Below are positions 1 through 64,000 of a stretch of 64,000 bases of DNA, one piece after another. The position numbers were made by a program, and so were the translations under genes. The notes under the pieces were generated by a model. The model had not been told where the DNA came from. It made no database searches and saw only the letters and a program-made list of their open reading frames with translations. How positions within the stretch are numbered: position 1 is the stretch's first letter; each line of letters starts with the position of its first letter. Source of the stretch: Vicinamibacterales bacterium (GTDB lineage: Bacteria; Acidobacteriota; Vicinamibacteria; Vicinamibacterales; UBA8438); NCBI GenBank assembly GCA_965203525.1, contig OZ241898.1, positions 1,984,176 to 2,048,175 of the forward strand, read 5' to 3'.

Positions 1-855
1 GTGAGCCTGATCCGGGACGGCTCCGCCGGGGCGCGGGGCAGCCTCTCGTCCGGCCGTCCGGACGCCGACGGCCGCTTCGTCATCCACGCGGTCCCGCCCG
101 GACGCTACGTCGCGTACGCCACGGAGACCGGGACGCCCGGCCGCACCCGTTTCGCGACCGCCGAGGTGTCGGTGTCCGGCGAGCGCGTCGAAGGCGTCTG
201 GCTGACGCTGACGTCCGGGGCCTCGGCCCGGGGCCGGATCTTCTTCGATCCGCAGACCGCCCCCGACTTCCCGCCCGACGTGCTCCAGCCGTTCACCATG
301 CCGCGCGGGGCCGGCCTCCAGCTTCCGGTCGGCCGCGGAATCGGTCACGTCAACGACGACTGGAGCTTCGAGATTCGCGGCATGGCCGGCCCGCAACTGG
401 TCAGGCTCTTCGGGTTGCCGGAAGGCTGGGCGTTGCGGACGGTGGCCCTCGCCGGCCGGGACATCACCGACACGCCGATCGTGTTCTCCCGGCAGATGCC
501 GACCACCGGGCTGCAGATCCTGCTGACCGACCGGCTGACGGAGCTCACCGGCGCGGCCCGCGACGCGCTCGGCCGCCCCACGACGGACTACACGGTCGTG
601 ATCTTTCCCGAGGACCCCGCGCTGCGCGTCTTTCCGTCGCGGTTCGTGCGGTCCGCCCGCCCCAACCAGGACGGCGAGTTCACCGTCTCCGGTCTTCCGC
701 CGTCCCGCTATCTCGCCTACGCGGCGCAGGCGGTCCCGCGGGGAGCCTCCACGAACCTGGAGTTTCTCGCCCGGATCGCGCCCGCCGCGGAGCCCTTCTC
801 GCTCGGTGACGGCGAGAGCCGGCGCATCTCGCTCCCGTTGCGGCCGGCTCCGTAG
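1..855 (+). CDS. Carboxypeptidase-regulatory-like domain protein, C-terminal part (5' end outside window)
   Basis: ORF is open from the window edge to TAG 853-855. It has two copies of the DG-x-F...PPGRY/PPSRY-x-AYA strand motif typical of CarboxypepD_reg beta-sandwich domains. Confidence 0.5.
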   Translation: MSLIRDGSAGARGSLSSGRPDADGRFVIHAVPPGRYVAYATETGTPGRTRFATAEVSVSGERVEGVWLTLTSGASARGRIFFDPQTAPDFPPDVLQPFTMPRGAGLQLPVGRGIGHVNDDWSFEIRGMAGPQLVRLFGLPEGWALRTVALAGRDITDTPIVFSRQMPTTGLQILLTDRLTELTGAARDALGRPTTDYTVVIFPEDPALRVFPSRFVRSARPNQDGEFTVSGLPPSRYLAYAAQAVPRGASTNLEFLARIAPAAEPFSLGDGESRRISLPLRPAP

Positions 856-1130
856 CGGAGCGCCCGCCCGCCGAATTCGGCTGCGCCCATCCGGGGAACG
901 TGGTTCAAGCAGTTGCCGTCCTCGCTGGTTGCAACCGCCCTGTGATGCGGCCCGGCAGGATTGCTTTCCGGTATCAAATGGTCCGGAGACAGCTTTGTCT
1001 TGCTTCTGCAAATAGCAGCACGTATCCGCGTGGGCGATCTTTCGTCCACTCGTAGTCGTGGAACGGCCGCATCCGCATCCTGCCCGCAAGATATGCCTTG
1101 CGGAACCGCCCGCGGATCCTGAAATGTACA

Positions 1131-3770
<2,640 letters not shown>

Positions 3771-3794
3771 AGAGGTTCGGGAGGCGACGAGCGC

Positions 3795-4003
3795 TCAGCC
3801 GCCCGCGCGGGTGGCCGCCTCGAAGCCCTCGCGGTTGTGGGAGCCGTCGCAGAACGGCTTGTTGCCGGAGTGCCCGCAACGGCAGAGCGTGAACGGCCGG
3901 CGCGGGATGGAGAACTCGTTGCCCTCGGCGTCGACGAGCCGCACGTCGTCGCCGTCCACCAGGCAGGGACCGTTGTCCCGGATGCGAATCGTCGTCGCCA
4001 TGA

Positions 4004-4007
<4 letters not shown>
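3795..4007 (-). CDS. CDGSH iron-sulfur domain protein
   Basis: Contains the [16 protein letters not shown] motif (C-x-C-x2-S-x3-P-x-CDGSH). Start MIMATT at 4007 overlaps the rho stop by 4 nt (ATGA). Confidence 0.8.
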
Positions 4008-5365
<1,358 letters not shown>

Positions 5366-5652
5366 GTCTTGGCTGGAACTCTCGATTCCGGTTGACGTCG
5401 GGGCCGTGACGGCCCGAAAAGGTTGCGGATGGAAGGGGCGCTCTCCGGGGCGCCGCCCGGAGCAGGGGTTACGGGTTACGGGTTTCCGGTGTCGGTTCTC
5501 GTCGCGCGCTGGTTCGGATTCGTCCCGCCCGGCCCGGCCGGGCGCGCCGTTCCCATGATGACAGATGGCGGAAACACGGGATCGCCTGAACGCCCGGGCG
5601 CCGGGATGCGGCGGCCGGTCCGGAGGATGCGTTCAACGCCGTGCCGCCGCCT

Positions 5653-5681
5653 AGCATAGAAAGCCGGCCGGAAGCTGTCAA
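5653..5681 (-). promoter_or_regulatory. Candidate sigma70-type promoter for rho (TTGACA-17 nt-TATGCT)
   Basis: On the minus strand, TTGACA lies at 5681-5676 and TATGCT at 5658-5653 with an exact 17-nt spacer. This implies a leader of about 285 nt before the rho ATG (5365). Confidence 0.4.
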
Positions 5682-5896
5682 CCCCGGAAGACGCGCCGGG
5701 TGCACGTCAGATTTGTGAGACGAGTGCTCTGGCGCTGTCAGAGTTGTCGATTACGGTGTCGTTCTTGGCATCCAGGCCCTCCGAGCGGGACGGACGTCGC
5801 GAGAACCGGCCGCGCTGGATGCCCCCAGCGGCGGCGTCTCATTTTTTTGACGTGCACCCAGACCCGCCGCCGCGGCGGCCGCGCCGTTCCGGCTCG

Positions 5897-6274
5897 TCAG
5901 TAGCGCGCCGGCGATTCGTCGATCGCGAGGATGCTGCACTGCAGGCGGGCGTCGATCCCGAGGGCTTCCGCCCGGCGCAGGAGGGCGTCGCTCTCCGCGC
6001 CCGGGTTCACCCAGAGCTCCCGGATCCCCCGGGCCGCGATCTCCTCGATCACCCGCTCGCCCACCGCCGGATGGACGTACAGGGTCGCCACGTCCACGCG
6101 GCCCGGCACGTCGGCGATCGAGGCGTACGCCGGCAGGCCTTCGATGCGCCCCGCGGCGCCGGCGCAACGGGGATTGACCGGCGCGACCTCGTGCCCGGCC
6201 TGCCGGAACGCCCGGACCGCCTTGTTCCCGAACTTGGCGCGATCCTCGGAGGCGCCGACGACTGCGACCCGCAT
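5897..6274 (-). CDS. CoA-binding domain protein (YccU/YneT-like)
   Basis: MRVAVVGASEDRAKFGNKAVRAF...GIRELWVNPGAE is the typical CoA_binding_2 pattern. Start chosen at ATG 6274. Confidence 0.75.
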   Translation of the reverse strand: MRVAVVGASEDRAKFGNKAVRAFRQAGHEVAPVNPRCAGAAGRIEGLPAYASIADVPGRVDVATLYVHPAVGERVIEEIAARGIRELWVNPGAESDALLRRAEALGIDARLQCSILAIDESPARY

Positions 6275-6428
6275 GCGCCCAGTGTCGCAGGTTCCCGCAC
6301 GCGGCGGCAAGCCGCGCGCCGGCGTCGGTCGGCCGCCTCCCGCACCCGCGCCGGGGGCGCTGGGTTCCCGCCTGCGGCGGCAAGCCGCGCGCCGGCGTCC
6401 CGGCGGGCGGGCTGTACAATCCGCCGCG

Positions 6429-8123
6429 GTGCGACGTCACGCGGCCGTTCTCGCCGGGGTCTGCGCGCTGACGTTCTTCGTCGGCCTGGGACGGCCGGCC
6501 CTGACCGACTCCGACGAGGCCTTCTACGCCGAGAGCGCCCGCGAGATGATCGAGCGGGGCGACTGGCTCACCCCCTACTACAACGGCGAGCCCCGCTTCG
6601 CCAAGCCGGTGCTGTACTACTGGCTGGCCGCCGCCGCGTACGGGGCCGCGGGCCCCTCCCCCGGCGCGGCGAGGCTCCCCGCGGCGCTGGCGGGGGCGGG
6701 TCTGGTGCTCGTCACGTTCTTCTGCGCGCGGCGCTGGTACAACGGCCCCACGGCGCTGCTGGCCGGCCTGATCGCGGCGACCAGCGCGGGCATCGTCGCC
6801 ATGGCCCGGCAGGCGCTGCCCGACCTGCCGCTGGCCTTCTTCGTGACGCTGGCCACCTGGGCCGCGCTTGAAGCCCTGCTCGACGATCCGCCGCGGCGGT
6901 CCGGGCCCCGCGCGCGGCGCGCCTGGCTGCTCGTGGCGGCGCTGGCCGCGGCCGGGGCGTTCCTGGTCAAGGGCCCGGTCGGTCCGGCGCTCGCGGCGCT
7001 CGTCGTGCTGCCGCTGGCCGCCCTCGAAGCGCTGCGGGGGCGCGGCGTGCGCGGGCGCGTGACGGCGGCGGACCTGGGGCTGGCCGCGGCGGTCTTCCTG
7101 CTCGCCGCGGCGCCGTGGTACGCCGCGATGGCCGCCGAGCACGGAGTCGGCTACCTCGAGCGCTTCTTCCTCGCCGAAAACCTCGACCGATTCGCCACCG
7201 ACCGGTACAACGCTCCGCGCCCGGCGTGGTACTACCTGCCGATCGTGGCCGGCGGACTGCTCCCCTGGTCCCCGTTCCTGATCCTCTGGGCGCCCGCCCT
7301 GCGGCGCGCCTGGCGCCGCGGAACGCTCGATCCGCGCGCCCTGCGGCTCGCGGTCTGGGCCGGTGCGCCGCTCGCCTTCTACACCCTGTCCGTCGGCAAG
7401 CAGCCGCGCTACGTCCTGCCGCTGCTCGCGCCGCTGGCCATCCTGCTCGCGCGCGCCATGCTGCGCGCCCTCGCGGGCTCCCCCGCCGCCCGGAGAGCCT
7501 TCGCCGCGGCCGGCGTCGCGGCCGGCGCCGTCGTCCTGCTGATCGCGGGACTGGTCTACCGCGCCCGGCCGCTGCTCTTCGAATGGAGCGCCCCGGTCAC
7601 CCTGGGCGTGCCCGCGGCCATCCTGCTGGCCGGAAGCGCCGTCGTGGCCGCCTCGCTGGCCGCGTGGCGGCACGGTCCCCACGCGCTGCCCCGCGCCCGC
7701 GGCATCCCGGCGCTGGTCGCCGCGGCGGCGGTGGTGATGGCGCTCGCGGCCCATCTGGTCGTGCTGGCCTCGCCCGGCCCCGCCCCGGTCGAGCGCGTCG
7801 CCGCCCTGCTCGCCGCGGCGCGCGGGGCCGGCGAGCCCTACGGCCGCCACCGCGTGTTCGACCGCAACCTGGTCTACTACACGCGCGCGCCGCACGTGGA
7901 GCTGTCCGTGCGGCAGGCGGCCCGCGACTTCCTGCGCTCGCCCGGGCGCGTGCTGTGCGTGCTGCGGGCGGAGGACGCCGCGCTGCTCCGGCAGGACGGC
8001 CTGCGGCTCCGGCGTCTGGGCGAGTGGCGCTACCTGAACACCGGCAGCCTCAACCTGCGCACGCTGCTCGCCCCCGACCCGGAGCGCGACCTGCAGCGCG
8101 TCGTGCTGGTCGCCAACCGGTAG
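6429..8123 (+). CDS. Family 39 glycosyltransferase (ArnT/PMT-like, dolichyl/undecaprenyl-phosphate-sugar dependent)
   Basis: Multi-pass membrane protein with the N-terminal TDSDEAFYAESAREM...PYYNGEPRFAKPVLYYWL motif. GTG start at 6429; the upstream part of the 5931 ORF overlaps the opposite-strand CoA-binding gene. Confidence 0.75.
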   Translation: MRRHAAVLAGVCALTFFVGLGRPALTDSDEAFYAESAREMIERGDWLTPYYNGEPRFAKPVLYYWLAAAAYGAAGPSPGAARLPAALAGAGLVLVTFFCARRWYNGPTALLAGLIAATSAGIVAMARQALPDLPLAFFVTLATWAALEALLDDPPRRSGPRARRAWLLVAALAAAGAFLVKGPVGPALAALVVLPLAALEALRGRGVRGRVTAADLGLAAAVFLLAAAPWYAAMAAEHGVGYLERFFLAENLDRFATDRYNAPRPAWYYLPIVAGGLLPWSPFLILWAPALRRAWRRGTLDPRALRLAVWAGAPLAFYTLSVGKQPRYVLPLLAPLAILLARAMLRALAGSPAARRAFAAAGVAAGAVVLLIAGLVYRARPLLFEWSAPVTLGVPAAILLAGSAVVAASLAAWRHGPHALPRARGIPALVAAAAVVMALAAHLVVLASPGPAPVERVAALLAAARGAGEPYGRHRVFDRNLVYYTRAPHVELSVRQAARDFLRSPGRVLCVLRAEDAALLRQDGLRLRRLGEWRYLNTGSLNLRTLLAPDPERDLQRVVLVANR

Positions 8124-8150
8124 CGCCCGCCGAGGGCGTCCGCGGCGCCT

Positions 8151-9335
8151 TCAGGGCAGCGCGGCGGCGAACCGCCGCAGGCGCCGGGCCCCCTCCTGCA
8201 GCCGATCGGGCGCCGCCGCGAACGAGATCCGCACGAATCCGGGCGCGTCGAACGCCTCGCCGGGCGTCAGCGCGACGTGCGCCTCGTCGAGCAGACGGGC
8301 CGCGAAGTCCGCCGAGGTGCGGACGCCGTCCGGCGACAGCAGCTCCGAGACGTCGGGAAACAGATAGAACGCGCCGGCCGGCGGCGCGACGCGCAGGCGC
8401 GGTTCGGCGGCCAGCCAGCCGAGCAGCCGATCGCGCCGGGCGCGGTACTCGGCCCGCATGGATCGCACGCATGCCTGCGGGCCGGTCAGCGCGGCGACCG
8501 CCGCGTGCTGCGTGATGGAAGAGACGTTGGAGGTCGCGTGGCTCTGCACGGTTCCGGCCGCCGCGATCAGCGGCCGGGGCCCGAGCGCCCAGCCGCAGCG
8601 CCAGCCGGTCATCGCGTAGCTCTTCGACGCGCTCCCGACCAGCACCGCCCGATCGGCCGCGTGGGCCGCCGCGACCCGCGCGAGGTTGTGCGGGGCGTCG
8701 TCGTAGACGAGCTGCTCGTAGCAGAGGTCGATGACCAGCCAGATGCCGGCCGCCTCGGTTTCCCGGGCGATCGTCGCCAGCTCCGCCTCCGCGATCAGCG
8801 CCCCGGTCGGGTTCCCCGGCGAATTGAGCACGATCGCGCGCGTGCGCGGCGTCACCGCGTCGAGCACCCGCGCGGCCGTCACCGCGAAGCCTTCGTCCGG
8901 ATACGTCCGGACCAGCACCGGCTCGGCCTCGGCGAGCTTGATCTGCTCGATGATGGTGGGCCACGCCGGGGCATGGGTCACGACCTCGTCGCCGCGGTCG
9001 AACAACGCCAGCGCGACGTTGCAGAGCGCCTGCTTCCCGCCGGCGGTGGCGATCACCTGGTCCGGGTCGTAGGTCACGCCGCAGGCGGCGGCGTACCACG
9101 CGCAGATCGCCTCCTTCAGCTCGCTGATGCCGGCGTTCGGCGTGTACTTCGTGAACCCGCGCTCGATGGCGGCGGCGCCGGCCGCGCGCACGTGCTCCGG
9201 CGTCGCGAAGTCCGGCTCGCCGGCCCCCAGATCCACGACGTCGACGCCCCGCCGCCGCAGCCGTTCGGCGGCCAGCAGCACCTGCTGGGTGCGCGAGGCG
9301 GATACGCGGCCGAGTCGTCCGGCGAAAGCGCGCAT
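8151..9335 (-). CDS. Pyridoxal-phosphate-dependent aminotransferase, class I (aspartate aminotransferase-like)
   Basis: Full-length 394 aa with the PLP-lysine motif SASKSYAMTGWRCG and NPGNPTG. Confidence 0.9.
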   Translation of the reverse strand: MRAFAGRLGRVSASRTQQVLLAAERLRRRGVDVVDLGAGEPDFATPEHVRAAGAAAIERGFTKYTPNAGISELKEAICAWYAAACGVTYDPDQVIATAGGKQALCNVALALFDRGDEVVTHAPAWPTIIEQIKLAEAEPVLVRTYPDEGFAVTAARVLDAVTPRTRAIVLNSPGNPTGALIAEAELATIARETEAAGIWLVIDLCYEQLVYDDAPHNLARVAAAHAADRAVLVGSASKSYAMTGWRCGWALGPRPLIAAAGTVQSHATSNVSSITQHAAVAALTGPQACVRSMRAEYRARRDRLLGWLAAEPRLRVAPPAGAFYLFPDVSELLSPDGVRTSADFAARLLDEAHVALTPGEAFDAPGFVRISFAAAPDRLQEGARRLRRFAAALP

Positions 9336-9347
9336 GACGTGGGGGAA

Positions 9348-9863
9348 TCAGTCCTGCCGGCCCGCAACGCGCCCGCCCGCCTTCCGCCGCAGGCGCGTTT
9401 CGACCACCTCGGGCACCAGCCCGGCCAGCGAGCCTCCGAGCGCGAACACTTCCTTCGCCAGCCGGGAGCTGAGATAGGTGTACCGTTCGTCCGGCATCAT
9501 GAACACCGTCTCGAGCGACTGGCTGAGCCGCCGGTTCATCAGCGCCATCTGCATTTCGAACTCGAAGTCGGAGATCGCCCGCAGGCCGCGCACGATCACG
9601 TCGGCGCCCCGGCGGGCCGCGTAGTCGACGAGCAGCCCGTCGAAGGTCTCCACCTCGACGGCGGGATCGTCCCGGAACACCTGCCGCGCGATCTCGACCC
9701 GTTCGGCCGCCGTGAACAGCGGGGCCTTGTCAATGTTGACCAGAATCGCGACGACGATCCGGTCGAACAGCCGCGCGCCGCGGCGGATGATGTCGACGTG
9801 GCCGTTGGTCAGCGGGTCGAACGATCCCGGATAGACGGCCAGCCTGTTCCTCGGCTCGGACAT
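9348..9863 (-). CDS. coaD: Phosphopantetheine adenylyltransferase
   Basis: AVYPGSFDPLTNGHVDII (T/HxGH nucleotidyltransferase motif) and RGLRAISDFEFE. Start at ATG 9863. Confidence 0.9.
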   Translation of the reverse strand: MSEPRNRLAVYPGSFDPLTNGHVDIIRRGARLFDRIVVAILVNIDKAPLFTAAERVEIARQVFRDDPAVEVETFDGLLVDYAARRGADVIVRGLRAISDFEFEMQMALMNRRLSQSLETVFMMPDERYTYLSSRLAKEVFALGGSLAGLVPEVVETRLRRKAGGRVAGRQD

Positions 9864-10395
9864 GGAAATCGAGAACGCTGTCCCCGGCCCGCACCCGGCG
9901 GGTGTGCCGCAACGGCGCCACGGCCACCCTTTCCGCCCGCCGCGCCCGCTCCAGCACCACCTGGCCGCCGGCCGCGGTGCGCCGGGCGGCCGCGGCCAGC
10001 ATGGCGCCGACCGCGCGGTCATCATACTCGTACGGCGGATCCAGCAGCACGAGATCGAACGCGACGGCGGCGTCCACGCGCTCGAGCGCGCGCGGCAGCG
10101 CGCCGCGGATCACCGTGCCCCGGTCCGCGACGCGGCAGCGCGCCAGGTTGGCCGCGATCAGGGCGGCGGCCCGCGGGTCGCGGTCGACGAACGTCACGCC
10201 GGCGGCGCCGCGGCTGAGCGCCTCCAGGCCGAGCGCCCCGGTTCCCGCGCAGCCGTCGAGGACGACCGCCCCGTCGACCGCGGCGCCGAGAACGTCGAAC
10301 AGCGTCTCCCGGAGCCGCTCCGACGTCGGCCGCAGGCCGGACCAGGCGGGAGACGGGAGCCGCCGTCCCTTCAACGTCCCGCTGACGATGCGCAT
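9730..10395 (-). CDS. rsmD: 16S rRNA (guanine966-N2)-methyltransferase RsmD
   Basis: RPTSERLRETLFDVL, the SAM-binding LDGCAGTGALGLEALSRGA, and DPPY. The ORF runs 134 nt into coaD before its stop. Confidence 0.85.
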   Translation of the reverse strand: MRIVSGTLKGRRLPSPAWSGLRPTSERLRETLFDVLGAAVDGAVVLDGCAGTGALGLEALSRGAAGVTFVDRDPRAAALIAANLARCRVADRGTVIRGALPRALERVDAAVAFDLVLLDPPYEYDDRAVGAMLAAAARRTAAGGQVVLERARRAERVAVAPLRHTRRVRAGDSVLDFHVRAEEQAGRLSGIVRPADQRPRRHHPPRRAAVRPDRRRDSGQH

Positions 10396-10401
10396 CGCGC
10401 C

Positions 10402-12513
10402 TCACCCCACCCCGGCCAGCCCGAACCGCCGGGCCCATGCGTCCCGCACCGCGGCGAGCCGCGGCTCGGTCGCCTCGGGTCCCCCGAGCCACGCCGCCGC
10501 CGCGCGCCGCGCTTCCTCCATCAGGCGGTGGTCCCGCAGCAGATCGCCGACGCGGAACAACGGAACCCCCGACTGCCGCGTCCCGAAGAAATCGCCCGGG
10601 CCGCGCAGCTCCAGATCGCGCTCCGCGATCTCGAACCCGTCCGCCGTCTCCGCCAGCGCCCGCAGCCGGGCCCGCGCGGCGTCGGAGAGCCGGGCGGCAT
10701 GGACCAGCACGCAGTGCGACTGCGCCGCGCCCCGTCCCACGCGGCCGCGCAACTGGTGCAACTGCGCCAGTCCGAACCGCTCCGCCTGCTCGATCACCAT
10801 GACCGTCGCGTTCGGCACGTCGATGCCCACTTCGATCACCGTCGTCGCCACCAGCACGTCGATCGCGCCGGCCGCGAAGGCGGCCATCGTCCGCTCGCGC
10901 TCGGCGATCGCCATCCGGCCGTGGACGAGGCCGACGCGGGCGTCCGGAAATACGCGCGCCCGCAGCTCGGCCTCCATCTCCGTCGCCGCCTTCAGGTCCA
11001 GCTTCTCCGATTCCTCGACGAGCGGACAGACGACGAACGCCTGCCGGCCGGCCCGCAGCGCCGCACGGACGAGATCGTGAACCTCCGCGCGGCGCGACTC
11101 GCCGCGGACCAGCGTCCGCACCGGCCGCCGGCCGGGCGGCCGCTCCCGGATCTCCGAGGCGTCGAGATCGCCGTACGCGGTGAGGGCGAGCGTGCGCGGA
11201 ATCGGCGTGGCGGTCATCACCAGCACGTCCGGGTCGAGGCCCTTGGCGCGCAGGGTCGCCCGCTGCACGACGCCGAAGCGGTGCTGCTCGTCGATGATCG
11301 CGAGGCCGAGCGCCCGGAACCGGACCTCGCCCTGCACCAGCGCGTGGGTGCCGACGACGAGCTGCGACGCGCCGTTCGCGATGCGGCCGCCGACCTCGCG
11401 GCGGGTCCGGGCCGGGAGCGTTCCGGTCAGCAGGGCGACCGCGAAACGCGACGGGGCCAGGGCGCGGCTGACGCTGGCGTAGTGCTGCTCGGCCAGGATC
11501 TCGGTCGGCGACATGAACGCCACCTGCAGTCCGTTCTCCAGGGCGACGAGCGCCGCGAGCAGCGCCACGATGGTCTTGCCGGAGCCGACGTCGCCCTGCA
11601 GCAGGCGGTTCATCGGCCGCGGGCGCCGCATGTCCTCCACGATCTCCCTGAGGGCCCGCCGCTGGTCGCCGGTCAGCCGGAACGGCAGCACGTCGCGCGC
11701 CGCCTGCCGGATCCGGTCGTCGACGACGATCCGCCGCGGCTTGGTCCGGGCGTCGGCCTCGCGCCGCTGCAGCAGCAGGCCCACCTGGAAGAAGAAGAAC
11801 TCCTCGCAGATCAGGCACTGCTGCGCCGGGGTCCGAAACTCGTTGAGCGCCTCGAGCGACGCGTCGGGCGGCGGAAAATGCGCTTCCAGGAGCGCCTGGC
11901 GGCGCGGCGGCGCCCCGAGCGCGCGCCGGACCGCGCCGGGCAGCACGTCGGCCACCTCGGCCGGCAGGCGCCGGAGCGCGTCGTGGACGACGCGGCGGAG
12001 GAATTTCGGCGTCAGCGACCCGATCTTCTCGTACACGGGCACGATCCGGCCGGTGTGGACCTGCGCGCCGTCGTCGTCCGGTCCGCCGGAGACGACCTCG
12101 TAGTCCGGATTGGTAATCTGCAGGCCGCCGGCCGGCCGCCGGTCGACCCGGCCGTACAGCACGACCCGCTGCCGCGCTTCGAACACGTCCTTGAGAAACG
12201 CCTGGTTCAGGAACGCGACGCGCACGCGGCCCGACGCGTCCTGCACGAGCATCTCGAAGATCCGGAATCCCGGCCGCCGGGTGGCCCGCAGACCGCAACC
12301 GAGCACCGTGCCGCCGATCGAGCTCGCCGCGCCGGGCCGCAGGTCGCGGATCGGCTGCAGGCGCGCGCGGTCCTCGTAGCGGCGCGGCAGGGTCAGGAGC
12401 AGATCCTCGAGCGTCCGCACCCCGGCCGCGGCAAGGTCTTCGGCGCGCCGGGGACCGACGCCTGCGAGGTACTGGACGGGGGCGTCGAGAGCGTCAACCG
12501 CGGGCGCCGGCAT
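10402..12513 (-). CDS. recG: ATP-dependent DNA helicase RecG
   Basis: Wedge domain plus SF2 motifs (GDVGSGKT, DEQHRFG, QLHQLRGRVGRG); 703 aa. Confidence 0.95.
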   Translation of the reverse strand: MPAPAVDALDAPVQYLAGVGPRRAEDLAAAGVRTLEDLLLTLPRRYEDRARLQPIRDLRPGAASSIGGTVLGCGLRATRRPGFRIFEMLVQDASGRVRVAFLNQAFLKDVFEARQRVVLYGRVDRRPAGGLQITNPDYEVVSGGPDDDGAQVHTGRIVPVYEKIGSLTPKFLRRVVHDALRRLPAEVADVLPGAVRRALGAPPRRQALLEAHFPPPDASLEALNEFRTPAQQCLICEEFFFFQVGLLLQRREADARTKPRRIVVDDRIRQAARDVLPFRLTGDQRRALREIVEDMRRPRPMNRLLQGDVGSGKTIVALLAALVALENGLQVAFMSPTEILAEQHYASVSRALAPSRFAVALLTGTLPARTRREVGGRIANGASQLVVGTHALVQGEVRFRALGLAIIDEQHRFGVVQRATLRAKGLDPDVLVMTATPIPRTLALTAYGDLDASEIRERPPGRRPVRTLVRGESRRAEVHDLVRAALRAGRQAFVVCPLVEESEKLDLKAATEMEAELRARVFPDARVGLVHGRMAIAERERTMAAFAAGAIDVLVATTVIEVGIDVPNATVMVIEQAERFGLAQLHQLRGRVGRGAAQSHCVLVHAARLSDAARARLRALAETADGFEIAERDLELRGPGDFFGTRQSGVPLFRVGDLLRDHRLMEEARRAAAAWLGGPEATEPRLAAVRDAWARRFGLAGVG

Positions 12514-12516
12514 CGC

Positions 12517-13107
12517 TCACTGGACGACCACCGTTCGTTGCGGCCCGACGCGCACCGCTTCGATGCCATCGGGAAGCGGAATCGGCCGGCTCACGTCGAT
12601 CCCGTCGGGGTACTGCCCGGACCGCGTGTAGACCCGCACCAGCTCGGCGACCAGGGTCGCCGGGACCGACAGCGATCCGACCCGCGCCGACTCGACGTCG
12701 ATCGTGACCGTCCGGCGGGCGGACCGCACCACGCCGACCGCCGTCACCGGCAGGCTTCCGCGCAGGTAGCGGAGCGGGTTGAACCGGCCCGGCGCCTGCA
12801 CTTCGCGCACGGCGTCCAGATCGACGGTGGCGGTGACGGTCAGGCGCCCGCCGGCCTCCATCCGCAGCTCCGGATCGGTCAGGCCCGGCGGCAGCCGATC
12901 CGCGGCCTGGAACCGCAGATAGCCGTTGACGGCCCGTTCTGAGAGGACGACCTCGCGCGGGCCGCCGCGGCGCGGCGTGGCCGCGTTGAGCAGGATGCGG
13001 GCCAGCGCCGCCTCCAGCTCGCGGCCGTCCGCGGCGCTCGGCGGCCCGCCCTGCCAGGCCGGCGCCGCCGCGCCGAGCGCCACCGCCGCGGCGAGGATCC
13101 AGACCAT
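12517..13107 (-). CDS. Hypothetical secreted/membrane-anchored protein
   Basis: Start chosen at MVWILAAAVALGAAAPA (hydrophobic signal/anchor). It lies 4 nt downstream of recG. No recognisable domain. Confidence 0.55.
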   Translation of the reverse strand: MVWILAAAVALGAAAPAWQGGPPSAADGRELEAALARILLNAATPRRGGPREVVLSERAVNGYLRFQAADRLPPGLTDPELRMEAGGRLTVTATVDLDAVREVQAPGRFNPLRYLRGSLPVTAVGVVRSARRTVTIDVESARVGSLSVPATLVAELVRVYTRSGQYPDGIDVSRPIPLPDGIEAVRVGPQRTVVVQ

Positions 13108-13153
13108 CGCGAAACTGTAGCACGCGGGCGCCGAGCCGTCGGCGCAGGCGGTC

Positions 13154-13183
13154 TTGACGTTCGCCTTTTGTTTGCCGTAAGGT
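13154..13183 (+). promoter_or_regulatory. Candidate lexA promoter with embedded SOS-box-like direct repeat GTTC-N7-GTTT
   Basis: TTGACG (13154-13159), 18 nt, then TAAGGT (13178-13183). GTTCgccttttGTTT at 13159-13173 sits between the hexamers, about 50 nt upstream of the lexA GTG. Confidence 0.4.
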
Positions 13184-13223
13184 AGCGGGCGAAGCCGCGC
13201 CGACACGCCACGAGGAGGCTCCT

Positions 13224-13829
13224 GTGCAACCGCTCACGAGGCGCCAGCGAGAAATCCTGGACTACCTTGCCGAGTTCATCGAACACCACGGCTACAGTCC
13301 GAGCCTCGAGGAGATCGGCCGGCGCTTCGGTCTTTCGTCGCTGGCCACGGTGCACAAGCACCTCGGCAACCTGCAGGAGAAGGGCTTCATCAAGCGGGCG
13401 TGGAACCGCAGCCGTTCCGTGGAGCTGGTGCCGACCGGCGCCGGCGGACGCGCCGTCGAGATCCCGTTGCAGGGCTACGTCGCCGCCGGGGACCCCATCG
13501 AGGCGGTGGTTTCCCCGGAAACGGTCGCCGTGCCCGACGACTTCGTCGGCGCGCGCGCCACCTATGCGCTCCGCGTTCGCGGCCGGTCGATGATCGACGA
13601 GCAGATTCGGGACGGCGACCTGGTGATCGTCGAAGACCGCAAGACCGCGGAGAACGGCGAGATGGTGGTCGCCCTGCTCGACGGGTCGGAGGTGACGCTG
13701 AAGACCTTCCACCGCGAGCGGGGCCGCATCCGCCTGCAGCCGGCGAACCCGGCGCTCGAGCCGCTCGTGGTGGACGCCGACCGGGTGCAGGTGCAGGGCG
13801 TGGTCATCGGCCTCATGAGAAGATACTGA
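13224..13829 (+). CDS. lexA: LexA repressor (SOS regulator, S24 peptidase)
   Basis: N-terminal winged HTH (LTRRQREILDYLAEFIEHHGYSPSLEEIG), catalytic RVRGRSM serine, and a downstream lysine (EVTLKTF). Confidence 0.95.
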   Translation: MQPLTRRQREILDYLAEFIEHHGYSPSLEEIGRRFGLSSLATVHKHLGNLQEKGFIKRAWNRSRSVELVPTGAGGRAVEIPLQGYVAAGDPIEAVVSPETVAVPDDFVGARATYALRVRGRSMIDEQIRDGDLVIVEDRKTAENGEMVVALLDGSEVTLKTFHRERGRIRLQPANPALEPLVVDADRVQVQGVVIGLMRRY

Positions 13830-13909
13830 CGAACGTCCGCCGGCCGTCCGGCGCGGCCGGCGCCCGCGCTCCGGGACGGGCGTCGAAGCGGACCAGCCAA
13901 GGACGAGAA

Positions 13910-14245
13910 ATGCCCGAACGCAAGCAGATCAATTTCACCATCGTGCCGGACGAGCCGAGCGACGTCGCGCGGACCTACGCGAACTTCTGCGCCATCTCGC
14001 ACACGCCGTTCGACTTCACGCTCACCTTCTGCGAGGTGCTGCCGCCTTCCGAGAACGAGGTGCGCGAGGCGGACGGCGACGAAGGGCCGCCGGACGCCCC
14101 GCGGCAGCTCCGGGCGCCGATCCGCGCCCGGATCGTCGTGCCGGCGCAGTTCGTGCCCAGCCTCGTCACCGCGTTGCAGGAACACGCGCGCGCCTTCAGC
14201 GAAGCGCCGCCGAAGGTCTCCGCGCCCGGGAACGCGGTCCACTAG
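13910..14245 (+). CDS. DUF3467-like protein
   Basis: YANFCAISHTPFDFTLTFCEV matches the DUF3467 core. ATG 13910 is in frame within the longer 13400 track ORF. Confidence 0.6.
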   Translation: MPERKQINFTIVPDEPSDVARTYANFCAISHTPFDFTLTFCEVLPPSENEVREADGDEGPPDAPRQLRAPIRARIVVPAQFVPSLVTALQEHARAFSEAPPKVSAPGNAVH

Positions 14246-14263
14246 CCGGCACTGGCGGCGGCC

Positions 14264-14656
14264 GTGACCGACGAACGGTTCGAAGAGCTCGTGGCGGAGG
14301 CGTTGCGGCGGATTCCCCGGCGTTTCCGCGACCGGATGCGGAACGTCGCCCTGGTGGTCGAGGACGAGCCGGCGCCGGAGGTGCTCGCCGACCTCGGCAT
14401 CGCGCCGCCGGACACGCTGTACGGGCTCTACGAAGGGACGCCGCTGACCGAACGCGACTGGGGCGGGTTGGCCGAGCTCCCGGACCGCATCACCATCTTC
14501 CGCAACCCCATCCTGGAAGACGCCGAGGACGAGGACGACGTCGTGCGGGCCGTCGGAGAAACGGTCATTCACGAGTTCGGCCACCATTTCGGCCTCAGCG
14601 AGGAGGAGATCGACGAGGCCGAAGCGATCTGGCGCGAAGAGACCGGCGGCGGCTAG
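14264..14656 (+). CDS. Zincin-like metallopeptidase family protein (DUF1025-type)
   Basis: 130 aa with the HEFGHHFG (HExxH) motif near the C-terminus. Confidence 0.75.
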   Translation: MTDERFEELVAEALRRIPRRFRDRMRNVALVVEDEPAPEVLADLGIAPPDTLYGLYEGTPLTERDWGGLAELPDRITIFRNPILEDAEDEDDVVRAVGETVIHEFGHHFGLSEEEIDEAEAIWREETGGG

Positions 14657-14723
14657 CGCCGGCCGGACGCGGCGGCCGGGACGCCGGCGGCGGCTCGGCC
14701 AGCATTTCCTGGAGCCGGCGTGG

Positions 14724-15497
14724 GTGCGGAAGGTCGTCGACGTCTTCGCGCCGGCGCCGGACCAGCTCGTCGTCGAGATCGGATCCGGACGCGGGGCGCT
14801 GACGTTCGCGCTGGCCGGCCGCGTCGGCCGGCTGCTGGCGGTCGAGACGGACGCGGAGCTCGCCGGGCGGCTGCGGGCGGCGGTCCCCGCCGGCGTCGAA
14901 GTCCGGCACGCCGACTTCCTGCGGCTCGACCTGCGCGAGACGGCCGCCGGGCTGCGCCGCGCCGCCGGCGGCCCGCCGGCCGCCCCGTTGCGCATCGCGG
15001 GCAACCTCCCGTACGGAGTGTCCGCCCCCATTCTGCTGCGGCTGCTGCGCGGCGCGGCGGGAGCCGGGATCCGCGATGCGGTGGTCATGCTGCAGCGCGA
15101 GGTGGCCGAGCGGGTCGTGGCGCGCGCCGGCGCGCCGGCCTACGGTCCGCTGGCGGTGATGACGGCGTTGCGCGCGGACGCCGGCCGGCTGCTCGACGTG
15201 CCGCCCGGGGCGTTCCGGCCCGTTCCGCGGGTTCAGTCGGCGGTCGTCTCCCTGCGCTTCCGCGATCCGCTCCGCGCCCCCGTCGACGCGGCCGGCTTCG
15301 AGGTTCTCGTGCGCCGCCTGTTCACCCGGCGCCGCAAGCAGGTGGTGAACGCGCTCGCCGCGTCCGGTTTCGGAGACGGATTCGATCCGCGGGCCGTCTG
15401 CCGCGCCGCGGGGCTCTGCCCGAGCCGCCGGCCGGGCGCTCTCGACCTGCCGGAACTCATTGACCTGTCTGACGTTCTGGCCGCGATGACGCGTTGA
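14724..15497 (+). CDS. rsmA: 16S rRNA (adenine1518/1519-N6)-dimethyltransferase RsmA/KsgA
   Basis: EIGSGRGALT SAM motif and NLPYGVSAPILLRLL. The conserved N-terminal RRRLGQHFL motif is encoded in frame upstream (14685-14711) of the first canonical start, so the true start is upstream and unresolved. Confidence 0.85.
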   Translation: MRKVVDVFAPAPDQLVVEIGSGRGALTFALAGRVGRLLAVETDAELAGRLRAAVPAGVEVRHADFLRLDLRETAAGLRRAAGGPPAAPLRIAGNLPYGVSAPILLRLLRGAAGAGIRDAVVMLQREVAERVVARAGAPAYGPLAVMTALRADAGRLLDVPPGAFRPVPRVQSAVVSLRFRDPLRAPVDAAGFEVLVRRLFTRRRKQVVNALAASGFGDGFDPRAVCRAAGLCPSRRPGALDLPELIDLSDVLAAMTR

Positions 15498-15503
15498 GCG
15501 CCG

Positions 15504-15512
15504 TGCTATACT
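15504..15512 (+). promoter_or_regulatory. Candidate extended -10 promoter (TGcTATACT) upstream of rnj
   Basis: TGCTATACT at 15504-15512, about 155 nt upstream of the rnj ATG. There is no convincing -35. Confidence 0.3.
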
Positions 15513-15667
15513 GCGTCTCCCACCCCGCGGGCGGCCCCGGCAGCCCGCACCGGCCGTGGCGCCGGGAAGTCCCCTCCCGGCCGCGCGCCGCGCCGTCGCG
15601 GGCGCAGACCTGCCCGCTCCGGCCGTGAATCGGTGGCGCGACGACCCGCGCGCACCGGAGATCCGAC

Positions 15668-17344
15668 ATGACGCGCGAGAACGGCCGTTCGGCGGCCGTC
15701 GAGGTGCTGCTCCTCGGCGGCGTGGGCGAATTCGGCATGAACATGATGGTCGTCCGCTCCGGCGCGACGAACCTGCTGGTGGACGCCGGCGTCATGTTCC
15801 CGGGGCCCGAGCACTTCGGGGTCGACCTCGTCATCCCGGACGTGCGGTCCCTCGCCGGCGAGATCGGGCGGATGTCGGCGCTCGTGCTGACCCACGGGCA
15901 CGAAGACCACATCGGCGCCGTGCCCTACGTCTGGGATCTGATCGACGGCCCGGTCTACGGTACCCGGCTCACGCTGGCCCTGCTGGAGCGCAGACTCGCC
16001 GAGCACGGCTGCGACACCGCCGGCCGGCTCGTGGCGGTCGCTCCGCCGGAGACCGCCACCGTCTCCGGCCTGGACCTGGAGTTCGTGCAGGTCGCCCACA
16101 GCATTCCCGATTCGGTGGCGGTCGCCATCCGCACGCCGGCCGGCACGCTGGTGCACAGCGGGGACTTCAAGTTCGACCAGACGCCCCTCGACGGGCGCCC
16201 CACCGACGCGCACCGCCTCGCCGAGATCGGGCGGCGGGGCGTGCTGGCCCTCTTCTCGGACAGCACGAACGCGTCGCGGCCGGGCCATTCGGGGTCCGAA
16301 CTGCACGTGGTTCCCGCGCTCGAGGAGATCTTCGCCGCCGCGCCGCGCCGGCTGGTGGTCACGACCTTCGCCTCCAGCCTGCACCGGATCCAGTTGCTGA
16401 TCGACCTGGCCGAACGCTTCGGCCGGCAGATCGCGTTCGTCGGCCGCGGCGTCGTCGAGAACACCGGGCTGGCCGTCCGGCTCGGCTACCTGCGCCTGCC
16501 CGCCGGCCTGCAGGTGCCCGAGGCCGACGTCGCCCGCTGTCCGCCGGAAAAGATGCTCTGCATCGTCACCGGGTCGCAGGGCGAACCCTTCTCGGCCCTC
16601 TCGCGCATGGCGGCCGGCGCGCACCGCCACGTCCCGCTGCAGGCGGGCGACGTCGTCGTGTTCTCCGCGCGCGCGATTCCCGGCAACCGGCGCGCCATCG
16701 ACCGGGTGCAGAACCACCTCGCCCGCCGCGGCGCGCGGGTCGTCGACGAGTCGTCCAAGCGGGTGCACGTCTCCGGGCACGGCAGCGAGGAGGATCTGAA
16801 ATTGATGCTCTCGCTGATCAGTCCGCGCTGCTTCGTGCCGATACATGGGGAGTACCGCTGCCTGGCGCACCACGCGCGGCTCGCCGGGCAGGTGTCCGGC
16901 GGGCGCGCGGCGGTGCTGCTGGCGGAGAACGGCGACCGCATCTGCTTCGACGAGTCGGGCGGATGGCTGGGCGAGCCGTTCCGCGCCGGGCGCGTGCTGA
17001 TCGACGGGACGCGGACGGGCGAGGTCGCCGACGAGGTCCTGCGCGACCGCCGGCATCTGGCCGGCGATGGGATCGTGGTGGCGGTCATGGCGCTGGACGC
17101 CCGCACCGGGCGCGTGGAGCGGGACCCGGAGCTGATCACGCGCGGATTCGTCGTCGACGGGACCACGAGCGCGCTGCTCGACGACGCGGCGGTCAGGCTG
17201 CGGGCGCTCGCCGCCGGGGCGGGCGCGGAGGAACGCATCGATTCCGGGGTCCTGGGCGAGCGCGTGCGCGTCGAGCTGCAGCGTTTCTTTCGCAAGCGGA
17301 GCGGCCGGCGGCCGTTGGTGCTGCCGGTCGTCATGGAGATCTGA
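15668..17344 (+). CDS. rnj: Ribonuclease J
   Basis: Metallo-beta-lactamase HGHEDHIGA motif, beta-CASP and a C-terminal domain; 558 aa. Confidence 0.9.
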   Translation: MTRENGRSAAVEVLLLGGVGEFGMNMMVVRSGATNLLVDAGVMFPGPEHFGVDLVIPDVRSLAGEIGRMSALVLTHGHEDHIGAVPYVWDLIDGPVYGTRLTLALLERRLAEHGCDTAGRLVAVAPPETATVSGLDLEFVQVAHSIPDSVAVAIRTPAGTLVHSGDFKFDQTPLDGRPTDAHRLAEIGRRGVLALFSDSTNASRPGHSGSELHVVPALEEIFAAAPRRLVVTTFASSLHRIQLLIDLAERFGRQIAFVGRGVVENTGLAVRLGYLRLPAGLQVPEADVARCPPEKMLCIVTGSQGEPFSALSRMAAGAHRHVPLQAGDVVVFSARAIPGNRRAIDRVQNHLARRGARVVDESSKRVHVSGHGSEEDLKLMLSLISPRCFVPIHGEYRCLAHHARLAGQVSGGRAAVLLAENGDRICFDESGGWLGEPFRAGRVLIDGTRTGEVADEVLRDRRHLAGDGIVVAVMALDARTGRVERDPELITRGFVVDGTTSALLDDAAVRLRALAAGAGAEERIDSGVLGERVRVELQRFFRKRSGRRPLVLPVVMEI

Positions 17345-17347
17345 TCC

Positions 17348-19783
17348 GTGGTTGCCACCACCTCGTCCTCGTCGCGTCGCATGAGCGAAATCCTCGGTGT
17401 CGCCCTCTTCGCCGGGGCCCTCGTCTGGCTGGTTGCGCTGGCGACCTACGACACCGCCGACGCCGTCTGGTTCTTCCATCCCGACGGCGTGGCGCCGCCG
17501 GTCAACCTGGCCGGCCGCGTGGGCGCGTTCCTGGCCGAGCTCTCCTACCAGATCCTCGGCCTGACCGCGTTCCTCATCCCGATGCAGCTCGTCGTGCTCG
17601 GCTGGCATGCCTTCTGGTGCCGGCCGGTCGGCGCGGCGTACACGAAGCTGTTCGGTCTCGGCGTGATCGCGGGCTGCGGCGCGGGGTTCCTCAGCCTGGC
17701 GTTCGGCCTCCTCGCGGAGTCTCCCCGCCCCATCGACGCGGGCGGGTACCTGGGAGCGGCGCTGACCGGACTGCTGTCCGAGTACTTCAACCGGATCGGT
17801 TCGATCATCGTCATCCTGACCATCCTGTTCCTCACCGTCATGGTGACGACCCGGTTTTCGCCCGGTCAGCTCCTGGCCGCCTTCTGGCGCGGCCTGCGCG
17901 AGGCCGCGCGGACGCTGCGCGCGACGTTCGGCGACTGGTCGGCGCAGCGCCGGCGCGAGCGCCAGCGGCAGGACGTCCTGAACAAGCATCTGGCGAAGAC
18001 CGGCTCGTCGTCCGCCCGCACCGAGATTCTGGCCCGCAGCCAGGCGCCGGACCGCTGGCGGCGGAACGCGCCGCGGACGGCGGCGGCAGAGGAAGGAGAT
18101 CCGGCTCCGGAGCAGGCCGTCGACCCGGCCGGGGACGTCGAGTTCGATCCGGAACCGGCGTTCCAGCCCGCTCCGGAGCCGGAACCGGAACCCGCCCCGG
18201 AGCCGGTCTCCGCCCCCCCGCCCGCGATCACGGCGCCGCCGGAGGCCTTCGAGCCCCCGCCGCCGCCGCTGGCGCCGGAGCTGTCGATGCAGGAACGGCG
18301 GAGCCGCTACACCCCGCCCCCGATCTCGCTGTTCGATTCGCCGAAGGCGATGCAGACCTTCGACGAGCGCCAGCTCATGGACCGGGCGCACCTGCTCGAA
18401 GAGAAGTGCCGGGAGTTCTCGGTGGAAGGCTCGGTGGTCCAGATCCACCCCGGGCCGGTGGTGACCACGTTCGAGTTCAAGCCGGACGCCGGCGTCAAGT
18501 ACAGCCGCGTCACCGGCCTCGCCGACGACCTGTGCCTGGCGATGCAGGCCGAGTCGGTGCTCATCGAGCGCATCCCCGGCAAGTCGACCGTGGGCATGCA
18601 GATTCCGAACGCGGTGCGCGACCAGATCTCGCTGCGGGAGATGCTCCAGTCCGAGCCCTACGCGCAATCCTCGTCCAAGCTGACCCTCGCGCTCGGCAAG
18701 ACCATCCACGGCGAGCCGGTCGTCGCCGACCTCGCGTCCATGCCGCACCTGCTGATCGCCGGCGCCACCGGGACCGGCAAGTCCGTGGGGCTGAACGCGA
18801 TGCTGACCAGCATCCTGTTCCGGGCGACGCCCGAGGAGGTGCGCCTGATCCTGATCGACCCCAAGCGCCTCGAGCTCGGGATGTACGCCGACGTCCCGCA
18901 CCTGCTGACCCCGGTGGTCGTCGATCCGAAGCAGGCCAACAACGCGCTCCGCTGGGCGGTCCGGGAGATGGAGCAACGCTACAAGCTGCTCGCCGCCGAG
19001 GGCGTGCGCAACATCGGCCAGTACAACCGCAACGTGCGCCGGCAGCTCGAAGAGGACGGCGCCGGCGGCGCCGAGGCGGCGCCGGGCGGCGACGGCCGGG
19101 AAGCGGGGGATCCCGCGCCGCTGCCGTACGTCATCCTGGCCATCGACGAGCTGGCCGACCTGATGATGGTGGCGAGCAAGGACGTCGAGGAGTCGATCGC
19201 GCGCCTCGCCCAGATGGCGCGCGCCGTCGGCATCCACCTCATCCTGGCGACGCAGCGGCCGTCGGTGGACGTCATCACCGGGCTCATCAAGGCCAACCTG
19301 CCCTCGCGGATCGCGTTCCGCGTCTCCTCCAAGGTGGACTCGCGCACGATCATCGACGGCAACGGCGCCGAGCAGCTCCTGGGCAAGGGCGACCTGCTCT
19401 ACCTTCCGCCGGCCTCCTCCCGCTGCATCCGGCTGCACGGCCCCTACATTTCGGAGCGCGAGACCGCGCGCCTGTGCGGCTTCCTGCGCAAGCAGGGCGC
19501 GCCGGGGTACGACGAATCGATCACGGCCGACGAGAAGGCGCCGGAAGCGGCCCCGGCCGATCACGACGACCTCTACGACGAGGCGGCGCGGATCATCGTC
19601 GGCGCCGGACAGGCGTCGATCTCGTACCTCCAGCGGCGCCTCCGCATCGGGTTCAGCCGCGCCGCGCGGCTCGTCGACATGATGGAGGCGGACGGGCTGG
19701 TTTCGGCCGGGACCGCGGGCAAGCCGCGGGAGGTGCTGGTGCAGTCGGACTACTTCGAGCAGGTCGACGCGCAGCCCCGGTAG
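17348..19783 (+). CDS. ftsK: DNA translocase FtsK/SpoIIIE
   Basis: N-terminal TM helices, a Pro/Ala-rich linker, the motor domain (GATGTGKSVGLN; ILAIDELADLMM) and a C-terminal gamma winged-helix (ISYLQRRLRIGFSRAARLVDMME). Confidence 0.95.
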   Translation: MVATTSSSSRRMSEILGVALFAGALVWLVALATYDTADAVWFFHPDGVAPPVNLAGRVGAFLAELSYQILGLTAFLIPMQLVVLGWHAFWCRPVGAAYTKLFGLGVIAGCGAGFLSLAFGLLAESPRPIDAGGYLGAALTGLLSEYFNRIGSIIVILTILFLTVMVTTRFSPGQLLAAFWRGLREAARTLRATFGDWSAQRRRERQRQDVLNKHLAKTGSSSARTEILARSQAPDRWRRNAPRTAAAEEGDPAPEQAVDPAGDVEFDPEPAFQPAPEPEPEPAPEPVSAPPPAITAPPEAFEPPPPPLAPELSMQERRSRYTPPPISLFDSPKAMQTFDERQLMDRAHLLEEKCREFSVEGSVVQIHPGPVVTTFEFKPDAGVKYSRVTGLADDLCLAMQAESVLIERIPGKSTVGMQIPNAVRDQISLREMLQSEPYAQSSSKLTLALGKTIHGEPVVADLASMPHLLIAGATGTGKSVGLNAMLTSILFRATPEEVRLILIDPKRLELGMYADVPHLLTPVVVDPKQANNALRWAVREMEQRYKLLAAEGVRNIGQYNRNVRRQLEEDGAGGAEAAPGGDGREAGDPAPLPYVILAIDELADLMMVASKDVEESIARLAQMARAVGIHLILATQRPSVDVITGLIKANLPSRIAFRVSSKVDSRTIIDGNGAEQLLGKGDLLYLPPASSRCIRLHGPYISERETARLCGFLRKQGAPGYDESITADEKAPEAAPADHDDLYDEAARIIVGAGQASISYLQRRLRIGFSRAARLVDMMEADGLVSAGTAGKPREVLVQSDYFEQVDAQPR

Positions 19784-19826
19784 TCCGCCCGCAAGCAGCG
19801 CGGCGGCGGACGGCCGGCGGCGCAAT

Positions 19827-20010
19827 GGGACGATCAGCGGCCGGGGGCGCCAAGACTGAGCCCGACTCCGTCCCGCCTGGACCGACGTCGGCGGCGCAGG
19901 CGGGACGATCAGCGGCCGGGGGCGCCGAGGCCGACTCCGGCCCGCCTGGATCGGCGCCGACGACACGGGGACGATTCAGCGGCCGGGGGCGCCGAGGCCA
20001 AGCCGGGTCG
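19827..20010. repeat. Three tandem, degenerate copies (75 and 66 nt periods) of the 3' end of the small gene 19976-20224
   Basis: Units start at 19827, 19902 and 19968 with gggacgat(t)cagcggccgggggcgcc(a/g)ag... On the minus strand each carries ...GGCGCCCCCGGCCGCTGA, the last codons plus stop of the small ORF. Confidence 0.8.
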
Positions 20011-20224
20011 CGCTGCCGCCGGGGGGGCCTTCGACCGGCCCGCCGCGCGCCTTCCGCACCCCGATCAGGAGGCCGGCCAGCGACAGCCCGAGGAGGACCG
20101 CGACCAGGCCGAGCACGCCCACCACGGAGAAGGCGCCGAGCACCACGTCGATGACGGTCGTCTGCTCGGTGGTGGGTTCCACCACTTCGTAGACCAGCGG
20201 CGTAATCGGCTGCGGTTGGGCCAC
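19976..20224 (-). CDS. Small single-pass membrane protein, unknown function
   Basis: 82 codons with a GTG start 10 nt after the pepA stop and a central hydrophobic helix (VIDVVLGAFSVVGVLGLVAVLLGLSLAGLLIGV). Confidence 0.45.
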   Translation of the reverse strand: MAQPQPITPLVYEVVEPTTEQTTVIDVVLGAFSVVGVLGLVAVLLGLSLAGLLIGVRKARGGPVEGPPGGSATRLGLGAPGR

Positions 20225-20234
20225 GGAAGCAAGC

Positions 20235-21752
20235 CTACCAAGTCCGGTCGCCGACGGCCAACTCGGTCAGCGTGCGGACCATCACGCCGGTGGCGCCGGC
20301 CGCGGCGTCCTCGCGCGGCTTCTCCAGCCAGGCGGTGCCGGCGACGTCCAGGTGCGCCCAGGGCAGCTCCGCGGCGAACGCCTCGAGGAACGCCGCCGCG
20401 GTGCAGGCTCCCCCCTCGCGGCCCCCGACGTTCTTCAGGTCCGCCAGCTCCGAGCGCAACTGCTCGCGGTACTCCTCGTAGAGCGGCAGCGGCCACACCC
20501 GCTCGCCGGCGCGGGCGGCCGCCGCCTGCAGGACGCCGCTCCAGGCCGCCGGCCGGGCGAAGAGCCCGCTGGCCGCTCCCCCGAGCGCGATCACGCAGGC
20601 GCCGGTGAGCGTCGCGACGTCGACCAGATGGGTGGCGCCGAGCTCCCGCGCGTACCAGAGCGCGTCGCCGAGGATCAACCGGCCCTCGGCGTCCGTGTTC
20701 AGCACTTCCACCGTGGTCCCGCTGGCGCCGGTCAGGACATCGCCCGGCCGGATGGCGCGCCCGCCCGGCATGTTCTCCGCCATCGGCACGATGCCGAGGA
20801 CGCGGCGGGCGCCCCCCAGCGCCCCGATCGCGCGCATGGCGCCGACGACCGCCGCGCCGCCCGCCATGTCGCTCTTCATCCACTCCATGCCCGCCGCCGG
20901 CTTGATCGAGATCCCTCCGGTGTCGAAGGTCACCCCCTTGCCGACCAGCCCCAGCACCGGCTCGGCGGGCGCTCCCGGCGGCTCGTGGCGCATCACCAGC
21001 AGCCGGGGCGGCGCGGCGCTCCCCTGGCCGACGCCCAGCAGCAGCCCCATGCCGAGTCCGCGGATGGCCGTCTCGTCCAGCACCTCGGCGGCCACGCCCA
21101 CCTCCGCGACGGCCGCCGCCGACCGTTCCGCGAACTCCGCGGGAGGCAGCAGGTTGGACGGCTGGTTCGCGAGCTCGCGGGCCAGATTGGCCGCCGCGCC
21201 GATGGTCACCCCCCGTGCGACCGCCTTCGCCACGCCGGCGCCGCGGTTCCCCTCCGGCCACACGACGTCGCACGCCGCGGCCGCGCCGTCGGCCTCCGGT
21301 TCGCTCTTGTAGCGCAGGTCGGCGAAGCCGCCGGCGACGGCGCCCTCCCCCACCGCCTGGGCCAGCTCCTCCGGCTCCCCCGCGCCCCGGCAGACGAAGG
21401 CGAAGCGCGCCACGCGCCGCGCGCGGGCGGCCCGGCCCGCCACCGCCGCCGCTTCCCGCAGGCAGGCGGCGGGTCCGTCCGGTCCCGGCGGCGCGCCGAC
21501 CAGCAGCAGCCGCGGCGCGCGCCAGCCCTCCCCGGTCAGCGCCGTCTCGAACGTCTCCCGCCGCTTCCCCCGGAACGCGCCGGAGGCCCGGGCCTCTTCG
21601 AGCGCGCCGGCGGTGGCGGCGTCGAGGCCGGGCAGATCGGCCAGCGTGTCGGCGTCGGCGTCGCCCAGGACGGGGACGGCCAGCAGGTCGGCGTCGGCCG
21701 CCGCGGCGGGCGCGCCGCTGGCGCCGGCGGGTCCGGAAATCGGCGTCGGCAT
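20235..21752 (-). CDS. pepA: Leucyl aminopeptidase (M17)
   Basis: NTDAEGRLILGDAL signature and VGKGVTFDTGG. Start chosen at ATG 21752; the track ORF extends further upstream without support. Confidence 0.9.
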   Translation of the reverse strand: MPTPISGPAGASGAPAAAADADLLAVPVLGDADADTLADLPGLDAATAGALEEARASGAFRGKRRETFETALTGEGWRAPRLLLVGAPPGPDGPAACLREAAAVAGRAARARRVARFAFVCRGAGEPEELAQAVGEGAVAGGFADLRYKSEPEADGAAAACDVVWPEGNRGAGVAKAVARGVTIGAAANLARELANQPSNLLPPAEFAERSAAAVAEVGVAAEVLDETAIRGLGMGLLLGVGQGSAAPPRLLVMRHEPPGAPAEPVLGLVGKGVTFDTGGISIKPAAGMEWMKSDMAGGAAVVGAMRAIGALGGARRVLGIVPMAENMPGGRAIRPGDVLTGASGTTVEVLNTDAEGRLILGDALWYARELGATHLVDVATLTGACVIALGGAASGLFARPAAWSGVLQAAAARAGERVWPLPLYEEYREQLRSELADLKNVGGREGGACTAAAFLEAFAAELPWAHLDVAGTAWLEKPREDAAAGATGVMVRTLTELAVGDRTW

Positions 21753-21813
21753 CGGGCGATTATATCGGTCTACAATGGAGCCTGCCGTCCGGGGAAGGTT
21801 CGGGAGGTCAACC

Positions 21814-22272
21814 ATGCAGTGTTCATCCACCTGGCGTCGCCGCGCGTTCCTCGGCACGTCGCTCGCCGCGCTGTCGATCCTGCTCGCCGCCGGCCAGGCC
21901 GCCGACGGACGCGCCTGGTCCCGGCAGGGACCGGACGACGACCCGCGGCTGCGGCTGCGGGCCACCCCGCGCGTCGCCTTCGCGCCGGCCAGCATCCTGT
22001 TCGTCGGCCAGCTCCGGGGCGGCCCCGACGACAACGAGGAGCTCTACTGCGCGACCATCGAGTGGGACTGGGGCGACGACACGTACTCGGAGAGCACCCC
22101 GGACTGCGACCCGTTCGAGCCGGGCCGGACCTCGATCCGCCGGCGCTTCTCCGTCCGGCACACCTTCGACTACCAGGGCCGCTACGAGGTGCGCCTCAAC
22201 CTGAAGCGCCGCGACGACATCCTCATCTCGGCGCGCACCCGGATCGAGGTGCGCGGGAACCGGTTCCGGTAG
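21814..22272 (+). CDS. Hypothetical exported protein (possible Tat signal)
   Basis: ATG 21814 is preceded by GGGAGG. The N-terminus is WRRRAFLGTSLAALSILLAAGQA. No recognisable domain. Confidence 0.55.
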   Translation: MQCSSTWRRRAFLGTSLAALSILLAAGQAADGRAWSRQGPDDDPRLRLRATPRVAFAPASILFVGQLRGGPDDNEELYCATIEWDWGDDTYSESTPDCDPFEPGRTSIRRRFSVRHTFDYQGRYEVRLNLKRRDDILISARTRIEVRGNRFR

Positions 22273-22446
22273 GCGGTCGGCGGCGCACTGCCGAAGGCCC
22301 TGTGCAACTGTGCGCCGTCAGCACCGCGACCAGCGCCGAGCGCGCGCGCAGCAGGAAGACGGTCTGGAACGGCTGTTGGCGCGATTCCGGATCAATTCGG
22401 CGCAGGTCGCCGCGCTATCGCTCCGCCGACCCCTTCAACCATCCAT

Positions 22447-22481
22447 CTGAACACCGAGGACTTCTACCTCGGCCTGTTCAG
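22447..22481 (-). terminator. Hairpin downstream of the giant helicase gene (candidate terminator, no U-tract)
   Basis: Minus strand: CTGAACA-GG-CCGAGG tagaagt CCTCGG-TGTTCAG. This is 13 paired bases with a 2-nt bulge, 26 nt after the stop at 22507. Confidence 0.4.
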
Positions 22482-22506
22482 CGTGTCGATCGACCATCGC
22501 CCCTGT

Positions 22507-25500
22507 TTACTTCCCCACGGGAAACGTCGCGTCGAGCAGCGCCGCCGCCGCCCGCCGGTCGAGCAGACTCGCGGCGAACTGGGTATCGGCCGTCAGCAGA
22601 CAGCCGTGGCATGCACGATCGCAGTCGTCGTTCCTGCAATCGAGAATCTTCCGAGCGAGTCCGGCGATTCGACCGAGCTCGTGCTGCAGGATGGTCGTGT
22701 AACCGGTGCCGGCGGACGACGCATCGAACAGGAAACCCGAGCGCGTCACCAGGTCCTCGCCGGTCCTGCTCTGCGCGGCGGCGACGCCCATCTCCCGTTC
22801 GTCCACGCCGAGCAATCGAGTCACCCCGCCGCGCAACGCCACCGCCAGTGAATAGACCGCAGCCTGCGGCGGGTTGCCGTAGATTTGCAGCTCGAAGACG
22901 TCCGTGCGGCTGGAGCAGCCCAGATTGGCGTTTCTCTTCACGGCCCACGGCTGGTCGCTCCCCTCACAGATCGATGTCCCGGTCCGTTTGCGTCCGCCGC
23001 GCAGACGCGAATGGCGGTCGCCCAGGGGATTGCCAAGTCCGAACTCCCGCTCCGGCGCTGCCCGACCGCAACGCAGACAGACGGCGTAGCCCTTCCCACC
23101 CGGGCCGCCGTTGCCGTGGAAGATGTGCCCGTCCTCCGTGTATCGGAAGCGCCCGCGGGTCGGATCCGGGAACGACACCCAGTGGCTCGTCGGGCAGCTC
23201 ACCCAGGGTTCGTTCACCGGCAGGTACGTCGCCGTCGTCACGTCGTTGTGCGGCTGGCGCTGGAAGTCCACCGCGAATCCAGCCGGCTCGATGAACACGT
23301 ACGTCTCGACGTTGTCCGCTCCGCACACGTCGCATCCTGCCTGCGAGCCCGCGCGGTCACCGGTAGCGCCACAGCGGCGGCAACGCCACGCAGAGCGGAT
23401 CGACTGGATCTCGCGGACGCCGTCCGCGTCGGCGGGCAGGCGCCAGTTGAGCGTCACGCCGTCCGACCGGTGGACGCGTCCATCGACGACCACGTCGGCG
23501 CCCGGCGCATAGTCCCGAATGGCGCCCGGCGCCTCGCGGGTGGGAAAACCAGCCCGCGGTCCGAAGGCTTCGTCCCGCGTCGGGGCTTCCCGTTCCCGCC
23601 GGCGCAAGTCCGCTTTCGACGTCGTCACGAAACTGACGATTCCGGTGGGGAAACCGTGGCCGGGCAGTACTCCTCTGCGCACCATTTCGCCCAGGAGGTA
23701 CTCGCCGCGATGACGTTCGAGCTGCCTGCTCACGGCGAGGAACGCCGGGTTCTTCACGTGGCCCGGCGCACCCTCAAACCACGCGGCGTCGGTTTTGAGG
23801 GCATCGAGTGCGTTCGTCCACTCGGTCCCGGCCTTCTCGACCGCGGCCGCCGCCTCTTGCAGCAGCTTGTCGATCTCCTCGCCGTCGAGGGCGGTGCGCG
23901 CCACGAGACGGCGGAGCCCACGGGCGACGTCCTCATCGCCGGACGCCGCCTTCAGGCACCACACCCGGAACCGGGCCGCTGGCGACTGCGCGGCGCCCTC
24001 CGACTCGAAGAACCATCCCGCTTCCAGACGATGGGCGTTGGAGCTGTCGAGGAAGCGCCCCAGCAAGAGCGCGTTGACGTGCCGCTGGACCAGCCGCCGG
24101 CTGTCGAGCCCGACGCGCGGCGGGCTGATCGAAGCATCGAACGGCCAGCGCGGGTTCTTGAAGACTTCCACGCCGTGCGGCGTGTTCCTGCAAAGCGTCA
24201 GCGCGAGGGAGCTGCCTTCGCCGCGTCGCCCGGCACGTCCCGCCCGCTGGCGGTAGTTCGCGGCGTGCGGCGGAGGATTGCTCATCATCACGGCGGCCAG
24301 ACCGCCGATGTCGATGCCCATCTCCATCGTCGTGGAACAGCTCAGGACGTTCATCGCACCGGCCTTGAACAATCCCTCCTGCTGTCTCAGACGCTGGCCG
24401 CTGATCTGCGCCGAATGCTCGCCGACCGCGAAGTACGGACTCATGGCCACCGCGCGGTCGTTCAGGTTGGACCACAGCCCCCGGGCGCGGGCGTCTCTGA
24501 CGTCAGGGTCGTCGTTCAGCCATTCGATCACGGTCGCCGTGGAGAGCGAACCGCCCTTCTCGTCCCGCCAGAACGGGTACGGCAACCGCGGCATGCGGAT
24601 CTCCTCGCAACGGTCGTCGTCGCCGTGGAGCGGCGTGTAGGGCGACCGGCCGGCGAGCGTCGTGTCGAGCATGCGCCGCGTGAAGGGACACACGCGCAGA
24701 TCCCGCGCCTCCTCCAGCACGCAGGCGTCAGCCAGGCGAAAGAGGTAGCCGTGCTCGACCTGCCGCAGATGCGGCAACACGACCGTCCATGCCGAGCGCA
24801 GACACAGCTCGACCGCATCACGGTGCACAGCGTCCTTCAGATCCAGCCCGAAGGCGCGACAGAGCACGTCCAGTACGACCGCACGGTTGCCCCCGGCGCG
24901 TGCGCGCGGCCACAACGTCTGCCCCCGCGCGAGCCGGTCCCGGAAATCCGGTCCCTGCACGTAGCTTCGGTACATCCGGGTGCCCATCCACTGGAGATAC
25001 TCTTCCGGTATGTCGGTGGCGCCCCGCGCGCGCAGCACGAAGTCGATCACGAGCTTGACGAACCTCGGCCACTCGTCCCGCGGAGCTCCGAGGGGACCGG
25101 TCCACGCCGCCGGCGTCAGGTCGGCCGCCCGCTTCTCGATATCGGGATACCGCAAAGCAACCAAACCGAGCGTCTCGGCCGAGTTCATCCGCTTGGGACG
25201 GCGGAAGAACTCGCGGAACAGGCAGAACTCCGCGTACTCCGTCGCCGGAATGTCCACACCGCTCAGGCGCCAGTACTCGGCGCGCATCCTTCCGACGTCG
25301 ATGCCGTTGGCGAGTTGCGACACGGCGTCCCGCCAGGAAAGGCGTCCCAACGGCGCGTCCAACGACTCCGCCTTCGCCGTCTCCAGGCTGTTTTTCTTCT
25401 CTTTCAGGATGGCCCGGAGGGGCGGCGAACCCGATGCGACCTTCTCCAGCTCGGCCACCTCGCCCGTGAGCCGCTGGACATCGTCCTCCGACGCGCCAGC

Positions 25501-27534
25501 GCGTCTTCGCGCCGCTGCGATGCCGTGCAGCAATTGGCTGCGTACGTAGTTTCGCTCCGATTCCTGCTGGAGCCTGACCGCCAGCCGCGCCGACCCCTGC
25601 CGGGAGTCGCTGAATGCGAGCAATCGCCGACCGCCGAACGGGACGTCGTTCGACTGCTCCGCCGGAGGCGTGTGCTCCAGCACCGTCGGGGTGACGGTCG
25701 ACAGAAGAAACGGCGCCCCCATCCGCAATGGCCAAAACAGAGAATCCCTCCTCGACTCGCGTTCGCCGCAGCGCCGACACCGCAATGGACCGGCCTCGTC
25801 TTCCGGCGCAGCGACCGAGACGCAGCCGGGCGCCGACGAGAACAAGACATCCCAAGTGTTGGCGCCCAACGCCACGCTTTCGGTGTCGACACCGATGCTC
25901 GTGATCAAGCGGCGCTCGGCGGGCTGGACCATCGGCGCTTCGTCGCTCGCTTCTCCGGCGCCGTCTTCGGTTTCCGGCGCATCGACTTCGAGCTGGAACT
26001 CATCGACCGCCGACTGCGCCGCGCGCGGCCGCAGCGTCGTCACGCCCGCATCCGGGTCGTTGCGCTCGTCAGCCGCCAGATACACCTCCCCGCAGGCGCG
26101 GCACTGCACAATCTCGTAGACCGGGTGCTCGCAGTGGCGGCAGAAGTCCCGGGGGACCGTGTGAATGGCGCCGAGCGCCCACTCGCCGCCCAGGCCCCGC
26201 GGGCAGGCCGGATTCGCGCATGCCCACAGACCGGCCTGTGTGCGGCAGAACAGGTGCCCGCGAAGCGGCAGAAAGACCTGGTCACCGCGCCGCGCCGTCG
26301 TGCACAGGTCGATCAGCCGCAGGAGCCTGTCGACCGTGGCTTCGGAACGCCACCGGCGGCGGACGTCGGAAAGCGCGGCCACGTTGTTGGGTGACGAGGC
26401 GAACAAGCCGCGGAGCCGTCTCGCCTCGCGACTAGCGACGAGACGCGAAAACCTCTCCTCGGGAGACAGCGTCCGGAGATCGTCGACGTCGAGCGGCGCC
26501 GCGTCCGTCGCCGCGGGCAGGTCCGGTACGTCCCGCGCGCCGGCGACGACGTGCACGCTCGGCGGCGGCGCGCCCGACACGTCGCACAAGAAACGGCGCA
26601 ACGCCTCGTGTTCCTTCCGACCACCGAGCGTGGCCGACGTGGCGACGAACCGCACGTCGCACGGCTCGACCCCGAACCGGTGCAGGACGCGCCGGATGAG
26701 CAGCGCCATCTCCGCGGCGCGTGAACCGATGTAGGTGTGCGCCTCGTCCAGCACGATCCAGCGCAGTGTCCCCGGCGACCCGGCGATGATCGGCGCATCG
26801 GCGTCGCGAACCAGCATGTATTCCAGCATCGTCGCGTTGGTCACGAGGACAGGTGCCGGATCCTCACGCAACGCCTGCCGCGTGCGTTGCTCCGCCGGGG
26901 ACGCATCGCGCAGTTTGTGAGCAGGCAGCGTGTCCGGCGTCTCGCCGTTGTACAGACAGAACCGGATGTCGCCGCCGAACGCCGACGACCACGCGCGCAG
27001 GCGTTCGCGCTGACTGTTGATCAGCGCGTTCAACGGGTACAGAAACAGGGCGCGCACCCCGGTGAGACGCCCGCGGTCGGTGCACTCACGGGCGAGCTGA
27101 TCGAGTATCGGCACGAGGAAGCACTCGGTCTTCCCCGACCCGGTTCCGCTCGTGACCAGTACCGACTGGGCGGGCGCTTGGCCCAGCAACCGCCAGCAGC
27201 GCAGTTGGTGTTCGTACGGGCGCCAGTCGCGGCCGAAGCGGTAGTCGGCGCAGTCCGCGGGCGGGCTGTCCATCGCTTCCACGAGCCGGGGCGTGAGCGT
27301 GCAGGCCTCGGCGAGATCGGCCATCGTTTCCCGCGCAAGGCGCCAGCCGAACGTCGCCTCGAAGATCGGGTCGGCGAGCAGCGCGCCGTCGCTGCCCGCG
27401 GGCGCCTCGAACGTGTCGATCAAGAAGCGCCGGAGCTCCGGCGACCGCACGGCCAGTTGGCTCGACAGCGCACGCGAGGAACGCTGCGAGAGATCGCGAA
27501 CGACGTCGGCAAACGAAAGCGGCTGTTCAGTCAT
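22507..27534 (-). CDS. druE: Giant SF2 DEAH-box helicase with C-terminal Cys-cluster (DUF1998/MrfA-Zn-like) region; DruE-like
   Basis: 1675 aa with Walker A VTSGTGSGKTECF, LDEAHTY, ATSATLG, GIDIGGL and QRAGRAGRRG. Multiple CxxC pairs are present, including C-terminal CLRCGR... and CDRACHGC. ATG 27534 overlaps the upstream stop by 8 nt. The family call rests on architecture and context, not on a database search. Confidence 0.6.
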   Translation of the reverse strand: MTEQPLSFADVVRDLSQRSSRALSSQLAVRSPELRRFLIDTFEAPAGSDGALLADPIFEATFGWRLARETMADLAEACTLTPRLVEAMDSPPADCADYRFGRDWRPYEHQLRCWRLLGQAPAQSVLVTSGTGSGKTECFLVPILDQLARECTDRGRLTGVRALFLYPLNALINSQRERLRAWSSAFGGDIRFCLYNGETPDTLPAHKLRDASPAEQRTRQALREDPAPVLVTNATMLEYMLVRDADAPIIAGSPGTLRWIVLDEAHTYIGSRAAEMALLIRRVLHRFGVEPCDVRFVATSATLGGRKEHEALRRFLCDVSGAPPPSVHVVAGARDVPDLPAATDAAPLDVDDLRTLSPEERFSRLVASREARRLRGLFASSPNNVAALSDVRRRWRSEATVDRLLRLIDLCTTARRGDQVFLPLRGHLFCRTQAGLWACANPACPRGLGGEWALGAIHTVPRDFCRHCEHPVYEIVQCRACGEVYLAADERNDPDAGVTTLRPRAAQSAVDEFQLEVDAPETEDGAGEASDEAPMVQPAERRLITSIGVDTESVALGANTWDVLFSSAPGCVSVAAPEDEAGPLRCRRCGERESRRDSLFWPLRMGAPFLLSTVTPTVLEHTPPAEQSNDVPFGGRRLLAFSDSRQGSARLAVRLQQESERNYVRSQLLHGIAAARRRAGASEDDVQRLTGEVAELEKVASGSPPLRAILKEKKNSLETAKAESLDAPLGRLSWRDAVSQLANGIDVGRMRAEYWRLSGVDIPATEYAEFCLFREFFRRPKRMNSAETLGLVALRYPDIEKRAADLTPAAWTGPLGAPRDEWPRFVKLVIDFVLRARGATDIPEEYLQWMGTRMYRSYVQGPDFRDRLARGQTLWPRARAGGNRAVVLDVLCRAFGLDLKDAVHRDAVELCLRSAWTVVLPHLRQVEHGYLFRLADACVLEEARDLRVCPFTRRMLDTTLAGRSPYTPLHGDDDRCEEIRMPRLPYPFWRDEKGGSLSTATVIEWLNDDPDVRDARARGLWSNLNDRAVAMSPYFAVGEHSAQISGQRLRQQEGLFKAGAMNVLSCSTTMEMGIDIGGLAAVMMSNPPPHAANYRQRAGRAGRRGEGSSLALTLCRNTPHGVEVFKNPRWPFDASISPPRVGLDSRRLVQRHVNALLLGRFLDSSNAHRLEAGWFFESEGAAQSPAARFRVWCLKAASGDEDVARGLRRLVARTALDGEEIDKLLQEAAAAVEKAGTEWTNALDALKTDAAWFEGAPGHVKNPAFLAVSRQLERHRGEYLLGEMVRRGVLPGHGFPTGIVSFVTTSKADLRRREREAPTRDEAFGPRAGFPTREAPGAIRDYAPGADVVVDGRVHRSDGVTLNWRLPADADGVREIQSIRSAWRCRRCGATGDRAGSQAGCDVCGADNVETYVFIEPAGFAVDFQRQPHNDVTTATYLPVNEPWVSCPTSHWVSFPDPTRGRFRYTEDGHIFHGNGGPGGKGYAVCLRCGRAAPEREFGLGNPLGDRHSRLRGGRKRTGTSICEGSDQPWAVKRNANLGCSSRTDVFELQIYGNPPQAAVYSLAVALRGGVTRLLGVDEREMGVAAAQSRTGEDLVTRSGFLFDASSAGTGYTTILQHELGRIAGLARKILDCRNDDCDRACHGCLLTADTQFAASLLDRRAAAALLDATFPVGK

Positions 27535-30500
27535 GGTTCGGGATGTCGAGGTCGACACCGAGGATTCGGCCGAGGCCGGCGACGTACGCGGCGTCGAACC
27601 ACTCGGGCGCGTGTGACCGGAGCAGTTTCGTCGCATGAACCAGCCGGCGCGACACGCGAGCGCCCTCCGACGCCGCGAACGCAGCACCGATCGGGGCGTC
27701 CGTGAGTGGACGCCGGAATCCAACGCGCTGGCAGTCTGCCCAGACCGCGTCCTTCCCTGGCGATTCCCGCAACAGCGCAATCTCGGCGGCCCAATCGTCC
27801 CGGTCCGGCCCGGCAGGCCAACGGAAGTCACTGCCGGCTCTCAACAAGAACTGGTACGGACCTTCGGCGCCAGACAATCCGTTGAACGCCTCGTGTAGCG
27901 GAGGGGTTGCAGACCCCTGATAGGCGATCCGGCGGCCGGAAATTGCTTCGTCAGCGAAGTACTCCAACGGGCTCAAGCCCGGACAGAAGCGCGACGCCTC
28001 CGCCGCCACTTGATGGAGCCGCTCATCAGCCCGCTGCCGCACCTCGTCCGCAGCGAAGACAGCGACCTCCTCCAGTTCGGTGCGAATCGCCCGGTGCGTG
28101 CCGGTCATTTCCTCGCGCCACACCCGAACCGGAACGAGCAGCCACGTGAACGGCAACTCGTGCTCGAGCCGCCAGATCCTCGCGCGCGCCTCTTCCCGCG
28201 GAGTCCGCAGCAGCAACCGGACCAGCGCGGCAGGGTTGCCCGACAGACAGTCCAACGCATCGAACGTCGTGGCCGGCAACCCGCGGCTCACGTCGAGAAG
28301 GTCGGCCAGGTACTCCCAGTTCTCGTCGCCGCCGCCTTCGACCATGTCTTGCAGGATCCGTCTCATGGCGGCGATTCGAGCCTCCATGTCCGGGACCGAC
28401 GAGGCGTCCGCGAGAGAACGCGCCTCCGCGGCGTCGAGCGGCGCCCGGTCGCTCGGGTCCAGGACGAAGGGGCGGGCGAAGTACTGATCGCCGGATCGCG
28501 CAAGCACGATCCGGGTCTGCTGTCGAAACGCCGACTCCGGGATCTTCCAGTCTCCCTCCGCGCCGTCGTCCCCGGCAGGTTCGAGCGGCGTCCGCCCAAG
28601 GCCGGGAGTCTCCAGACCGAACGCCTCGAAGGTCACGGGCGCGCCGTCCGGCACGCAACGAACCGGGACCGAACAGATCGACGCGTCGGAAACCTTGACG
28701 TCGCACGCGAATCTGCGTACGACTGTTCGCTCTTCGGCGAAACCGCCAGAAGTCAGTTCGAGATGGATCCGGGCATCGAGCCGCTTCGTGGCTGCGAACA
28801 GCGATTCGAGCGCATCGTGGACCAGGACCAGCGGTAACTCCGAAACGCCGTCGCCGATCTTCGGCAGTGCGATGTCGAAGTGGGCCGCGGCCTGCATCCG
28901 CTCATCGAGATCGCTGGCGCGCAACTCCCCGACGAGGCGAAAGGTGTCGCTCGCCTGCGGCGAAATCGCCAGCGCCCGCCACCCGTACAGCGATTCCACC
29001 GACAGCGCACGACGGCGGTCGGCATCCTCGTGTTCCGGGTGTACGAACCGGGCGCCGCGGCCTGGAAACGGCACGGTCACGGGCAGGGTCGATCCGTTCG
29101 GCCAACGCGTCACCAATTCCACGTGTGAAGGCGGGCCCGTCCGCCTGCCCGTCCGCCCGTCTCCTGCGACGGCGACGCGGTCCGGTGCGAAGCGCACGGT
29201 GACGCGCAGGTGATCGGCCTGCCTCTCGCTTTCGACGTCGACGTGCGGGTGTTCGCAGGCGATGTCGAGTGACGCGCCTCTGATATCCACGAAACCGCGA
29301 GTCGGTTCCCGTCCTGGTACGACCTTCGCGCCGAAGTCCGCGCCCGCCAGGCAGATCTTCGACAGGAACACGGTCTCGCCATCAACCTCTCGCCGGACCC
29401 GCCATACCCCTGGGCTGTCGAGATTCCGAAACCATCCATCACCGCGCTCCGCGCGCCAGGAGACCTGGGCGGCAGGAACCCGACGCCACGCTCCGTCGGG
29501 CTCGATGGAAGACAGTGACGGCTGGTCGTGGTAGACGGGCGCCGGCGCCTCGAAATCGAAACAGCGCTTGCCAGTGAGACGATGCTCGAACTGTCTCTCC
29601 TGCTCCTGCGCCGTTCGTATCCTGCAGGTTCCGGCTGGCGTATCGATCCTGACGTCCCCTTCGACGTCGAACATCACGCGGCCGGTGATCGGCTGCGTCT
29701 CCCAACGGCGGCAGTCGGGATGCCGGAGAAGCACCGGAGCCGTCTCGTCGCGGCACGCAACCGCGACGCGCCGGAAGCGGGTGCGGACCGAGCCTTCGGC
29801 GTAGAGATCGAGCCGGACCTCGTCGTCGTCCGTAGCGGCGAACACCCAGGGCAGCTCGTCGGCAGGCGCCGCGCCTCCCCGAGGCGCGAAGCTGTCCCCG
29901 GTCCGGCGTCCGGCCTGGAGGAACCAGCGGATCTCCCGGTCGGCGACGGCCGCCAGATCCCCGGGCTCGGCAAGCACGCCGGAGAACACGACCTCGTCAC
30001 CTGCGACCCGCCCGTTGGCTATCGGCGTGGGGCGGTTCCCATCGACGCGCAGTTGGAATCGATTGGGCAGGTCCCCCTGCTCGATACCGATCAGCCGCGC
30101 TACGCCCGCCGCGGGCATGCGTCGCGGCACACGCGGCTCGACGACGAACCTCCGGCCGGCAGCCGCGTCGGTGATGTAGCGGAGCACCTGGAACTCTCCG
30201 GCCTCCGTGCTCTCCCCCGCGGCGGCGTCGCGCAGCAGCGAATCGATCAATCTTCGCGCCTGCCCGTCCTCGATGTCGATCGGCATCCGCGACCGCCATT
30301 CGGGAGTCTGCCTGTCCAGGACCGCAACCGGATCGTCCTGCGATCCGACGTCCCGCAGCTCCCAGATCTGATCCATGACCTCGGCACAGAGGCGGTAGAC
30401 CGGCTCCTGGCGCAGCGAGCGCGGCAGGTGCGAGCGGAGTGGTTCCGCGAGTTCGTAGCCATCCTCGACCACTCGGCGGAAAAGGCGGTACTCTCGCAGC

Positions 30501-30940
30501 AGCGCCCGCAGAAAACGGCGCACGTTCGAGTGCTGGCTCGATACCAAACGCAGCGGAAGTCCGCCCTGACAGGCGCAGGTGCCGAGGTAGCGGACGCTCG
30601 CACCGAAAACAACGGGTCTGACACGCCACCAGCGCCAAGCGTTCCGCAGTGGCTCGTAGAGTGCCGGGAACGGCGCCTCGCAACGGATGGAGTCGAGCAA
30701 CGGCTGCCATGCCCAGGAACCGCCGTCGTAGTGCCGCCGCCACCACTCGGCGGCATAGACGGCGAAGACTCGGCCGCCCGCGCCGGGATCACGCTGGGGG
30801 TGCCACCCGGCAAGCACGTCACGCGCCTCCTCGAAGCGTTCGGTCGAACACCGGTACGCATAGAGGGGCCGCGCGTCGGGATCGGAGAGTCCGACGGCCC
30901 CCAACAGACTCGACAACCACGCACGGGGTGTGACGGTCAT
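27527..30940 (-). CDS. Large (1137 aa) protein with no recognisable motifs, translationally coupled to the helicase; DruH-like candidate
   Basis: ATG 30940 is preceded by GGGGAGGAAC, and the ORF is uninterrupted to 27527. The CDS call is solid. The DruH assignment is by position and size only. Confidence 0.45.
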   Translation of the reverse strand: MTVTPRAWLSSLLGAVGLSDPDARPLYAYRCSTERFEEARDVLAGWHPQRDPGAGGRVFAVYAAEWWRRHYDGGSWAWQPLLDSIRCEAPFPALYEPLRNAWRWWRVRPVVFGASVRYLGTCACQGGLPLRLVSSQHSNVRRFLRALLREYRLFRRVVEDGYELAEPLRSHLPRSLRQEPVYRLCAEVMDQIWELRDVGSQDDPVAVLDRQTPEWRSRMPIDIEDGQARRLIDSLLRDAAAGESTEAGEFQVLRYITDAAAGRRFVVEPRVPRRMPAAGVARLIGIEQGDLPNRFQLRVDGNRPTPIANGRVAGDEVVFSGVLAEPGDLAAVADREIRWFLQAGRRTGDSFAPRGGAAPADELPWVFAATDDDEVRLDLYAEGSVRTRFRRVAVACRDETAPVLLRHPDCRRWETQPITGRVMFDVEGDVRIDTPAGTCRIRTAQEQERQFEHRLTGKRCFDFEAPAPVYHDQPSLSSIEPDGAWRRVPAAQVSWRAERGDGWFRNLDSPGVWRVRREVDGETVFLSKICLAGADFGAKVVPGREPTRGFVDIRGASLDIACEHPHVDVESERQADHLRVTVRFAPDRVAVAGDGRTGRRTGPPSHVELVTRWPNGSTLPVTVPFPGRGARFVHPEHEDADRRRALSVESLYGWRALAISPQASDTFRLVGELRASDLDERMQAAAHFDIALPKIGDGVSELPLVLVHDALESLFAATKRLDARIHLELTSGGFAEERTVVRRFACDVKVSDASICSVPVRCVPDGAPVTFEAFGLETPGLGRTPLEPAGDDGAEGDWKIPESAFRQQTRIVLARSGDQYFARPFVLDPSDRAPLDAAEARSLADASSVPDMEARIAAMRRILQDMVEGGGDENWEYLADLLDVSRGLPATTFDALDCLSGNPAALVRLLLRTPREEARARIWRLEHELPFTWLLVPVRVWREEMTGTHRAIRTELEEVAVFAADEVRQRADERLHQVAAEASRFCPGLSPLEYFADEAISGRRIAYQGSATPPLHEAFNGLSGAEGPYQFLLRAGSDFRWPAGPDRDDWAAEIALLRESPGKDAVWADCQRVGFRRPLTDAPIGAAFAASEGARVSRRLVHATKLLRSHAPEWFDAAYVAGLGRILGVDLDIPNHD

Positions 30941-31151
30941 GTTCCTCCCCGAAACGCGCAGTGCGGGCCTTCTCGCGGCCAATCACGCGGCCTGAGTCGC
31001 GTCCCTCCGACGGCGTCGCCCGGTGACGTCAAGGATACCGTCCACGTCAAGTTTCCGGCCTGGTATCCTGGTCCGGTCGATAGCCGGCGGCCATCGGGCC
31101 ATCCGGGCATCGTCGGTCGCTGCCCGCACCAGGGATGAGAGGCATGCGCAG

Positions 31152-31427
31152 ATGACGACCTGGCACTTCACGCTGATCGTCGACGGCCCGGACGTTCAGA
31201 GCGGAACGACGGTCGACGCGCTGTACGAAACGGGATGCGACGACGCGCTGATCGGCCGGGCCGACGGTGTCCAGTACATCGAGTTCGATCGCGAAGCGGC
31301 GGGTCTCGTCGAAGCCGTTCTGTCGGCGGTTGCCGACGTCGAGCGGGTCGCCGGGGTCAAGGTCGTGCGGATAGCAGACGCCGGACCGGCGTCGATGACC
31401 AGCCTGCGCGCCCTGGCCGGCTTGTGA
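31152..31427 (+). CDS. Small hypothetical protein (91 aa)
   Basis: MTTWHFTLIVDGPD...GCDDALIGRADGVQYIEFDREA... is a compact alpha/beta-looking protein. It is divergent from the giant operon. Its last 16 codons are duplicated at 40908-40956. Confidence 0.55.
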   Translation: MTTWHFTLIVDGPDVQSGTTVDALYETGCDDALIGRADGVQYIEFDREAAGLVEAVLSAVADVERVAGVKVVRIADAGPASMTSLRALAGL

Positions 31428-31442
31428 CGACCGGGCCGGGAA

Positions 31443-33833
31443 ATGACGAGCACGGGTGGCCGCGCCCGGGGCCTCCTCCGCCGGACGCTTGGACGGCAGC
31501 CCGCGGTGTCGCTGGCGACCACGGCGGCGCTGATCGCCGGAATCGGCGTCGCAGCGGCGGTTGCCGGCTTTCTCGACTCGTTGAACACACCGCCGCGCTG
31601 GACGGCGCGCGTGCCGGACCCGAACATGCTGGTTCGTGTGTCGCCGGTGCGGAACTACGGGTCGTACACGGCGATCGGCCCGCGCCTCCGAACCCTCGAC
31701 GTCGCCGTGTACCGGCGCGTCACGGCCGGCACCGGCCGCGGGCCCTTCGCGGCGCCGCTGCAACTGGAGTGCGTCAGCCCGGCATACCTGGCGCTGCTCG
31801 GCGTGCGGCCGTTCGCCGGGCGGGACTTCGATGCCCGGGACGACGTCGAGGGCGGGCCGCCGACCGTGGTGCTGGCGCATCACTTCTGGATGCGTCGGTT
31901 CGGGGGCGATCCCGCCGTGCTCGGCACCATGATGCAGGTCGACGATCGGCTGCACACGATCATCGGCGTCGGCCCCCCGGACTTCGGAGGCGTGAACTCG
32001 CCGCCGGCCGACGCGTGGACGCTGTTGGCGGCCTCTCCGAATTTCTGCGACGCGTCGGGGCGGCCGATCCTCGACCAGGGCGCGTGGCTGCAAACCGTCG
32101 GCCGCGTGCGGCCGGGATTCACGGTGGCGCACGCCGACGCCGAGGTGGCGGCGCTGTTCGCGGCCGACGCGGAGTCGGCGCGGAGGCTCGGCCGCGGAGT
32201 CGTGGAGCCGTTGTACGGCAGGCGCGCCGCCCACGGGTCGCCCGCGGGGCGGGTCGGCCGGTTCCTGGCCGCGGGTGTCGTGTTCATGCTGCTGGCGGTG
32301 TGCGTGAACGTCTCGCTGGTGCGCTCGCTGCACGTGGCGGACTGCCGGGACGCCCTCGCCGTTCGACGTCTACTCGGGGCGACGCGTCTGCGCCTGGGCT
32401 GGGTGCTGTGGGTCGAAACGCTGCTTCTGGCCGCCGCGTGCGTGCCGCCGGCGGCGATCGTCGCGCTGTGGACCGCGTGGACGCTGGAGGCGTTCTTCCC
32501 GATCGGATCCGTGGAGGCGGTACTGAGCCCGAGGGGCCTTGCGGCGCTGACGGCCATCGCACTGGCCGTCGGAGGCCTCGGCGGCGCGGCCCCGGCCGTG
32601 GCCGGCGCCCGTACGGCGTTGCGGTCCGCCTGGGGAACAAGCATGCCGGCCGGGACGCGGCCGTCGCTCGGCCGCGATGCGCTGCTGGTGAGCCAAGTGG
32701 CGGTAGCCCTGGTCCTGATCATGGTGGCGCAGCTCTTCGTGCGCAGCACGTCCGAGATCCGGCGGGGACTCGGTTTCGACCTCGACGGCGTCGCCGTGCT
32801 CACCGCCGACCTCGAACGCGCCGGATTCGGGAGCGCGGACAGGCTGTCCACGTTCCACCTCCTGGCGGAGCGGGTGGTCCGCCTCCCGCACGTCGAGGCG
32901 GCGGCGATCGCGTCGCAATCGCTGCTGGATCCTGACGACTCGCACCTGATGCTGGGAGTGACGGCGCCGGGCTCGTTCGGAAGCGTCGTCATGTCGACGT
33001 TCAACGCGGTGTCACCGCCCTACTTCGACGTGGTCGGCACCCGCCTCGTGCGGGGGCGGGCGTTCACCCGGGAGGATGCGGCCGGCAGCCGGCCCGTGAT
33101 GATCGTCAGCGACAGTCTGGCCCGACGCCTCTGGCCGGGCCGCGACGCGACCGGCCTCTGTGCGTTCGTCGGTAACGCGGGCTGCGTGGACGTCGTCGGC
33201 GTCAGCGAGTCCCGCCGGCCTGGAGCGGTGCGGTACCACGAGGAAGAGTTCTTCGTGCCCCTGGCGCAAGCGTCCCGCTACGGATATGGACGTGGATACG
33301 CCCGCGCGCTCTTCGTTCGCCCGAAGGATGCCGGGGACGAGAGCCTGGCCGCCATCGCCGCCGCCGTTCGCGGCGCGGTTCCCGATCTGCCGTTCGTGTC
33401 AGTGGCGCGTCTGTCCGACAGGGCCGACGCCGAGATGCGCTCCTGGCGCCTCGGGATCCGCATGTTCGGTCTGTTCGGAGGCGTCGCCGTGCTGCTGGCC
33501 GGCATCGGGGTCTACGGATCGCTGGCAGGCGCCGTGCGCCGGCGCACACCGGAAATCGCCGTCCGGATGGCGCTCGGCGCCCGGCCCGCGGACATCGTGC
33601 GATTGATGCTGCGCCGCAACGCGATGGTGCTCGCGGCGGGCATGGCGCTCGGCGGCGCCGCGCTTCTCGTCGTCGCTCCGCTGCTGCGTGCGCGGCTGTT
33701 CGGCGTGGTCCCGACCGACGGACCGTCGCTTGCCGCCGCCTGCGGCGCGGTCGCCGTCAGCGTATCGCTGGCGGTCGCCGCCCCGATCGCGCGGGCGGTG
33801 CGCGTGGATCCGATGGCGGCGCTTCGACGTTGA
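31443..33833 (+). CDS. ADOP-family duplicated ABC-type permease (MacB/FtsX-like, two FtsX domains)
   Basis: 796 aa with an N-terminal TM, a large periplasmic domain and an FtsX 4-TM bundle, twice. The C-terminal ...VRVDPMAALRR is typical of the FtsX/MacB family. No ATPase gene is adjacent. Confidence 0.8.
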   Translation: MTSTGGRARGLLRRTLGRQPAVSLATTAALIAGIGVAAAVAGFLDSLNTPPRWTARVPDPNMLVRVSPVRNYGSYTAIGPRLRTLDVAVYRRVTAGTGRGPFAAPLQLECVSPAYLALLGVRPFAGRDFDARDDVEGGPPTVVLAHHFWMRRFGGDPAVLGTMMQVDDRLHTIIGVGPPDFGGVNSPPADAWTLLAASPNFCDASGRPILDQGAWLQTVGRVRPGFTVAHADAEVAALFAADAESARRLGRGVVEPLYGRRAAHGSPAGRVGRFLAAGVVFMLLAVCVNVSLVRSLHVADCRDALAVRRLLGATRLRLGWVLWVETLLLAAACVPPAAIVALWTAWTLEAFFPIGSVEAVLSPRGLAALTAIALAVGGLGGAAPAVAGARTALRSAWGTSMPAGTRPSLGRDALLVSQVAVALVLIMVAQLFVRSTSEIRRGLGFDLDGVAVLTADLERAGFGSADRLSTFHLLAERVVRLPHVEAAAIASQSLLDPDDSHLMLGVTAPGSFGSVVMSTFNAVSPPYFDVVGTRLVRGRAFTREDAAGSRPVMIVSDSLARRLWPGRDATGLCAFVGNAGCVDVVGVSESRRPGAVRYHEEEFFVPLAQASRYGYGRGYARALFVRPKDAGDESLAAIAAAVRGAVPDLPFVSVARLSDRADAEMRSWRLGIRMFGLFGGVAVLLAGIGVYGSLAGAVRRRTPEIAVRMALGARPADIVRLMLRRNAMVLAAGMALGGAALLVVAPLLRARLFGVVPTDGPSLAAACGAVAVSVSLAVAAPIARAVRVDPMAALRR

Positions 33834-33858
33834 TCCCGAACGGAGAGAGGAGGCGACG

Positions 33859-34011
33859 ATGCGGATCGTTCAGGCGCGGGCGCTCATGGTCGGAAGCTGC
33901 CTGGCGGCGACCGCCTGCATGGATGACATGGAACCGGAAACGGATTCGAACCCGCGCCCCGAGTCTTTCGCTGTCGCTCGCCTTCTGAGCGCGGCGTTCA
34001 CGATCCCATGA
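33859..34011 (+). CDS. Possible small lipoprotein (50 aa)
   Basis: A strong RBS (GAGAGGAGG) lies 6 nt before the ATG, with a signal-like MRIVQARALMVGSCLAATAC. It overlaps the 3' end of the convergent small gene by 14 nt. Confidence 0.3.
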   Translation: MRIVQARALMVGSCLAATACMDDMEPETDSNPRPESFAVARLLSAAFTIP

Positions 34012-34258
34012 AGCCGTCGCGCTGTCCCGGAAGATCGCGCCGTAGCGAACCTTCAAGCTGACCTACGGATCGGTTGAGGTCCTTGATGTCGGCGTTGACA
34101 ACCTTGAAGCCGTCGTCAACCTTGTCTTCGACCTTGCCGATGTTCTTGCCGATCTCCTTGTGTGCGTCACGGTTGACGTTGTTGAAGTGAATCAACAACG
34201 GAATCAGCACACCAAGAATCGGAACCACGATGGCCAAAACCATCTGCCAGTCTTCCAT
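33998..34258 (-). CDS. Small membrane-anchored coiled-coil protein, paralog A (86 aa)
   Basis: An N-terminal TM (VLAIVVPILGVLIPLLIHF) is followed by NNVNRDAHKEIGKNIGKVEDKVDDGFKVVNADIKDLNRSVGQLEGSLR, which is shared almost verbatim with paralog B. GGAGG lies upstream. It is AT-richer than its surroundings. Confidence 0.7.
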   Translation of the reverse strand: MEDWQMVLAIVVPILGVLIPLLIHFNNVNRDAHKEIGKNIGKVEDKVDDGFKVVNADIKDLNRSVGQLEGSLRRDLPGQRDGFMGS

Positions 34259-34370
34259 CTTGCTTCCTCCCCGATCCGAAGTCTACCGGAACCGGAACAG
34301 GATCGCAATCCCCCGGTTCCGGTTCCGAACCGATCATTGTTGTTGAAGGTGCAAATCATCGGTTCCAGGG

Positions 34371-34700
34371 TCAATCCTGGCCACCCTCAGACGGTCGCGG
34401 GATCGGCCGTAGCGAACCTTCAAGCTGACCTACGGATCGGTTGAGGTCCTTGATGTCGGCGTTGACAACCTTGAAGCCGTCGTCAACCTTGTCTTCGACC
34501 CTTTTGATGTTCTCACCGATCTTTTTTTCGACACCTTTGATGTTCTCGCCGATCTCCTTGTGTGCGGCGCGGTTGTCGGCCCTGGACGCCATCCACGTCG
34601 CAAGGATCACGCCGAGAAGGACGGCGCCTACACCCATGATTGCCCAGACATCCGCAGTCATTCCGCCGACTTCCGACTGCGCCGAAGCGGGGACGGCCGA
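34371..34700 (-). pseudogene. Paralog B of the small membrane protein family, 3' portion (gene split by IS insertion)
   Basis: Reading continues in frame upstream of the internal ATG (34661) as ...PASAQSEVGG up to the IS256 boundary. It joins perfectly with the fragment at 38116-38172 once the IS and one TSD copy are removed. Confidence 0.8.
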
Positions 34701-36147
34701 GAGGTATTGTCAAAAGTTGTGGATCGGGAGTGATCAGGCGGCCTCCTTCCGAGCCTCCCTCTCCGTCCCGCCGCGCGCCGGCGGCAGGCCGTCGACGAAC
34801 TGCACGCCGGCTCGCACCAGAGGCAGCAGGTGCGCCCCGTTCAGCCGGCGCCACCGCCGTTGCGCCATGTCCAGCAGCTTGAACGCCATCAGCAGGCCCT
34901 TGGTGCGCGAACCCGCCCCCTTCGTCACACGCTGACGCAGCCGAACCGTCGAGAACGGCGATTCGATCAGATTCGTCGTCCGCAGGTGCAGCCAGTGCTC
35001 CGCCGGATACGCGAAGAACGCCAGCAGCGCCTCCCGGTCCTCCACCAGGCAGGCGGCCGCCTTCGGGTACTTCGCCCCGAACTCCTTCACGAAGGAGCCG
35101 ATCCCCTTCTCGGCGTCTGCCCGCGTCGGCGCATACATGATCTCGTGCAGCGCCCGCTTCGCCCGCGGACGCCGCCGCTTCGGCAGCTTGTCCAGCACGT
35201 TCGCCAGCTTGTGGCACCAGTCGCGTTGCGGCGTCGTCTCCGGCCACGCGTCCCGCAGCGCCGACCAGAAGCCGAGCGCGCCGTCGCCAACCGCCACCTC
35301 CGGCGCCCGCAGCCCCCGGTCGCGCAGGTTCCGCAGCATGTCCGCCCAGCTCTCGGCGCTCTCCCGATAGCCGTCCTCGATCGCCACCAGCTCCTTCGTC
35401 CCGTCCGCCTTCACCCCGATCATCACCAGCGTGCAGAGACGGTCTTCCTCCAGCCGGATGTTGAAGTGGATCCCGTCGACCCACACGTAGACGTAGTCGC
35501 ACGCCGACAGGTCCCGGTTCCGGAACGCCTGGTACTCCCGCTCCCAGGCCGCCGTCAGCCGCGAGATGTTCGTCGGACTCAGGCCCGCCGCGTCCTCGCC
35601 GAGCAGAACCGGCAGCGCCTCGCGGAAGTCGCCCGTCGACAACCCCCGCAGATACAGCACCGGCAGCACCTCGGCAACCTTCGGCGACCGACGCATGTAC
35701 GGCGGCAGAATCCGGCTCGTGAACCGCTGCCGCGTGCCGTCCTCGTCAACCCGCCGGTCGTTCACCCGCGGCGCGCGCACCTGCATCGTCCCCGCCCCGC
35801 AGGTCACCGAGCGGGGCCGCGCATGGCCGTTGCGGACGACCAGACGCCGGCCGTTCTCGTCGCGCGCGCCGGCGTGCGCGTCGAGGTACTGGTTGACCTC
35901 TTCCTCCATGGCTGTCATCAGCATGCTCCGCGCACCCTCGCGGGCGATCGCATCCAGGGTCGGCACGTCGTCCCGGACCGCGTTTCCAGCCGTCTCCAGG
36001 TTGTCTTCCCGCGTCTCGTCGTGTACCTTGCACATGGGTGGTGTCTCCTTCCCCCCGGCCCATCAGCCAGGGTGTTTCCGAGTGTTCACCTGGAAGGATA
36101 CGCCACCTGCCTCACGACCGCGATCCACAACTTTCGGTGTCTTGGGT
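34701..36147 (-). mobile_element. IS256-family insertion sequence (body); its last 9 bp lie at 38107-38115 because a second IS is inserted in its terminal repeat
   Basis: Left end is gaggtattgtcaaaagttgtggatcg. The reconstructed right end (reverse complement) is gaggtataaccgaaagttgtggatcg, giving 22/26 identity. A 9-bp direct duplication gacggccga lies at 34692-34700 and 38116-38124. Confidence 0.85.
34734..36035 (-). CDS. IS256-family (mutator-type) transposase
   Basis: 433 aa with the typical Transposase_mut pattern (...YVWVDGIHFNIR..., ...VGDGALGFW..., ...TTNLIESPFSTVRLR...). Confidence 0.9.
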   Translation of the reverse strand: MCKVHDETREDNLETAGNAVRDDVPTLDAIAREGARSMLMTAMEEEVNQYLDAHAGARDENGRRLVVRNGHARPRSVTCGAGTMQVRAPRVNDRRVDEDGTRQRFTSRILPPYMRRSPKVAEVLPVLYLRGLSTGDFREALPVLLGEDAAGLSPTNISRLTAAWEREYQAFRNRDLSACDYVYVWVDGIHFNIRLEEDRLCTLVMIGVKADGTKELVAIEDGYRESAESWADMLRNLRDRGLRAPEVAVGDGALGFWSALRDAWPETTPQRDWCHKLANVLDKLPKRRRPRAKRALHEIMYAPTRADAEKGIGSFVKEFGAKYPKAAACLVEDREALLAFFAYPAEHWLHLRTTNLIESPFSTVRLRQRVTKGAGSRTKGLLMAFKLLDMAQRRWRRLNGAHLLPLVRAGVQFVDGLPPARGGTEREARKEAA

Positions 36148-38098
36148 TACCGGGTCGGGCGAAAAAATCCACGAAAGGGTGTGCAGGTACGGCGGCCACG
36201 TGCCGATACGTGGAGTATGGCGCGCAAGAACGATGACCGGAGCGGTTCGACGGGGCCCGGACCTCAACGGGACCCCCGGGACGTGCGCATCGAACACCTC
36301 GAACGAGAAAACGCGACGCTGATCGAGGAGCGGGACCACTGGAAGCGCCGCAGCGAGCATCTGGAGAAGGAACTCGAGGCCGCCCGGCGCGCCGGACGCC
36401 GGCAGGCGGCCCCCTTCGCCAAGGACCGCCGGCAGGGAACCGGACGCCGCCCGGGGCGGCGCGCCGGCGCGGAGTACGGGAAGAAGGGAACCCGCCGGCC
36501 GCCGACCCGGGTGGACGAGACCCATGCGGCGCCCGCCCCGACGAGGTGCCCGGACTGCGGCGGCCACGTCGCCGTGGAGCGGGTGGCGGAGCAGTATCAG
36601 GAAGACGTGCCGGACGTGCGCCCGCTGGTGCGCCGCTTCGACGTCGAGGTGGGCCGTTGCGCGCAGTGCCGGCGGCGCGTGCAGGGCCGGCACCCCTTGC
36701 AGACCTCCGATGCGCTCGGCGCGGCCGGCGTGCAGTTGGGGCCGAACGTCGCCGCGCTGACCGCCGAGCTGCACACCGAGTCGGGCCTGCCGCTGGGGAA
36801 GACCGCCCGCGTGCTGCGGACCCGGTTCGGACTGCACGTGACCAAAGGCGGCCTGGTCCGACTGCTGCACCGCACGGCCGACGCGGCGGCGCCCGCGTAT
36901 GCGGCGCTGTGCGAGCAGGTCCGCCGCAGTCCGGTGGTCACGCCCGACGAGACCGGCTGGCGCGTGGACGCGGCCCGCCACTGGCTGTGGGCGTTCGCCA
37001 CCCCGGAGACGACGGTCTACTCCATCTGCGCCGGCCGCGGGTTCGCCGACGCGGCGGCGGTGCTCGGCGCCGACTTCGCGGGCGTGCTGGTGCGGGACGG
37101 ATGGGCGGCGTATCGCGGCTTCGAGCACGCGCCCCACCAGACCTGCCTGGCGCATCTGCTGCGGCGCTGCAAGGACCTGCGGACCGATCATCCCGACAGC
37201 CCCTGGGCCGCCGCCGTGCAGACGGTCCTGCAGGACGCCCTCGCCCTGCGGACCCGCTGCAACGCCGGCGGCATCGGCGAGCACGGCCTCGCGTCGGCCC
37301 GCGGACGGCTCGAAGCCCGGCTCGGCCGGCTGATCGACGCCCCGCCGCCGCTGGCCCCCGCCGAGCGCTTCGCCAGGCACCTGGCCCGCGAATTCGAGGC
37401 CGTGTTCCTCTTCCTGCGCGACCCGTCCCTCGACGCCACCAACTGGCGGGCCGAACACGCCATCCGCCCCGCGGTGGTCACCCGCAAGGTCTGCGGCGGC
37501 AACCGCACCCGGCGCGGGGCCGACACCCAACAGATCCTGGCCAGCGTCGTGCGCACCGCCCGCCAACGCCAGCTCGACCCCCGCGCCCTGTTCACCACGA
37601 TGCTCTGCGCCCCCGAACCGGTCGTGCCCGAAGCCCTCGCCCTGCCGCCGCCTGCCTGACGGAAGGCCGGCGCGGGAACCACGCATCCGCTCCGCCCGGG
37701 CCCACGCGGCCCACGCGCCCCCCGGACCGATACCCGCGGAAGCCGCGCCGACGGCAAACCCCGGCCCGCTCTCCGCCATCTCGACGCCGGGCCGGCCGCA
37801 GCCGCCGCGCCGACGACAACGCCCGCAAGCAACCCGCCGCCGGGCGGGCCGATGTCCCGCCCCCGGGACCCGGCGGCGCATCGCAATGACCTGCATGGCC
37901 GCGCCGACGGCCGGGTGCGGATGCGCTGACGGAACACCCCGCTTGCCGCACTTCCCATACGGCAGAACCCGTCCGCCAGAACGACAAAACTGTGTGCACG
38001 ACGCAGCATCGTCAGGCCGTAACTTCCCCGAACGTCCGTTCTATTTCGTCCCGTGGCCATTGGCCAAATCGGTCCCGAACGCCCGGTAACCCAAGACG
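36148..38098 (+). mobile_element. IS66-family (single-ORF, ISBst12-like) insertion sequence nested inside the IS256 right inverted repeat
   Basis: Terminal inverted repeats are (t/c)GTCTTGGGTTACCGGG at 36148-36164 and 38082-38098. An 8-bp target duplication actttcgg lies at 36140-36147 and 38099-38106. Confidence 0.8.
36217..37659 (+). CDS. IS66-family transposase
   Basis: N-terminal coiled coil (HLERENATLIEERDHWKRRSEHLEKELE), Zn-finger CPDCGG...CAQCRRR, and DDE region (PDETGWRVD, LVRDGWAAY). ATG 36217 is preceded by GGAG. Confidence 0.85.
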   Translation: MARKNDDRSGSTGPGPQRDPRDVRIEHLERENATLIEERDHWKRRSEHLEKELEAARRAGRRQAAPFAKDRRQGTGRRPGRRAGAEYGKKGTRRPPTRVDETHAAPAPTRCPDCGGHVAVERVAEQYQEDVPDVRPLVRRFDVEVGRCAQCRRRVQGRHPLQTSDALGAAGVQLGPNVAALTAELHTESGLPLGKTARVLRTRFGLHVTKGGLVRLLHRTADAAAPAYAALCEQVRRSPVVTPDETGWRVDAARHWLWAFATPETTVYSICAGRGFADAAAVLGADFAGVLVRDGWAAYRGFEHAPHQTCLAHLLRRCKDLRTDHPDSPWAAAVQTVLQDALALRTRCNAGGIGEHGLASARGRLEARLGRLIDAPPPLAPAERFARHLAREFEAVFLFLRDPSLDATNWRAEHAIRPAVVTRKVCGGNRTRRGADTQQILASVVRTARQRQLDPRALFTTMLCAPEPVVPEALALPPPA

Positions 38099-38115
38099 AC
38101 TTTCGGTTATACCTC

Positions 38116-38172
38116 GACGGCCGAACCGAACAGCACCAGCACGAACAGAACGACGTTGATCAGATTCCGCAT
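38116..38172 (-). pseudogene. Paralog B, 5' fragment (signal peptide MRNLINVVLFVLVLFGSAV) separated from its body by 3.4 kb of IS DNA
   Basis: ATG 38172 follows the conserved leader. The peptide matches the paralog C N-terminus (ALLFVLVLFGSVVPASA). It is in frame with 34691 downward after IS removal. Confidence 0.8.
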
Positions 38173-38415
38173 TTTTCTTCCTGATCCGAAGTCTACCGGA
38201 ACCGGAACAGGATCGTCAACCTCTCGGTTTTCCGATTCCGAACCGATCATTGACGGCTACGGAGATAGTCAATGATCTGTCCTATGACATCACCCGGCCG
38301 GAGTCCCTTGAAGTATTCCGTTCCGCAGCTACCTTTGGCGCTTGTCTCGTCGGTAGCTGCGCTTCGCCATCGGCTTCGTCCAAATTTCGCCTGCACCAGG
38401 AAGCGCCCGGCGGCG

Positions 38416-40183
38416 CTAGCCTGGATTATTCACCGGGGGTGCCGATCCGGGAGAGACACAAGGGCCTCCGCGCGGTAAAATCGCAGTGGCAACAGGCATT
38501 TTCACCACCACGGAGGCCCCTGCGTGACGACCGACACGATACCACAGACTGTCCTGTTCCCGGAACTGTTCGACAAGCCCCTCGTCGCCACCTTCGACCG
38601 CGAGCACGCCAGCTCCGACGGCGGAGCCGTTCTCCTCAAGGCGGCCGAGCGCGTGTACGGCCTCGTCAAGACGTTTGCCCGCTGTCTCGCCGACCGGCGC
38701 GACCCGGAGAAGATTCGGCACACGCTCGCGGAACTGGTCGGGCAGCGGATCTTCGGCATCGCGTGCGGCCACCCCGACGGCAACGATGCCGACGATCTGG
38801 CCGACGACCCCGTTCACAAGCTGCTGCTCGGACGGGACCCGGTGGCCGGCGCGCCGCTGGCGTCGCAACCGACGATCTCGCGGTTCGAGAACAGCCCGGG
38901 CCGCGGCGCGCTCTATCGCATGGCGCGGGAGTTGGCGGCGAGCGTCATCGAGCGACACCGGCGCCGGCTGGGGCGGCGGGTGCGGCGCATCACCATCGAT
39001 CTGGACCCGACCGACGACCTGACGCATGGCGCACAACAGCTTTCGTTCTTCAACGGACACTACGGCGGCTGGTGTTATCTGCCGCTGCTCGCGTTCCTGA
39101 CCTTCAACGACGAGACGGAGCAGTATCTGTGCGCGGCGGTGCTGCGGCCGGGCAATGCGGTGGCGGCCGACGGGAGCCTGGGCCTGCTGAGACGGCTGCT
39201 GCCGATGCTGCGGGCGGCGTTTCCGCGGACGTCGTTTCTCGTCCGGCTCGACGGGGGCTTTGCGACCCCGGAGGTCTTCGATTTCCTGGAGGCGGAACCG
39301 GGACTCGACTACGTGGTGGCGATGGGCAGGAACGCGGTGTTGGTGCGGCAGGCCGAATCCGCCCTGGCGGCGGCCCGCGCGCAGAGCGGGGCCAGCGGCC
39401 GAACCGAGCACGTCTATACCGACACCCGCTACGCGGCCCGCACGTGGAACCGCCAACGCCGGGTCGTGATCAAGGCCGAAGTGGTCCGGCATCCGGGCCG
39501 CGAGCCGCGGGACAATCCGCGCTTCGTCGTGACGAATCTCCCGCAGAATCCGCGCTTCGTCTACGAAAAGGTCTACTGCGCCCGCGGCGACGTCGAGAAC
39601 CGGATCAAGGAGTTGCTGGACGGTCTGCAGATCGACCGCACGAGCTGCTGCCGGTTCCTGGCGAACCAGTTGCGCGTGTTGCTGACGGCTGCCGCCTACG
39701 TGCTCATGCAGGAACTGCGGCTGCGGGCGGCGCGAACCGGCTGTGCCCGCACCCAGGTGACGTGGCTGCGCAACCGGCTGCTGAAGCTCGGCGTGCACGT
39801 CGTCGGCTCCGTGCGCCGCATCGTCCTGCATCTGCCCCGGGGGACGCCGCATCTGAACGCATGGCGGCGCATCGCGCTGGCCCTCGGCGCCCGCGCCGGG
39901 TAGTCCGAAACCCGCGCAGCCCGTAGCCCGAACCGCACCGCCCGCGACGGCGGAGCCTTGCCTGAACCCGCCTGTCCGCAACCGCCGGGCCCGCGAACGA
40001 CGCCTTCGATGACGGTTGCTCGCCCTCGGCGGTCCTGAATCCGTCTGTCCGCAACCGCCAGACCCGTGAAGGCTGTTCCACGCGTCGCGGCCCGCGCACC
40101 GACGCGTGTCCGAGACCCCGTTTCGTGGCCGAGCATGGCCCGTCGGGGCCTCATGCCCGACCTTCATGAATAATCCAGGCTAG
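38416..40183 (+). mobile_element. IS1380-family insertion sequence
   Basis: Perfect 17-bp terminal inverted repeats ctagcctggattattca (38416-38432 and 40167-40183). A 4-bp target duplication ggcg lies at 38412-38415 and 40184-40187. Confidence 0.9.
38524..39903 (+). CDS. IS1380-family transposase
   Basis: 459 aa. The N-terminal FDREHASSDGGAVLLKAAERVYGL motif and overall DDE_Tnp_1-like layout are typical of IS1380. Confidence 0.9.
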   Translation: MTTDTIPQTVLFPELFDKPLVATFDREHASSDGGAVLLKAAERVYGLVKTFARCLADRRDPEKIRHTLAELVGQRIFGIACGHPDGNDADDLADDPVHKLLLGRDPVAGAPLASQPTISRFENSPGRGALYRMARELAASVIERHRRRLGRRVRRITIDLDPTDDLTHGAQQLSFFNGHYGGWCYLPLLAFLTFNDETEQYLCAAVLRPGNAVAADGSLGLLRRLLPMLRAAFPRTSFLVRLDGGFATPEVFDFLEAEPGLDYVVAMGRNAVLVRQAESALAAARAQSGASGRTEHVYTDTRYAARTWNRQRRVVIKAEVVRHPGREPRDNPRFVVTNLPQNPRFVYEKVYCARGDVENRIKELLDGLQIDRTSCCRFLANQLRVLLTAAAYVLMQELRLRAARTGCARTQVTWLRNRLLKLGVHVVGSVRRIVLHLPRGTPHLNAWRRIALALGARAG

Positions 40184-40189
40184 GGCGTC

Positions 40190-40232
40190 GTCCGCGTCCG
40201 TCCGGTTGCGAGACTCGCGGACGGACGCGGAC
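40190..40232 (-). terminator. Perfect 15-bp-stem hairpin downstream of paralog C (candidate terminator)
   Basis: GTCCGCGTCCGTCCG (40190-40204) and CGGACGGACGCGGAC (40218-40232), 12 nt after the stop at 40244. There is no U-tract. Confidence 0.5.
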
Positions 40233-40243
40233 TCTCGCCAAGG

Positions 40244-40783
40244 TCAATCCTTGCGAGTCTCAGACGGTCGTCCGAGCCGGGCTGCTTCCGTCGCGGAGTC
40301 TCGCAGGTGGATGTTGATCTCGTCAACCTTCCCTTCGACCTTGTTGACGTCCGCCTTGAGGTTCTCTTCGACCTTGTTGATGTCCGCCTTGAGGTTCTCT
40401 TCGACCTTGTTGACGTCCGCCTTGAGGTTCTCTTCGACCTTGTTGACGTCCGCCTTGAGGTTCTCTTCGACCTTGTTGATGTCCGCCTTGAGGTTCTCTT
40501 CGACCTTGTTGATGTCCGCCTTGAGGTTCTCTTCGACCTTGTTGACGTCCGCCTTGAGGTTCCCTTCGACCCTGTTGATGTTCTCGCCGATCCCCTTGTG
40601 TGCATCACGGTTGACGTTGTTGAAGTGAATCATCAACGGAACCAGCACGCCGAGAAGGACGACACCAACACCTATGATAGCCCAGACGTCCGCAGTCGTT
40701 CCGCCGCCATCCGCTGCCGAAGCAGGAACGACCGATCCGAACAGCACCAGCACGAACAGCAGAGCCTTCGTTTTCCAGTCCAT
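40244..40783 (-). CDS. Small membrane-anchored repeat protein, paralog C (179 aa) with signal peptide, TM helix and seven 11-residue repeats
   Basis: MDWKTKALLFVLVLFGSVVPASA signal, TM VWAIIGVGVVLLGVLVPLMIHF, the shared NNVNRDAHKGIGENI block, then 7 x VEENLKAD(V/I)NK. GGGAGG lies upstream. Confidence 0.8.
   Translation of the reverse strand: MDWKTKALLFVLVLFGSVVPASAADGGGTTADVWAIIGVGVVLLGVLVPLMIHFNNVNRDAHKGIGENINRVEGNLKADVNKVEENLKADINKVEENLKADINKVEENLKADVNKVEENLKADVNKVEENLKADINKVEENLKADVNKVEGKVDEINIHLRDSATEAARLGRPSETRKD
40337..40567. repeat. Seven head-to-tail 33-bp repeats (in-frame, coding) inside paralog C
   Basis: The unit gaccttgttga(c/t)gtccgccttgaggttctcttc starts at 40337, 40370, 40403, 40436, 40469, 40502 and 40535. 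The only variable position is one c/t. Confidence 0.95.
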
Positions 40784-40907
40784 GCTTTCCTCCCTTCCCT
40801 CAGTCTACCAGAACCGTTTTGCCAGCTCTAGTCCGTTCGGTCTCCGATCGTTGGCGGCTACGGAGATAGTCAATGATCTGTCCTATGACATCCCCGAGCA
40901 GCGGCCG

Positions 40908-40982
40908 CCGGACTGGCGTCGATGACGAGCCTGCGCGCTCTGGCCGGCTTGTGACGGCTCACTCGCCCCGCGGCGCGCGGCG
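40908..40982. repeat. 'Empty-site'-like junction: a copy of the 3' end of gene 31152-31427 fused to a copy of the 3' end of tyrA
   Basis: 40908-40956 matches 31381-31429 at 46/49 positions. 40955-40982 is identical (28/28) to 41509-41536. Confidence 0.85.
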
Positions 40983-41045
40983 ACCGCCCGTTGCGCAGTC
41001 CCGCACACGCCGTCGCACAGGACGACGTCGTTCGCCCCGCGCCGT

Positions 41046-41387
41046 TCACGGCCAGTGTCCGTTCCCTCCGGCGGCGACGTCACGGACGTAGAACAGCACC
41101 GCCCCGGCAGCCAGGATCCCCCAGCCGATCGGCGCGCCGTAGTCCACGCCGAAGGAGATCCCGATCACGGGCAGGAACGCAGCCCCCACCGCCGGCCAGA
41201 AGAGGAACAGCAGCGCAGGCCGCGCCCGGAATCGTTCGCGCACGTTCCGGGGTTTCGGACGCAGGCCCTTCAGTTCGTCGCCGTCGAAGCCGAGGAGTAC
41301 GGCCGCGATCGCGCCGTGGAACAGAAAGGCGTTCAGGTTCGAGAAGGTCGTGTCCGTGACGAGTTCCGCGGTCCGCGGGTTCGCCAT
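41046..41387 (-). CDS. Small multi-pass membrane protein, unknown function
   Basis: 113 aa from ATG 41387 with two or three hydrophobic helices (FLFHGAIAAVLLGF; LLFLFWPAVGAAFLPVIGISF; IGWGILAAGAVLFYV). The start could be further upstream. Confidence 0.5.
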   Translation of the reverse strand: MANPRTAELVTDTTFSNLNAFLFHGAIAAVLLGFDGDELKGLRPKPRNVRERFRARPALLFLFWPAVGAAFLPVIGISFGVDYGAPIGWGILAAGAVLFYVRDVAAGGNGHWP

Positions 41388-41512
41388 GACGTACGCTGCG
41401 CAGGCGGCGCACGCCGCGACGTTCGTCAACAGCGTCCGCAGGGCCCGGTTCGCGCCCGCGAGCACGGACGCCGCGCGAACCAGGACCACGGCGCCGTCCG
41501 GGGCGCCGCGGC

Positions 41513-42436
41513 TCACTCGCCCCGCGGCGCGCGGCGGCGGGCGGCCAGCGCCGCCCGCCAGCGGGCCGCCGAGTCGAAGGTGCGGTCGATGGTCCCGCCG
41601 TCGGCCAGGCCGTCCCGCACCGTCCGGAGCTCGGCGATCAGCGCATCGAGCGCGGCGCCGATCTCGTCGGCGTTGGTCGCGCAGATGTCCCGCCAGATGT
41701 CGGCCGGGCTCGACGCCAGCCGCGTCGTGTCGGCCAGCCCCCGCCCGCTCAGCGCCAGGCCGTCCTCGCCGATGGCGTCGCCGACGACGCGCATCAGGGC
41801 GCTGGCGGCGAGCTGCGGCACGTGACTGAGGAACGCCAGCAGGCGGTCGTGGGCGTCCGGCGCGAGCACGTGGGGCACCGCTCCGAACCCGGCCACGAAC
41901 CGGCGCAGGCGGTCGAGCGCGTCGCCGCGGCGGTCGTCCGGCGGCGTGAACAGCCAGGGCCGGTCGCGGAACAGGTCCGGCCGCGCGTGGTCGATGCCGC
42001 TGCGCGGCGCGCCGCCGAGCGGGTGGCCGCCGACGAACGTCAGGCGGGACGGCAGCGCGCGGGCCGCCGCGACGACGTCCCGCTTCGTGCTGCCGACGTC
42101 GGTGACCACCGCGGCGCCCCGGACGTGCTCTTCCAGGTCGGCGAGCAGCGCCAGGTTGGCGCGGACCGGGGCGGCCAGCACGACCAGGTCCGCCTCGGCC
42201 AGCACCACCGGGTCGTCCGCCGCGACGTCGATGGCGTGCCGCAGCATCGCGCGCTCGAGCACCGGTTTGTCGTCGACGCCGATCACCAGGCCGGCCGGCC
42301 ACGTCTGCCGCGCGGCAAGGGCCACCGATCCGCCGATCAGGCCGAGTCCGACGACCGCCACCCGCTCGAACACCGGCGGCTCCGGCGCGGCGGCTCCCGG
42401 CTGGATGACCGGCAGGACGCGGGGCGTGTCCGTCAT
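41513..42436 (-). CDS. tyrA: Prephenate dehydrogenase
   Basis: Rossmann fold [16 protein letters not shown] and the GGHPLGG motif. ATG 42436 overlaps the upstream stop (ATGA). Confidence 0.9.
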
Positions 42437-43509
42437 GGCCGGCGCCCGCCCGCCCGGACGGGGGACGCCGCCGCGCGGCGGGCCGCCGGCTCCACGCAGA
42501 TGCTGCGGCCGATGGCCGGGGCGATGATGCGCAGCTCGGTCATCAGCCGCTCGAACTGCGCCGGAAACAGCGACTGCGCGCCGTCGCTGCGGGCGCGGTC
42601 CGGATCCGGGTGCACCTCGATGAGCAGGCCGTCGGCGCCCGCCGCCACGGCTGCGCGGGCCATCGGGGCCACCTTGTCGCGCAGGCCGGTCCCGTGGCTC
42701 GGATCGACCACGATCGGCAGGTGGCTCAGCTTGTGGATCACCGGAATCGCGGAGATGTCGAGCGTGTTCCGGGTGTACGACTCGAACGTGCGGATGCCCC
42801 GCTCGCACAGCACGACGCCGGTGTTGCCGCCGGCCAGGACGTACTCGGCCGACAGCAGCCACTCCTCGATGGTCGCCGACAGGCCCCGCTTGAGCAGGAC
42901 CGGCGTCCGCGACCGCCCCAGCTCGCGCAGCAGGGTGTAGTTCTGCATGTTGCGGGCGCCCACCTGCAGCACGTCGGCGTAGCGGTCCACCAGCTCGATC
43001 TGGCCGACGTCCATCACCTCGGTCACCAGCCCGAGCCGGTGCCGGTCGCAGGCGGCGCGCAGCATCCGCAGGCCCGCTTCGCCGAGGCCCTGGAAGCTGT
43101 AGGGCGAGCTGCGCGGCTTGAACGCGCCGCCGCGCAGCATCTTGGCGCCCGCCCCGGCCACCGTGGCGGCCGCCGCTTCCACCTGCTCCTCGGTCTCCGC
43201 CGAGCAGGGGCCGGCCATCACGATCACCTCGTCGCCTCCGATCCGGAACGAGCCCAGCGAGACGACGGTGGGCGTCGGCTTGAAGGTGCGGCTGGCCAGC
43301 TTGTAGGGCTCGGTGATGCGCAGCACCTGCTGGACCCCGTCCATCACCTCGATCACGCCGGTGTCGAAGTCCCGGTTGCCGCCGACCGCCCCGAGCACGG
43401 TCTTGAGGGCGCCGGTCGAGCGGTGCACGTCGAAGTTCCGTTCCACGAGCGTGGCGATGACGTGCTGAATCTGATCCTCGGACGCCCGCTCCTGCATGAC
43501 CACAACCAT
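42433..43509 (-). CDS. 3-deoxy-7-phosphoheptulonate (DAHP) synthase, type I-beta with N-terminal regulatory domain
   Basis: N-terminal ACT/FL-like domain, then GPCSAE...[19 protein letters not shown]...KRG...DPSH, characteristic of the AroF/KDOPS-like class. Confidence 0.9.
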
Positions 43510-43551
43510 CGCACTTCACTCCCCTGCGCCCGGCGTTCCGCCGCGGGCCGC

Positions 43552-43959
43552 CTACCCGTCACCTGACCGGGGACGCCGGCGGCCGGCTTCCGGCTCCGCG
43601 CCCGGCGTCACGCCGCCGGCCGCCTGCCCGTCCCCGGGCTCCTGCGCGTCCCGGAGCCGCTCCAGGCGGCGCGATTCGTCGATGATCCGCTCGAACAGCC
43701 GGATGACCGCGACGTCCGGCAGGGGCCCCGGATTGACCCGCCGCACGTGGTCGAGCACCGTCCGTTCCCGGCCCGGCTGGTAGACTTCCATCCCCACCCG
43801 TTCCTTGAGCCGGCCGATCTCGTCCGCCCACGTCGCCCGCTCGTTCAGAAGCCGCACGATCTCCTCGTCCAGCGCATCGATCCGGCGCCGGCAGGCGTCG
43901 AGTTGCTCCGCGATGCTCTCCGGGGCGGGAGAATCGCCCCCGGACCTGCCCTCCGGCAT
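43552..43959 (-). CDS. Chorismate mutase (AroQ class)
   Basis: LDACRRRIDALDEEIVRLLNERATWADEIGRLK...RERTVLDHV is the typical CM_2 helix pattern, with a low-complexity C-terminal tail. Confidence 0.85.
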   Translation of the reverse strand: MPEGRSGGDSPAPESIAEQLDACRRRIDALDEEIVRLLNERATWADEIGRLKERVGMEVYQPGRERTVLDHVRRVNPGPLPDVAVIRLFERIIDESRRLERLRDAQEPGDGQAAGGVTPGAEPEAGRRRPRSGDG

Positions 43960-43960
43960 C

Positions 43961-44797
43961 TCACCGGTTCCCCGCGGCCGCCGGGGGCGCGGCGCAGCCC
44001 TCCGGGGCGTCGGCTTCGCCCCGCAGCCAGCGCACGTACCGTTCGACGTCCTCCAGCACGCGGTCCGGCGCGGCGCGGGCGGCGACGTCGATCAGCGCGC
44101 TGCCGACGACCGCGGCGTCGGCCCAGCGCCCCACCTGCGCCACGTGCTCGGGCCGCGAGATGCCGAAGCCGAGTGCGACCGGCAGATCGGTGACGGACCG
44201 GATCCTGGCGACCAGCGCCTCGGCGCCCGCGGCGATCGCGTCGCGGGCGCCGGTCACCCCGAGGCGCGAGATGCCGTACAGGAAGCCGCGGCCCAGCTCG
44301 GCCGCCCGGCGCATGCGCGCGTCGGTGGTGGTCGGGCTGAGCAGGAAGATCGGGTCGATGCCGGCGCCGATCGCCGCGGCGCGGAACCCGTCGGCCTCCT
44401 CGACGGGCAGGTCGAGGACCAGGACGCCGTCGACGCCGGCCGCCGCGGCGCGTTCGACGAACGGGGCCGTCCCCATGCGGAGGATCGGGTTCGCGTAGCT
44501 GAACAGCACGACGCCGGCAGAGATCTCCGGCCGGACCTCGGCCACCAGATCGAGCACGCGGCGCAGGGTGGCGCCGGCGCGCAGGGCGCGTTCCGACGCC
44601 CGCTGGATCACCGGTCCGTCGGCGAGCGGGTCGGAGAAGGGAACGCCCACCTCCAGGACGTCGGCCCCCGCCCGGTCGAGCGCCCGCAGGATCGCGGCGG
44701 ACCGTTCCAGATCGGGGTCGCCGGCGGTCGTGAACGTCACCAGCCCGCGCCGGCCGCGGCGCCGCAGGTTCCCGAACGTACGCTCCAGACGCGACAT
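43961..44797 (-). CDS. trpA: Tryptophan synthase alpha chain
   Basis: LVTFTTAGDPDLE...LEVGVPFSDPLADGPVIQ signature. Confidence 0.95.
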   Translation of the reverse strand: MSRLERTFGNLRRRGRRGLVTFTTAGDPDLERSAAILRALDRAGADVLEVGVPFSDPLADGPVIQRASERALRAGATLRRVLDLVAEVRPEISAGVVLFSYANPILRMGTAPFVERAAAAGVDGVLVLDLPVEEADGFRAAAIGAGIDPIFLLSPTTTDARMRRAAELGRGFLYGISRLGVTGARDAIAAGAEALVARIRSVTDLPVALGFGISRPEHVAQVGRWADAAVVGSALIDVAARAAPDRVLEDVERYVRWLRGEADAPEGCAAPPAAAGNR

Positions 44798-44803
44798 CCT
44801 GCC

Positions 44804-46105
44804 CTACCCTTCCGCCGCCGCGCGTTCCCGGACGGCCGCCGCGGTCGGCGCTGCCGGCCGGACCGCCTGCTTCTCCGGCTCCTCCGCCTCGCGCTCCCGG
44901 ACGGTGTCCACGTCCTTGTCGCCGCGGCCCGAAAGGTTCACGGCGACGATCCGGCCGCGGCCGAGCGTCTGCGCGAGCCGGCCGGCGTACGACACCGCGT
45001 GGGCCGACTCGAGGGCCGGCAGAATCCCCTCCGTGCGGGCGAGCAGGCGGAACGCCGCGAGCGCCTCGCCGTCGGACACCGACGCGTACTCGGCGCGGCC
45101 GAGGTCGCGGAGCCACGCATGCTCCGGCCCCACCGCGGCGTAGTCGAGCCCGGCCGACACGGAGTGCGTCGGCTCGACGTTGCCGTTCGGATCCTGCAGC
45201 AGGTAGCTGCGCGTGCCCTGCAGCACGCCGGCCGTCCCGGTTGCGAACCGGGCGGCGTGCCGGCCCGCGGCGAGCGCCTCGCCGCCCGCCTCGACGCCGA
45301 TCAGCCGCACGTCCGCGTCGTCGACGAAGCCGTCGAAGATGCCGAGGGCGTTGCTGCCGCCCCCCACGCAGGCGACCACGGCGTCCGGCGCCCGTCCCGC
45401 CGCCTCCCGCATCTGCGCGCGCGCCTCGCGGCCGATCACCGACTGGAACTCGCGCACCAGCAGCGGGTACGGATGCGGGCCGAGCACCGAGCCGAGCAGG
45501 TAGTAGGTGTCCTCGACGTTCGTCACCCAGTCGCGCATCGCCTCGTTGATGGCGTCCTTCAGCGTCCGGCTGCCGGCGTCGACCCGCGAGACCGTCGCCC
45601 CGAGCAGCCGCATCCGGTAGACGTTGAGCGCCTGCCGCCGCACGTCTTCGGCGCCCATGTAGACCTCGCAGGCGAGGCCGAGCAGCGCGCAGGCGGTGGC
45701 GGTGGCCACGCCGTGCTGCCCGGCGCCGGTCTCCGCCACCACGCGCCGCTTCCCCATCCGGACCGCGAGCAGCGCCTGGCCGAGGGCGTTGTTGATCTTG
45801 TGGGCGCCGGTGTGGGCCAGATCCTCCCGCTTGAGGAAGATCCGCGCCACGCCGTCCGGCCCCGCCCCCGGCGCGAGCGCGGCGCGCAGGCGGGCCGCCT
45901 CGCAGACCGGCGTGGGCCGGCCGACGTAGCGCCGCAGCAGCGTTTCGAGCTCGGCGGAGAACGCCGGGTCCGCGCGGGCCGCGCGGTACGCCCGCTCCAG
46001 CTCCTCCACCGGCGCGACGAGGGTCTCCGGCACGAACCGGCCCCCGTACTCCCCGAAGTACCCGCGCGGGTCCGGATCGCGCCGCCCGAAGCTGGGAACC
46101 GTCAT
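44804..46105 (-). CDS. trpB: Tryptophan synthase beta chain
   Basis: [12 protein letters not shown] and PLP site [20 protein letters not shown]. Confidence 0.95.
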
Positions 46106-46230
46106 GCGCGCGCCACCTCCTCGAAGAAAACGCGCAGGCGGCCGGCGTCCTTGTCGCGCCGCCCGAAGCCGGGGACCGTCATGCGCGCGCCACCTCCTCG
46201 AAGAAAACGCGCAGGCGGCCGGCGTCCTTG
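46077..46230. repeat. Tandem duplication (2 x 77 bp, 75/77 identical) of the trpF-stop/trpB-start junction
   Basis: Unit 1 is 46077-46153 and unit 2 is 46154-46230. Each contains ...gtcatgcgcgcgccacctcctcgaagaaaacgcgcaggcggccggcgtccttg. Confidence 0.95.
46102..46182 (-). CDS. 26-codon chimeric mini-ORF created by the duplication (trpB codons 1-10 fused to trpF last 16 codons)
   Basis: [26 protein letters not shown]. Its ATG overlaps the trpF stop (ATGA) and its stop overlaps the trpB ATG (ATGA). Whether it is translated is unknown. Confidence 0.35.
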
Positions 46231-46799
46231 CGGCCGGGTTGCGTCTCGACGCCGCTGGAGACGTCGACGCCGTACGGCCGGACCGTGCGCAGCGCCTCGG
46301 CCACGTTGCCGGGGCCCAGGCCGCCGGCCAGAAAGATCCGCCGGCCCGCGGCCACTTCCGCCGCCACGCCCCAGTCGACGGTGCGGCCGGTGCCGCCCCT
46401 GCGCACCGGGTCGCGGGCGTCGAGCAGCACCGTGACCCGCCGCGGCACCCGTTCGGCGGCGGCGCGGGTGGCCGCGCCCGCCACCGGCACCGCCTTCAGC
46501 ACGCGGTACGGCAGGCCGTCGCACAGCGTGGCCGGCTCGTCGCCGTGGAGCTGCACCGCCGCCAGCCCCACCCGCGCGGCGATCCGCCGCACGTCGTCGA
46601 CCCGCGGATCGACGAAGACCCCCACCGGCGCGACGTCGGCCGGCAACGCGCGCGCGATCTCCGCCGCCGCCTCCGGCTCCACGTACCGCGGGCTGTGCGG
46701 CCAGAAGACGAAACCGACGGCCGAGGCGCCCAGATCGGCGGCGAGCAGGGCGTCCTCGCGCCGCGTGATCCCGCACACCTTCACCCTGGCGCCGGTCAC
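46179..46799 (-). CDS. trpF: Phosphoribosylanthranilate isomerase
   Basis: [12 protein letters not shown]...[13 protein letters not shown]...QLHGDE...SSGVE motifs. GTG 46799 overlaps the trpC stop (GTGA). Confidence 0.9.
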
Positions 46800-47734
46800 C
46801 GCGCCGCTCCCGGGCCGCGTCGCGGCCGGGGACCGCGCGGCGCCGGTCCGGCCGCGGCGAGCAGCCGCGCAAGCTCCGCGCCCGGATCCGGCCGGCCCAG
46901 GAGCGACTCGCCCATCAGGAACGCGTCGTACCCCGCGCCCCGCAGCGCCTGCAGGTCGGCCGCGGTGCGCAGCCCGCTCTCCGCCACCGCCACGACCCCT
47001 TCCGGAACCGCCTCGATCAGGGTCCGGGACGCCTCGAGGTCGACGGCGAGCGTCCGCAGGTTGCGGTTGTTGACGCCGACCACCGCCGCGCCCGCCGCGA
47101 GCACCCGGTCGAGCTCGCGCCGATCGTGCGCTTCCGCCAGCACCGCCAGCCCGAGCCCGGAAGCCTCCGCGGCGAGCCGCCGGAGCGTCCGGTCGTCGAG
47201 CCCGGCCGCGATCAGGAGCGCCGCGTCGGCGCCGGCCGCCCGCCCTTCGAGCAACTGGTATTCGGAGACGATGAAGTCCTTCTGCAGCAGCGGCGGATCG
47301 ACGCACGCGCGCACCGCGCCGAGATGGTCGAGTCCGCCGTCGAAGAACGCCGGTTCGGTCAGGACGGAGATGGCGGCGGCGCCGGCTTCCGCGTAGCCGG
47401 CCGCGATCGCCGCCGGGTCGTAGTCCGCCCGGATCACGCCGCGGGACGGCGAGCGGCGCTTGCATTCGGCAATCACGCTGCAGCGGCGCGGGTCGGCCAG
47501 CGCGGCGACGAACCGGCCGCCCCGCGGCCGGCGTTCCGCCGCCGCCCGCTCCAGGTCGCGCAGCGGACGCCGCGCCCGCCGGTCGGCCACGGCGCGGCGC
47601 GTCGCGGCGACGATCGTCTCCAGCAGGTCGGCCGGCGGCGCCGGCCCGGCGGCGGCCACGCGCGGAAGGTCCGGCGCGACACGTCCGGCGCGGTCTTCCC
47701 GGCCGGCCGGCGGCGCCGGCCCGGCGGCGGTCAC
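46796..47734 (-). CDS. trpC: Indole-3-glycerol-phosphate synthase
   Basis: IAECKRRSPSRG, ISVLTEPAFF, QKDFIV and VGVNNRNL motifs. The start is uncertain. GTG 47734 (GTGA overlap with trpD) gives an N-terminal extension of about 40 aa. Confidence 0.85.
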   Translation of the reverse strand: MTAAGPAPPAGREDRAGRVAPDLPRVAAAGPAPPADLLETIVAATRRAVADRRARRPLRDLERAAAERRPRGGRFVAALADPRRCSVIAECKRRSPSRGVIRADYDPAAIAAGYAEAGAAAISVLTEPAFFDGGLDHLGAVRACVDPPLLQKDFIVSEYQLLEGRAAGADAALLIAAGLDDRTLRRLAAEASGLGLAVLAEAHDRRELDRVLAAGAAVVGVNNRNLRTLAVDLEASRTLIEAVPEGVVAVAESGLRTAADLQALRGAGYDAFLMGESLLGRPDPGAELARLLAAAGPAPRGPRPRRGPGAAR

Positions 47735-48745
47735 GCCTCTTCCCCCGGCTCCCGCGAACATCGCGCCATCCGCTCCAGGGTCGCCGCCGCGCGTCCGCTC
47801 CGCAGCGCTTCGAGTCCCGTCCGCACGCCGTCGGCGAGCGACTCGACCCGGCCCGCCACCAGCAGTCCGGCGGCGGCGTTGGCGAGCACGAAGTCGCGCG
47901 GCGGACCCGGCGCGCCGCCCAGCACCTCCCGCGCGACGCGGACGCTGCCGTCCGGCCCGTCGACGCGCAGCCGCTCGGGCGTCGCCGGCGGCAGCCCGAA
48001 ATCGGACGGGTGCACGCAGAACGTCGAGATCTTGCCGTCGCGCACCTCGCACACCCGGGTGTGCCCCACCGCCGAGATTTCGTCGAGCCCCTCCGCGCCG
48101 TGCACCACCCAGGCGCGCTCCGAGCCGAGCGCGGCCAGTGCGCGGGCCACCAGATCGGCCAGTTCGGGCCGCGGCACGCCGACCACCTGCCGCCGGGCGC
48201 CGGCCGGGTTGGTCAGCGGACCGAGCAGGTTGAACGCCGTCCGGATGCCGAGCTCCCGGCGCACCGGGCCGGCGTGCCGCATCGACGGATGGAAGGTCGG
48301 CGCGAAGAAGAACGCGATGCCCGCCTCGTCGAGACAGCGTTCGACCACCGCGGGCGGCGCCGCCACGTTCACGCCGAGCGCCTCGAACAGGTCCGCGCTC
48401 CCGCAGCGGCTCGACACCGCCCGGTTGCCGTGCTTGGCCACCTCCACGCCGCACGCGGCGAGCACGAGCGCCGAGAGCGACGAGACGTTGAAGGTGTGCG
48501 ACCGGTCGCCGCCGGTGCCGCAGGTGTCGAAGCACGCCGCGCGGGGACGCGACAGCGCCACCGCGTGCGCCCGCATCGCGCGCGCGAGGCCGACGATCTC
48601 CCCCGGACGCTCCCCCTTCATCGCCAGCGCGACCAGGAAGCCGGCGATCTGGGCCGGGGTGGCGGCGCCCTCCATCACCTGCCCCATCGCCGCGGCGGCC
48701 TGCTCCGCGGTCAGATCCTCGCGCCGCAGCAGCGTGTCGAGCGTG

Positions 48746-48753
<8 letters not shown>
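47731..48753 (-). CDS. trpD: Anthranilate phosphoribosyltransferase
   Basis: CGTGGDRSHTFNVS and KHGNRAVSSRCGSAD motifs. Confidence 0.95.
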
Positions 48754-49332
<579 letters not shown>

Positions 49333-49333
<1 letters not shown>

Positions 49334-50847
49334 CAGCCGCTCCTCGTGCCGCTGGCCGACGGCCCGCGTCCGCTTTCGGCCATGCGCAACGCGCCGAAGA
49401 GGGCCGACGCCTTGGCCCGCGTCTCTTCGTACTCGGCGGCCGGGTCCGAGTCGGCCACGATGCCCGCCCCGGCCTGCACCCACGCGCGCCCGTTGCGGAT
49501 CACGATCGTGCGGATCGTAATGCAGCAGTCGAGATGGCCGGCGAAGTCGAGGTAGCCGACCGCGCCGGCGTAGATGCCGCGCCGGGTCGGCTCCAGCTCG
49601 TCGATGATCTCCATCGCCCGGATCTTCGGGGCGCCGGACACGGTCCCCGCCGGGAAGCAGGCGGCGAGCGCGTCGATCCGGTCGCGCCCGTCGGCGAGCT
49701 CGCCGACGACCCGCGAGACCAGGTGCATCACGTGGGAGTACCGTTCGAGGGCCATGTATTGCGGCACGCGGACCGAACCGTAGGCCGAGACCCGCCCGAC
49801 GTCGTTCCGCCCGAGGTCGACCAGCATCACGTGCTCGGCCCGCTCCTTCTCGTCCGCCTGGAGCTCGGCGGCCAGCTCCGCGTCCGCCTCGGCGGTCGCG
49901 CCGCGCGGCCGGGTGCCGGCGATCGGGTGCGTTTCGACGTGCCGGTCCTCGACGCGGACCAGCATTTCCGGCGACGAACCGACGATCGACACGCCGCCCA
50001 GGCGGATGAAGTACATGTAGGGCGACGGGTTGACGTACCGCAGCGCGCGGTAAACGTTGAACGGATCGCCGCGGATCTCGGTCTCGAACCGCTGCGACAG
50101 CACGACCTGGAAGACGTCCCCGGCCGTGATGTGGTCCTTGGCGCGGCGCACGGCGCTTTCGAACGCCGCCCGGGTCGTGTTGGAGCGGAACGTGACGCCG
50201 CCCCCCGCGGCCGGCGGCGGCTCCGAGAGCTGGCGGCCGATCTCCGCCTCCAGGAAGCGGATCCGGGCCAGCGCGAGGTGGTAGCAGGCTTCGAGGTCGC
50301 AGCCCGGCTCCACCGCGGCGTTGGCGATGAGCAGGATGCGGTGCTTGACGTGGTCGAAGGCCAGGACGGTGTCGAACAGCATGAACGCCGCGTCGTCGCC
50401 TTCCTCGGCCGGTTTCGGGTGCGCCGCCCGCGCCCTTGCGAGCGTCGGCTCGAACCACGCGGCGGTGTCGTATCCCAGGAAGCCGACCGCGCCGCCCGCG
50501 AAACGCGGCAGGCCCGGCGCCCGCGGCGACCGGTGGCGCGCCAGCACCCCCCGCAGCGCGGCCAGGAACGGCTCGGCCAGTTCCTCCGTCCGGCCGCCCT
50601 GCTCGCGGATGGTCCTGCCCGCCGCCGACCGGAGCACGAGGAACGGATCCTTGCCGAGGAACGAGTAGCGCGCGAGGTGCTCGCCGCCGGCCACGCTCTC
50701 GAACAGAAAGGCGTGGTCCGCGTTTTCGGCCACCTTGAGGAACGCCGACACCGGCGTCAGCAGGTCCGCCAGCAGCTCGCGGCAGACCGGCACGAACGTC
50801 GCGTCGCGGGCCAGCGCGCGGAACTGGTCGAACGTCGTCGCGGTCAT
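49333..50847 (-). CDS. trpE: Anthranilate synthase component I
   Basis: Chorismate-binding core (GAPKIRAMEIIDELE, GIYAGAVGY) and the N-terminal LLESV-like regulatory motif FLFESVAGG. Confidence 0.95.
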
Positions 50848-52421
50848 CGTCTCCCCGGCGGCGCGTCCCGCGCTCCGGCGGCGCGGCGGCCTTCCTGCTC
50901 ACGCTCTCCGGAGGGTTCGTTTTCCTCCGGCGGCGCGTCCCGCGCTCCGGCGGCGCGGCGGCGGGCGTCTTCCGCCTGGCGCGCCAGCTCCTGCCCGGCC
51001 GCCTGCCGCAGCAGATCGGTGGCGGGCGTCTCGCCGGTCCACCACGCGAACTGGCGCACCGCCTGCGCCACCAGCATGTCGAGACCGCCTACGGCGCCGC
51101 AGCCGGCCCGCGCCGCGTCCGCCAGCAGGCGGGTCCGCGGCGGGTTGTACACCAGGTCATACACCAGGCGCCCGTCGAACCGCCCCTCCGGCAGGGGGCT
51201 GCGTTCGACGTCGGGCCACGTGCCGAGCGGCGTCGTGTTGACGAGCAGGTCCCAGGATCCGGGGCGCGGCGGCAGCGGCGCCGCCCGCGCCCCGGCGGCC
51301 ACCCGCGCCACCGCCGCCGCCTGCTCCGGACGCCGCGCGCAGACGGTCACCGCCGCGCCCGCGCCGCGCAGCGCGAACGCGGCGGCGCGGGCGGCCCCGC
51401 CGGCCCCGAGGACGGTCGCCCGGGCGCCGTCCAGGGCCAGACGGCCGGCCAGCGGCGCCAGCAGGCCGGGCACGTCGGTGTTGATGCCCTCCCAGGCGCC
51501 GGAATCGAGGCGGCGCAGGGTGTTCACCGCGCCGATCGCCCGGCTGGTGGCGTCCTGCCCGGCCACGTGCGCCGCGATCGCTTCCTTGAACGGCGCGGTC
51601 ACGCTGGCGCCCCGCAGCCCGACGGCGCGCGCGAAGGCGAGGAAGTCGTCCACGCCCGACGCTTCGAGCGGCAGGTAGACGGCGTCGACGCCGTGCGCCC
51701 GGAAACCGGCGTTGTGCATCGCCGGCGACAGCGAGTGGCCGACGGGCGCCCCCAGCACGCCGTAGACGGCGGTGGTGTCCGCGAGCTCGTGAAAGCGGAA
51801 CTGGCGCCGCATGCGGTCCGGGTCGATCTGCCCCGGCGCGACGCCTTCCCCCGCGTAGGTCCAGCACGATCCGAGGCGGCCGGCCAGCACGCGCGACGGA
51901 ATCCCCGCCGTCCCCATGCCGATCAGGACCCGCGGCTCCGCTCCGCTTCCGAGCGCCGCGACCCGCAGCGATTCCGTCAGGCTGCCGGCGGCGGCGGCGA
52001 TCTTCACCACCTCGGCCCCGGTGGCCCGCATCGCCCGGTAGCGCGCCTCCAGGTCCGCCGGCAGGCCGTCGAACGCATGGAACGACAGGACCACCCCGCG
52101 TCCCGCGCGGGCCGCGAGCAGCTCGTCCGCGAATGCGGCCCGCTGCTCCACGTCTACGTACTCGGCGCCGAGGCGGCAGGCGTCCAGCAGGATCCGCCGG
52201 CGCTCTTCCTCGCCGCCCGCGAACGCGCCGCCCTCCCACGCCGGCCGGCAGGTGACGACCGCCGGCCGGCGCCGGCCCGCCAGCGCGCCGGCGACGTCGG
52301 GACGATCGACCGGGTCGAGACGCAGCTCCACCAGGTCGGCGTCCGCCTGCGCGTCGCGCCGGGCGCGCAGCTCGGCCGTCGTGGCCCCGGTCACGGTGGC
52401 GCACAGTCGCGCACGCGGCAT
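50844..52421 (-). CDS. aroDE: Bifunctional 3-dehydroquinate dehydratase (type I) / shikimate 5-dehydrogenase
   Basis: The N-terminal half resembles AroD type I (LVELRLD...VVTCR...EYVDVE...K in VVKIA). The C-terminal half resembles AroE (GHSLSPAMHNAGF, ASVTAPFK, VLGAGGAARAAAFAL). The low-complexity tail contains a 36-bp direct repeat. Confidence 0.85.
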   Translation of the reverse strand: MPRARLCATVTGATTAELRARRDAQADADLVELRLDPVDRPDVAGALAGRRRPAVVTCRPAWEGGAFAGGEEERRRILLDACRLGAEYVDVEQRAAFADELLAARAGRGVVLSFHAFDGLPADLEARYRAMRATGAEVVKIAAAAGSLTESLRVAALGSGAEPRVLIGMGTAGIPSRVLAGRLGSCWTYAGEGVAPGQIDPDRMRRQFRFHELADTTAVYGVLGAPVGHSLSPAMHNAGFRAHGVDAVYLPLEASGVDDFLAFARAVGLRGASVTAPFKEAIAAHVAGQDATSRAIGAVNTLRRLDSGAWEGINTDVPGLLAPLAGRLALDGARATVLGAGGAARAAAFALRGAGAAVTVCARRPEQAAAVARVAAGARAAPLPPRPGSWDLLVNTTPLGTWPDVERSPLPEGRFDGRLVYDLVYNPPRTRLLADAARAGCGAVGGLDMLVAQAVRQFAWWTGETPATDLLRQAAGQELARQAEDARRRAAGARDAPPEENEPSGEREQEGRRAAGARDAPPGRR

Positions 52422-52431
52422 GGTGTATTCC

Positions 52432-52457
52432 GCATCGCCGGCGACACCCGGCGATGC
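52432..52457 (-). promoter_or_regulatory. Perfect 10-bp-stem hairpin 10 nt upstream of the aroDE ATG
   Basis: Minus strand: GCATCGCCGG gtgtcg CCGGCGATGC. Confidence 0.5.
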
Positions 52458-52462
52458 ATACG

Positions 52463-52497
52463 AAAAAAGCCTCTCCAACCCGGCGGCTGAAGAGGCT
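52463..52497 (-). terminator. Intrinsic terminator (13-bp stem, GCCG loop, T6), candidate attenuator of the aro/trp operon
   Basis: Minus strand: AGCCTCTTCAGCC gccg GGTTGGAGAGGCT TTTTT (11 Watson-Crick plus 2 G-U pairs). It ends 42 nt before the aroDE ATG. Confidence 0.65.
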
Positions 52498-52524
52498 GTC
52501 GCGTCGTCCGTTTCCGCTGCTTTC

Positions 52525-52647
52525 TCAGGCGTGGACGACAGCCCCTCCGGCGGACGCGACGAACCACCAGCGCCGCCGCTCCGCGCCCGCGGCGCCGAAC
52601 CGCCCCGCCGCGTCCGGCCCGCGGAACCTGCTCACCGCACCCGGCAT
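52525..52647 (-). CDS. Candidate trp leader peptide (40 codons, tandem Trp at codons 27-28)
   Basis: ATG 52647 encodes MPGAVSRFRGPDAAGRFGAAGAERRRWWFVASAGGAVVHA*. Codons 34-38 (52548-52536) are complementary to 52501-52489, which overlaps the 5' arm of the terminator. Confidence 0.4.
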   Translation of the reverse strand: MPGAVSRFRGPDAAGRFGAAGAERRRWWFVASAGGAVVHA

Positions 52648-52663
52648 GCCGTCCACCGGAGAC

Positions 52664-52672
52664 ACTATAGCA
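52664..52672 (-). promoter_or_regulatory. Candidate extended -10 element TGcTATAGT upstream of the leader ORF
   Basis: Minus strand TGCTATAGT at 52672-52664, 17 nt before the leader ATG. It is the same TGCTATA(C/G)T form as upstream of rnj. No -35 is visible. Confidence 0.25.
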
Positions 52673-52697
52673 GACGGCCCGCGAATCCGCCCGCATC

Positions 52698-54051
52698 TCA
52701 TGCAGCAGGGGTCGGCGTCCGGCGAGGTCCGCGCGCGCACGTGTCCGGGCGCAGCCGCAGGTGTTCGAGGATCGCCTCGGCGGCCCACTGGTGGCCGGCG
52801 GGGGTCCAATGAACGTCGTGCCGCCAGTGCGCGTCCCGGACCCGTCCGCCCCGGCGCACGATGTGGTCGTACAGACTGACGACCGGAATCCGGAGCTCGC
52901 CGGCGATGGCGCGCAGCCTGTCGAACAACGGCTCTCCCGGCCGCAGATGGTGGGTGGCCAGGATGACCAGCGACGCGCCGTCCCGGTCCGCGCGGCGCCG
53001 GAACTGGTCCAGGGCGAAGGCCGTGTACTCCAGTTCCGCCGCGTACGGCGGCGGCAATCGCTCGGCCGCGAACAACTCGTGCAGATGGAAGCGCACCCCC
53101 ACCAGCCCCGCGCGTCGCGCGATCGCGTCGAGCAACGGCTCGTCGGGATGCTTCTTCCGCAGCACGCCCGCCCAGGCGAACATCTGCGGCGTGACTCCCA
53201 GCGGCGTCCGCGCGCGCGCCTGGGCGTCCAGCCACCCCCCGAGGTACGACCACCGAGCCGCGCGCCGCGTCACGGCATGTACGTACCGCATGGACCGCAT
53301 GCTCCCGAGCGGATGCCAGAATTCCAGGTCGCCGCGGCGGCGGCGGAGCGAGTCGCCGTCCTCGTAGTCCGGGTTCGGCGGACGCAGGCGCAACGCGCCG
53401 TCGGCGGCCCGCTCGGCCGTCATCACCGGCAGACGATCCGGATCGCGAAGGGTCTGCAGCGCGGTCAGGAGCGGTGAATTTTCAAAGTAGTCGTTCGAGT
53501 GGAAGACGAGCACGATCAGCCCGGGCACCCGCTCGCGGGCGAACTCGTCGTACCAGGCCAGTTGGTTGATCTGGCCGGTGCCGCCTCGTCCGAACGCGGA
53601 CGTCGTGACGTGCAGGCCGCCCGGCCGCCGCGCTGCGAGGGCCTCCAGCCGCACGTGCAGCTTGTCGGCGACCGGCACCTGTCTCGCCGCCACGAAGGAG
53701 TCGCCGATCACCGAGACGTGGCAGTCGGCCGCGGCGGGCTCCGCGCGCGGAGGTTCGCGGTCGAGGAATCCCTGGCTGTTGAATCGGGAAATCTGCCAGT
53801 AGTCGAGCCGGTTCGTGTCCCGCACCTCCGCGCCCGGCTTGCCGACGAGCCCGACGCCGGGAACGAATGCGCGGGGGAACGCTCGAGGTCATGAACGGCA
53901 CGGTGCTCCGCAACCAGAGCTCTCCCGCCGCCGCGAGCAGCATCAGGCCGGCGGCGAGCAGCGCCGCGTTCCAGCCCGCCACGCGCAACGCCCGGCGGAC
54001 GCGGCGTCCCCCCCCCCCCCCCGGAGGGGAGCCGTCCTGCCTCTTGCACAT
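52698..54051 (-). pseudogene. SGNH/AlgX-like hydrolase paralog 1, frameshifted (one extra G/C at 53873-53877)
   Basis: The N-terminal 58 codons (MCKRQDGSPPGGGGGRRVRRALRVAGWNAALLAAGL...FMTSSVP, from ATG 54051) are in one frame. The body (from ...TNRLDYWQISRFN, 53825 down to 52698) is in another. The other four copies have gcgcgggga where this one has gcgcggggga. Confidence 0.7.
54008..54022. repeat. Homopolymeric tract C15 (G15 on the coding strand) in the 5' coding region of paralog 1
   Basis: Counted directly: 15 consecutive C at 54008-54022. It encodes PGGGGG between ATG 54051 and the TM anchor. Confidence 0.95.
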
Positions 54052-55481
54052 TACCGCTCCGCGCGCGCGACGCCGAACCGCCCCGCCGCGTCCGACCCGC
54101 GGAACCCGCTCATCGCACCCGGCCTGCCGTCCGCCGGAGACACCTGTAGCAGGCGGCCCGCGGAGCCGCCCGCACCTCGTGCAGCAGGGGTCGTCCGGCG
54201 AGGGCCGCGCGCGCACGTGTCCGGGTGCCGCCGCAGATGTTCGAGGATCGCCTCGGCGGCCCACTCGTGGCCGGCGGGGGTCCAATGAACGTCGTGCCGC
54301 CAGTGCGCGTTCCGGACCCGTCCGCCCCGGCGCACGATGTGGTCGTACTGACTGACGACCGGAATCCGGAGCTCGCCGGCGATGGCGCGCAGCCTGTCGA
54401 ACAACGGCTCTCCCGGCCGCAGATGGTGGGTGGCCAGGATGACCAGCGACGCGCCGTCCCGGTCCGCGCGGCGCCGGAACTGGTCCAGGGCGAAGGCCGT
54501 GTACTCCAGTTCCGCCGCGTACGGCGGCGGCAATCGCTCGGCCGCGAACAGATCTCGCATATGGCGCACGCCCGCCGGCCACTCGCGTCGCGCGATCGCG
54601 TCGAGCAGCGGCTCGTCGGGATGCTTCTTCCGCAGCACGTCCGCCCAGGCGGACATCTGCGGCGTGATTCCCACCTCGGTTTTCACCCCGGACAACCAGG
54701 TGTCCAGCCACCGCGTCGCGTGCGTCTGGGCGTTCAGCCACATCCCGAAGTACGTCCGCCGCGCCGCGCGCCGCACGGCACGCACGTACCGCGTGATCCG
54801 GGGCATGTGCCGGAATTCCAGGTCGCCGCGGCAGCGGCGGAGCGAGCCGCCGCACTCGTAGTCCGGGTTCGGCGGACGCAGGCGCAACGCGCCGTCCGCG
54901 GCCCGCTCGGCCGTCATCACCGGCAGACGATCCGGATCGAGAAAGGCTCTCAGCGCGATCAGGAGCCTTGAATTGTCAAAGTAATCATTCCGGACGAAAA
55001 CCAGCACGATCAGCCTGGGGCGCCGCTCGCGGGCGAACTCGTCGTACCAGGCCAGTTGGTTGATCTGGCCGGTGCCGCCTAGTCCGAACGCGGACGTGGT
55101 GACGTGCAGGCTGCCCGGCCGCCGCGCCGCGAGGACCTCCAGCCGCACGTGCAGCTTGTCGGCGATCGGCACCTGTCTCGCCTCCACGAAGGAGTCGCCG
55201 ATCACCGTGACGTGGCAGGCATCCGCGGCGGGCTCGGCGCGCGGAGGTTCGCGGTCGAGGAATCCCTCGCGGTTGAATCGGGAAACCTGCCAGAAGTCGA
55301 GCCGGTTCGTGGCCTGCACCTCCGCGCCCGGCCTGCCGAGGAGCCCGACGCCGGGAACGAATGCGCGGGGAACGTTCGAGGTCATGAACGGTACGGTGCT
55401 CCGCAACCGGATCTCGCCCGCCACGGCGAGCAGCGCCAGGCCGGCGGCGAGCAGCACCGCGTTCCAGCCCGCCACGCGCAA
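54051..55481 (-). CDS. SGNH/AlgX-like hydrolase paralog 2 (membrane-anchored)
   Basis: TM anchor WNAVLLAAGLALLAVAG and SGNH blocks VIGDSFV, AFGLGGTG, LVFVRNDY, and RHDVHWTPAGH (DxHW-T-x-x-G, AlgX/AlgJ-like). As sequenced, only a TTG at 55481 starts the frame. The RBS-preceded ATG at 55551 is out of frame by 1 nt across the G15 tract. Confidence 0.75.
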   Translation of the reverse strand: MRVAGWNAVLLAAGLALLAVAGEIRLRSTVPFMTSNVPRAFVPGVGLLGRPGAEVQATNRLDFWQVSRFNREGFLDREPPRAEPAADACHVTVIGDSFVEARQVPIADKLHVRLEVLAARRPGSLHVTTSAFGLGGTGQINQLAWYDEFARERRPRLIVLVFVRNDYFDNSRLLIALRAFLDPDRLPVMTAERAADGALRLRPPNPDYECGGSLRRCRGDLEFRHMPRITRYVRAVRRAARRTYFGMWLNAQTHATRWLDTWLSGVKTEVGITPQMSAWADVLRKKHPDEPLLDAIARREWPAGVRHMRDLFAAERLPPPYAAELEYTAFALDQFRRRADRDGASLVILATHHLRPGEPLFDRLRAIAGELRIPVVSQYDHIVRRGGRVRNAHWRHDVHWTPAGHEWAAEAILEHLRRHPDTCARGPRRTTPAARGAGGSAGRLLQVSPADGRPGAMSGFRGSDAAGRFGVARAER

Positions 55482-55499
55482 CGCCCGGCGGACGCGGCG

Positions 55500-55514
55500 C
55501 CCCCCCCCCCCCCC
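55500..55514. repeat. Homopolymeric tract C15 (G15 on the coding strand) between ATG 55551 and the body of paralog 2
   Basis: Counted directly: 15 consecutive C at 55500-55514. A 14-nt or 17-nt tract would put ATG 55551 in frame. Confidence 0.95.
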
Positions 55515-55559
55515 GGAGGGAAGCCGTCGAAGCCGTCCTGCCTCTTGCCATCCGTATCC

Positions 55560-57050
55560 TCACCGCTCCGCGCCCGCGACGCCGAACCGCCCCGCCGCGG
55601 CCGGCCCGCGGAACCCGCTCATCGCACCCGGCCTGCCGTCCGCCGGAGACACCTGTAGCAGGCGGCCCCCGGAGCCGCCCGCACCTCGTGCAGCAGGGGT
55701 CGTCCGGCGAGGGCCGCGCGCGCACGTGTCCGGGTGCCGTCGCAGGTGTTCGAGGATCGCCTCGGCGGCCCACTGGTGGCCGGCGGGGGTCCAGTGATCG
55801 TCGTGCCGCCAGTGCGCGTCCCGGACCCGTCCGCCCCGGCGCACGACGTGGTCGTACAGACTGACGACCGGAATCCGGAGCTCGTCGGTGATGGCGCGCA
55901 GCCTGTCGAACAACGGCTCTCCCGGCCGCAGATGGTGGGTGGCCAGGATGACCAGCGACGCGCCGTCCCGGTCCGCGCGGCGCCGGAACTGGTCCAGGGC
56001 GAAGGCCGTGTACTCCAGTTCCGCCGCGTACGGCGGCGGCAATCGCTCGGCCGCGAACAACTCGTGCAGATGGAAGCGCACCCCCACCAGCCCCGCGCGT
56101 CGCGCGATCGCGTCGAGCAACGGCTCGTCGGGATGCTTCTTCCGCAGCACGCCCGCCCAGGCGAACATCTGCGGCGTGATTCCCAGCGGTGCCAGACTGC
56201 GCGCCTGGGCGTTCAGCCACTCCCCGAGGTACGACCACCGAGCCGCGCGCCCCGTCACGGCATGTGCGTACCGCATGGACCGCATGCTCCCGAGCGGATG
56301 CCAGAATTCCAGGTCGCCGCGGCGGCGGCGGAGCGAGCCGCGATCCTCGTAGTCCGGGTTCGGCGGACGCAGGCGCAACGCGCCGTCGGCGGCCCGCTCG
56401 GCCGTCATCATCGGCAGCCGATCCGGATCGCGAAGGGTCCGTAGCGCGGTCAGGAGCGGTGAATTGTTCATGTAGTCGTTCTGGACGAAGACGAGCACGA
56501 TCAGCCCGGGCGCCCGCTTGCGGGCGAACTCGTCGTAGTAGGCCAATTGAGCGAGCTGGCCGGTGCCGCCTCGTCCGAACGCGGACGTCGTCATGTTCAG
56601 GCTGCCCAGCCGCCGCGCCGCGAGGACCTCCAGCCGCACGTGCAGCTTGTCGGCGATCGGCACTTGTACCGCTTCCACGAAGGAGTCGCCGATCACCGTG
56701 ACGTGGCAGCCGGTCGCGGCGGGCTCCGTGCGCGGAGGTTCGCGGTCGAGGAATCCCTCGCGGTTGAATCGGGAAACCTGCCAGAAGTCGAGCCGGTTCG
56801 TGGCCTGCACCTCCGCGCCCGGCCTGCCGAGGAGCCCGACGCCGGGAACGAATGCGCGGGGAGCGCTCGCGGTCATGAACGGCACGGTGCTCCGCAACCG
56901 GAGCTCTCCCGCCACGGCGAGCAACGCCAAGCCGGCGGCGATCAGCGCCGCGTTCCAGCCCGCCACGCGCAACGCCCGGCGGACGCGGCGGCGACGACCG
57001 CGCGGCGCACGCACCGGGTGTCGGACGTCCCGGTCACCCATCCGCCGCAT
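55560..57050 (-). CDS. SGNH/AlgX-like hydrolase paralog 3
   Basis: 496 aa starting MRRMGDRDV...RRRRVRRALRVAGWNAALIAAGLALL, with the same SGNH blocks. There is no homopolymer; RGRRRR replaces the G-tract. Confidence 0.85.
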   Translation of the reverse strand: MRRMGDRDVRHPVRAPRGRRRRVRRALRVAGWNAALIAAGLALLAVAGELRLRSTVPFMTASAPRAFVPGVGLLGRPGAEVQATNRLDFWQVSRFNREGFLDREPPRTEPAATGCHVTVIGDSFVEAVQVPIADKLHVRLEVLAARRLGSLNMTTSAFGRGGTGQLAQLAYYDEFARKRAPGLIVLVFVQNDYMNNSPLLTALRTLRDPDRLPMMTAERAADGALRLRPPNPDYEDRGSLRRRRGDLEFWHPLGSMRSMRYAHAVTGRAARWSYLGEWLNAQARSLAPLGITPQMFAWAGVLRKKHPDEPLLDAIARRAGLVGVRFHLHELFAAERLPPPYAAELEYTAFALDQFRRRADRDGASLVILATHHLRPGEPLFDRLRAITDELRIPVVSLYDHVVRRGGRVRDAHWRHDDHWTPAGHQWAAEAILEHLRRHPDTCARGPRRTTPAARGAGGSGGRLLQVSPADGRPGAMSGFRGPAAAGRFGVAGAER

Positions 57051-58440
57051 GCTCCGGAACGGCGGCCACTCCGGTTGCCGCCTCTCGTGAAGCAGGGGGC
57101 GGCGGCCGGCGAGGGCCGCGCGCGCACACGTCCGGGCACCGCCGCAGATGTTCGAGGATCGCCTCGGCGGCCCACTCGTGGCCGGCGGGGGTCCAGTGCG
57201 GGTCGTGCCGCCAGTGCGCGTCCCGGACTCGTCCGCCCCGGCGCGCGATGTGGTCGTACTGACTGACGACCGGAATCCGGAGCTTGCCGGCGATGGCGCG
57301 CAGCCTGTCGAACGACGGCTCTCCCGGCCGCAGATGGTGGATGGCCAGAATGACCAGCGACGCGCCGTCCCGGTCCGCGCGGCGCCGGAACTGGTCCAGG
57401 GCGAAGGCCGTGTATTCCAGTTCGGCCGCGTACGGCGGCGGCAGCGGATCGGCCGCGAACAGATCGTTCAAAAAGCGCGTTCCCGCCGGCCACTCGCGTC
57501 GCGCGAACGCGCCGAGCAACGGCTCGTCGGGATGCTTCTTCCGCAGCACGTCCGCCCAGGCGAGCCTGTCCGGCGTGGCTTCCGGCGGCGTCAGCACGTC
57601 CGCATGGGCGTCCAGCCACCCCCCGAGGTACGACCACCGAGCCGCGCGCCTCGTCGTGGCACGCACGTACCGCATGAAGCTGGGAGGGTACCAGGCTCCC
57701 AGGTCGCCGCGGCGGCGACGGATCGACTCTTGGTCCTCGTACTCAGGGTTCGGCGGACGCAGGCGCAACGCGCCGTCCGCGGCCCGCTCGGCCGTCATCA
57801 CCGGCAGACGATTCGGGTCGCGAAGGGAACTCAGCGCGATCAGGAGCCTTGAATTTTCAAAGTAATCATTCCGGGCGAAGACCAGCACGATCAGTCCGGG
57901 CGCCCGCTTGCGGGCGAACTCGTCATAGTAGGCCAGTTGATTGATCTGGCCGGTGCCGCCTCGTCCGAACGCGGACGTCGTGACGTGCAGGCCGCCCGGC
58001 CGCCGCGCCGCGAGGACCTCCAGCCGCACGTGCAGCTTGTCGGCGAGCGGCACTTCCCGCGCTTCCACGAAGGAGTCGCCGATCACCGTGACGTGGCAGG
58101 CGTCCGCGGCGGGCTCGGCGCGCGGAGGTTCGCGGTCGAGGAATCCCTGGCGGTTGAATCGGGAAACCTGCCAGAAGTCGAGCCGGTTCGTGGCCCGCAC
58201 CTCCGCGCCCGGCCTGCCGAGGATCCCGACGCCGGGAACGAATGCGCGGGGAATGCTCGAGGTCATGAACGGTACGGCGCTCCGCAACCAGAGCTCTCCC
58301 GCCGCCGCGAGCAGCGCCAGGCCGGCGGCGGTCAGCGCCGCGTTCCAGCCCGCCACGCGCAACGCCCGGCGGACGCGGCGGCGACGGCCGCGCGGCGCAC
58401 GTGCCGGGCGGCGGACATCCCCGTCACCCATCCGCCGCAT
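57034..58440 (-). CDS. SGNH/AlgX-like hydrolase paralog 4
   Basis: 468 aa. The stop overlaps the paralog 3 start by 17 nt. It has the same blocks (VIGDSFV, AFGRGGTG, VFARNDY, RHDPHWTPAGH). Confidence 0.85.
   Translation of the reverse strand: MRRMGDGDVRRPARAPRGRRRRVRRALRVAGWNAALTAAGLALLAAAGELWLRSAVPFMTSSIPRAFVPGVGILGRPGAEVRATNRLDFWQVSRFNRQGFLDREPPRAEPAADACHVTVIGDSFVEAREVPLADKLHVRLEVLAARRPGGLHVTTSAFGRGGTGQINQLAYYDEFARKRAPGLIVLVFARNDYFENSRLLIALSSLRDPNRLPVMTAERAADGALRLRPPNPEYEDQESIRRRRGDLGAWYPPSFMRYVRATTRRAARWSYLGGWLDAHADVLTPPEATPDRLAWADVLRKKHPDEPLLGAFARREWPAGTRFLNDLFAADPLPPPYAAELEYTAFALDQFRRRADRDGASLVILAIHHLRPGEPSFDRLRAIAGKLRIPVVSQYDHIARRGGRVRDAHWRHDPHWTPAGHEWAAEAILEHLRRCPDVCARGPRRPPPPASREAATGVAAVPEHAADG

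Positions 58441-64000: not shown

Follow-up and report, generated by a model that had tools for sequence, protein, structure and literature searches.

A probable type III Druantia operon on a chromosomal island of a Vicinamibacterales bacterium

The mechanism of type III Druantia, which an earlier note on the DNA analysed here took to be still unknown, is addressed by five papers and preprints from 2026, and these disagree. In Pseudomonas aeruginosa, DruH was described as a 3'-5' exonuclease and the PLD module of DruE as an essential nuclease; DruE residue D1740 and DruH residues R22, K28 and E64 are needed for defence (Loeff, Chanez & Jinek 2026, 10.64898/2026.05.13.724313). Another report found no nuclease activity of DruH, and EcDruE lacking both of its PLD domains still defended (10.64898/2026.05.12.722862). 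Wu et al. (2026) reported that DruH acts as a nickase and sensor in a dimer-dependent manner; they saw a similarity to baseplate J-like proteins and a weak association with a baseplate protein. DruE of E. coli and of Pseudomonas unwinds DNA in the 3'->5' direction after loading on exposed ssDNA or on DNA that is 3'-tailed or forked, and in the studies of both systems phage was cleared without abortive infection and DruH alone was not toxic. In M. smegmatis, in contrast, a PLD-less DruH-DruE pair gives more than 10^4-fold protection, described as abortive infection, where DruH alone is toxic, DruE neutralises it, and the minor tail protein Gp25 is the activator; the same system was also reported to block circularisation of phage DNA (PMC13316683).

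We compared these systems with a druH-druE pair from a Vicinamibacterales bacterium (an acidobacterium and not an actinomycete), found in a window of 64,000 nucleotides (the whole stretch of DNA that was analysed). By architecture, the closest experimentally tested analogue is M. smegmatis MSMEG_1253 (DruH, 1132 aa)/MSMEG_1254 (DruE, 1667 aa; Li & He 2026, PMC13316683). In both loci druH is followed by druE with overlapping stop and start codons, the proteins are of nearly equal length (1137 and 1675 aa here), DruE combines DEAD, Helicase_C and DUF1998 without PLD, and the hosts are high-GC soil bacteria; the phylum (Actinomycetota versus Acidobacteriota here) and the overlap (17 nt versus 8 nt here) differ. 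E. coli ECs_5259/ECs_5260 (YjiT/YjiV; Hu et al., Himpich et al., Wu et al. 2026), for which reference structures are available (PDB 9tu7-9tuc for DruE, 9tud for DruH), has the same families in the same order. The EcDruE core aligns end to end with ours, the SF2 motifs and all Cys clusters included, and EcDruH has the N-terminal R/R/E triad and is built of the same three parts. EcDruE, however, continues at its C-terminus for approximately 390 residues (PLD1 and PLD2) that our protein lacks, the residues of the EcDruH ATP/ssDNA pocket are replaced here, and the E. coli pair belongs to a Zorya II/Druantia III/ARMADA II array on a tRNA-integrated element, whereas no partner system accompanies ours. 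PaDruE, like our DruE, combines an MrfA-like helicase core and stalk, insertion and DUF1998 modules, and the N-terminal cleft of PaDruH (R22/K28/E64) corresponds by spacing to R24/R30/E65. However, the PLD pocket of PaDruE (D1740, D1917, R1918 and others), the reported essential nuclease, belongs to a module that is missing here, and the 'helicase-coupled nuclease' part of that model is therefore not applicable as such. Finally, B. subtilis MrfA/YprA (PDB 6znp) has the SF2 core and DUF1998/MZB zinc module, the evolutionary parent fold of DruE, but is a repair factor of 751 aa with an MrfB exonuclease partner, and its match is confined to the core domains (83 bits).

The druH-druE operon

Both genes are full-length, frameshift-free reading frames. 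As the earlier note had described, they are co-directional on the minus strand and overlap, with a GGGGAGG in front of the first ATG and a 13-bp hairpin shortly after the second stop; we confirmed each of these from the reading frames and the junction sequence or by folding.

30941-31040, minus strand: druH leader, about 100 nt, moves with the cassette and contains GGGGAGG (30944-30950)
27527-30940, minus strand: druH, 1137 aa, ATG start, YjiT/STY4851-ECs_5259 family
27527-27534, minus strand: druH/druE stop/start overlap ATGACTGA, 8 nt
22507-27534, minus strand: druE, 1675 aa, ATG start, YprA/MrfA-like SF2 DEAH helicase
22447-22481, minus strand: hairpin 3' of druE, 7+6 bp with a 2-nt bulge, 25 nt past the druE stop

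At the junction, druH reads ...CCG AAC CAT GAC TGA and druE begins ATG ACT GAA. The 8-nt overlap, which also appears in gene calls at six other loci (L083, L084, L088, L089 and L090 among them), implies one operon on a single transcript, and the two genes are probably translationally coupled. The Shine-Dalgarno-like GGGGAGG lies 3 nt ahead of the druH ATG. When six independent copies were aligned, the ATG was conserved in all six and a GGAGG-like element in most, which supports the druH start at 30940. The leader has conserved blocks in the six-way alignment, and a search upstream of druH for a sigma-70 consensus found none.

The 91-nt context of the downstream hairpin folds at -32.7 kcal/mol (z = -2.8). 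The hairpin has no U-tract and is best described as a possible terminator; it falls outside the sequence common to independent cassette copies, and is thus part of this island and not of the conserved cassette. Third-position GC is 0.80-0.84 in druH and druE, below the 0.90-0.96 of the core genes on either side, which fits a horizontal origin of the pair.

Assignment of the two proteins

The helicase motifs, Cys clusters and DUF1998-type zinc module previously read in the distal protein were all confirmed: GTGSGKTE (aa 130-137), LDEAH (aa 262-266), SAT (aa 300-302), QRAGRAGRRG (aa 1096-1105), CLRCGR (aa 1486-1491) and CDRACHGC (aa 1638-1645), with nine CxxC-type pairs in total and Pfam matches to DEAD, Helicase_C and MZB.

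26614-27210, minus strand: DruE RecA1, with Walker A GTGSGKTE (27124-27147) and DEAH (26737-26751)
24220-24249, minus strand: DruE RecA2 motif VI, QRAGRAGRRG, placed from the motif positions
22597-22845, minus strand: DruE MZB, part of the C-terminal DUF1998/MZB module

Its identity as DruE turned out to be firmer than first claimed. The PADLOC DruE3 models scored 1868, 1390 and 943 bits, compared with 509 for DruE1, 347 for DruE2 and 330 for DruE4, and the best (PDLC00037) aligned its positions 5-1676 of 2055 with residues 7-1671. The solved E. coli type III DruE (PDB 9tu7, a 2108-aa chain) matched with E=0 and 1122 bits, residues 3-1667 aligning with 7-1716 of the chain.

The helicase core, OB/DUF1998 and zinc clusters are also common to MrfA (PDB 6znp, E=7e-23), and weak domain-level matches to DpdJ, BrxH and DrmA were seen, as could be expected if the pair consisted of a housekeeping DNA-repair helicase of the MrfA/YprA or Lhr type and an accessory protein, or belonged to another YprA-based system (DISARM, ARMADA, Dpd). 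The model scores, however, effectively refute this reading, to which we give next to no credence. The MrfA/YprA model TIGR03817 reached 105.7 bits against a cut-off of 874.1, Lhr (NF007284) 36.5 against 1496, and DpdJ 66 against 800, while DrmA scored 34 bits in the RecA2 region only; all are far below the 1868 bits of DruE3. In addition, the partner is DruH, not MrfB, DrmB or DrmC, the pair is accessory and mobile (see below), and Pfam and PADLOC scans found no methyltransferase, PLD or SNF2 gene among the scanned island ORFs. The argument against DISARM drawn earlier from the lack of such genes thus stands.

The protein stops at the equivalent of EcDruE residue 1716 of 2108, directly past the DUF1998/MZB module and at a natural domain boundary, and the two C-terminal PLD-like domains are absent. 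All of the approximately 16 members of its clade (74-98% identity, several genomes) are 1662-1690 aa long. About half of the more distant homologues are likewise of approximately 1650 aa. In a neighbour-joining (NJ) tree the short and long forms are interleaved, and the nearest outgroups to the clade are long (2059-2068 aa, 51% identity). The Koonin-lab type III-B is a distinct 'type III-like' DruE branch, mostly nuclease-less, with GIH50614.1 as representative (PMC12458937); by its nuclease-less architecture our DruE may belong to this type, with short and long DruE interleaved in the NJ tree.

The 1137-aa partner, previously thought to have no recognisable motif, is a full-length DruH of the YjiT/STY4851 family. 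It scored 494 bits with NCBIfam NF038336 (YjiT_fam; cut-off 150) over residues 8-1119 and matched twelve PADLOC DruH3 models (233 bits for the best of them) and the solved DruH (PDB 9tud, E=3e-46); hhalign against the E. coli clade gave a probability of 100% (E 2e-179, 1082 columns). The similarity to DruH whose lack would have spoken against the earlier reading was thus seen by every one of these measures. An AF2 model (pLDDT 84) has a helical/beta/helical layout that matches the published three parts of DruH.

30206-30940, minus strand: DruH N-terminal helical domain, aa 1-245 (AF2 layout)
aa ~250-830 of DruH, minus strand: beta-rich Ig-like array (AF2 layout)
27545-28423, minus strand: DruH C-terminal helical domain, aa ~840-1132 (AF2 layout)
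30869-30871, 30851-30853 and 30746-30748, minus strand: codons of the N-terminal triad R24, R30 and E65, conserved family-wide

Of 46 diverse homologues, 43-45 have R/R/E in the triad columns, as do 11/11 E. coli-clade sequences. One homologue (P0042) has R23, K29 and E65, with the spacing of 6 and 36 of the published R22, K28 and E64, and from this motif spacing we infer that R24/R30/E65 correspond to the three PaDruH residues. The EcDruH ATP/ssDNA pocket, in contrast, is not conserved in a profile-profile alignment, which is less certain in this divergent region: Y670, N672, Y733 and D735 become T666, R668, T730 and G732, R1031, H1062, R1064 and K1067 become W1041, V1073, F1075 and P1078, and only H689 is retained, as H687. 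The pocket is limited to enterobacterial DruH of at least 48% identity; elsewhere in the family, Trp occupies the column of R1031. ATP gating, thus, should not be assumed for this DruH.

The locus has adjacent, co-directional druH and druE without DruA-D, DruF, DruG or DruM, an accessory distribution, and an N-terminal DruH cleft (by inferred residue mapping), all of which are type III features; the two DruE PLD-like domains and the DruH ATP/ssDNA pocket of type III-A are lacking. The earlier reading as a 'Druantia III-like' system, then, was right about Druantia III, as the DruE3 and DruH3 models show, whereas the '-like' can be dropped, since the evidence supports a bona fide type III system. 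None of the outcomes that the earlier note had named as refuting its reading was observed. The locus is a clear addition to an already known and already studied family.

The island and the mobile cassette

The pair had been placed at the edge of an accessory, IS-rich region. We mapped this region as a 19.2-kb inserted island. It lies between a conserved 152-aa ORF, which adjoins pepA, and a prephenate dehydrogenase gene, both of which have their 3' ends towards the island.

about 22273-41500, no strand: genomic island, 19.2 kb
31023-33833, plus strand: small ORF and ADOP-family duplicated permease, island cargo
34734-36035, strand not given: IS256, later insertion into the island
~36.1-37.66 kb, strand not given: IS66-like element, later insertion into the island
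38524-39903, strand not given: IS1380, later insertion into the island
40244-40783, minus strand: coiled-coil protein, island cargo

The remaining cargo consists of small ORFs of unknown function. PADLOC found no system-level match to other Druantia genes among the island ORFs tested; the 40244-40783 protein matched DruG2 at 17 bits (E=5e-4), a coiled-coil-level match accompanied by comparably weak ones to ZorA, Leo and Lmu.

The genes are accessory and not core, a point that the earlier note had proposed to check in related genomes. In 80/80 related species representatives druH-druE is absent beside pepA, and the island is missing from the five closest relatives examined (L002, L004, L005, L008 and L010), where the sequence at window position ~22272 directly abuts that at ~41492-41513. 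Two genomes (L001 and L084) have the island but lack the IS256/IS66-like and IS1380 insertions seen in the window. The sister strain L084 has IS256 copies of its own in and after druE; in its copy, which is 93% identical to ours, druE is split by two IS256 elements, showing that a strain can do without the system and that the system can degenerate.

A cassette, from approximately 100 nt 5' of druH to the druE stop, is common to five unrelated neighbourhoods with 75-94% nucleotide identity. The pair is found in at least five other genomic contexts, with a best identity between unrelated contexts of 93.6%, and the neighbouring genes differ among the six contexts; two of the others adjoin GmrSD and an Eco57I/BsuBI-type restriction-modification system. 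In 4/5 complete copies homology begins at window position ~30989-31049; in L088, which at 75% identity diverges most, it begins only at 30912, within druH. In the five other contexts it ends at 22498-22523, beyond which the sequences are unrelated.

These observations bear on whether the locus, as yjiT/yjiV in E. coli K-12, is a remnant that is decaying or no longer active, with the loss of PLD as a disabling truncation. EcDruE and PaDruE are indeed longer than our DruE by about 400 aa, D1740 of the PaDruE PLD is reported to be essential (Loeff et al.), the island is IS-rich and the sister druE is broken. However, both reading frames here are intact, DruE stops at a domain boundary at a length kept throughout its clade and by about half of the distant homologues, the cassette is retained at up to 93.6% identity across unrelated contexts, and the PLD-less M. 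smegmatis system is experimentally active (PMC13316683). We consequently regard decay as improbable. Taken together, the data argue that druH-druE is very probably an intact anti-phage system of Druantia type III that was acquired horizontally and is encoded as one operon on the chromosomal island.

Proposed mode of action

Since homologous systems are active, druH-druE is predicted to confer phage resistance. By homology, its most likely mode of action would begin with DruE binding phage replication or recombination intermediates that contain ssDNA, or cohesive ends, and unwinding them with ATP. The N-terminal Arg24/Arg30/Glu65 cleft of DruH, whose counterpart in Pseudomonas DruH is the reported site of 3'-5' exonuclease activity, would then work on ssDNA, with the C-terminal helical domain of DruH docked, by analogy, on the DruE stalk. 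As a result, the phage genome could neither circularise nor replicate. Since DruE is without a PLD module, DNA would have to be cut, if at all, by DruH or by host nucleases.

With both the DruE nuclease module and the DruH ATP pocket absent, regulation would have to differ from the E. coli model, which would also fit a toxin-antitoxin-like mode, in which DruE restrains a toxic, DNA-damaging DruH until a phage tail or baseplate protein is sensed by the DruH Ig-like array and releases it, killing or arresting the cell. The M. smegmatis pair, of the same architecture, is reported to behave in this manner with Gp25 as the trigger (PMC13316683), and the likeness of DruH to baseplate J-like proteins and its weak baseplate-protein association (Wu et al.) point the same way. 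In Pseudomonas and E. coli, however, defence is non-abortive and DruH alone harmless, and the EcDruE phenotype is unchanged after PLD removal (10.64898/2026.05.12.722862), so the absence of PLD alone implies no different mode. With no sequence feature separating the abortive from the clearance mode, we consider abortive infection a possible but less favoured outcome here.

Returning to the mode proposed by homology, we would suggest, tentatively, that the lineage with PLD-less DruE and a Trp-pocket DruH is a mechanistically distinct sub-type of type III, spreading as a bare two-gene cassette in Vicinamibacterales, in which the DruH N-terminal cleft would be the sole nuclease, DruE would serve purely as motor and regulator, and the E. 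coli ATP-competition switch would be absent. If this is true, the ancestral core mechanism of type III would be a helicase that feeds DruH or licenses it, with PLD domains and ATP pocket as later additions of particular lineages, which would help to reconcile the conflicting models of 2026.

Operon structure and family membership

The earlier note had proposed the druH–druE pair as a divergent Druantia III-like defence candidate, and this identification proved right: both proteins belong to type III families. The genes lie as two co-directional ORFs in the window (G+C ~72%), followed by a hairpin:

27527-30940, minus strand: druH, ATG start, 1137 aa
22507-27534, minus strand: druE, ATG start, 1675 aa, stop TAA
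22447-22481: hairpin, 25 nt past the druE TAA, 7+6 bp with a 2-nt bulge

The sequence signals described earlier were all found. The stop/start overlap of 8 nt is at 27527-27534 (CCG AAC CAT GAC TGA over ATG ACT GAA), and GGGGAGG (30944-30950) is spaced 3 nt upstream of the druH ATG. The hairpin, reported as 13 bp, is present; its 91-nt context folds with -32.7 kcal/mol (z = -2.8), and no U-tract follows it. We rejected the hairpin as a conserved terminator of the cassette, because it falls outside the sequence common to independent cassette copies. Third-position GC is 0.80 for druH and 0.84 for druE, versus 0.90-0.96 in flanking core genes.

The SF2 motif set and Cys clusters claimed for the distal protein, DruE, could each be located (positions in aa), with nine CxxC-type pairs altogether:

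130-137: GTGSGKTE
262-266: LDEAH
300-302: SAT
1096-1105: QRAGRAGRRG
1486-1491: CLRCGR
1638-1645: CDRACHGC

Pfam recognizes DEAD, Helicase_C and the MrfA Zn-binding domain. When the helicase was checked against MrfA, Lhr and DrmA models, the best score was that of DruE3. The PADLOC DruE3 models gave 1868, 1390 and 943 bits, the DruE1, DruE2 and DruE4 models 330-509 bits, and all others, SngC, BrxH, DpdJ, DrmA (34 bits) and Cas3 among them, less than 100 bits. NCBIfam equivalogs scored far under their cut-offs: 106 bits versus 874 for the MrfA-like TIGR03817, 36 versus 1496 for Lhr, and 66 versus 800 for DpdJ. In the PDB, the top match is 9tu7, the solved E. coli DruE of type III (E=0, 1122 bits).

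The alignment with this protein, EcDruE, covers residues 7-1716 of its 2108-residue chain, and the PADLOC profile match halts at position 1676 of 2055; the two C-terminal PLD-like domains are thus absent from DruE, which ends just past the DUF1998/MZB cysteines. Judging from its homologues, this PLD-less end is no truncation peculiar to the window copy. Indeed, every member of the clade of 74-98% identity is 1662-1690 aa long; homologues at 47-51% identity divide about equally between ~1650 aa and ~2040 aa, and the short and long classes are interleaved many times in a neighbour-joining tree. A type III-like branch (III-B), most often without a nuclease domain, was described in the Koonin-lab YprA survey (PMC12458937), and the DruE of the M. 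smegmatis system, which is active in experiments, has 1667 aa and carries DEAD, Helicase_C and DUF1998 alone (PMC13316683).

The 1137-aa protein, DruH, has no match in the local copy of Pfam. Its similarity to DruH is clear from matches to twelve PADLOC DruH3 models, the best at 233 bits, from NCBIfam NF038336 (YjiT_fam, STY4851/ECs_5259 family), which matches essentially end to end with 494 bits versus a cut-off of 150, and from the solved DruH, PDB 9tud (E=3e-46). In addition, newer Pfam families match homologues: YjiT_N and YjiT_2nd on the DruH side, and YjiV_N on the partners. An AlphaFold2 model built with 46 homologues (pLDDT 84.2, pTM 0.65) has the following layout (aa):

1-245: helical N-terminal region
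~250-830: beta-rich array
~840-1132: helical C-terminal region

Foldseek of this model against the PDB returned only low-TM generic Ig/FnIII arrays, because the library (to 2026-04-08) predates the DruH entries. Since DruH could not be confirmed by fold, sequence and profile evidence was used for its identity.

Functional residues of DruH

We compared the window DruH clade with the E. coli clade, including ECs_5259 of O157 Sakai (1119 aa; ECs_5260, its DruE partner, has 2104 aa). Profile-profile alignment by hhalign gave a probability of 100% (E 2e-179, 1082 columns); for the C-terminal third it was used instead of phmmer against the PDB, which aligned 61 residues, and of fast MAFFT, which was unreliable.

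In the P. aeruginosa protein, PaDruH, residues R22, K28 and E64 of an N-terminal cleft are needed for defence (Loeff et al., 10.64898/2026.05.13.724313). We found a motif, R-x-LYAY-[RK] ... YAAE, that is nearly invariant among 46 diverse DruH homologues and the E. coli clade, and that places R24, R30 and E65 in the window DruH. None of the retrieved proteins had the PaDruH R22/K28/E64 numbering. The correspondence of R24/R30/E65 to that triad, deduced from motif spacing, is nevertheless well supported, as the spacing in the DruH homologue P0042 (R23, K29, E65) equals that of the published numbering.

The published ATP/ssDNA pocket of the E. coli protein, EcDruH, consists of Y670, N672, H689, Y733, D735, R1031, H1062, R1064 and K1067. 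The corresponding hhalign columns of the window DruH hold T666, R668, H687, T730, G732, W1041, V1073, F1075 and P1078, so the pocket appears unconserved, in a region that is divergent and where the alignment is less secure. Inside the E. coli clade the pocket residues are kept only down to ~48% identity, in enterobacterial homologues; in the three clade members of 33-35% identity the R1031 column is Trp, as in the wider family with its near-invariant W1041. The limitation of the pocket to enterobacterial DruH of at least ~48% identity makes the ATP switch look like an enterobacterial speciality, and the N-terminal triad looks family-wide.

Genomic island and mobile cassette

The island containing druHE is flanked on one side by LexA, RNase J, FtsK and an M17 aminopeptidase (pepA), and on the other by prephenate dehydrogenase, DAHP synthase, chorismate mutase and TrpA. 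An aminopeptidase scan of the genome collection retrieved Vicinamibacterales (Acidobacteriota) MAGs of at most 86% identity with FtsK-pepA synteny kept. These syntenic matches rule out an actinomycete as host, which the high GC had at first suggested. No DruE or DruH was encoded within 10 kb of the aminopeptidase in any of 80 related loci, so the pair is accessory rather than core. In the five closest relatives examined, window ~22272 joins ~41492-41513 directly; ~22273-41500 is therefore an insertion of 19.2 kb, placed between the ends of two convergent genes. It holds three IS elements. The search for att-like repeats at the island ends gave just a 7-nt GAACCGG common to both, probably by chance, and the examined island parts showed neither integrase nor tRNA. 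Besides small unknown ORFs, the cargo beside druHE comprises:

31023-33833, plus strand: small ORF and ADOP permease, divergent from druH
34701-38115: block with an IS256-family transposase (34734-36035, minus strand) and an IS66-like element (~36.1-37.66 kb, plus strand)
38420-40178: block with an IS1380-family transposase (38524-39903, plus strand)
40244-40783, minus strand: coiled-coil protein, 179 aa, lower G+C

A near-identical metagenome contig (L001, 99.5%) carries the island without the three IS elements, both blocks being missing; by this comparison the IS256, IS66-like and IS1380 elements are recent insertions into the island. At the right boundary (window 41495-41507, L001:3513-3826), 314 bp of L001 are missing from the window, and with them the start of an unknown 210-aa ORF (its 5' part) that is called both in L001 and in the sister strain L084; the window may have lost this stretch, or L001 may have gained it. 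In the sister strain, whose DruH shows 93% identity, the island occupies the same site. The druE of this strain is broken into 709-aa and 1047-aa pieces by an IS256-family element (L084:13395-21149), which looks like a natural inactivation of the system, and a second transposase gene of identical length (433 aa) lies just downstream of druE.

The small ORF beside druH (134 aa, or 91 aa in gene calls) matches the PADLOC candidate PDC-M06B with 49 bits. It lies directly upstream of the ADOP-family duplicated orphan permease, which scores 462 bits with TIGR03434, under the 622 cut-off; such permeases are typical acidobacterial genes. We rejected both as system members, since they are missing from five other cassette contexts, and they are probably unrelated island cargo. 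The 40244-40783 protein has apolipoprotein-like and HpsJ-like matches, and weak ones to ZorA, LeoB and LmuB coiled-coil regions, which look like a reflection of coiled-coil composition, not homology. Ten large ORFs outside the island, scanned with PADLOC, gave generic ATPase/helicase domain matches only and no second defence system. Domain-level matches were to PDC-M37B/DolB/TRIP13-type AAA+ (1056-3770, plus strand) and to a Cas3/PbeA/DpdF-type helicase C-terminal domain (10402-12516, minus strand); both genes belong to the syntenic core and probably encode a housekeeping ATPase and helicase.

Homologues of druHE of 74-93% protein identity occur at unrelated sites in other Vicinamibacterales genomes:

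L083: split GmrSD (type IV restriction) upstream and a ~1650-aa HTH/double-PIN protein downstream (7655-9741, 18980-23405)
L085: cassette at 9909-18428, adjoining an Eco57I/BsuBI-PstI-type restriction-modification gene
L088 and L089: cassette among metabolic genes
L090: adjoining an M78-peptidase/HTH regulator and an IS3-like element

The L083 surroundings resemble a defence island, in which the giant downstream protein, with its 'HTH upstream of double PIN' domain, is uncharacterised; the locus is in the same genome as L002, whose pepA site is without the island. Just downstream of druHE in L090, before the IS3-like element, is a 1620-aa protein with no Pfam match (14239-19101, minus strand).

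Every one of these contexts has the 8-nt druH/druE overlap, and they have no further conserved gene. In four of five complete copies, homology to the window at nucleotide level begins ~50-110 nt before the druH ATG; in L088, the most divergent, it begins ~30 nt inside druH. It ends at most ~15 nt from the druE stop codon. The leader is conserved: most copies have a GGAGG-like element, and all six have the ATG. The L085 cassette is 93.6% identical to the window over 8.55 kb in a wholly different neighbourhood, and no transposase or recombinase flanks it, suggesting recent horizontal transfer of the two genes alone. By these alignments, the mobile unit extends from ~100 nt upstream of druH through the druE stop codon.

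Mechanism and significance

This analysis establishes type III family membership, operon structure, accessory and mobile status, and domain content. By homologues, DruE would be a 3'->5' DNA helicase loading on ssDNA, 3'-tailed or forked DNA, DruH would bind or process ssDNA and contact DruE, and together they would block phage DNA circularisation and replication. With the PLD module missing from DruE, any nuclease step must fall to DruH or host enzymes. Given the family assignment, the most likely mode, to which we give about an even chance, is that the N-terminal cleft of DruH receives ssDNA which the helicase exposes or feeds to it. The main mechanistic rival, an abortive mode through a toxic DruH, has been reported for the M. 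smegmatis system, and we consider it less likely here.

The pair would be picked up readily by standard PADLOC or DefenseFinder HMMs and is in that sense a routine catalogue entry; type III systems without PLD domains are already in the literature, one of them validated by experiment. The new findings are modest: an intact pair in Vicinamibacterales, exact limits for a two-gene cassette that moves between sites, and the observation that the N-terminal triad, unlike the E. coli ATP/ssDNA pocket, is family-wide. The comparison of cassette copies also defines the limits of the mobile unit, from the leader to the druE stop. The system has some value as a natural variant, an intact pair without the DruE PLD module, whose DruH lacks the enterobacterial pocket and has the Arg/Arg/Glu triad. 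The 2026 studies are at odds over which protein is the nuclease and whether PLD domains matter, and a minimal pair that naturally lacks PLD domains and comes from a third phylum would put this disagreement to a clean test.

Follow-up and report, generated by a model that had tools for sequence, protein, structure and literature searches.

Bdr proteins of Borrelia carry a C-terminal hydrophobic tail anchor, FacZ is held in the membrane by its N terminus and extends a helical part into the cytoplasm, DUF1640/CCDC90-like proteins (MCUR1, CCDC90B) are membrane-anchored hendecad/heptad coiled-coil rods, with a C-terminal anchor and a globular head in DUF1640, and group-3 LEA proteins are hydrophilic, soluble and devoid of a membrane span. 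The Bdr genes lie on spirochaete cp32 prophage plasmids (PMC3303823, PMC10016077), each having its own promoter and a function that is still unknown (PMC10016077), and their repeat number varies between strains, as in bdrT with ~9 versus ~6 repeats (PMC3303823). The Mu gp25 releasin adopts an N-out, C-in topology with an anionic cytoplasmic domain, and its gene is located within a few genes of the endolysin in transposable (Mu-like) phages or prophages (PMC9239132). DUF948 is the domain used for tracing homologues of FacZ, a GpsB-interacting protein that keeps the division site from being placed aberrantly (PMC10914604). LEA families are multi-copy and vary in the number of their 11-mers (PMC10295645). 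For both Mu gp25 and FacZ, action through the cytoplasmic parts has been reported or proposed.

We compared with these systems a locus in a 64,000-nucleotide stretch of a Vicinamibacterales bacterium genome (the window), in which a first-pass annotation had described three paralogous genes for small membrane-anchored repeat proteins, here called A, B and C. Bdr, Mu gp25 (DUF2730) and FacZ (DUF948) are their closest analogues. Like Bdr, the family comprises multi-copy paralogous small inner-membrane proteins with central direct repeats of strain-variable number (~26 loci; 2, 3, 7 or 8 units); unlike Bdr, the genes are chromosomal in an acidobacterium, and the TM helix of the proteins is N-terminal, accompanied by an optional Sec leader and an N-x-x-A-H motif. 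Mu gp25 is likewise ~100 aa long, with an N-terminal TM helix, the N-out/C-in topology that is predicted here and almost no periplasmic part, but it lacks the Sec leader and tandem repeats of the present proteins, whose genes are ~26 stand-alone copies with their own promoter-like sites. The likeness to FacZ/DUF948 of Firmicutes comes from one G+C-rich superfamily member of this genome (1962905-1963741), which passed the DUF948 cut-off (PF06103; 44.9 versus 37.2 bits) with a score contributed by its repeat region, whereas A and B had no DUF948 match at E <= 10, C had none among its 25 best (E <= 0.1), and the context is neither division-related nor GpsB-like. Similarity to DUF1640/CCDC90-like proteins consists of weak Pfam matches, which fell below the cut-off (PF07798, 33.5 bits) for C (25.8 bits) and P0005 (19.5 bits) and were also obtained for 26 of 106 remote relatives; in contrast to DUF1640, A, B and C are anchored N-terminally and have no head domain. 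Finally, tandem 11-residue units rich in Lys, Glu, Asp and Asn and of variable copy number are shared with group-3 LEA proteins and the amphipathic 11/22-mers of apolipoproteins A/E; the present family differs in being integral to the membrane, in its conserved end modules and in its narrow hydrophobic seam.

The features of the locus are the following, counted from the first letter of the window.

33998-34258, minus strand: gene A, 86 aa, a leaderless paralog with a TM helix, the NNVNRDAHKEIGKNI block and the module-b tail VEDKVDDGFKVVNADIKDLNRSVGQLEGSLR
34280-34308, minus strand: promoter-like site of A (TTGCGA, 17 nt, TAGACT), with the ribosome-binding site GGGGAGGAA coming after it
34371-34691, minus strand: 3' part of gene B, from PASAQSEVGG... 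to the stop codon, giving a 125-aa protein with the 5' part
34692-34700 and 38116-38124: copies 1 and 2 of the 9-bp target-site duplication TCGGCCGTC, from sequence reading
34701-38115: IS256-type element, transposase at 34734-36035 (minus strand), carrying a nested IS66-type element; the composite splits B
~36138-38103: IS66-type element nested in the IS256-type element, with a plus-strand transposase ORF ending at 37659
38116-38172, minus strand: 5' part of gene B, MRNLINVVLFVLVLFGSAV, whose last 9 nt (38116-38124) are copy 2 of the target duplication
38190-38219, minus strand: promoter-like site of B (TTGACG, 18 nt, TAGACT), kept across paralogs
38420-40179, plus strand: IS1380-type element, transposase at 38524-39903, separating C from B
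40184-40243, minus strand: downstream hairpin of C, GTCCGCGTCCGTCCG...CGGACGGACGCGGAC, kept after most paralogs
40244-40783, minus strand: gene C, 179 aa, with the Sec-type leader MDWKTKALLFVLVLFGSVVPASA, a TM helix, the NNVNRDAHKGIGENI block, a repeat rod and the tail VEGKVDEINIHLRDSATEAARLGRPSETRKD
40340-40570, minus strand: seven tandem 33-bp units encoding VE(E/G)NLKAD(V/I)NK, from Tandem Repeats Finder and unit-by-unit reading
40802-40895, minus strand: conserved 5' block of C, from GATGTCATAGGACAGATCATTGACTATCTCCGTAGCCG... to TAGACT at 40802-40807, common to B and ~10 other paralogs

The ORFs A, B (split) and C, all on the minus strand, were found where the first-pass annotation had placed them, and their paralogy and modular layout (optional leader, one TM helix, conserved block, repeats) were confirmed; several details had to be corrected. 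B is interrupted by a 3415-bp insert (34701-38115) with IS256-like inverted ends (GAGGTAT...). Because a 9-bp target duplication flanks this insert, the true junction joins 38172-38116 to 34691-34371 and yields 125 aa, whereas the earlier coordinates (34371-34700 plus 38116-38172) had included both copies of the 9 bp. The related strains L021, L022 and L023 have an intact B of 125-130 aa (125 aa in L023), with an uninterrupted 5' head in L021; A has intact orthologues in L022 and L023, the orthologues of C are 124, 135 and 169 aa long, and as many as three other strains have the three genes intact. A and B share an identical segment that had been taken for 40 aa but measures 31 aa and corresponds to 123 nt at 94% identity, and the block NNVNRDAHK..., thought to be conserved in all three proteins, reads RADNRAAHKEIGENI in B. 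B and C have a cleavable Sec leader and A has none; the C terminus of the window proteins is polar (...RPSETRKD) and the anchor N-terminal.

Each copy of the family is self-contained, consisting of a promoter-like site (TTGACG-18-TAGACT), a ribosome-binding site, an optional Sec leader, a membrane helix, a repeat rod, a short tail and a hairpin. The A-type upstream block is kept upstream of ~15 paralogs, and the promoter-like site of B has 9/12 matches in a consensus scan that found two sites against 0.3 expected. The family resides in IS-rich, flexible DNA, which accounts for the disruption of B in this strain. Numerous further copies of the IS66 part, matching query positions 39-2004, are scattered through the genome, and the IS1380-type element, of which the genome holds 28 copies at >99% identity, is bordered by a CTAG target duplication (38416-38419 and 40180-40183) and was inserted just past the terminator hairpin of C. 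As neighbours the genes have an ADOP permease, tyrA, DAHP synthase, trp genes and IS elements. The association with ADOP permeases that had been suggested was not significant (3/17 nearby versus 1.0 expected), and no conserved partner gene was seen adjoining the units.

That the genes are AT-richer than their flanks was borne out, with G+C of 0.54-0.59 in A, B and C versus ~0.72. In the called frame GC3 > GC1 > GC2, GC2 being 0.28-0.43 and GC3 still 0.71-0.78. This result indicated that the low G+C mainly reflects amino-acid composition, and it did not support AT-richness as a sign of foreign origin.

Within C, Tandem Repeats Finder determined 7.6 copies of a 33-bp unit with 96% matches (40329-40578). 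The seven tandem units first noticed are present, and six of them differ solely at one G/A position (Val/Ile); the first unit additionally has GGG where the others have GAG. The length polymorphism that had been predicted does occur, as C carries 2, 3 or 8 units in three related metagenome strains and seven here. The 11-residue periodicity is real as well; in C the hydrophobic moment is largest at 3.67 residues per turn, and the corresponding periodicities are 3.56 in B and 3.64 in A. The hydrophobic residues form a narrow, beta-branched seam of 3/11 residues, with Val/Leu/Ile in the 3-4-4 spacing that is typical of coiled-coil cores, and sister copies are built of pure heptads.

The "family of three" turned out to be far larger, comprising ~26 loci by profile in this 5.3-Mb genome. 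The profile search gave 28 matches in this genome versus at most four, all weak, in each of 150 other genomes of the order; family matches occurred in 7 of 201 genomes of the phylum, and 393 of 1.84 billion clusters reached E <= 1e-3. HHalign linked the family to a G+C-rich sister group (97.3% probability, E 2e-11) in an alignment centred on the N-x-x-A-H-x-x-I motif, which lies beside the membrane helix in both groups, and together they comprise roughly 50-60 genes. In agreement with the first-pass annotation, no characterised family could be assigned: searches of Pfam, NCBIfam, PHROG, PADLOC and PDB gave no family above threshold for A, B or C. The HpsJ models (NF050014, NF050013, NF038305; PF28006) were rejected at 27.2, 23.3 and 21.9 bits versus cut-offs of 260, 140 and 60, and a precomputed HpsJ Pfam tag on P0004 is marked "faint." The KID repeat (PF02524) had no match in A, B or C at E <= 0.1 and matched 5 of 106 remote relatives (best E 1.7e-8). 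A, B and C are real members of an unnamed family that has expanded in this soil acidobacterium. That they are genuine genes is supported by the open frames kept at ~26 loci with paralog dS reaching ~1, by the conserved promoter-like site, ribosome-binding site and hairpin, by the intact copies in other strains and by the G+C order of the codon positions.

Four processes reshape the family. Entire ~0.7-kb units are duplicated, the 33-bp units undergo slippage or unequal exchange, paralogs recombine with one another, and a promoter-plus-leader module is homogenised. DNA similarity between family loci is mosaic, and concerted evolution, as had been surmised, or recombination was confirmed by a B/A hybrid gene in strain L021 and by a leader dS of 0.27 versus ~1.0 elsewhere. 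Paralog dN/dS has a median of 0.55-0.65 and is ~1 for the closest pairs, indicating either weak constraint or imperfect alignments in the repeats, and it is uniform across protein regions at ~0.6. Furthermore, the leader of the A/B/C family also heads unrelated orphan ORFs and therefore behaves as a portable N-terminal leader.

The proteins consist of an optional Sec leader, ~10 predicted periplasmic residues, one TM helix, the juxtamembrane motif N-x-x-A-H-x-x-I-G-x-N-I and a long alpha-helix of 7- and 11-residue repeats that ends in a short conserved tail module. In alignments the ends are conserved and the middle is variable, with tail motifs and hydrophobic register kept. The hydrophobic helix before the repeats spans 19 residues (Kyte-Doolittle mean 2.2-2.7), and AlphaFold2 gave a helix at 2-16, a loop and a single helix at 31-116 with low confidence (pLDDT 59); Foldseek found nothing with this low-confidence single-chain model. 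In 28 members the C-terminal flank of the TM helix contains more Lys plus Arg than the N-terminal flank, and in 8 it contains fewer (means 2.29 versus 1.13); this charge bias and the leader predict an N-out, C-in topology. The C-terminal part carries a net charge of -6 in C and of 0 in A and B.

These results show the gene anatomy, the expansion, the length polymorphism and the recombination, and from them we infer the topology, an oligomeric rod and a tether or adaptor role. Our preferred reading, which we hold tentatively and at somewhat less than an even chance, takes A, B and C together as putative separately transcribed minigenes for membrane-tethered cytoplasmic coiled-coil adaptors or spacers of adjustable reach. 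The TM helix and the juxtamembrane motif would hold the protein in the membrane. The narrow beta-branched seam and the 3.5-3.67 residues per turn suggest that the cytoplasmic helices pair or bundle, which would produce a nearly straight coiled-coil rod; the repeat number would then set its reach, at ~1.6 nm per 11-residue unit, and the tail module would bind a partner, hypothetical because no partner gene is conserved beside the units, at the inner membrane face. By itself, the tether model gives no explanation for ~26 copies in one species.

In an unlikely alternative, the proteins are LEA- or apolipoprotein-like membrane protectants, whose amphipathic repeats would rest along the inner leaflet or cover it during drying, many strongly promoted copies providing bulk protection in soil. 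The 11-residue periodicity, the near-consensus promoter-like sites, which suggest high expression, and the multi-copy, 11-mer-variable nature of LEA families (PMC10295645) agree with this. Apolipoprotein (PF01442) is also the top Pfam match of C (E 2.6e-8) and matches 64 of 106 remote relatives; nevertheless, C reached 34.2 bits versus a cut-off of 90 and A and B had no match, so that the apolipoprotein-like label of the first-pass annotation was not upheld. Its LEA-like label fared no better: against the group-3 consensus PhiPhi-Omega-X-Phi-Psi-Omega-Psi-Phi-X-Omega (PMC10295645), the best rotation of the unit VEENLKADVNK agreed at 5/9 positions, which 93% of shuffled units equalled, and a TM helix precedes the repeats in A, B and C. 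A lipid-coating helix, moreover, fits less well than a coiled coil with only three hydrophobic positions in 11, the 3-4-4 spacing of beta-branched Val/Leu/Ile and the pure heptads of the sister copies, and conserved tail modules and a juxtamembrane motif would be unexpected in a bulk coating protein. We regard as still less probable that the genes take part in conflict, coming from or acting against phages or mobile elements as releasin/holin-type, exclusion or decoy factors that diversify in an arms race. DUF2730 (PF10805, cut-off 24.9 bits), whose Pfam model covers the TM helix together with the stretch that follows, is the best Pfam match for close relatives (P0073, 24.9; P0042, 23.9; P0039, 22.3 bits), with the same topology (PMC9239132); B and C scored 14.1 and 13.1 bits and A had no match, making a putative DUF2730 relationship borderline for the family and below the cut-off for the window genes, in which the DUF2730-type features (N-terminal TM helix, N-out/C-in, acidic cytoplasmic domain) are present by prediction only. 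Weak PHROG matches (phrog_9415 at 1.5e-9 for C, phrog_404 at 2e-4 for B), weak PADLOC-DB matches to ZorA-tail and Leo models, fast turnover with a burst in one species, high dN/dS and the IS-rich, non-syntenic loci point the same way. The anti-phage matches, however, all fall over the coiled-coil stretch with low scores (ZorA best, 21 bits, E 2e-5, over C repeat residues 46-164; B E 0.04; A none). Neither phage genes nor an endolysin or integrase lie beside A, B, C or their orthologues, no Mu-like prophage is nearby, and tblastn against 50,697 phage records and 72,556 plasmids found nothing. The copies do not sit in a lysis cassette but have individual promoter-like sites and hairpins, and the uniform dN/dS has no peak at a contact surface.

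It also appears improbable that the units are selfishly duplicating or decaying minigenes that do little or nothing for the cell, spread by recombination or IS-associated events, whose ORFs persist only because they are young. Such an origin would agree with dN/dS near 1 for the closest pairs, near-confinement of the family to one species, broken or truncated copies (B, and those at genome 1176.7 kb and 3031.7 kb) and IS1380 copies that lie near family loci moderately more often than expected (8 of 28 versus ~3). Most of the ~26 frames, however, remain open at a paralog dS of 0.4 up to ~1, conservation of the TM helix, A-H motif, hydrophobic repeat register and tail motifs reaches as far as the G+C-rich sister group, and no transposon ends or target duplications flank the family units.

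Beyond the tethered adaptor or spacer that we prefer, a wider reading, which we offer as a long shot, is that the ~26 self-promoted minigenes may constitute an undescribed diversification system. A gene-converted promoter-plus-leader module, grafted also onto unrelated orphan secreted proteins, would be joined with shuffled and resized rods and tails, furnishing a range of cytoplasmic sensors or decoys, tethered to the membrane and differing in reach, perhaps directed against phages or mobile elements at the inner face of the membrane, and the N-x-x-A-H motif, sometimes repeated many times, would serve as a signalling or oligomerisation switch.

The window (64 kb) derives from a single-contig genome of 5.34 Mb with 71.7% G+C, and A, B and C form low-G+C patches in it (0.54-0.59). 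The features of the locus are as follows.

Features of the A-B-C locus (positions in the window)
33998-34258, minus strand: gene A, 86 aa
38116 and 34691, minus strand: gene B, split in two pieces; codons 1-19 (MRNLINVVLFVLVLFGSAV) run to 38116 and the frame resumes at 34691 (PASAQSEVGG...)
34701-38115: insert splitting B, 3415 bp, with inverted ends of IS256 type (GAGGTAT...) and TCGGCCGTC as its 9-bp target duplication
34734-36035: IS256-type transposase within B's insert
~36138-38103: nested IS66-type element, its extent taken from matching other genomic copies
38420-40179: IS1380-type element, 1760 bp, with a CTAG duplication, directly after C's downstream hairpin
40244-40783, minus strand: gene C, 179 aa
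40340-40570: seven 33-bp units of C
~41046-41680, minus strand: conserved 210-aa multi-pass membrane protein, between tyrA and C

Six of the seven C units differ solely at one G/A position (Val/Ile), and the first additionally has GGG instead of GAG. In the called frames of A, B and C, GC3 (0.71-0.78) exceeded GC1, which exceeded GC2 (0.28-0.43), indicating that their AT-richness mostly reflects a Lys/Asn/Glu/Asp/Val-rich composition; GC3 was somewhat lower than the 0.88-0.96 of neighbouring genes. Upstream of every one of the three ORFs lie a promoter-like site, TTG(A/C)(C/G)(G/A), 17/18 nt, TAGACT, and a ribosome-binding site (GGGAGGAA). The promoter-like block is kept 5' of ~15 paralogs, and the G+C-rich hairpin after the stop codon is likewise conserved. 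A consensus promoter scan detected, among the three genes, only B's site (2 sites versus 0.3 expected), and an Rfam scan of window positions 33000-42000 at E <= 1 returned no RNA family. Judged by these sequence features, A, B and C are real, independently organised minigenes. The first-pass annotation had described them correctly overall, with four details now amended: the identical segment of A and B spans 31 aa rather than 40, the coordinates of B had counted the 9-bp target duplication twice, the conserved block of B reads RADNRAAHKEIGENI, and the supposed family of three genes is far larger, at ~26 loci.

In this strain, B is disrupted by IS elements. The IS66-type element was placed inside the end of the IS256-type element as a nested insertion; the own genome holds no second complete copy of this IS256-type element, and only fragments of 109-280 bp occur at three other sites. 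The IS1380-type element, on the other hand, has 28 genome copies at >99% identity (the window and 27 other sites) and therefore looks currently active. Eight of the 28 copies lie near family loci versus ~3 expected, a moderate enrichment. Separately, a paralog at genome position 1479.6 kb has an IS1380-type element at the spot equivalent to that beside C, and in related strains the element is found elsewhere within the locus.

The same neighbourhood, comprising trp genes, chorismate mutase, DAHP synthase, tyrA, the 210-aa membrane protein (9105-9737 in L021), C, B, A and an ADOP permease, is common to three metagenome contigs from related strains.

State of the locus in related-strain metagenome contigs
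L021: C with 3 units; B and A as one hybrid gene (head of B, tail of A) at 10716-11099; no IS elements
L022: C with 2 units; B and A intact; IS1380-type element upstream of C
L023: C with 8 units, its 5' end cut by an IS66-type element; B intact at 125 aa; A present

Thus, the repeat number of C is polymorphic and in-frame at 2, 3, 7 and 8 units across four strain variants, as the first-pass annotation had predicted for repeat length, and the locus has been struck repeatedly by IS elements. These variants also demonstrated recombination between paralogs, for which a near-identical A/B stretch of 123 nt at 94% identity is a substrate. The simplest reading of the L021 hybrid is a deletion by recombination through this stretch; conversely, B and A may have arisen by duplication. 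Orthologues of A, B and C among the strains had too few differences for a useful dN/dS. In a same-genus genome (G335), synteny stops right after tyrA, and neither the small genes nor this copy of the ADOP permease has a counterpart there; the 210-aa membrane protein, which has no Pfam hit on record, is absent at the syntenic position as well.

Searching the own genome at the protein level gave 48 matches, and a profile of the leader-bearing subfamily gave 28, at ~26 loci. Among 150 other genomes of the order, the same profile matched five, each with at most 4 matches, all weak, and in the phylum 7 of 201 genomes matched. Against 1.84 billion representative proteins, 393 clusters were found at E <= 1e-3 and 30 at 1e-10; all 66 public relatives of C are unnamed. 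A jackhmmer search of the stop-to-stop ORFs of the genome collected 64 ORFs from 45 neighbourhoods at E < 1e-8, and superfamily members were counted solely at this threshold because the search drifted to a DUF1640-like tail-anchored protein at E ~4e-5. These ORFs include a G+C-rich group with an N-terminal TM helix, followed by an (N/D)-x-x-A-H-x-x-I motif (sometimes many-fold) and then repeats of various periods. Clusters of this group at 500900-512200 and 4735197-4737776 of the own-genome contig (G000:C1) repeat the A-H motif itself 4-8 times (e.g. LDAKNEAAHAKTEQHVRD) and end in a conserved ...VAFLAGRQxERD tail. Given that HHalign matched the leader-bearing to the G+C-rich group with 97.3% probability (E 2e-11), centred on R-x-x-N-R-x-A-H-x-x-I-G-x-x-I, both were treated as one superfamily of ~50-60 genes in the genome. 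A family-alignment search of genome contigs returned pattern matches, none of which was confirmed, and tblastn against phage and plasmid collections gave no match. The expansion is concentrated in this species: the ~26 copies arose, in essence, inside a single species of soil acidobacterium, and ~30 further relatives lie in the same genome.

DNA similarity between loci is a mosaic of 70-94% that reaches ~110-150 nt upstream and ~90-150 nt downstream of the ORFs, and neither inverted repeats nor target duplications were found as transposon-like ends around the duplicated unit. Synonymous divergence was 0.27 in the leader region versus ~1.0 in the rest, a contrast suggesting that the 5' module has been homogenised or has spread recently. 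The N-terminus of B and C is a typical Sec leader, M-x-x-K/N...LFVLVLFGSVVPASA, then A/Q. Unrelated low-G+C orphan ORFs carry the same leader and the same upstream DNA, so the leader behaves as a portable module.

Orphan ORFs with the promoter-like block and Sec leader (G000:C1, outside the window; 239-282 aa, without Pfam hit)
2128240-2128959, minus strand
1162378-1163280, plus strand
1466253-1467128, plus strand

Their leader reads M-x-T-L-N-N-V-V-L-F-V...FGSVV, which suggests that different secreted proteins share the 5' module or have had it grafted on. At G000:C1 480291-481167, two family members are transcribed divergently, and the promoter-like region between them is symmetric and bidirectional (AGTCTACCGGAACCGGAAC...GTTCCGGTTCCGGTAGACT). 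This arrangement accounts for the inverted repeat CGGAACCGGAAC/GTTCCGGTTCCG found 5' of A and B. Across the 45 neighbourhoods, the only recurrent neighbours were IS elements and other multi-copy families (ADOP and PQQ-type dehydrogenase-like genes), and no partner emerged. Small conserved ORFs that might encode a partner were also looked for up to 700 nt away; this yielded alternative-frame artefacts only, and linkage to ADOP permeases was not significant (3 of 17 versus 1.0 expected).

In B and C, ~10 residues follow the leader before a ~19-residue hydrophobic helix. In A, which has no leader, an acidic N-terminus (MEDWQ) comes before the same helix. Among 38 superfamily members, Lys and Arg flanking the TM helix averaged 2.29 on the C-terminal versus 1.13 on the N-terminal side; the C-terminal flank was higher in 28 and lower in 8, in several of which the script had taken the leader instead of the TM helix. 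This suggests a tiny N-terminus outside and a cytoplasmic repeat helix (N-out, C-in), with or without leader. AlphaFold2 modelled a B-type protein as a single unbroken helix over residues 31-116 at low confidence (pLDDT 59), and Foldseek of this model against the PDB found no match, as expected for a single low-confidence helix. The hydrophobic moment peaked at 3.67 (C), 3.56 (B) and 3.64 (A) residues per turn, and the apolar positions, Val/Leu/Ile at 3-4-4 or 3-4 spacing, form a narrow seam, as in coiled coils. In sister copies the repeats are pure heptads (VEAKVEK) or have other periods. We infer an oligomeric, nearly straight coiled-coil rod. The tails are a few modules shuffled among paralogs, among them module a (…EINIHLRDSATEAARLGRPSETRKD) and module b (…DIKDLNRSVGQLEGSL).

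Tail modules of the family
...VEGKVDEINIxLRDSATEAxRLGRPSETRKD
...VDDGFxxVNxDIKxLNRSVGxLEGxL...
...ESEKRLNDNINKVHGDVRLLLxHALR...
...NARFDDLRDYIKLA...

Small membrane proteins with expandable helical rods recur in bacterial genomes, among them Borrelia Bdr, DUF1640, DUF2730 and DUF948, and to our knowledge a role is known for only few of them. Bdr is anchored at the opposite end from A, B and C. For A, B and C, nothing in Pfam, NCBIfam, PHROG or PADLOC exceeded a curated threshold.

Best sub-threshold matches of A, B and C (score versus cut-off)
Apolipoprotein: 34 versus 90 bits
CCDC90-like: 25.8 versus 33.5 bits
DUF2730: B 14.1 and C 13.1 versus 24.9 bits
DUF1515: 17.1 versus 22.2 bits
HpsJ models: 22-27 versus 60-260 bits
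PHROGs: weak or unannotated families only
PADLOC: weak matches across the repeat region (ZorA, Leo)
PDB profile search: generic coiled coils only, E >= 0.0026

Among 106 remote relatives, Pfam matches were to Apolipoprotein (64), Baculo_PEP_C (46), DUF1664 (30), CCDC90-like (26), KID repeat (Bdr; 5), DUF2730 (4) and DUF948 (3). DUF2730 was consistently top for close relatives with a module-b tail (P0073, 24.9; P0042, 23.9; P0039, 22.3 bits). The 'releasin' of phage Mu, gp25, belongs to this family; it is tethered to the membrane, acts in the cytoplasm, is required for SAR endolysin release, and has the same N-out, C-in topology as predicted here (PMC9239132). One G+C-rich paralog passed the DUF948 cut-off (44.9 versus 37.2 bits); this is the domain of S. 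aureus FacZ, a membrane protein that interacts with GpsB (PMC10914604). Among known families, Borrelia Bdr comes closest in behaviour; it is multi-copy and inner-membrane-associated, has strain-variable direct repeats and is still of unknown function (PMC3303823, PMC10016077); unlike A, B and C, it is plasmid-borne. These genes are a new, unnamed variant of the recurring membrane-anchored coiled-coil rod of variable length.

As to function, we tentatively favour, at somewhat less than even chances, a membrane-tethered cytoplasmic coiled-coil adaptor of adjustable reach, in which the repeat number of the rod would set the reach and the tail module would be the site of functional contact. A LEA-like membrane-coating role is unlikely: the group-3 LEA consensus was matched no better than by shuffled units, and with the Apolipoprotein score far below its cut-off, the LEA- or apolipoprotein-like reading of the first-pass annotation is not supported. 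A phage- or conflict-related role is somewhat less probable still. That the genes are largely functionless young duplicates we regard as improbable, and this is the least favoured of these readings. Median dN/dS between paralogs was ~0.55-0.65 whichever region was taken, rising to ~1 in the most similar pairs; constraint is weak, subject to the imperfect alignment of the repeats.

If the rods turn out to be no more than low-constraint structural proteins, this would be an ordinary though well-documented lineage-specific expansion. What sets it apart is the scale and youth of the expansion and the shared promoter-leader module, and it is an extreme case in that four strain variants of one locus directly display how repeats are gained and lost, paralogs recombine and IS elements insert. 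Together, the expansion and the strain variants offer a tractable system for asking about the role of such rods and whether their length is important, with N-x-x-A-H-x-x-I as a conserved motif open to mutational targeting.

Follow-up and report, generated by a model that had tools for sequence, protein, structure and literature searches.

In the enterobacterial trpL system (Rfam family RF00513, E. coli), a short open reading frame (ORF) with tandem Trp codons lies directly upstream of the first biosynthetic gene, an antiterminator and a terminator compete for one RNA strand, and a ribosome at the leader stop codon prevents the antiterminator. Actinobacterial trp attenuators, namely the trp leader of Corynebacterium glutamicum and the trpE leader of Streptomyces venezuelae, lie outside Proteobacteria in high-GC genomes and also carry, upstream of trpE, a leader ORF that contains Trp codons and is followed by a terminator (PMC4833913). 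In the soil bacterium Sinorhizobium meliloti, the ribosome-dependent Trp attenuator trpL is located upstream of trpE(G), and termination frees a small leader RNA; the released rnTrpL RNA and the peTrpL peptide act in trans (PMC6614838, PMC7298713). The TRAP protein of the Bacillus subtilis aro supraoperon, where the trp genes are co-transcribed with genes of the common aromatic pathway, responds to free Trp, and the (G/U)AG repeats that it binds lie in a leader that has no ORF and forms mutually exclusive antiterminator and terminator structures.

The window (the whole stretch of DNA analysed, 64,000 nt, in which all positions are numbered) comes from a Vicinamibacterales-like member of the Acidobacteriota, a lineage known here from metagenome-assembled genomes only. 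Pfam matches and reading frames delineate on its minus strand a putative operon aroDE-trpEGDCFBA (43961..52421), which consists of the AroD-AroE fusion gene aroDE (50844-52421), trpE (49333-50847), trpG (48746-49333), trpD (47731-48753), trpC (about 46796-47650), trpF (about 46179-46790), trpB (44804-46105), and trpA (43961-44797), each assigned by Pfam. The gene order aroDE-trpE-trpG-trpD is the same in 30 related loci; the contig of locus L029 ends within trpE. An earlier note on this DNA had proposed a ribosome-mediated Trp attenuator in front of the operon, and comparative evidence, in the form of a conserved module with conserved geometry, supports the proposal. Judging from sequence comparison and folding models, we consider it quite probable that a leader-peptide transcription attenuator couples expression of aroDE-trpEGDCFBA to charged tRNA-Trp.

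The window leader shares with enterobacterial trpL the tandem Trp codons in a short ORF, the competition for one strand, and the position directly upstream of the first biosynthetic gene, but has no sequence or structure similarity to it. A scan of positions 50000-55000 against Rfam at E <= 10 returned no matches, whether to Trp_leader (RF00513), to T-box, or to any riboswitch, and in ten related loci scanned at gathering score a cobalamin riboswitch in L010, unrelated to the leader, was all that matched. The operon starts with the fused aroDE, and the host belongs to the Acidobacteriota. The leader is also longer than that of E. coli, 40 codons as compared with 14. The actinobacterial attenuators, which belong to another phylum, have no detectable homology to it, as compared indirectly through Rfam. 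The S. meliloti leader is likewise unrelated in sequence and controls trpE(G) only, whereas the predicted control in the window covers the whole pathway together with aroDE. Finally, in contrast to the TRAP-bound leader, the window has a conserved leader ORF and no repeat array. The proposed mechanism is that of textbook attenuation, whereas the RNA and leader-peptide family, with at least about 140 sequences found in silico, is absent from Rfam 15, and the searchable literature yielded no account of it.

The elements of the attenuator, their conservation, complementarity and geometry were established in silico. The trpL-like leader ORF (52525..52647, minus strand, as are all features below) consists of 40 codons and a stop, running from ATG at 52647 to TGA at 52527-52525 (translation MPGAVSRFRGPDAAGRFGAAGAERRRWWFVASAGGAVVHA). 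Codons 27-28 are the tandem Trp codons UGGUGG (52564..52569), the putative sensing site, with a Phe codon directly after them; both the ORF and the TGGTGG at 52569-52564 proved to be exactly as first described when the minus strand was checked and translated. The C-terminal part of the leader, WW..F...AGGAV, is homologous to the leaders of L010 and L011.

The intrinsic terminator (52463..52497) is formed by a 13-bp stem (AGCCTCTTCAGCC / GGTTGGAGAGGCT) with a GCCG loop and T6. A terminator scan recovered this hairpin as previously reported, with 13 pairs, seven of them G-C, and no other terminator-like site occurs in 51900-53300, where shuffled sequences would give 0.3; in isolation it has a folding energy of -23.0 kcal/mol. 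In the alignment of 30 sequences 95.8% of the terminator cells are paired and five pairs have changed on both sides, which none of 500 shuffles matched. The RNAalifold consensus of the full alignment is this terminator, and no structure besides it was predicted there.

The 5' strand of the antiterminator, segment 2 (52536..52548, GGAGGGGCUGUCG), contains a conserved core, GGAGGGGC, at 52548-52541, and its 3' strand, segment 3 (52489..52501, CGACAGCCUCUUC), shares 9 nt with the 5' arm of the terminator. The 13-bp helix of 11 Watson-Crick and two G-U pairs claimed in the earlier note can indeed be drawn between them, but only its inner 8 bp are conserved, at least 28 of the 30 loci having this core paired to the terminator arm, and the outer 5 bp are lineage-specific. 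The best duplex between the 3' part of the window leader and the terminator 5' arm has an energy of -23.2 kcal/mol, compared with -9.2 +/- 2.2 in 500 shuffles (z -6.4, none as good). Over the 30 loci the mean z of the segment 2:3 duplex is -2.6, with 25 loci below -1.64 and the window strongest. The search for covariation gave a divided answer: compensatory changes are seen in the terminator, but covariation of the antiterminator in the genome-set alignment is not above the shuffle level, since its core hardly varies and conservation does not extend to the outer 5 bp. Where segment 3 has C for U (L013/L014, L019, and L027), the partner position of segment 2 is occupied by G. The reading frame of segment 2 also differs, being shifted in L017/L047, and the stop codon falls inside the segment in L034 and in at least eight metagenome leaders. 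Being read in three frames, this purine segment is conserved as RNA and not as peptide.

An inner hairpin GUCGUCC...GGACGAC between segments 2 and 3 (52503..52539, -12.6 kcal/mol) shares the final 4 nt of segment 2, and the stop codon of the leader lies within the region of its loop; its GGACGAC strand is present in L010 and L011 too. The gap between the terminator and aroDE contains a perfect 10-bp hairpin, GCAUCGCCGG/CCGGCGAUGC (52432..52457, -20.6 kcal/mol), which is unique within the window and shared with L003 only; it agrees with the original description, but the gap itself, from 52463 to the ATG at 52421, is 41 nt and not 42 nt. Neither whole-leader folding nor duplex comparison revealed a conserved segment 1:2 anti-antiterminator or pause hairpin by which ribosome and polymerase would be kept in step. 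In whole-leader folds of untranslated RNA the partner of segment 2 varies by locus, and the duplex of the Trp region with the spacer is no better than in shuffles (mean z 0.09). Lineage-specific candidates for an anti-antiterminator are GUCGCGUC/GACGCGAC in the window and others in L016/L028 and L022/L035. As far as we know, a segment 1:2 helix is not required of all leader-peptide attenuators.

Upstream of the leader ORF an extended -10 element, TGcTATAGT (52664..52672), was read from the sequence, with a predicted transcription start near 52657. Its orthologous element in the relatives is the -10 region, TCTGnTAnnnT, of TTGACAC-N16-18-TAnnnT promoters, which are present in 24 of the 27 loci scored. 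The window lacks the -35 hexamer (the best match to TTGACA is 1/6), and for this reason a two-hexamer promoter scan detected no promoter at its leader. This promoter had been overlooked in the earlier note.

The stretch 52576-52714, which includes the promoter and leader codons 1-24 and leaves outside the Trp codons, the antiterminator and the terminator, recurs farther upstream at 90% identity. One partial, inactive copy makes up the C-terminal tail of the SGNH paralog S2 (54054..54193, minus strand), in which the -10 reads TACAGG and the leader ATG has become AGG; a second partial copy is the tail of the paralog S3 (55563..55702, minus strand). The promoter sequence GGGCCGTCTGCTATAGTG is common to the window and L003, and L003 has no SGNH gene, which indicates that the tails derive from the leader region and not the reverse. 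This overturns an earlier caveat, by which the leader ORF might be a relic of SGNH duplication, and means for annotation that the 3' tails of the two paralogs arise where reading runs on into duplicated trp leader DNA.

The complete module consists of the promoter, a leader ORF in which one to four Trp codons occur, a G[GA][GA]G[GA]GGC segment, the stop codon, and the GCCUCUUC terminator. Among the related loci with trpE after aroDE, it is found upstream of aroDE in 28 of 31, the exceptions being L001, L003, and L048; these 28, together with L023 (where the contig ends inside aroDE) and the window, constitute the 30 genome instances. The module is absent from L024 and L025, two aroDE loci that are not followed by trp genes, and L033, again without trp genes downstream of aroDE, has a degenerate remnant in which no Trp cluster precedes the purine segment. 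The genome instances were used to build a covariance model, R1, which matches a single site in each locus, at 64-98 bits, and no other site in 650 kb. A pattern scan of metagenomes yielded at least 120 raw matches and added at least 110 distinct leaders; among the matches listed, at least 102 are located directly upstream of aroDE and at least two (L059 and L113) directly upstream of trpE. Six matches (L065, L096, L098, L117, L119, and L163) lie inside coding sequence without a hairpin or T run and were rejected as chance. Upstream of aroDE and trpE the relatives, apart from the exceptions named, keep both the Trp codons and the alternative pairing, as the attenuator proposal would lead one to expect.

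One to four Trp codons occupy the same place of the leader in all 30 genome instances, the window included, and in the metagenome leaders (at least 110 distinct). Trp accounts for 24.5% of control-region codons in the genome set, as compared with a background of 1.1% in the proteins of the window, and for 29% in the metagenome leaders among the matches listed (at least 110). Tyr is also frequent, at 13-15% against 1.8% in both sets, and Phe, about twice as frequent as in the background in the genome set (6.6% against 3.4%), shows no such excess in the metagenome leaders among the matches listed (2.2%). Codons for Tyr, and less often Phe, flank the Trp codons in motifs such as YWWWY and WWYW, with WWF in the window.

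The spacing of the elements is conserved over the 30 genome instances: 9-27 nt separate the last Trp codon from segment 2 (15 nt in the window), 4-14 nt separate segment 2 from the leader stop, and 24-41 nt separate the stop from the terminator arm. When the RNA was folded with a ribosome masking the last Trp codon and with segment 4 still to be transcribed, segment 3 paired with segment 2 in 28 of 30 loci, whereas with the ribosome at the stop codon the terminator formed in all 30. For the window, the predicted probability of the antiterminator is 0.91 with the ribosome stalled and 0.00 with the ribosome at the stop. Both the spacing and these constrained folds agree with the classical geometry suggested before, in which a stalled ribosome leaves segment 2 free and a ribosome at the stop covers it. 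In equilibrium folds of the full-length window leader the terminator has a probability of 0.99 in every scenario. Beside the antiterminator 4 nt of the terminator 5' arm are left free and form a toehold, by which the antiterminator may be displaced. Equilibrium folds that included 120 nt from upstream and masked 28 nt for the ribosome were noisy, with a mean probability of the segment 2:3 helix of 0.43 in free RNA, 0.53 with a stalled ribosome, and 0.13 with the ribosome at the stop; the antiterminator was predicted upon stalling in about half of the loci, and in these models only the contrast between stalling and stop appears robust.

From the arrangement of these elements we infer a transcription start, leader translation, ribosome stalling and Trp-dependent read-through. 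Transcription would begin about 10 nt upstream of the leader ORF, at the extended -10 promoter, or arrive by read-through from the upstream SGNH gene. If Trp-tRNA is plentiful, the ribosome would pass codons 27-28, reach the stop codon and cover segment 2, and segment 3 would then pair with segment 4 to give the 13-bp terminator with its U tract, so that transcription would stop 41 nt before aroDE. If Trp-tRNA is scarce, the ribosome would stall on the Trp codons, 15 nt before segment 2 is reached; the free segment 2 would pair with segment 3 as it emerges, withholding 9 nt of the terminator 5' arm, and polymerase would continue into the operon. Because the terminator wins at equilibrium, such a switch would be kinetic. 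It would follow a three-segment design, in which the ribosome itself blocks the antiterminator and no conserved 1:2 helix takes part. This differs from the four-segment model of E. coli, and the fold-predicted default of the untranslated window RNA is the antiterminator.

An unlikely alternative is that the ancestral module is now decaying or bypassed in the window. Transcription of the operon would then be constitutive or come mostly as read-through from the SGNH array, and Trp control would be lost. The -35 hexamer would have been lost when the array came to lie upstream, and two of the loci with AroDE most similar to that of the window have no attenuator: L001 has lost the whole module, and in L003 the leader ORF and segment 2 are gone and the U tract is broken. 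Selection on the attenuator may therefore be relaxed in this clade. However, the window keeps the ATG, both Trp codons, the perfect 13-bp terminator and T6, and its 13-bp antiterminator is the best among the 30 loci. The true copy also retains TATAGT and ATG, in contrast to the TACAGG and AGG of the two duplicated copies, and read-through transcripts from the SGNH genes would still cross the attenuator.

It is very unlikely that the switch is real but set by a trans-acting factor, either a TRAP-type protein or uncharged tRNA as in the T-box, and not by a stalled ribosome. Alternative hairpins alone do leave the sensor unspecified, and the leader ORF could not be assigned a conserved Shine-Dalgarno sequence. 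TRAP binds to about 9-11 repeats at close spacing, whereas the 195-nt leader has six (G/U)AG triplets with irregular spacing and no TRAP-like array, and the Rfam scans gave no T-box or other relevant match. What is kept in at least about 140 sequences is an in-frame Trp ORF, starting soon after the promoter and ending 4-14 nt past segment 2, which counts against a protein or tRNA sensor since such a sensor would not need the ORF. The notion that the leader ORF is a by-product of SGNH duplication and the hairpin a mere terminator of the SGNH array is hardly credible despite the 90% identity of 52576-52714 to the S2 and S3 tails, as the duplicated stretch ends at 52576, without reaching the Trp codons, segment 2, or the terminator; L003 has the promoter sequence without an SGNH gene; relatives without SGNH genes and with a divergent upstream gene carry the same leader, Trp codons, and terminator; and in two of them, L004 and L030, only the promoter and the leader ORF precede the terminator, which thus serves no upstream gene and does not, as the earlier note had allowed, just end SGNH-array transcripts.

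Ribosome-mediated attenuation therefore remains our preferred reading, and it may have a wider scope. The Tyr and Phe codons beside the Trp codons suggest a multivalent aromatic attenuator that responds to the supply of two or three aromatic amino acids, a range that would suit an operon led by the common-pathway gene aroDE; in addition or instead, the leader RNA released by termination, about 190 nt long, could have a function in trans like that of rnTrpL of Sinorhizobium. We regard this extension as possible but doubtful; if either part of it were true, the element would be more than another trpL. The predicted attenuator would put the common-pathway aroDE fusion under Trp control in this lineage. 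To our knowledge, almost no gene regulation has been characterised in the Acidobacteriota, an abundant soil phylum, for which the locus offers a testable regulatory element of amino-acid biosynthesis. Together with its relatives it defines a new conserved family of cis-regulatory RNAs and leader peptides, with its own covariance model R1.

The trp leader of the window lies on the minus strand of DNA with about 74% G+C, with an array of SGNH/AlgX-like paralogs upstream and genes for an AroD-AroE fusion, TrpE, TrpG, TrpD, TrpC, TrpF, TrpB and TrpA following in this order on the same strand. The intergenic stretch extends from the SGNH/AlgX-like stop codon (52700-52698) to the aroDE ATG (52421). 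Re-reading this strand reproduced the leader ORF of the earlier note (52647-52525), which translates to MPGAVSRFRGPDAAGRFGAAGAERRRWWFVASAGGAVVHA followed by a stop and contains UGGUGG Trp codons at 52569-52564. The terminator AGCCUCUUCAGCC-GCCG-GGUUGGAGAGGCU with its T run (52497-52463) was likewise recovered, as the sole site in a terminator scan of 51900-53300 (0.3 expected from shuffles). The antiterminator 5' strand GGAGGGGCUGUCG (52548-52536, segment 2) is a 13-bp complement of the 3' strand CGACAGCCUCUUC (52501-52489, segment 3), which holds 9 nt of the terminator 5' arm. This duplex has the 11 Watson-Crick and 2 G-U pairs described before, and its energy of -23.2 kcal/mol, against -9.2 +/- 2.2 in 500 shuffles, places the complementarity far above chance. 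The gap between terminator and aroDE measures 41 nt from the last T to the ATG, not 42, and does contain the perfect 10-bp hairpin noted earlier (52457-52432, minus strand, dG -20.6 kcal/mol); the hairpin occurs once in the window and is shared only with the related locus L003, and it might stabilise transcript ends or influence how translation of aroDE begins.

The best AroDE matches among one-genome-per-species contigs are Acidobacteriota, Vicinamibacterales MAGs, with 78-85% identity, and AroDE relatives place the source of the window in this order. An attenuator module was identified upstream of aroDE in 29 of 48 related loci. It consists of a TTGACAC-N16-18-TAnnnT promoter, a short ORF starting 8-61 nt past the -10, a cluster of one to four Trp codons, the purine block G[GA][GA]G[GA]GGC (segment 2), the leader stop codon, a spacer, and the terminator GCCUCUUC...GAAGAGGC with a U tract. 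The spacing between these elements is constrained: 9-27 nt separate the last Trp codon from segment 2, 4-14 nt segment 2 from the leader stop, and 24-41 nt the stop from the terminator arm. The covariance model R1, built from the 29 instances and the window, found in 650 kb exactly one full copy per locus (64-98 bits) and nothing else except a 42-bit remnant in L033. In 11 of 27 loci scored (L010, L012, L018, L022, L023, L026, L027, L029, L030, L034 and L035) the leader ORF starts only 8-16 nt past the -10, so leaderless or nearly leaderless translation is predicted there; in the window this distance is 16 nt from the -10 hexamer. On the opposite strand of L010, just upstream of the trp attenuator, we also observed a cobalamin riboswitch (RF00174, 5437-5607, minus strand, 87 bits) preceding a divergent periplasmic-binding-protein gene.

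The module is linked to trp genes. Among related loci with trpE behind aroDE it is present in 28 of 31; L001, L003 and L048, a distant locus (34% identity) labelled Phycisphaerales, are the exceptions. It is absent from L024 and L025, which have aroDE and no trp genes. In L033, where trp genes do not follow aroDE, the remnant (5864-5978) retains the promoter, a segment-2-like block and the terminator, with no Trp-codon cluster upstream of that block. A search of metagenome contigs for three conserved blocks gave at least 120 matches. Among the 120 listed, 102 have aroDE directly downstream, and two immediately precede trpE without an intervening aroDE (L059, 1637-1709, minus strand; L113, 2828-2908, plus strand); six are chance matches inside genes, and the remainder are cut by contig ends.

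In the terminator helix 95.8% of alignment cells are paired and five pairs differ on both sides, a result matched by no shuffle. Of the proposed 13-bp antiterminator only the inner 8 bp (GGAGGGGC:GCCUCUUC) are conserved, and at least 28 of the 30 loci have them paired. Because this core hardly varies, covariation of the antiterminator across the 30 loci does not exceed that of shuffles; complementarity of segments 2 and 3 exceeds shuffles in 25 of 30 loci (mean z -2.6), and the few segment 3 variants with C for U (L013/L014, L019, L027) are matched by G opposite them in segment 2. Most loci read segment 2 as GGA GGG GCU or GAA GAG GCx; in L017/L047 the reading is one base out of that frame, and in L034 and at least eight metagenome leaders the segment includes the leader UGA stop. 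It is therefore conserved as RNA.

To model stalling, we masked the leader as far as the front edge of a ribosome placed on the last Trp codon, with segment 4, the 3' arm of the terminator, not yet made. Segment 3 then forms its helix with segment 2 in 28 of the 30 loci, and with the ribosome on the leader stop codon the terminator forms in all 30, in line with the geometry put forward earlier; a less restrictive, noisier equilibrium calculation gave mean antiterminator probabilities of 0.53 (stalled) and 0.13 (at stop). When the window's leader is folded from 52657, its predicted transcription start, this probability is 0.91 in the absence of a ribosome and equally with codon 27 or 28 occupied, and 0.00 when the ribosome sits on the stop codon. 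Once the whole leader has been made, equilibrium strongly favours the terminator (P 0.99); taken in isolation, the terminator has -23.0 kcal/mol and the antiterminator hairpin -25.6 kcal/mol. The switch must therefore be kinetic, as it is in classical attenuation. A conserved segment 1 was searched for among the loci and not found. The attenuator has three segments, and a ribosome terminating at the leader stop would itself block the antiterminator.

In the window the -35 hexamer is gone (best match 1/6), and the extended -10 TGcTATAGT (52672-52664, minus strand) is retained about 30 nt downstream of the SGNH stop codon. With no terminator in between, transcription may begin at this element or arrive by read-through from the SGNH gene. 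All other attenuator elements are intact, and the antiterminator is the strongest of the 30. The attenuator has been lost from two loci whose AroDE is among the most similar (region around 5600-6000). In L001, aroDE is directly adjoined by a PIN-like gene; in L003, deletion has removed the leader ORF and segment 2, the loop of the terminator is enlarged and its U tract is broken.

The earlier caveat that the leader ORF could be a relic of SGNH duplication draws on the tandem array of at least five paralogs directly upstream (52698-59794, minus strand; 52698-53825, 54051-55481, 55560-57050, 57034-58440 and 58424-59794), as the 3' tails of paralogs S2 (54054-54193) and S3 (55563-55702) match 52576-52714 at 90% identity. 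This homology begins at the SGNH gene end, takes in the trp -10 and leader codons 1-24, and breaks off 6 nt short of the Trp codons, the copies continuing into sequence upstream of the next paralog; L003, without an SGNH gene there, has GGGCCGTCTGCTATAGTG in common with the window. The tandem duplication unit therefore included part of the trp leader region. The copies carry TACAGG for TATAGT and AGG for the leader ATG, and the C-terminal tails of S2 and S3, which arise by read-through into duplicated trp promoter and leader DNA, are relics of the trp leader, not the reverse. Runs of G15 just past the S2 and S3 stops (54008-54022 and 55500-55514, minus strand), at the duplication junctions, could be slippage-prone tracts or assembly artefacts. 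That the terminator merely ends SGNH transcripts is contradicted by L004 and L030, where the upstream gene is divergent and the terminator has only the leader transcript to end.

We consider the observation confirmed and ribosome-mediated Trp attenuation a well-supported reading. It would work like the classical E. coli trp attenuator and like those reported for Sinorhizobium (PMC6614838) and for Corynebacterium and Streptomyces (cited in PMC4833913). It differs from known trp attenuators in lacking a conserved 1:2 helix, in its longer leader, in controlling an operon headed by an aroDE fusion, and in strong enrichment of Tyr codons beside the Trp codons. Tyr makes up 13-15% of control-region codons in about 140 leaders (background 1.8%), in motifs such as YWWWY and WWYW, and Phe codons cluster with Trp more weakly (WWF in the window, control region 52561-52578). 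The Tyr enrichment would allow a multivalent aromatic reading. The attenuator matches no curated RNA family, and the open literature searched gave no description of a trp attenuator in Acidobacteria. Regulators of this kind are well known, and these leaders form a new family of them: the mechanism itself is unsurprising to a specialist, and the family is large and well defined, in a phylum with little known regulation.

What the first reader, a model, noticed from the sequence alone, without database searches (positions are those of the whole stretch)
54008..55551. 15-nt poly-G tracts in the 5' coding ends of two SGNH paralogs: candidate slipped-strand phase-variation switches
Seen. C15 runs at 54008-54022 and 55500-55514 (G15 on the coding strand) lie between RBS-preceded ATGs (54051 after GGAG; 55551 after GAGGA) and the TM anchor RRVRRALRVAGWNA. 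In paralog 1 the 15-mer keeps ATG 54051 in frame (MCKRQDGSPPGGGGGRRVRR...). In paralog 2 the same length leaves ATG 55551 one nt out of frame; 14 or 17 G would restore MARGRTASTASLRGGGGRRVRR.... Paralog 5 has G7 at the equivalent place (59703-59709), where G8 would bring an upstream ATGATG (59790) into the homologous frame. Paralogs 3 and 4 have no tract (RGRRRR instead).

Established knowledge. Long homopolymers inside 5' coding regions of surface-modification genes are the classical contingency-locus mechanism.

Inference. There may be independent ON/OFF switching of individual paralogs. I am not aware of this being described for this kind of GC-rich soil-type lineage.
Basis: partly seen in the sequence, partly recalled or inferred. 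Interest (0 to 1): 0.7.

Follow-up and report, generated by a model that had tools for sequence, protein, structure and literature searches.

The report
Variable poly-G tracts heading tandem SGNH genes
Two 15-base runs of G sit between the start codon and the membrane anchor of two of five tandem SGNH-hydrolase genes, and related soil-bacterial genomes carry runs of 6 to 26 G or C at the same spot, so this looks like a slipped-strand on/off switch of a kind so far described mostly in pathogens, though no read-level proof exists yet.

Summary
G15 tracts (coding strand) lie at 54008-54022 and 55500-55514 and are the only runs longer than 7 in 64 kb. Each sits between a Shine-Dalgarno-preceded ATG and the conserved RRVRRALRVAGWN membrane anchor.

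The contingency-locus reading is partly supported. Conspecific strains and close relatives carry G6, G7, G8, G10, G12, G16, G18 and G19 at the same site. Across 6.7 kb shared with the closest strain, the only indels are the two tracts and one C4/C5 run. Tract-less paralogs are in frame in 18 of 18 copies; copies with tracts of 8 or more are in frame in 3 of 10. Homologues at 47-50% identity in other lineages carry C14 and C26 at the same place, which argues for recurrent evolution.

- Paralog 1 is broken 130 nt downstream by an extra C (53873-53877), so it is not ON.
- The P1/P2 frame difference comes from an ATG(T)GC indel, not from tract length.
- G7 in paralog 5 is identical in three samples.
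- Switching may not be independent, because the genes are closely packed or overlapping.

No reads were available. Exact tract lengths and reversibility are therefore untested. This is a new member of a known kind, in an under-explored setting.

The parts
55500..55514 (-). G15 tract of paralog 2. At this length, ATG 55551 is one nt out of frame with the anchor and enzyme body.
54008..54022 (-). G15 tract of paralog 1. At this length, ATG 54051 is in frame with the anchor.
59703..59709 (-). G7 tract of paralog 5. It is out of frame with the SD-preceded GTG 59736 and in frame with GTG 59758 and GTG 59794. The length is identical in L054 and L056.
55549..55561 (-). Translation initiation region of paralog 2: GAGGA (55561-55557), a 5-nt spacer, then ATG (55551-55549). 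The SD overlaps the TGA stop of paralog 3 (55562-55560).
   Evidence: the same ATGGCAAGAGG start follows AAGGA in L002
54049..54060 (-). Translation initiation region of paralog 1: GGAG (54060-54057), a 5-nt spacer, then ATG (54051-54049) overlapping the TAA of paralog 2 (TAATG). A GTG two nt downstream (54049) offers a second frame.
   Evidence: in L001 the GTG of the same ATGTGC is the in-frame start with G10
54051..55499 (-). Paralog 2 body: the family reading frame from just after the tract to TAA at 54053-54051. The first in-frame starts are TTG 55481 and GTG 55475. The last 41 codons (54176-54054) are a read-through extension.
52698..54007 (-). Paralog 1 body, interrupted by a +1 frameshift at 53873-53877. 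The downstream ORF 53825..52698 is the 375-aa product annotated in the source genome.
53873..53877 (-). C5 run in paralog 1 where all four other paralogs and the L053 orthologue have C4. It causes the frameshift that disables paralog 1 as assembled.
55560..57050 (-). Paralog 3: no tract, N-terminus M(RRM)[18 protein letters not shown]. Its ATG overlaps the end of paralog 4 by 17 nt.
57034..58440 (-). Paralog 4: no tract. Its ATG overlaps the end of paralog 5 by 17 nt.
58424..59794 (-). Paralog 5, the first gene of the array, shown as the longest ORF in the G7 frame. The source annotation starts it at GTG inside the anchor motif (419 aa, P0125).
55461..55493 (-). 33-nt motif GTCCGCCGGGCGTTGCGCGTGGCGGGCTGGAAC encoding VRRALRVAGWN, the basic cluster and start of the membrane anchor. 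It is identical in all five paralogs (also at 59701, 58374, 56984 and 54000) and nearly so in relatives.
52468..52497 (-). The only intrinsic-terminator-like hairpin with a T-run in the region, immediately after the array.

Best explanation
The poly-G tracts are hypermutable homopolymers in the translated 5' leader of one type of paralog in a fast-evolving tandem array of membrane-anchored SGNH-fold enzymes. Replication slippage changes the tract length. Lengths that are not a multiple of three away from the in-frame length disconnect the SD-preceded start codon from the basic cluster, membrane anchor and catalytic domain (OFF); the right length reconnects them (ON). Different cells of a population would therefore express different subsets of the diversified paralogs.

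Shown here:
- the position of the tract between SD+start and the anchor;
- tract-length polymorphism at that site among strains and paralogs;
- random frame state of long-tract copies against strict in-frame state of tract-less copies;
- recurrence of G or C tracts at the same site in distant homologues;
- conserved catalytic motifs in every copy.

Inferred:
- that length changes are frequent and reversible within a population;
- that OFF alleles lack functional enzyme;
- that the enzymes act on a cell-surface polymer;
- that OFF states may also depress the downstream overlapping or closely abutting paralogs by polarity.

As assembled, P3 and P4 are constitutively readable, P2 is OFF, P1 is ON at the tract but broken downstream, and P5 (G7) appears fixed out of frame with its SD-preceded start.
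For: 1. The tracts are extreme outliers: the only runs longer than 7 in 64 kb. In the related loci L001, L002, L053, L057 and L058, every run of 8 or more lies at this same site.

2. Tract lengths at the homologous position are as follows:
- G6 and G10 in L001, a conspecific strain (flanking genes dS 0.02-0.04).
- G16, G19 and G7 in L002.
- G18 and G19 in L053, the orthologues of P2 and P1.
- G12 versus G8 for one locus in two scaffold-type assemblies (L057, L058), and G10 at a second L058 site.
- G7 unchanged in the window, L054 and L056.

3. L053 aligns to window 59476-52758 at 98.7% identity with only 3 gap openings and 9 gap columns: the two tracts and the C4/C5 run.

4. Frame state: 18 of 18 tract-less copies are in frame with an ATG 51-66 nt upstream, against 3 of 10 copies with G8 or longer. 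Fisher p = 1e-4, and 3 of 10 fits the random one third.

5. The leader is translated:
- Canonical SDs sit 4-5 nt before the upstream ATG or GTG in the window and relatives.
- Relatives with short or interrupted Gly codons run from ATG in frame, e.g. MRKQDGSLSGGRRVRR and MRKQDGSLPGGDGRGDGRRVRR.
- The basic cluster (K/R)LRRALRLAGWN is conserved as protein in homologues of 45-54% identity.
- The same leader DNA is read in three different frames in different copies (MCKRQDGSPP, MARGRTAPS, MQETGRIPS). Only the connection between start and anchor is maintained.

6. There is independent recurrence. L059 has C26 directly after ATGCT (MLPPPPPPPPRR). L060, a circular 4.97-Mb genome at 42x with four tandem paralogs next to a Peptidase_S55 gene as in the window, has C14, C6 and an interrupted CCCCACACACACA at the same position.

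7. Within species-level protein clusters, N-termini alternate between full-length and MAGWNA-type truncated calls; 4 of 10 near-full-length members of the P0032 cluster (12 members in all) are truncated.

8. The genes are not generally decayed. GDSF and RDAHWRHDxHWTPAGH are conserved in 28 copies, including tract-type copies. Variability concentrates in an insert around residues 215-330. The AF2 model has pLDDT 86 and an SGNH fold.
Against: - No reads were available, so within-population heterogeneity, switching rate and reversibility are untested.
- Lengths of 15-19 in long-read consensus sequences are unreliable; L053 has only 4.9x coverage. The ON/OFF calls may therefore be wrong by one or more bases.
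- P1 carries a second, ordinary frameshift.
- P2 and P3 have lost two stop codons.
- Family-wide dN/dS is 0.6-1.45, against 0.08-0.43 for flanking genes. All three of these points also fit relaxed constraint.
- G7 in P5 is out of frame with its SD-preceded start in three samples, a fixed state rather than a switch.
- Both alleles of the L057/L058 locus, and both L053 tract copies, are OFF.
- Enzyme substrate and localisation are unknown. The Pfam AlgX match is only borderline (26.9 and 28.8 bits against a cut-off of 26.5).
Confidence: 0.5

Rival explanations
1. Non-adaptive by-product. The array consists of redundant, decaying duplicates. A Gly-codon run in a dispensable leader expanded by slippage, and frameshifts there, as elsewhere, simply mark pseudogenisation. 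No selected switching is involved.
For: - P1 has an extra, non-tract frameshift.
- P2 and P3 read through two lost stops into low-confidence tails with no coding signal.
- dN/dS is about 0.8-1.4 among paralogs.
- Copy number varies between strains: 5 complete copies in the window, 4 plus a remnant in L001, 7 plus a partial eighth in L002.
- Most long-tract copies are out of frame, and P5's G7 is fixed out of frame.
Against: - Catalytic motifs are conserved in all 28 copies, and variability is confined to an insert rather than spread evenly.
- Apart from P1, no copy of at least 400 codons has an internal frameshift or stop.
- Homopolymers of the other base (C14, C26) arose at the same leader position in distant lineages.
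- SD+start codons upstream of the tract are conserved.
Confidence: 0.22
2. Sequencing or assembly uncertainty. The tracts exist, but their reported lengths and the differences between assemblies are homopolymer consensus errors. The ON/OFF pattern carries no biological information, and the true tract could be a fixed in-frame poly-Gly linker.
For: - The contig names of L001, L002, L053, L059 and L060 (ctgN_coverage_l/c) look like long-read metagenome assemblies. That is an inference from the names.
- L053 has 4.9x coverage.
- The three indels between the window and L053 are all in homopolymers.
- Both window tracts have the identical length of 15.
Against: - Scaffold-type assemblies with 100-N gaps, which are probably short-read, also show G12, G8 and G10 at this site, and they differ between samples.
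- The observed lengths (6, 7, 8, 10, 12, 15, 16, 18, 19) are not spaced in threes.
- About 10 kb of flanking genes have identical ORF lengths between assemblies.
- Large window genes match their full-length profiles end to end: ClpB 1-852/853, Rho 2-415/415, RNase J 1-546/546. General indel error is therefore low.
- L056 aligns over 3.8 kb with zero gaps, including the G7.
Confidence: 0.1
3. The tract acts at the RNA level or lies in a 5' UTR. Translation always starts at the TTG or GTG inside the conserved motif (55481/55475). The G-run modulates expression in a graded way, through RNA structure, a G-quadruplex (15 G is the minimum for three tetrads with 1-nt loops) or transcriptional slippage that mixes frames, rather than as a heritable ON/OFF frameshift.
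For: - Gene callers start many tract-type genes at the internal GTG (MAGWNA...).
- The 33-nt motif around these codons is identical at synonymous sites in all paralogs.
- The pyrimidine stretch CTCCCCTCC before the tract pairs with the G-run in predicted folds.
- Homopolymers longer than the 8-9 bp RNA-DNA hybrid can in principle support RNA-polymerase slippage (general knowledge; the text found names A/T runs as the usual motif).
Against: - No SD-like sequence precedes the internal TTG or GTG, whereas the upstream starts have GGAG, GAGGA or AAGGA at 4-5 nt.
- The basic cluster upstream of the internal starts is conserved as protein in homologues at about 50% identity.
- Tract-less paralogs always keep the upstream ATG in frame.
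- Predicted leader folds are no more stable than shuffles (z = -0.75 to -1.8).
- Poly-C versions in other lineages cannot form G-quadruplexes in the mRNA.
Confidence: 0.12

Closest known systems
Poly-G/C contingency loci in surface-glycan modification genes of Campylobacter jejuni, e.g. capsule and LOS modification genes (PMC8437040, PMC8355987)
   Same: An intragenic G/C homopolymer sits in genes for surface-modifying enzymes. Several paralogous or related genes each carry their own tract, which gives combinatorial states, and tract lengths differ among strains.
   Different: - Campylobacter is a low-GC, host-associated bacterium with tracts of about G8-G13. Here the genome is 72% GC, from an uncultured soil-type lineage, with tracts up to 19 (26 in a homologue).
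- Here the tract sits in a non-conserved N-terminal leader before a membrane anchor.
- Switching and phenotype are experimentally shown in Campylobacter and not here.
- The substrate here is unknown.
Neisseria gonorrhoeae pgtA and other Neisseria poly-G phase-variable genes (PMC2193922, PMC5084427, PMC5953494)
   Same: A poly-G tract in the ORF of a glycan-modifying enzyme puts the gene in or out of frame. Some strains carry a long tract and others a short, stable version of the same codons, much like G15-19 against the G6/G7 or interrupted GGDGRGDG leaders here.
   Different: - The enzyme family differs: a glycosyltransferase there, an SGNH fold here.
- Neisseria genes are single genes, not a tandem array.
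- Neisseria is a host-restricted pathogen.
- Switching is experimentally proven there.
Homopolymer frameshift phase variation in Mycobacterium tuberculosis: glpK 7C tract and ESX-1-associated tracts (10.1101/717272, PMC11898584)
   Same: It is a precedent for reversible homopolymer frameshifts in a high-GC genome.
   Different: - The tracts are short (about 7 nt) and lie inside metabolic or secretion genes.
- M. tuberculosis is a pathogen.
- There is no paralog array and no N-terminal leader location.
N-terminal enrichment of SSRs as a genome-wide signature of phase variation (PMC3315296)
   Same: The tract is placed at the extreme 5' end, so that a frameshift abolishes the whole protein.
   Different: That paper reports a statistical trend seen mainly in pathogens. 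Here it is one gene family, with the tract at one homologous leader position across lineages.
SGNH/GDSL hydrolase superfamily: TesA, acetyl-xylan esterases, PatB, DltD, AlgX/AlgJ
   Same: - The GDS nucleophile block is present, with invariant G118-D119-S120, N188-D189 and H416-W417/H422.
- The AF2 model matches SGNH structures (CgnD, LAE5, TesA, acetyl-xylan esterases; PatB at E = 1.7e-3) at Foldseek probability 1.00.
- The D-x-H-W motif resembles AlgX/AlgJ/DHHW proteins.
   Different: - Sequence identity to any solved structure is 12% or less.
- There is a large helical insert of about 120 residues that is hypervariable between paralogs.
- The N-terminal anchor is a single transmembrane helix.
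- No neighbouring polysaccharide genes are present, and the substrate is unknown.

Membership tests
SSR-mediated phase-variable (contingency) locus | A simple-sequence repeat long enough to be hypermutable (G/C homopolymer of about 8 or more) | tested here: met
   G15 twice in the window; G8-G19 and C14/C26 in relatives.
SSR-mediated phase-variable (contingency) locus | The repeat is placed so that a length change alters expression (inside the ORF near the 5' end, or in the promoter) | tested here: met
   The tract lies 29-37 nt after SD-preceded ATGs and 6-7 nt before the conserved basic cluster and membrane anchor. The frame depends on its length.
SSR-mediated phase-variable (contingency) locus | Tract length is polymorphic among strains of one species while the flanks are conserved | tested here: met
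   G18 and G19 in L053 against G15 and G15 in the window, at 98.7% flank identity, with the tracts accounting for 8 of the 9 gap columns. G12 versus G8 in L057/L058. G6 and G10 in the conspecific L001. Caveat: consensus lengths come from unverified platforms.
SSR-mediated phase-variable (contingency) locus | Length heterogeneity within one population, with high-frequency reversible switching | not testable with these tools
   No reads or cultures were available.
SSR-mediated phase-variable (contingency) locus | ON and OFF alleles give presence or absence of the product or phenotype | not testable with these tools
   Only frames could be computed. Internal TTG/GTG starts could still give a truncated product.
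SSR-mediated phase-variable (contingency) locus | The product faces the environment (a surface structure or an enzyme that modifies one) | tested here: inconclusive
   An N-terminal basic cluster and one long helix (residues 14-52) are followed by an SGNH domain. The fold resembles carbohydrate esterases, PatB and DltD as well as TesA. Topology and substrate are not determined.
SGNH/GDSL hydrolase superfamily | Block I GDS(x) nucleophile, block III N, block V Asp/His; alpha/beta/alpha SGNH fold | tested here: met
   G118, D119, S120, N188, D189, H416, W417 and H422 are invariant in 58 homologues, and D414 is nearly so. The motifs are conserved in 28 array copies. Foldseek hits to SGNH structures have probability 1.00.
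AlgX/AlgJ-type O-acetyltransferases (Pfam PF16822) | A match above the curated Pfam threshold over the AlgX SGNH-like domain | tested here: inconclusive
   Scores are 26.9 and 28.8 bits against a cut-off of 26.5, covering only profile positions 75-163 of 268. The PDB sequence search gives AlgX at E = 0.97. AlgX is not among the top 50 fold hits listed.

The most novel reading that the evidence does not exclude
Homopolymeric G or C switches have evolved repeatedly in the N-terminal leader of a family of tandemly duplicated, rapidly diversifying, membrane-anchored SGNH enzymes found next to an S55 peptidase gene in uncultured high-GC soil bacteria. Together with overlapping or abutting downstream paralogs, they would form a combinatorial 'phasome' that varies a cell-envelope modification, for example against phages, in free-living soil populations. 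A 2025 review of phase variation names soil as a knowledge gap (PMC11868660).
Probability: 0.3. Interest if true: 0.75.

Novelty: new member of a known kind. Interest (0 to 1): 0.58.

Why it matters
Slipped-strand phase variation is documented almost entirely in host-associated pathogens. A 2025 review explicitly lists soil and ocean bacteria as places where nobody has looked (PMC11868660).

This locus offers a concrete case that can be tested with reads alone, in an uncultured 72%-GC soil lineage. It is a within-species hypervariable array: dN is 5-40 times that of the flanking genes, and copy number varies between strains. Some of its members carry long G tracts, or C tracts in other lineages, exactly between start codon and membrane anchor.

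If confirmed, three things would follow:
- Bet-hedging by contingency loci would be shown to operate in soil communities.
- A new enzyme family would be flagged as a probable target of fluctuating selection, with phage or predator pressure on the envelope as the obvious guess.
- Annotators would be warned that the N-terminally truncated calls for these genes (375, 419 and 468 aa in the source genome) are artefacts of tract state.

Tried and rejected
- **Rfam and tRNA scans of the window.** Nothing was found. The repeated inter-paralog segment is not a known RNA.
- **Exact-motif scans of genome contigs and metagenome contigs.** The 19-mer and 24-mer gave only chance hits with no SGNH homologue nearby.
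- **Looking up the window's own proteins.** P0001 and P0019 are not on record, so no accession or taxon was obtained. An ADOP-family permease (TIGR03434) hints at an Acidobacteriota-like lineage from general knowledge of that family, but this is unproven.
- **tblastn against plasmids.** It gave one remote Desulfolutivibrio hit, uninformative for taxonomy.
- **Tandem Repeats Finder.** It did not report the ~1.4-1.5 kb array because the maximum period is 500. The array was defined by alignment instead.
- **Promoter scan.** No sigma-70 consensus sites were found in the array, so separate promoters for tract-type genes could not be supported.
- **RNA folding of the three leaders.** The pyrimidine stretch pairs with the G-run, but stability is not above shuffles. 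A dedicated RNA switch was rejected as the main explanation.
- **PDB sequence search.** It gave only AlgX at E = 0.97; fold search was needed.
- **Chance origin.** Rejected on run-length statistics.
- **Pure assembly artefact.** Rejected for the existence of the tracts, because independent assemblies of two naming styles carry them. It was not rejected for their exact lengths.

Full report
**1. The observation**

On the minus strand the window carries G15 at 55514-55500 and at 54022-54008. The window is 72.4% GC, yet every other homopolymer is 7 nt or shorter. Run counts fall about 4.7-fold per added base, which predicts about 1.6e-5 runs of length 15. None of 100 dinucleotide-preserving shuffles reaches the 12 G10 matches found.

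- GGAG (54060-54057), 5 nt, then ATG 54051. This ATG overlaps the TAA of the upstream paralog (TAATG).
- GAGGA (55561-55557), 5 nt, then ATG 55551. This GAGGA overlaps the TGA of paralog 3.

P1 gives MCKRQDGSPPGGGGGRRVRRALRVAGWN. P2's ATG frame gives MARGRTASTASLRGGGGAPRPP..., one nt out of frame, while the family frame reads ...GGGGGRRVRRALRVAGWN. P5 has G7 at 59703-59709, and P3 and P4 have RGRRRR with no tract.

**2. Anatomy of the array**

Five paralogs lie head to tail on the minus strand, each unit about 1.4-1.5 kb, and a single terminator-like hairpin follows at 52497-52468.

The proteins share the following features:
- a basic cluster and one long N-terminal helix;
- an SGNH-fold domain (AF2 pLDDT 86, pTM 0.83);
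- Foldseek hits to CgnD, LAE5, TesA, acetyl-xylan esterases, PatB and DltD;
- weak Pfam matches to AlgX and GDSL families;
- invariant GDS, ND and H-W/G-H motifs.

There are two kinds of 5' end.
- **Tract-less (P4, P3).** The ATG lies inside the last 17 nt of the upstream gene, giving MRRMGDRDVR...RGRRRR.
- **Tract-type (P5, P2, P1).** These have their own SD and start, a short leader and the G-run. In relatives a ~100-nt non-coding spacer precedes them. In the window that spacer is swallowed by read-through. P2 and P3 have CGA and CAG where P1's 3' flank and relatives have TGA and TAG. The coding signal there is near zero, and the tail is modelled with pLDDT below 50.

**3.

- P1 has C5 at 53873-53877 where the four other paralogs have C4. 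The ATG-54051 frame therefore leaves the family frame after 58 residues and ends at 53482. The source annotation calls only the 375-aa remainder (P0019). P1 is not ON as assembled.
- The P1/P2 frame difference does not come from tract length, since both tracts are 15. It comes from the ATG(T)GC indel; P2 also carries a frame-neutral 9-nt insertion in its leader.
- The source annotation also truncates P2 (468 aa, MLLAAGL...) and P5 (419 aa, MAGWNA...).
- P2's out-of-frame product would be a 188-residue Arg-rich polypeptide with no early stop. P5's SD-GTG frame stops after 25 codons.

**4. Relatives**

The window's own genome (a 5.34-Mb contig held by NCBI and ENA) could not be retrieved. Homologue look-ups gave eight close loci.

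Two loci provide controls for how related these genomes are:
- L001 (a 5.19-Mb contig) and L054 are conspecific with the window. The flanking S55 peptidase, aroDE and trpE have dS 0.02-0.04 and dN/dS 0.08-0.43.
- L053 is nearly the same array, at 98.7% identity over 6.7 kb.

At the homologous leader position the tracts are:

| Locus | Tract(s) |
|---|---|
| L001 | G6 and G10 |
| L002 | G16, G19, G7 |
| L053 (orthologues of P2, P1) | G18, G19 |
| L054, L056 (orthologues of P5) | G7 in each |
| L057 and L058 (same locus, two samples) | G12 versus G8 |
| L058, second site | G10 |

Between the window and L053 there are only three gap openings (nine gap columns) in 6.7 kb. These are the two tracts and the C4/C5 run. 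L056 aligns over 3.8 kb with no gap, G7 included.

All runs of 8 or more in these loci lie at this site.

The frame states differ sharply. All 18 tract-less copies are in frame with an ATG 51-66 nt upstream. Only 3 of the 10 copies with G8 or longer are in frame with their SD-preceded start. Fisher p = 1e-4, and 3 of 10 equals the random third.

**5. The leader is coding**

- Upstream starts carry GGAG, GAGGA or AAGGA at 4-5 nt. The internal TTG and GTG have none.
- Relatives with short or interrupted Gly codons run in frame from ATG: MRKQDGSLSGGRRVRR, MRKQDGSLPGGDGRGDGRRVRR, MRKQNGSPPRGHGRRVRR.
- Homologues of 45-54% identity keep (K/R)LRRALRLAGWN as protein.
- The same leader DNA is read in three frames in different copies (MCKRQDGSPP, MARGRTAPS, MQETGRIPS). 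Selection therefore seems to act on the connection between start and anchor, not on the leader peptide itself.

**6. Recurrence in other lineages**

A homologue at 50% identity in L059 (70% GC) starts ATGCT-C26-GAAGG, giving MLPPPPPPPPRR. Its tandem neighbour has no tract.

L060 is a circular 4.97-Mb contig at 42x coverage and 67% GC. It has four tandem paralogs (the first cut by the end of the retrieved locus) beside a Peptidase_S55 gene, as in the window. They carry C6, an interrupted CCCCACACACACA and C14 at the same leader position.

Within the species-level P0032 protein cluster (12 members), 4 of the 10 near-full-length members are N-terminally truncated calls.

A homopolymer of either base at the same place in distinct lineages is hard to explain by accident or by sequencing error.

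**7. Evolutionary behaviour**

Array genes show dN 0.04-0.14 and dN/dS 0.6-1.45 between paralogs and between conspecific strains. This compares with dN 0.002-0.012 for flanking genes.

Variation is concentrated in an insert (about residues 215-330) and a few loops. The catalytic blocks are conserved in 28 copies, including tract-type ones.

Copy number differs among strains. This pattern fits either diversifying selection with gene conversion or relaxed constraint, and I could not separate the two.

**8. Assembly quality**

Large window genes match full-length profiles end to end: ClpB 1-852/853, Rho 2-415/415, RNase J 1-546/546. Flanking ORFs have the same lengths as in L001 and L054. General indel error is therefore low.

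Exact lengths of 15-19-nt homopolymers remain uncertain, especially in the 4.9x L053 contig. The platform of each assembly is inferred only from contig names and N-gaps.

**9. Interpretation**

The best-supported reading (confidence about 0.5) is a classical slipped-strand contingency switch on translation of the tract-type paralogs.

Because P4 and P3 overlap their upstream genes and P1's ATG overlaps P2's stop, OFF states may have polar effects. Switching need not be independent. This step is an inference.

The rivals are:
- non-adaptive decay of redundant duplicates (0.22);
- homopolymer consensus error making the frame calls meaningless (0.10);
- RNA-level or 5'-UTR roles with internal initiation (0.12). 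Leader folds are not more stable than shuffles.

**10. Relation to what is known**

Mechanistically this matches poly-G/C contingency loci in glycan-modifying genes of Campylobacter and Neisseria (PMC8437040, PMC2193922, PMC5084427), and the N-terminal placement of SSRs linked to phase variation (PMC3315296). Homopolymer frameshift switching in a high-GC genome has precedent in M. tuberculosis (10.1101/717272, PMC11898584).

[quoted passage not shown] A 2025 review names soil and ocean bacteria as unexplored (PMC11868660). The four searches of the held library turned up no description of such tracts in this enzyme family or in soil lineages of this type.

It is therefore a new member of a known kind. 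The mechanism is not new, and the decisive evidence from read-level heterogeneity and reporters is still missing.

Noticed in passing
window 22507-30982 (minus strand): A Druantia type III-like anti-phage pair. DruE is 1774 aa (PADLOC DruE3, 1868 bits). DruH is 1151 aa (NCBIfam YjiT/STY4851 family, 494 bits; PADLOC DruH3, 234 bits).
   Followed up: partly
window 53873-53877: Paralog 1 has C5 where all other paralogs and the L053 orthologue have C4. This frameshifts the gene 130 nt downstream of its in-frame G15 tract. It is either a real pseudogenising mutation or a homopolymer error.
   Followed up: yes
window 54054-54179 and 55563-55688: P2 and P3 read ~41 codons past the family's normal C-terminus. 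Two stops present in P1's 3' flank and in relatives (TGA, and TAG in ctgctaTAG) are CGA and CAG here. The region has no coding signal and is modelled as disordered.
   Followed up: partly
window 59701, 58374, 56984, 55493, 54000 (33 nt each, minus strand): The motif GTCCGCCGGGCGTTGCGCGTGGCGGGCTGGAAC is identical at every position, synonymous sites included, in all five paralogs and in most relatives, although the genes are only ~85-90% identical overall. Gene conversion or a nucleotide-level function has not been resolved.
   Followed up: partly
window 52698-59794; L001, L002, L053: The SGNH array is a within-species hypervariable island. Copy number differs between strains, the genes are mosaic, and dN/dS is 0.6-1.45 against 0.08-0.43 for the flanking genes. 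Variability is concentrated in a ~120-residue helical insert.
   Followed up: partly
L059 4006-4031; L060 3018-3031, 453-458: Poly-C tracts (C26, C14, C6) sit in the N-terminal leader of SGNH homologues at 47-50% identity in other lineages. In L060 they lie in a four-gene tandem array next to a Peptidase_S55 gene.
   Followed up: yes
window 54049-54051 (ATGTG) and L001 11479-11483: The leader start is ATGTG, giving an ATG and a GTG in two different frames behind one SD. In L001 the GTG frame is the one in phase with G10. Two of three tract lengths could therefore in principle be ON.
   Followed up: partly
window 31443-33833: An ADOP-family duplicated permease (TIGR03434, 462 bits, below its 622-bit cut-off). 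From general knowledge of that family's distribution, this is the only hint to an Acidobacteriota-like origin. The organism remains unidentified.
   Followed up: no
L057 3120-3146 and L058 333-359: In a second genomic context (after a Cyclase-family gene), the leader is a long pyrimidine run TCCTCCTCC(C/CCC)TCCTCC followed by G12 or G8. The two samples differ in both the C-run and the G-run, and both are out of frame.
   Followed up: partly
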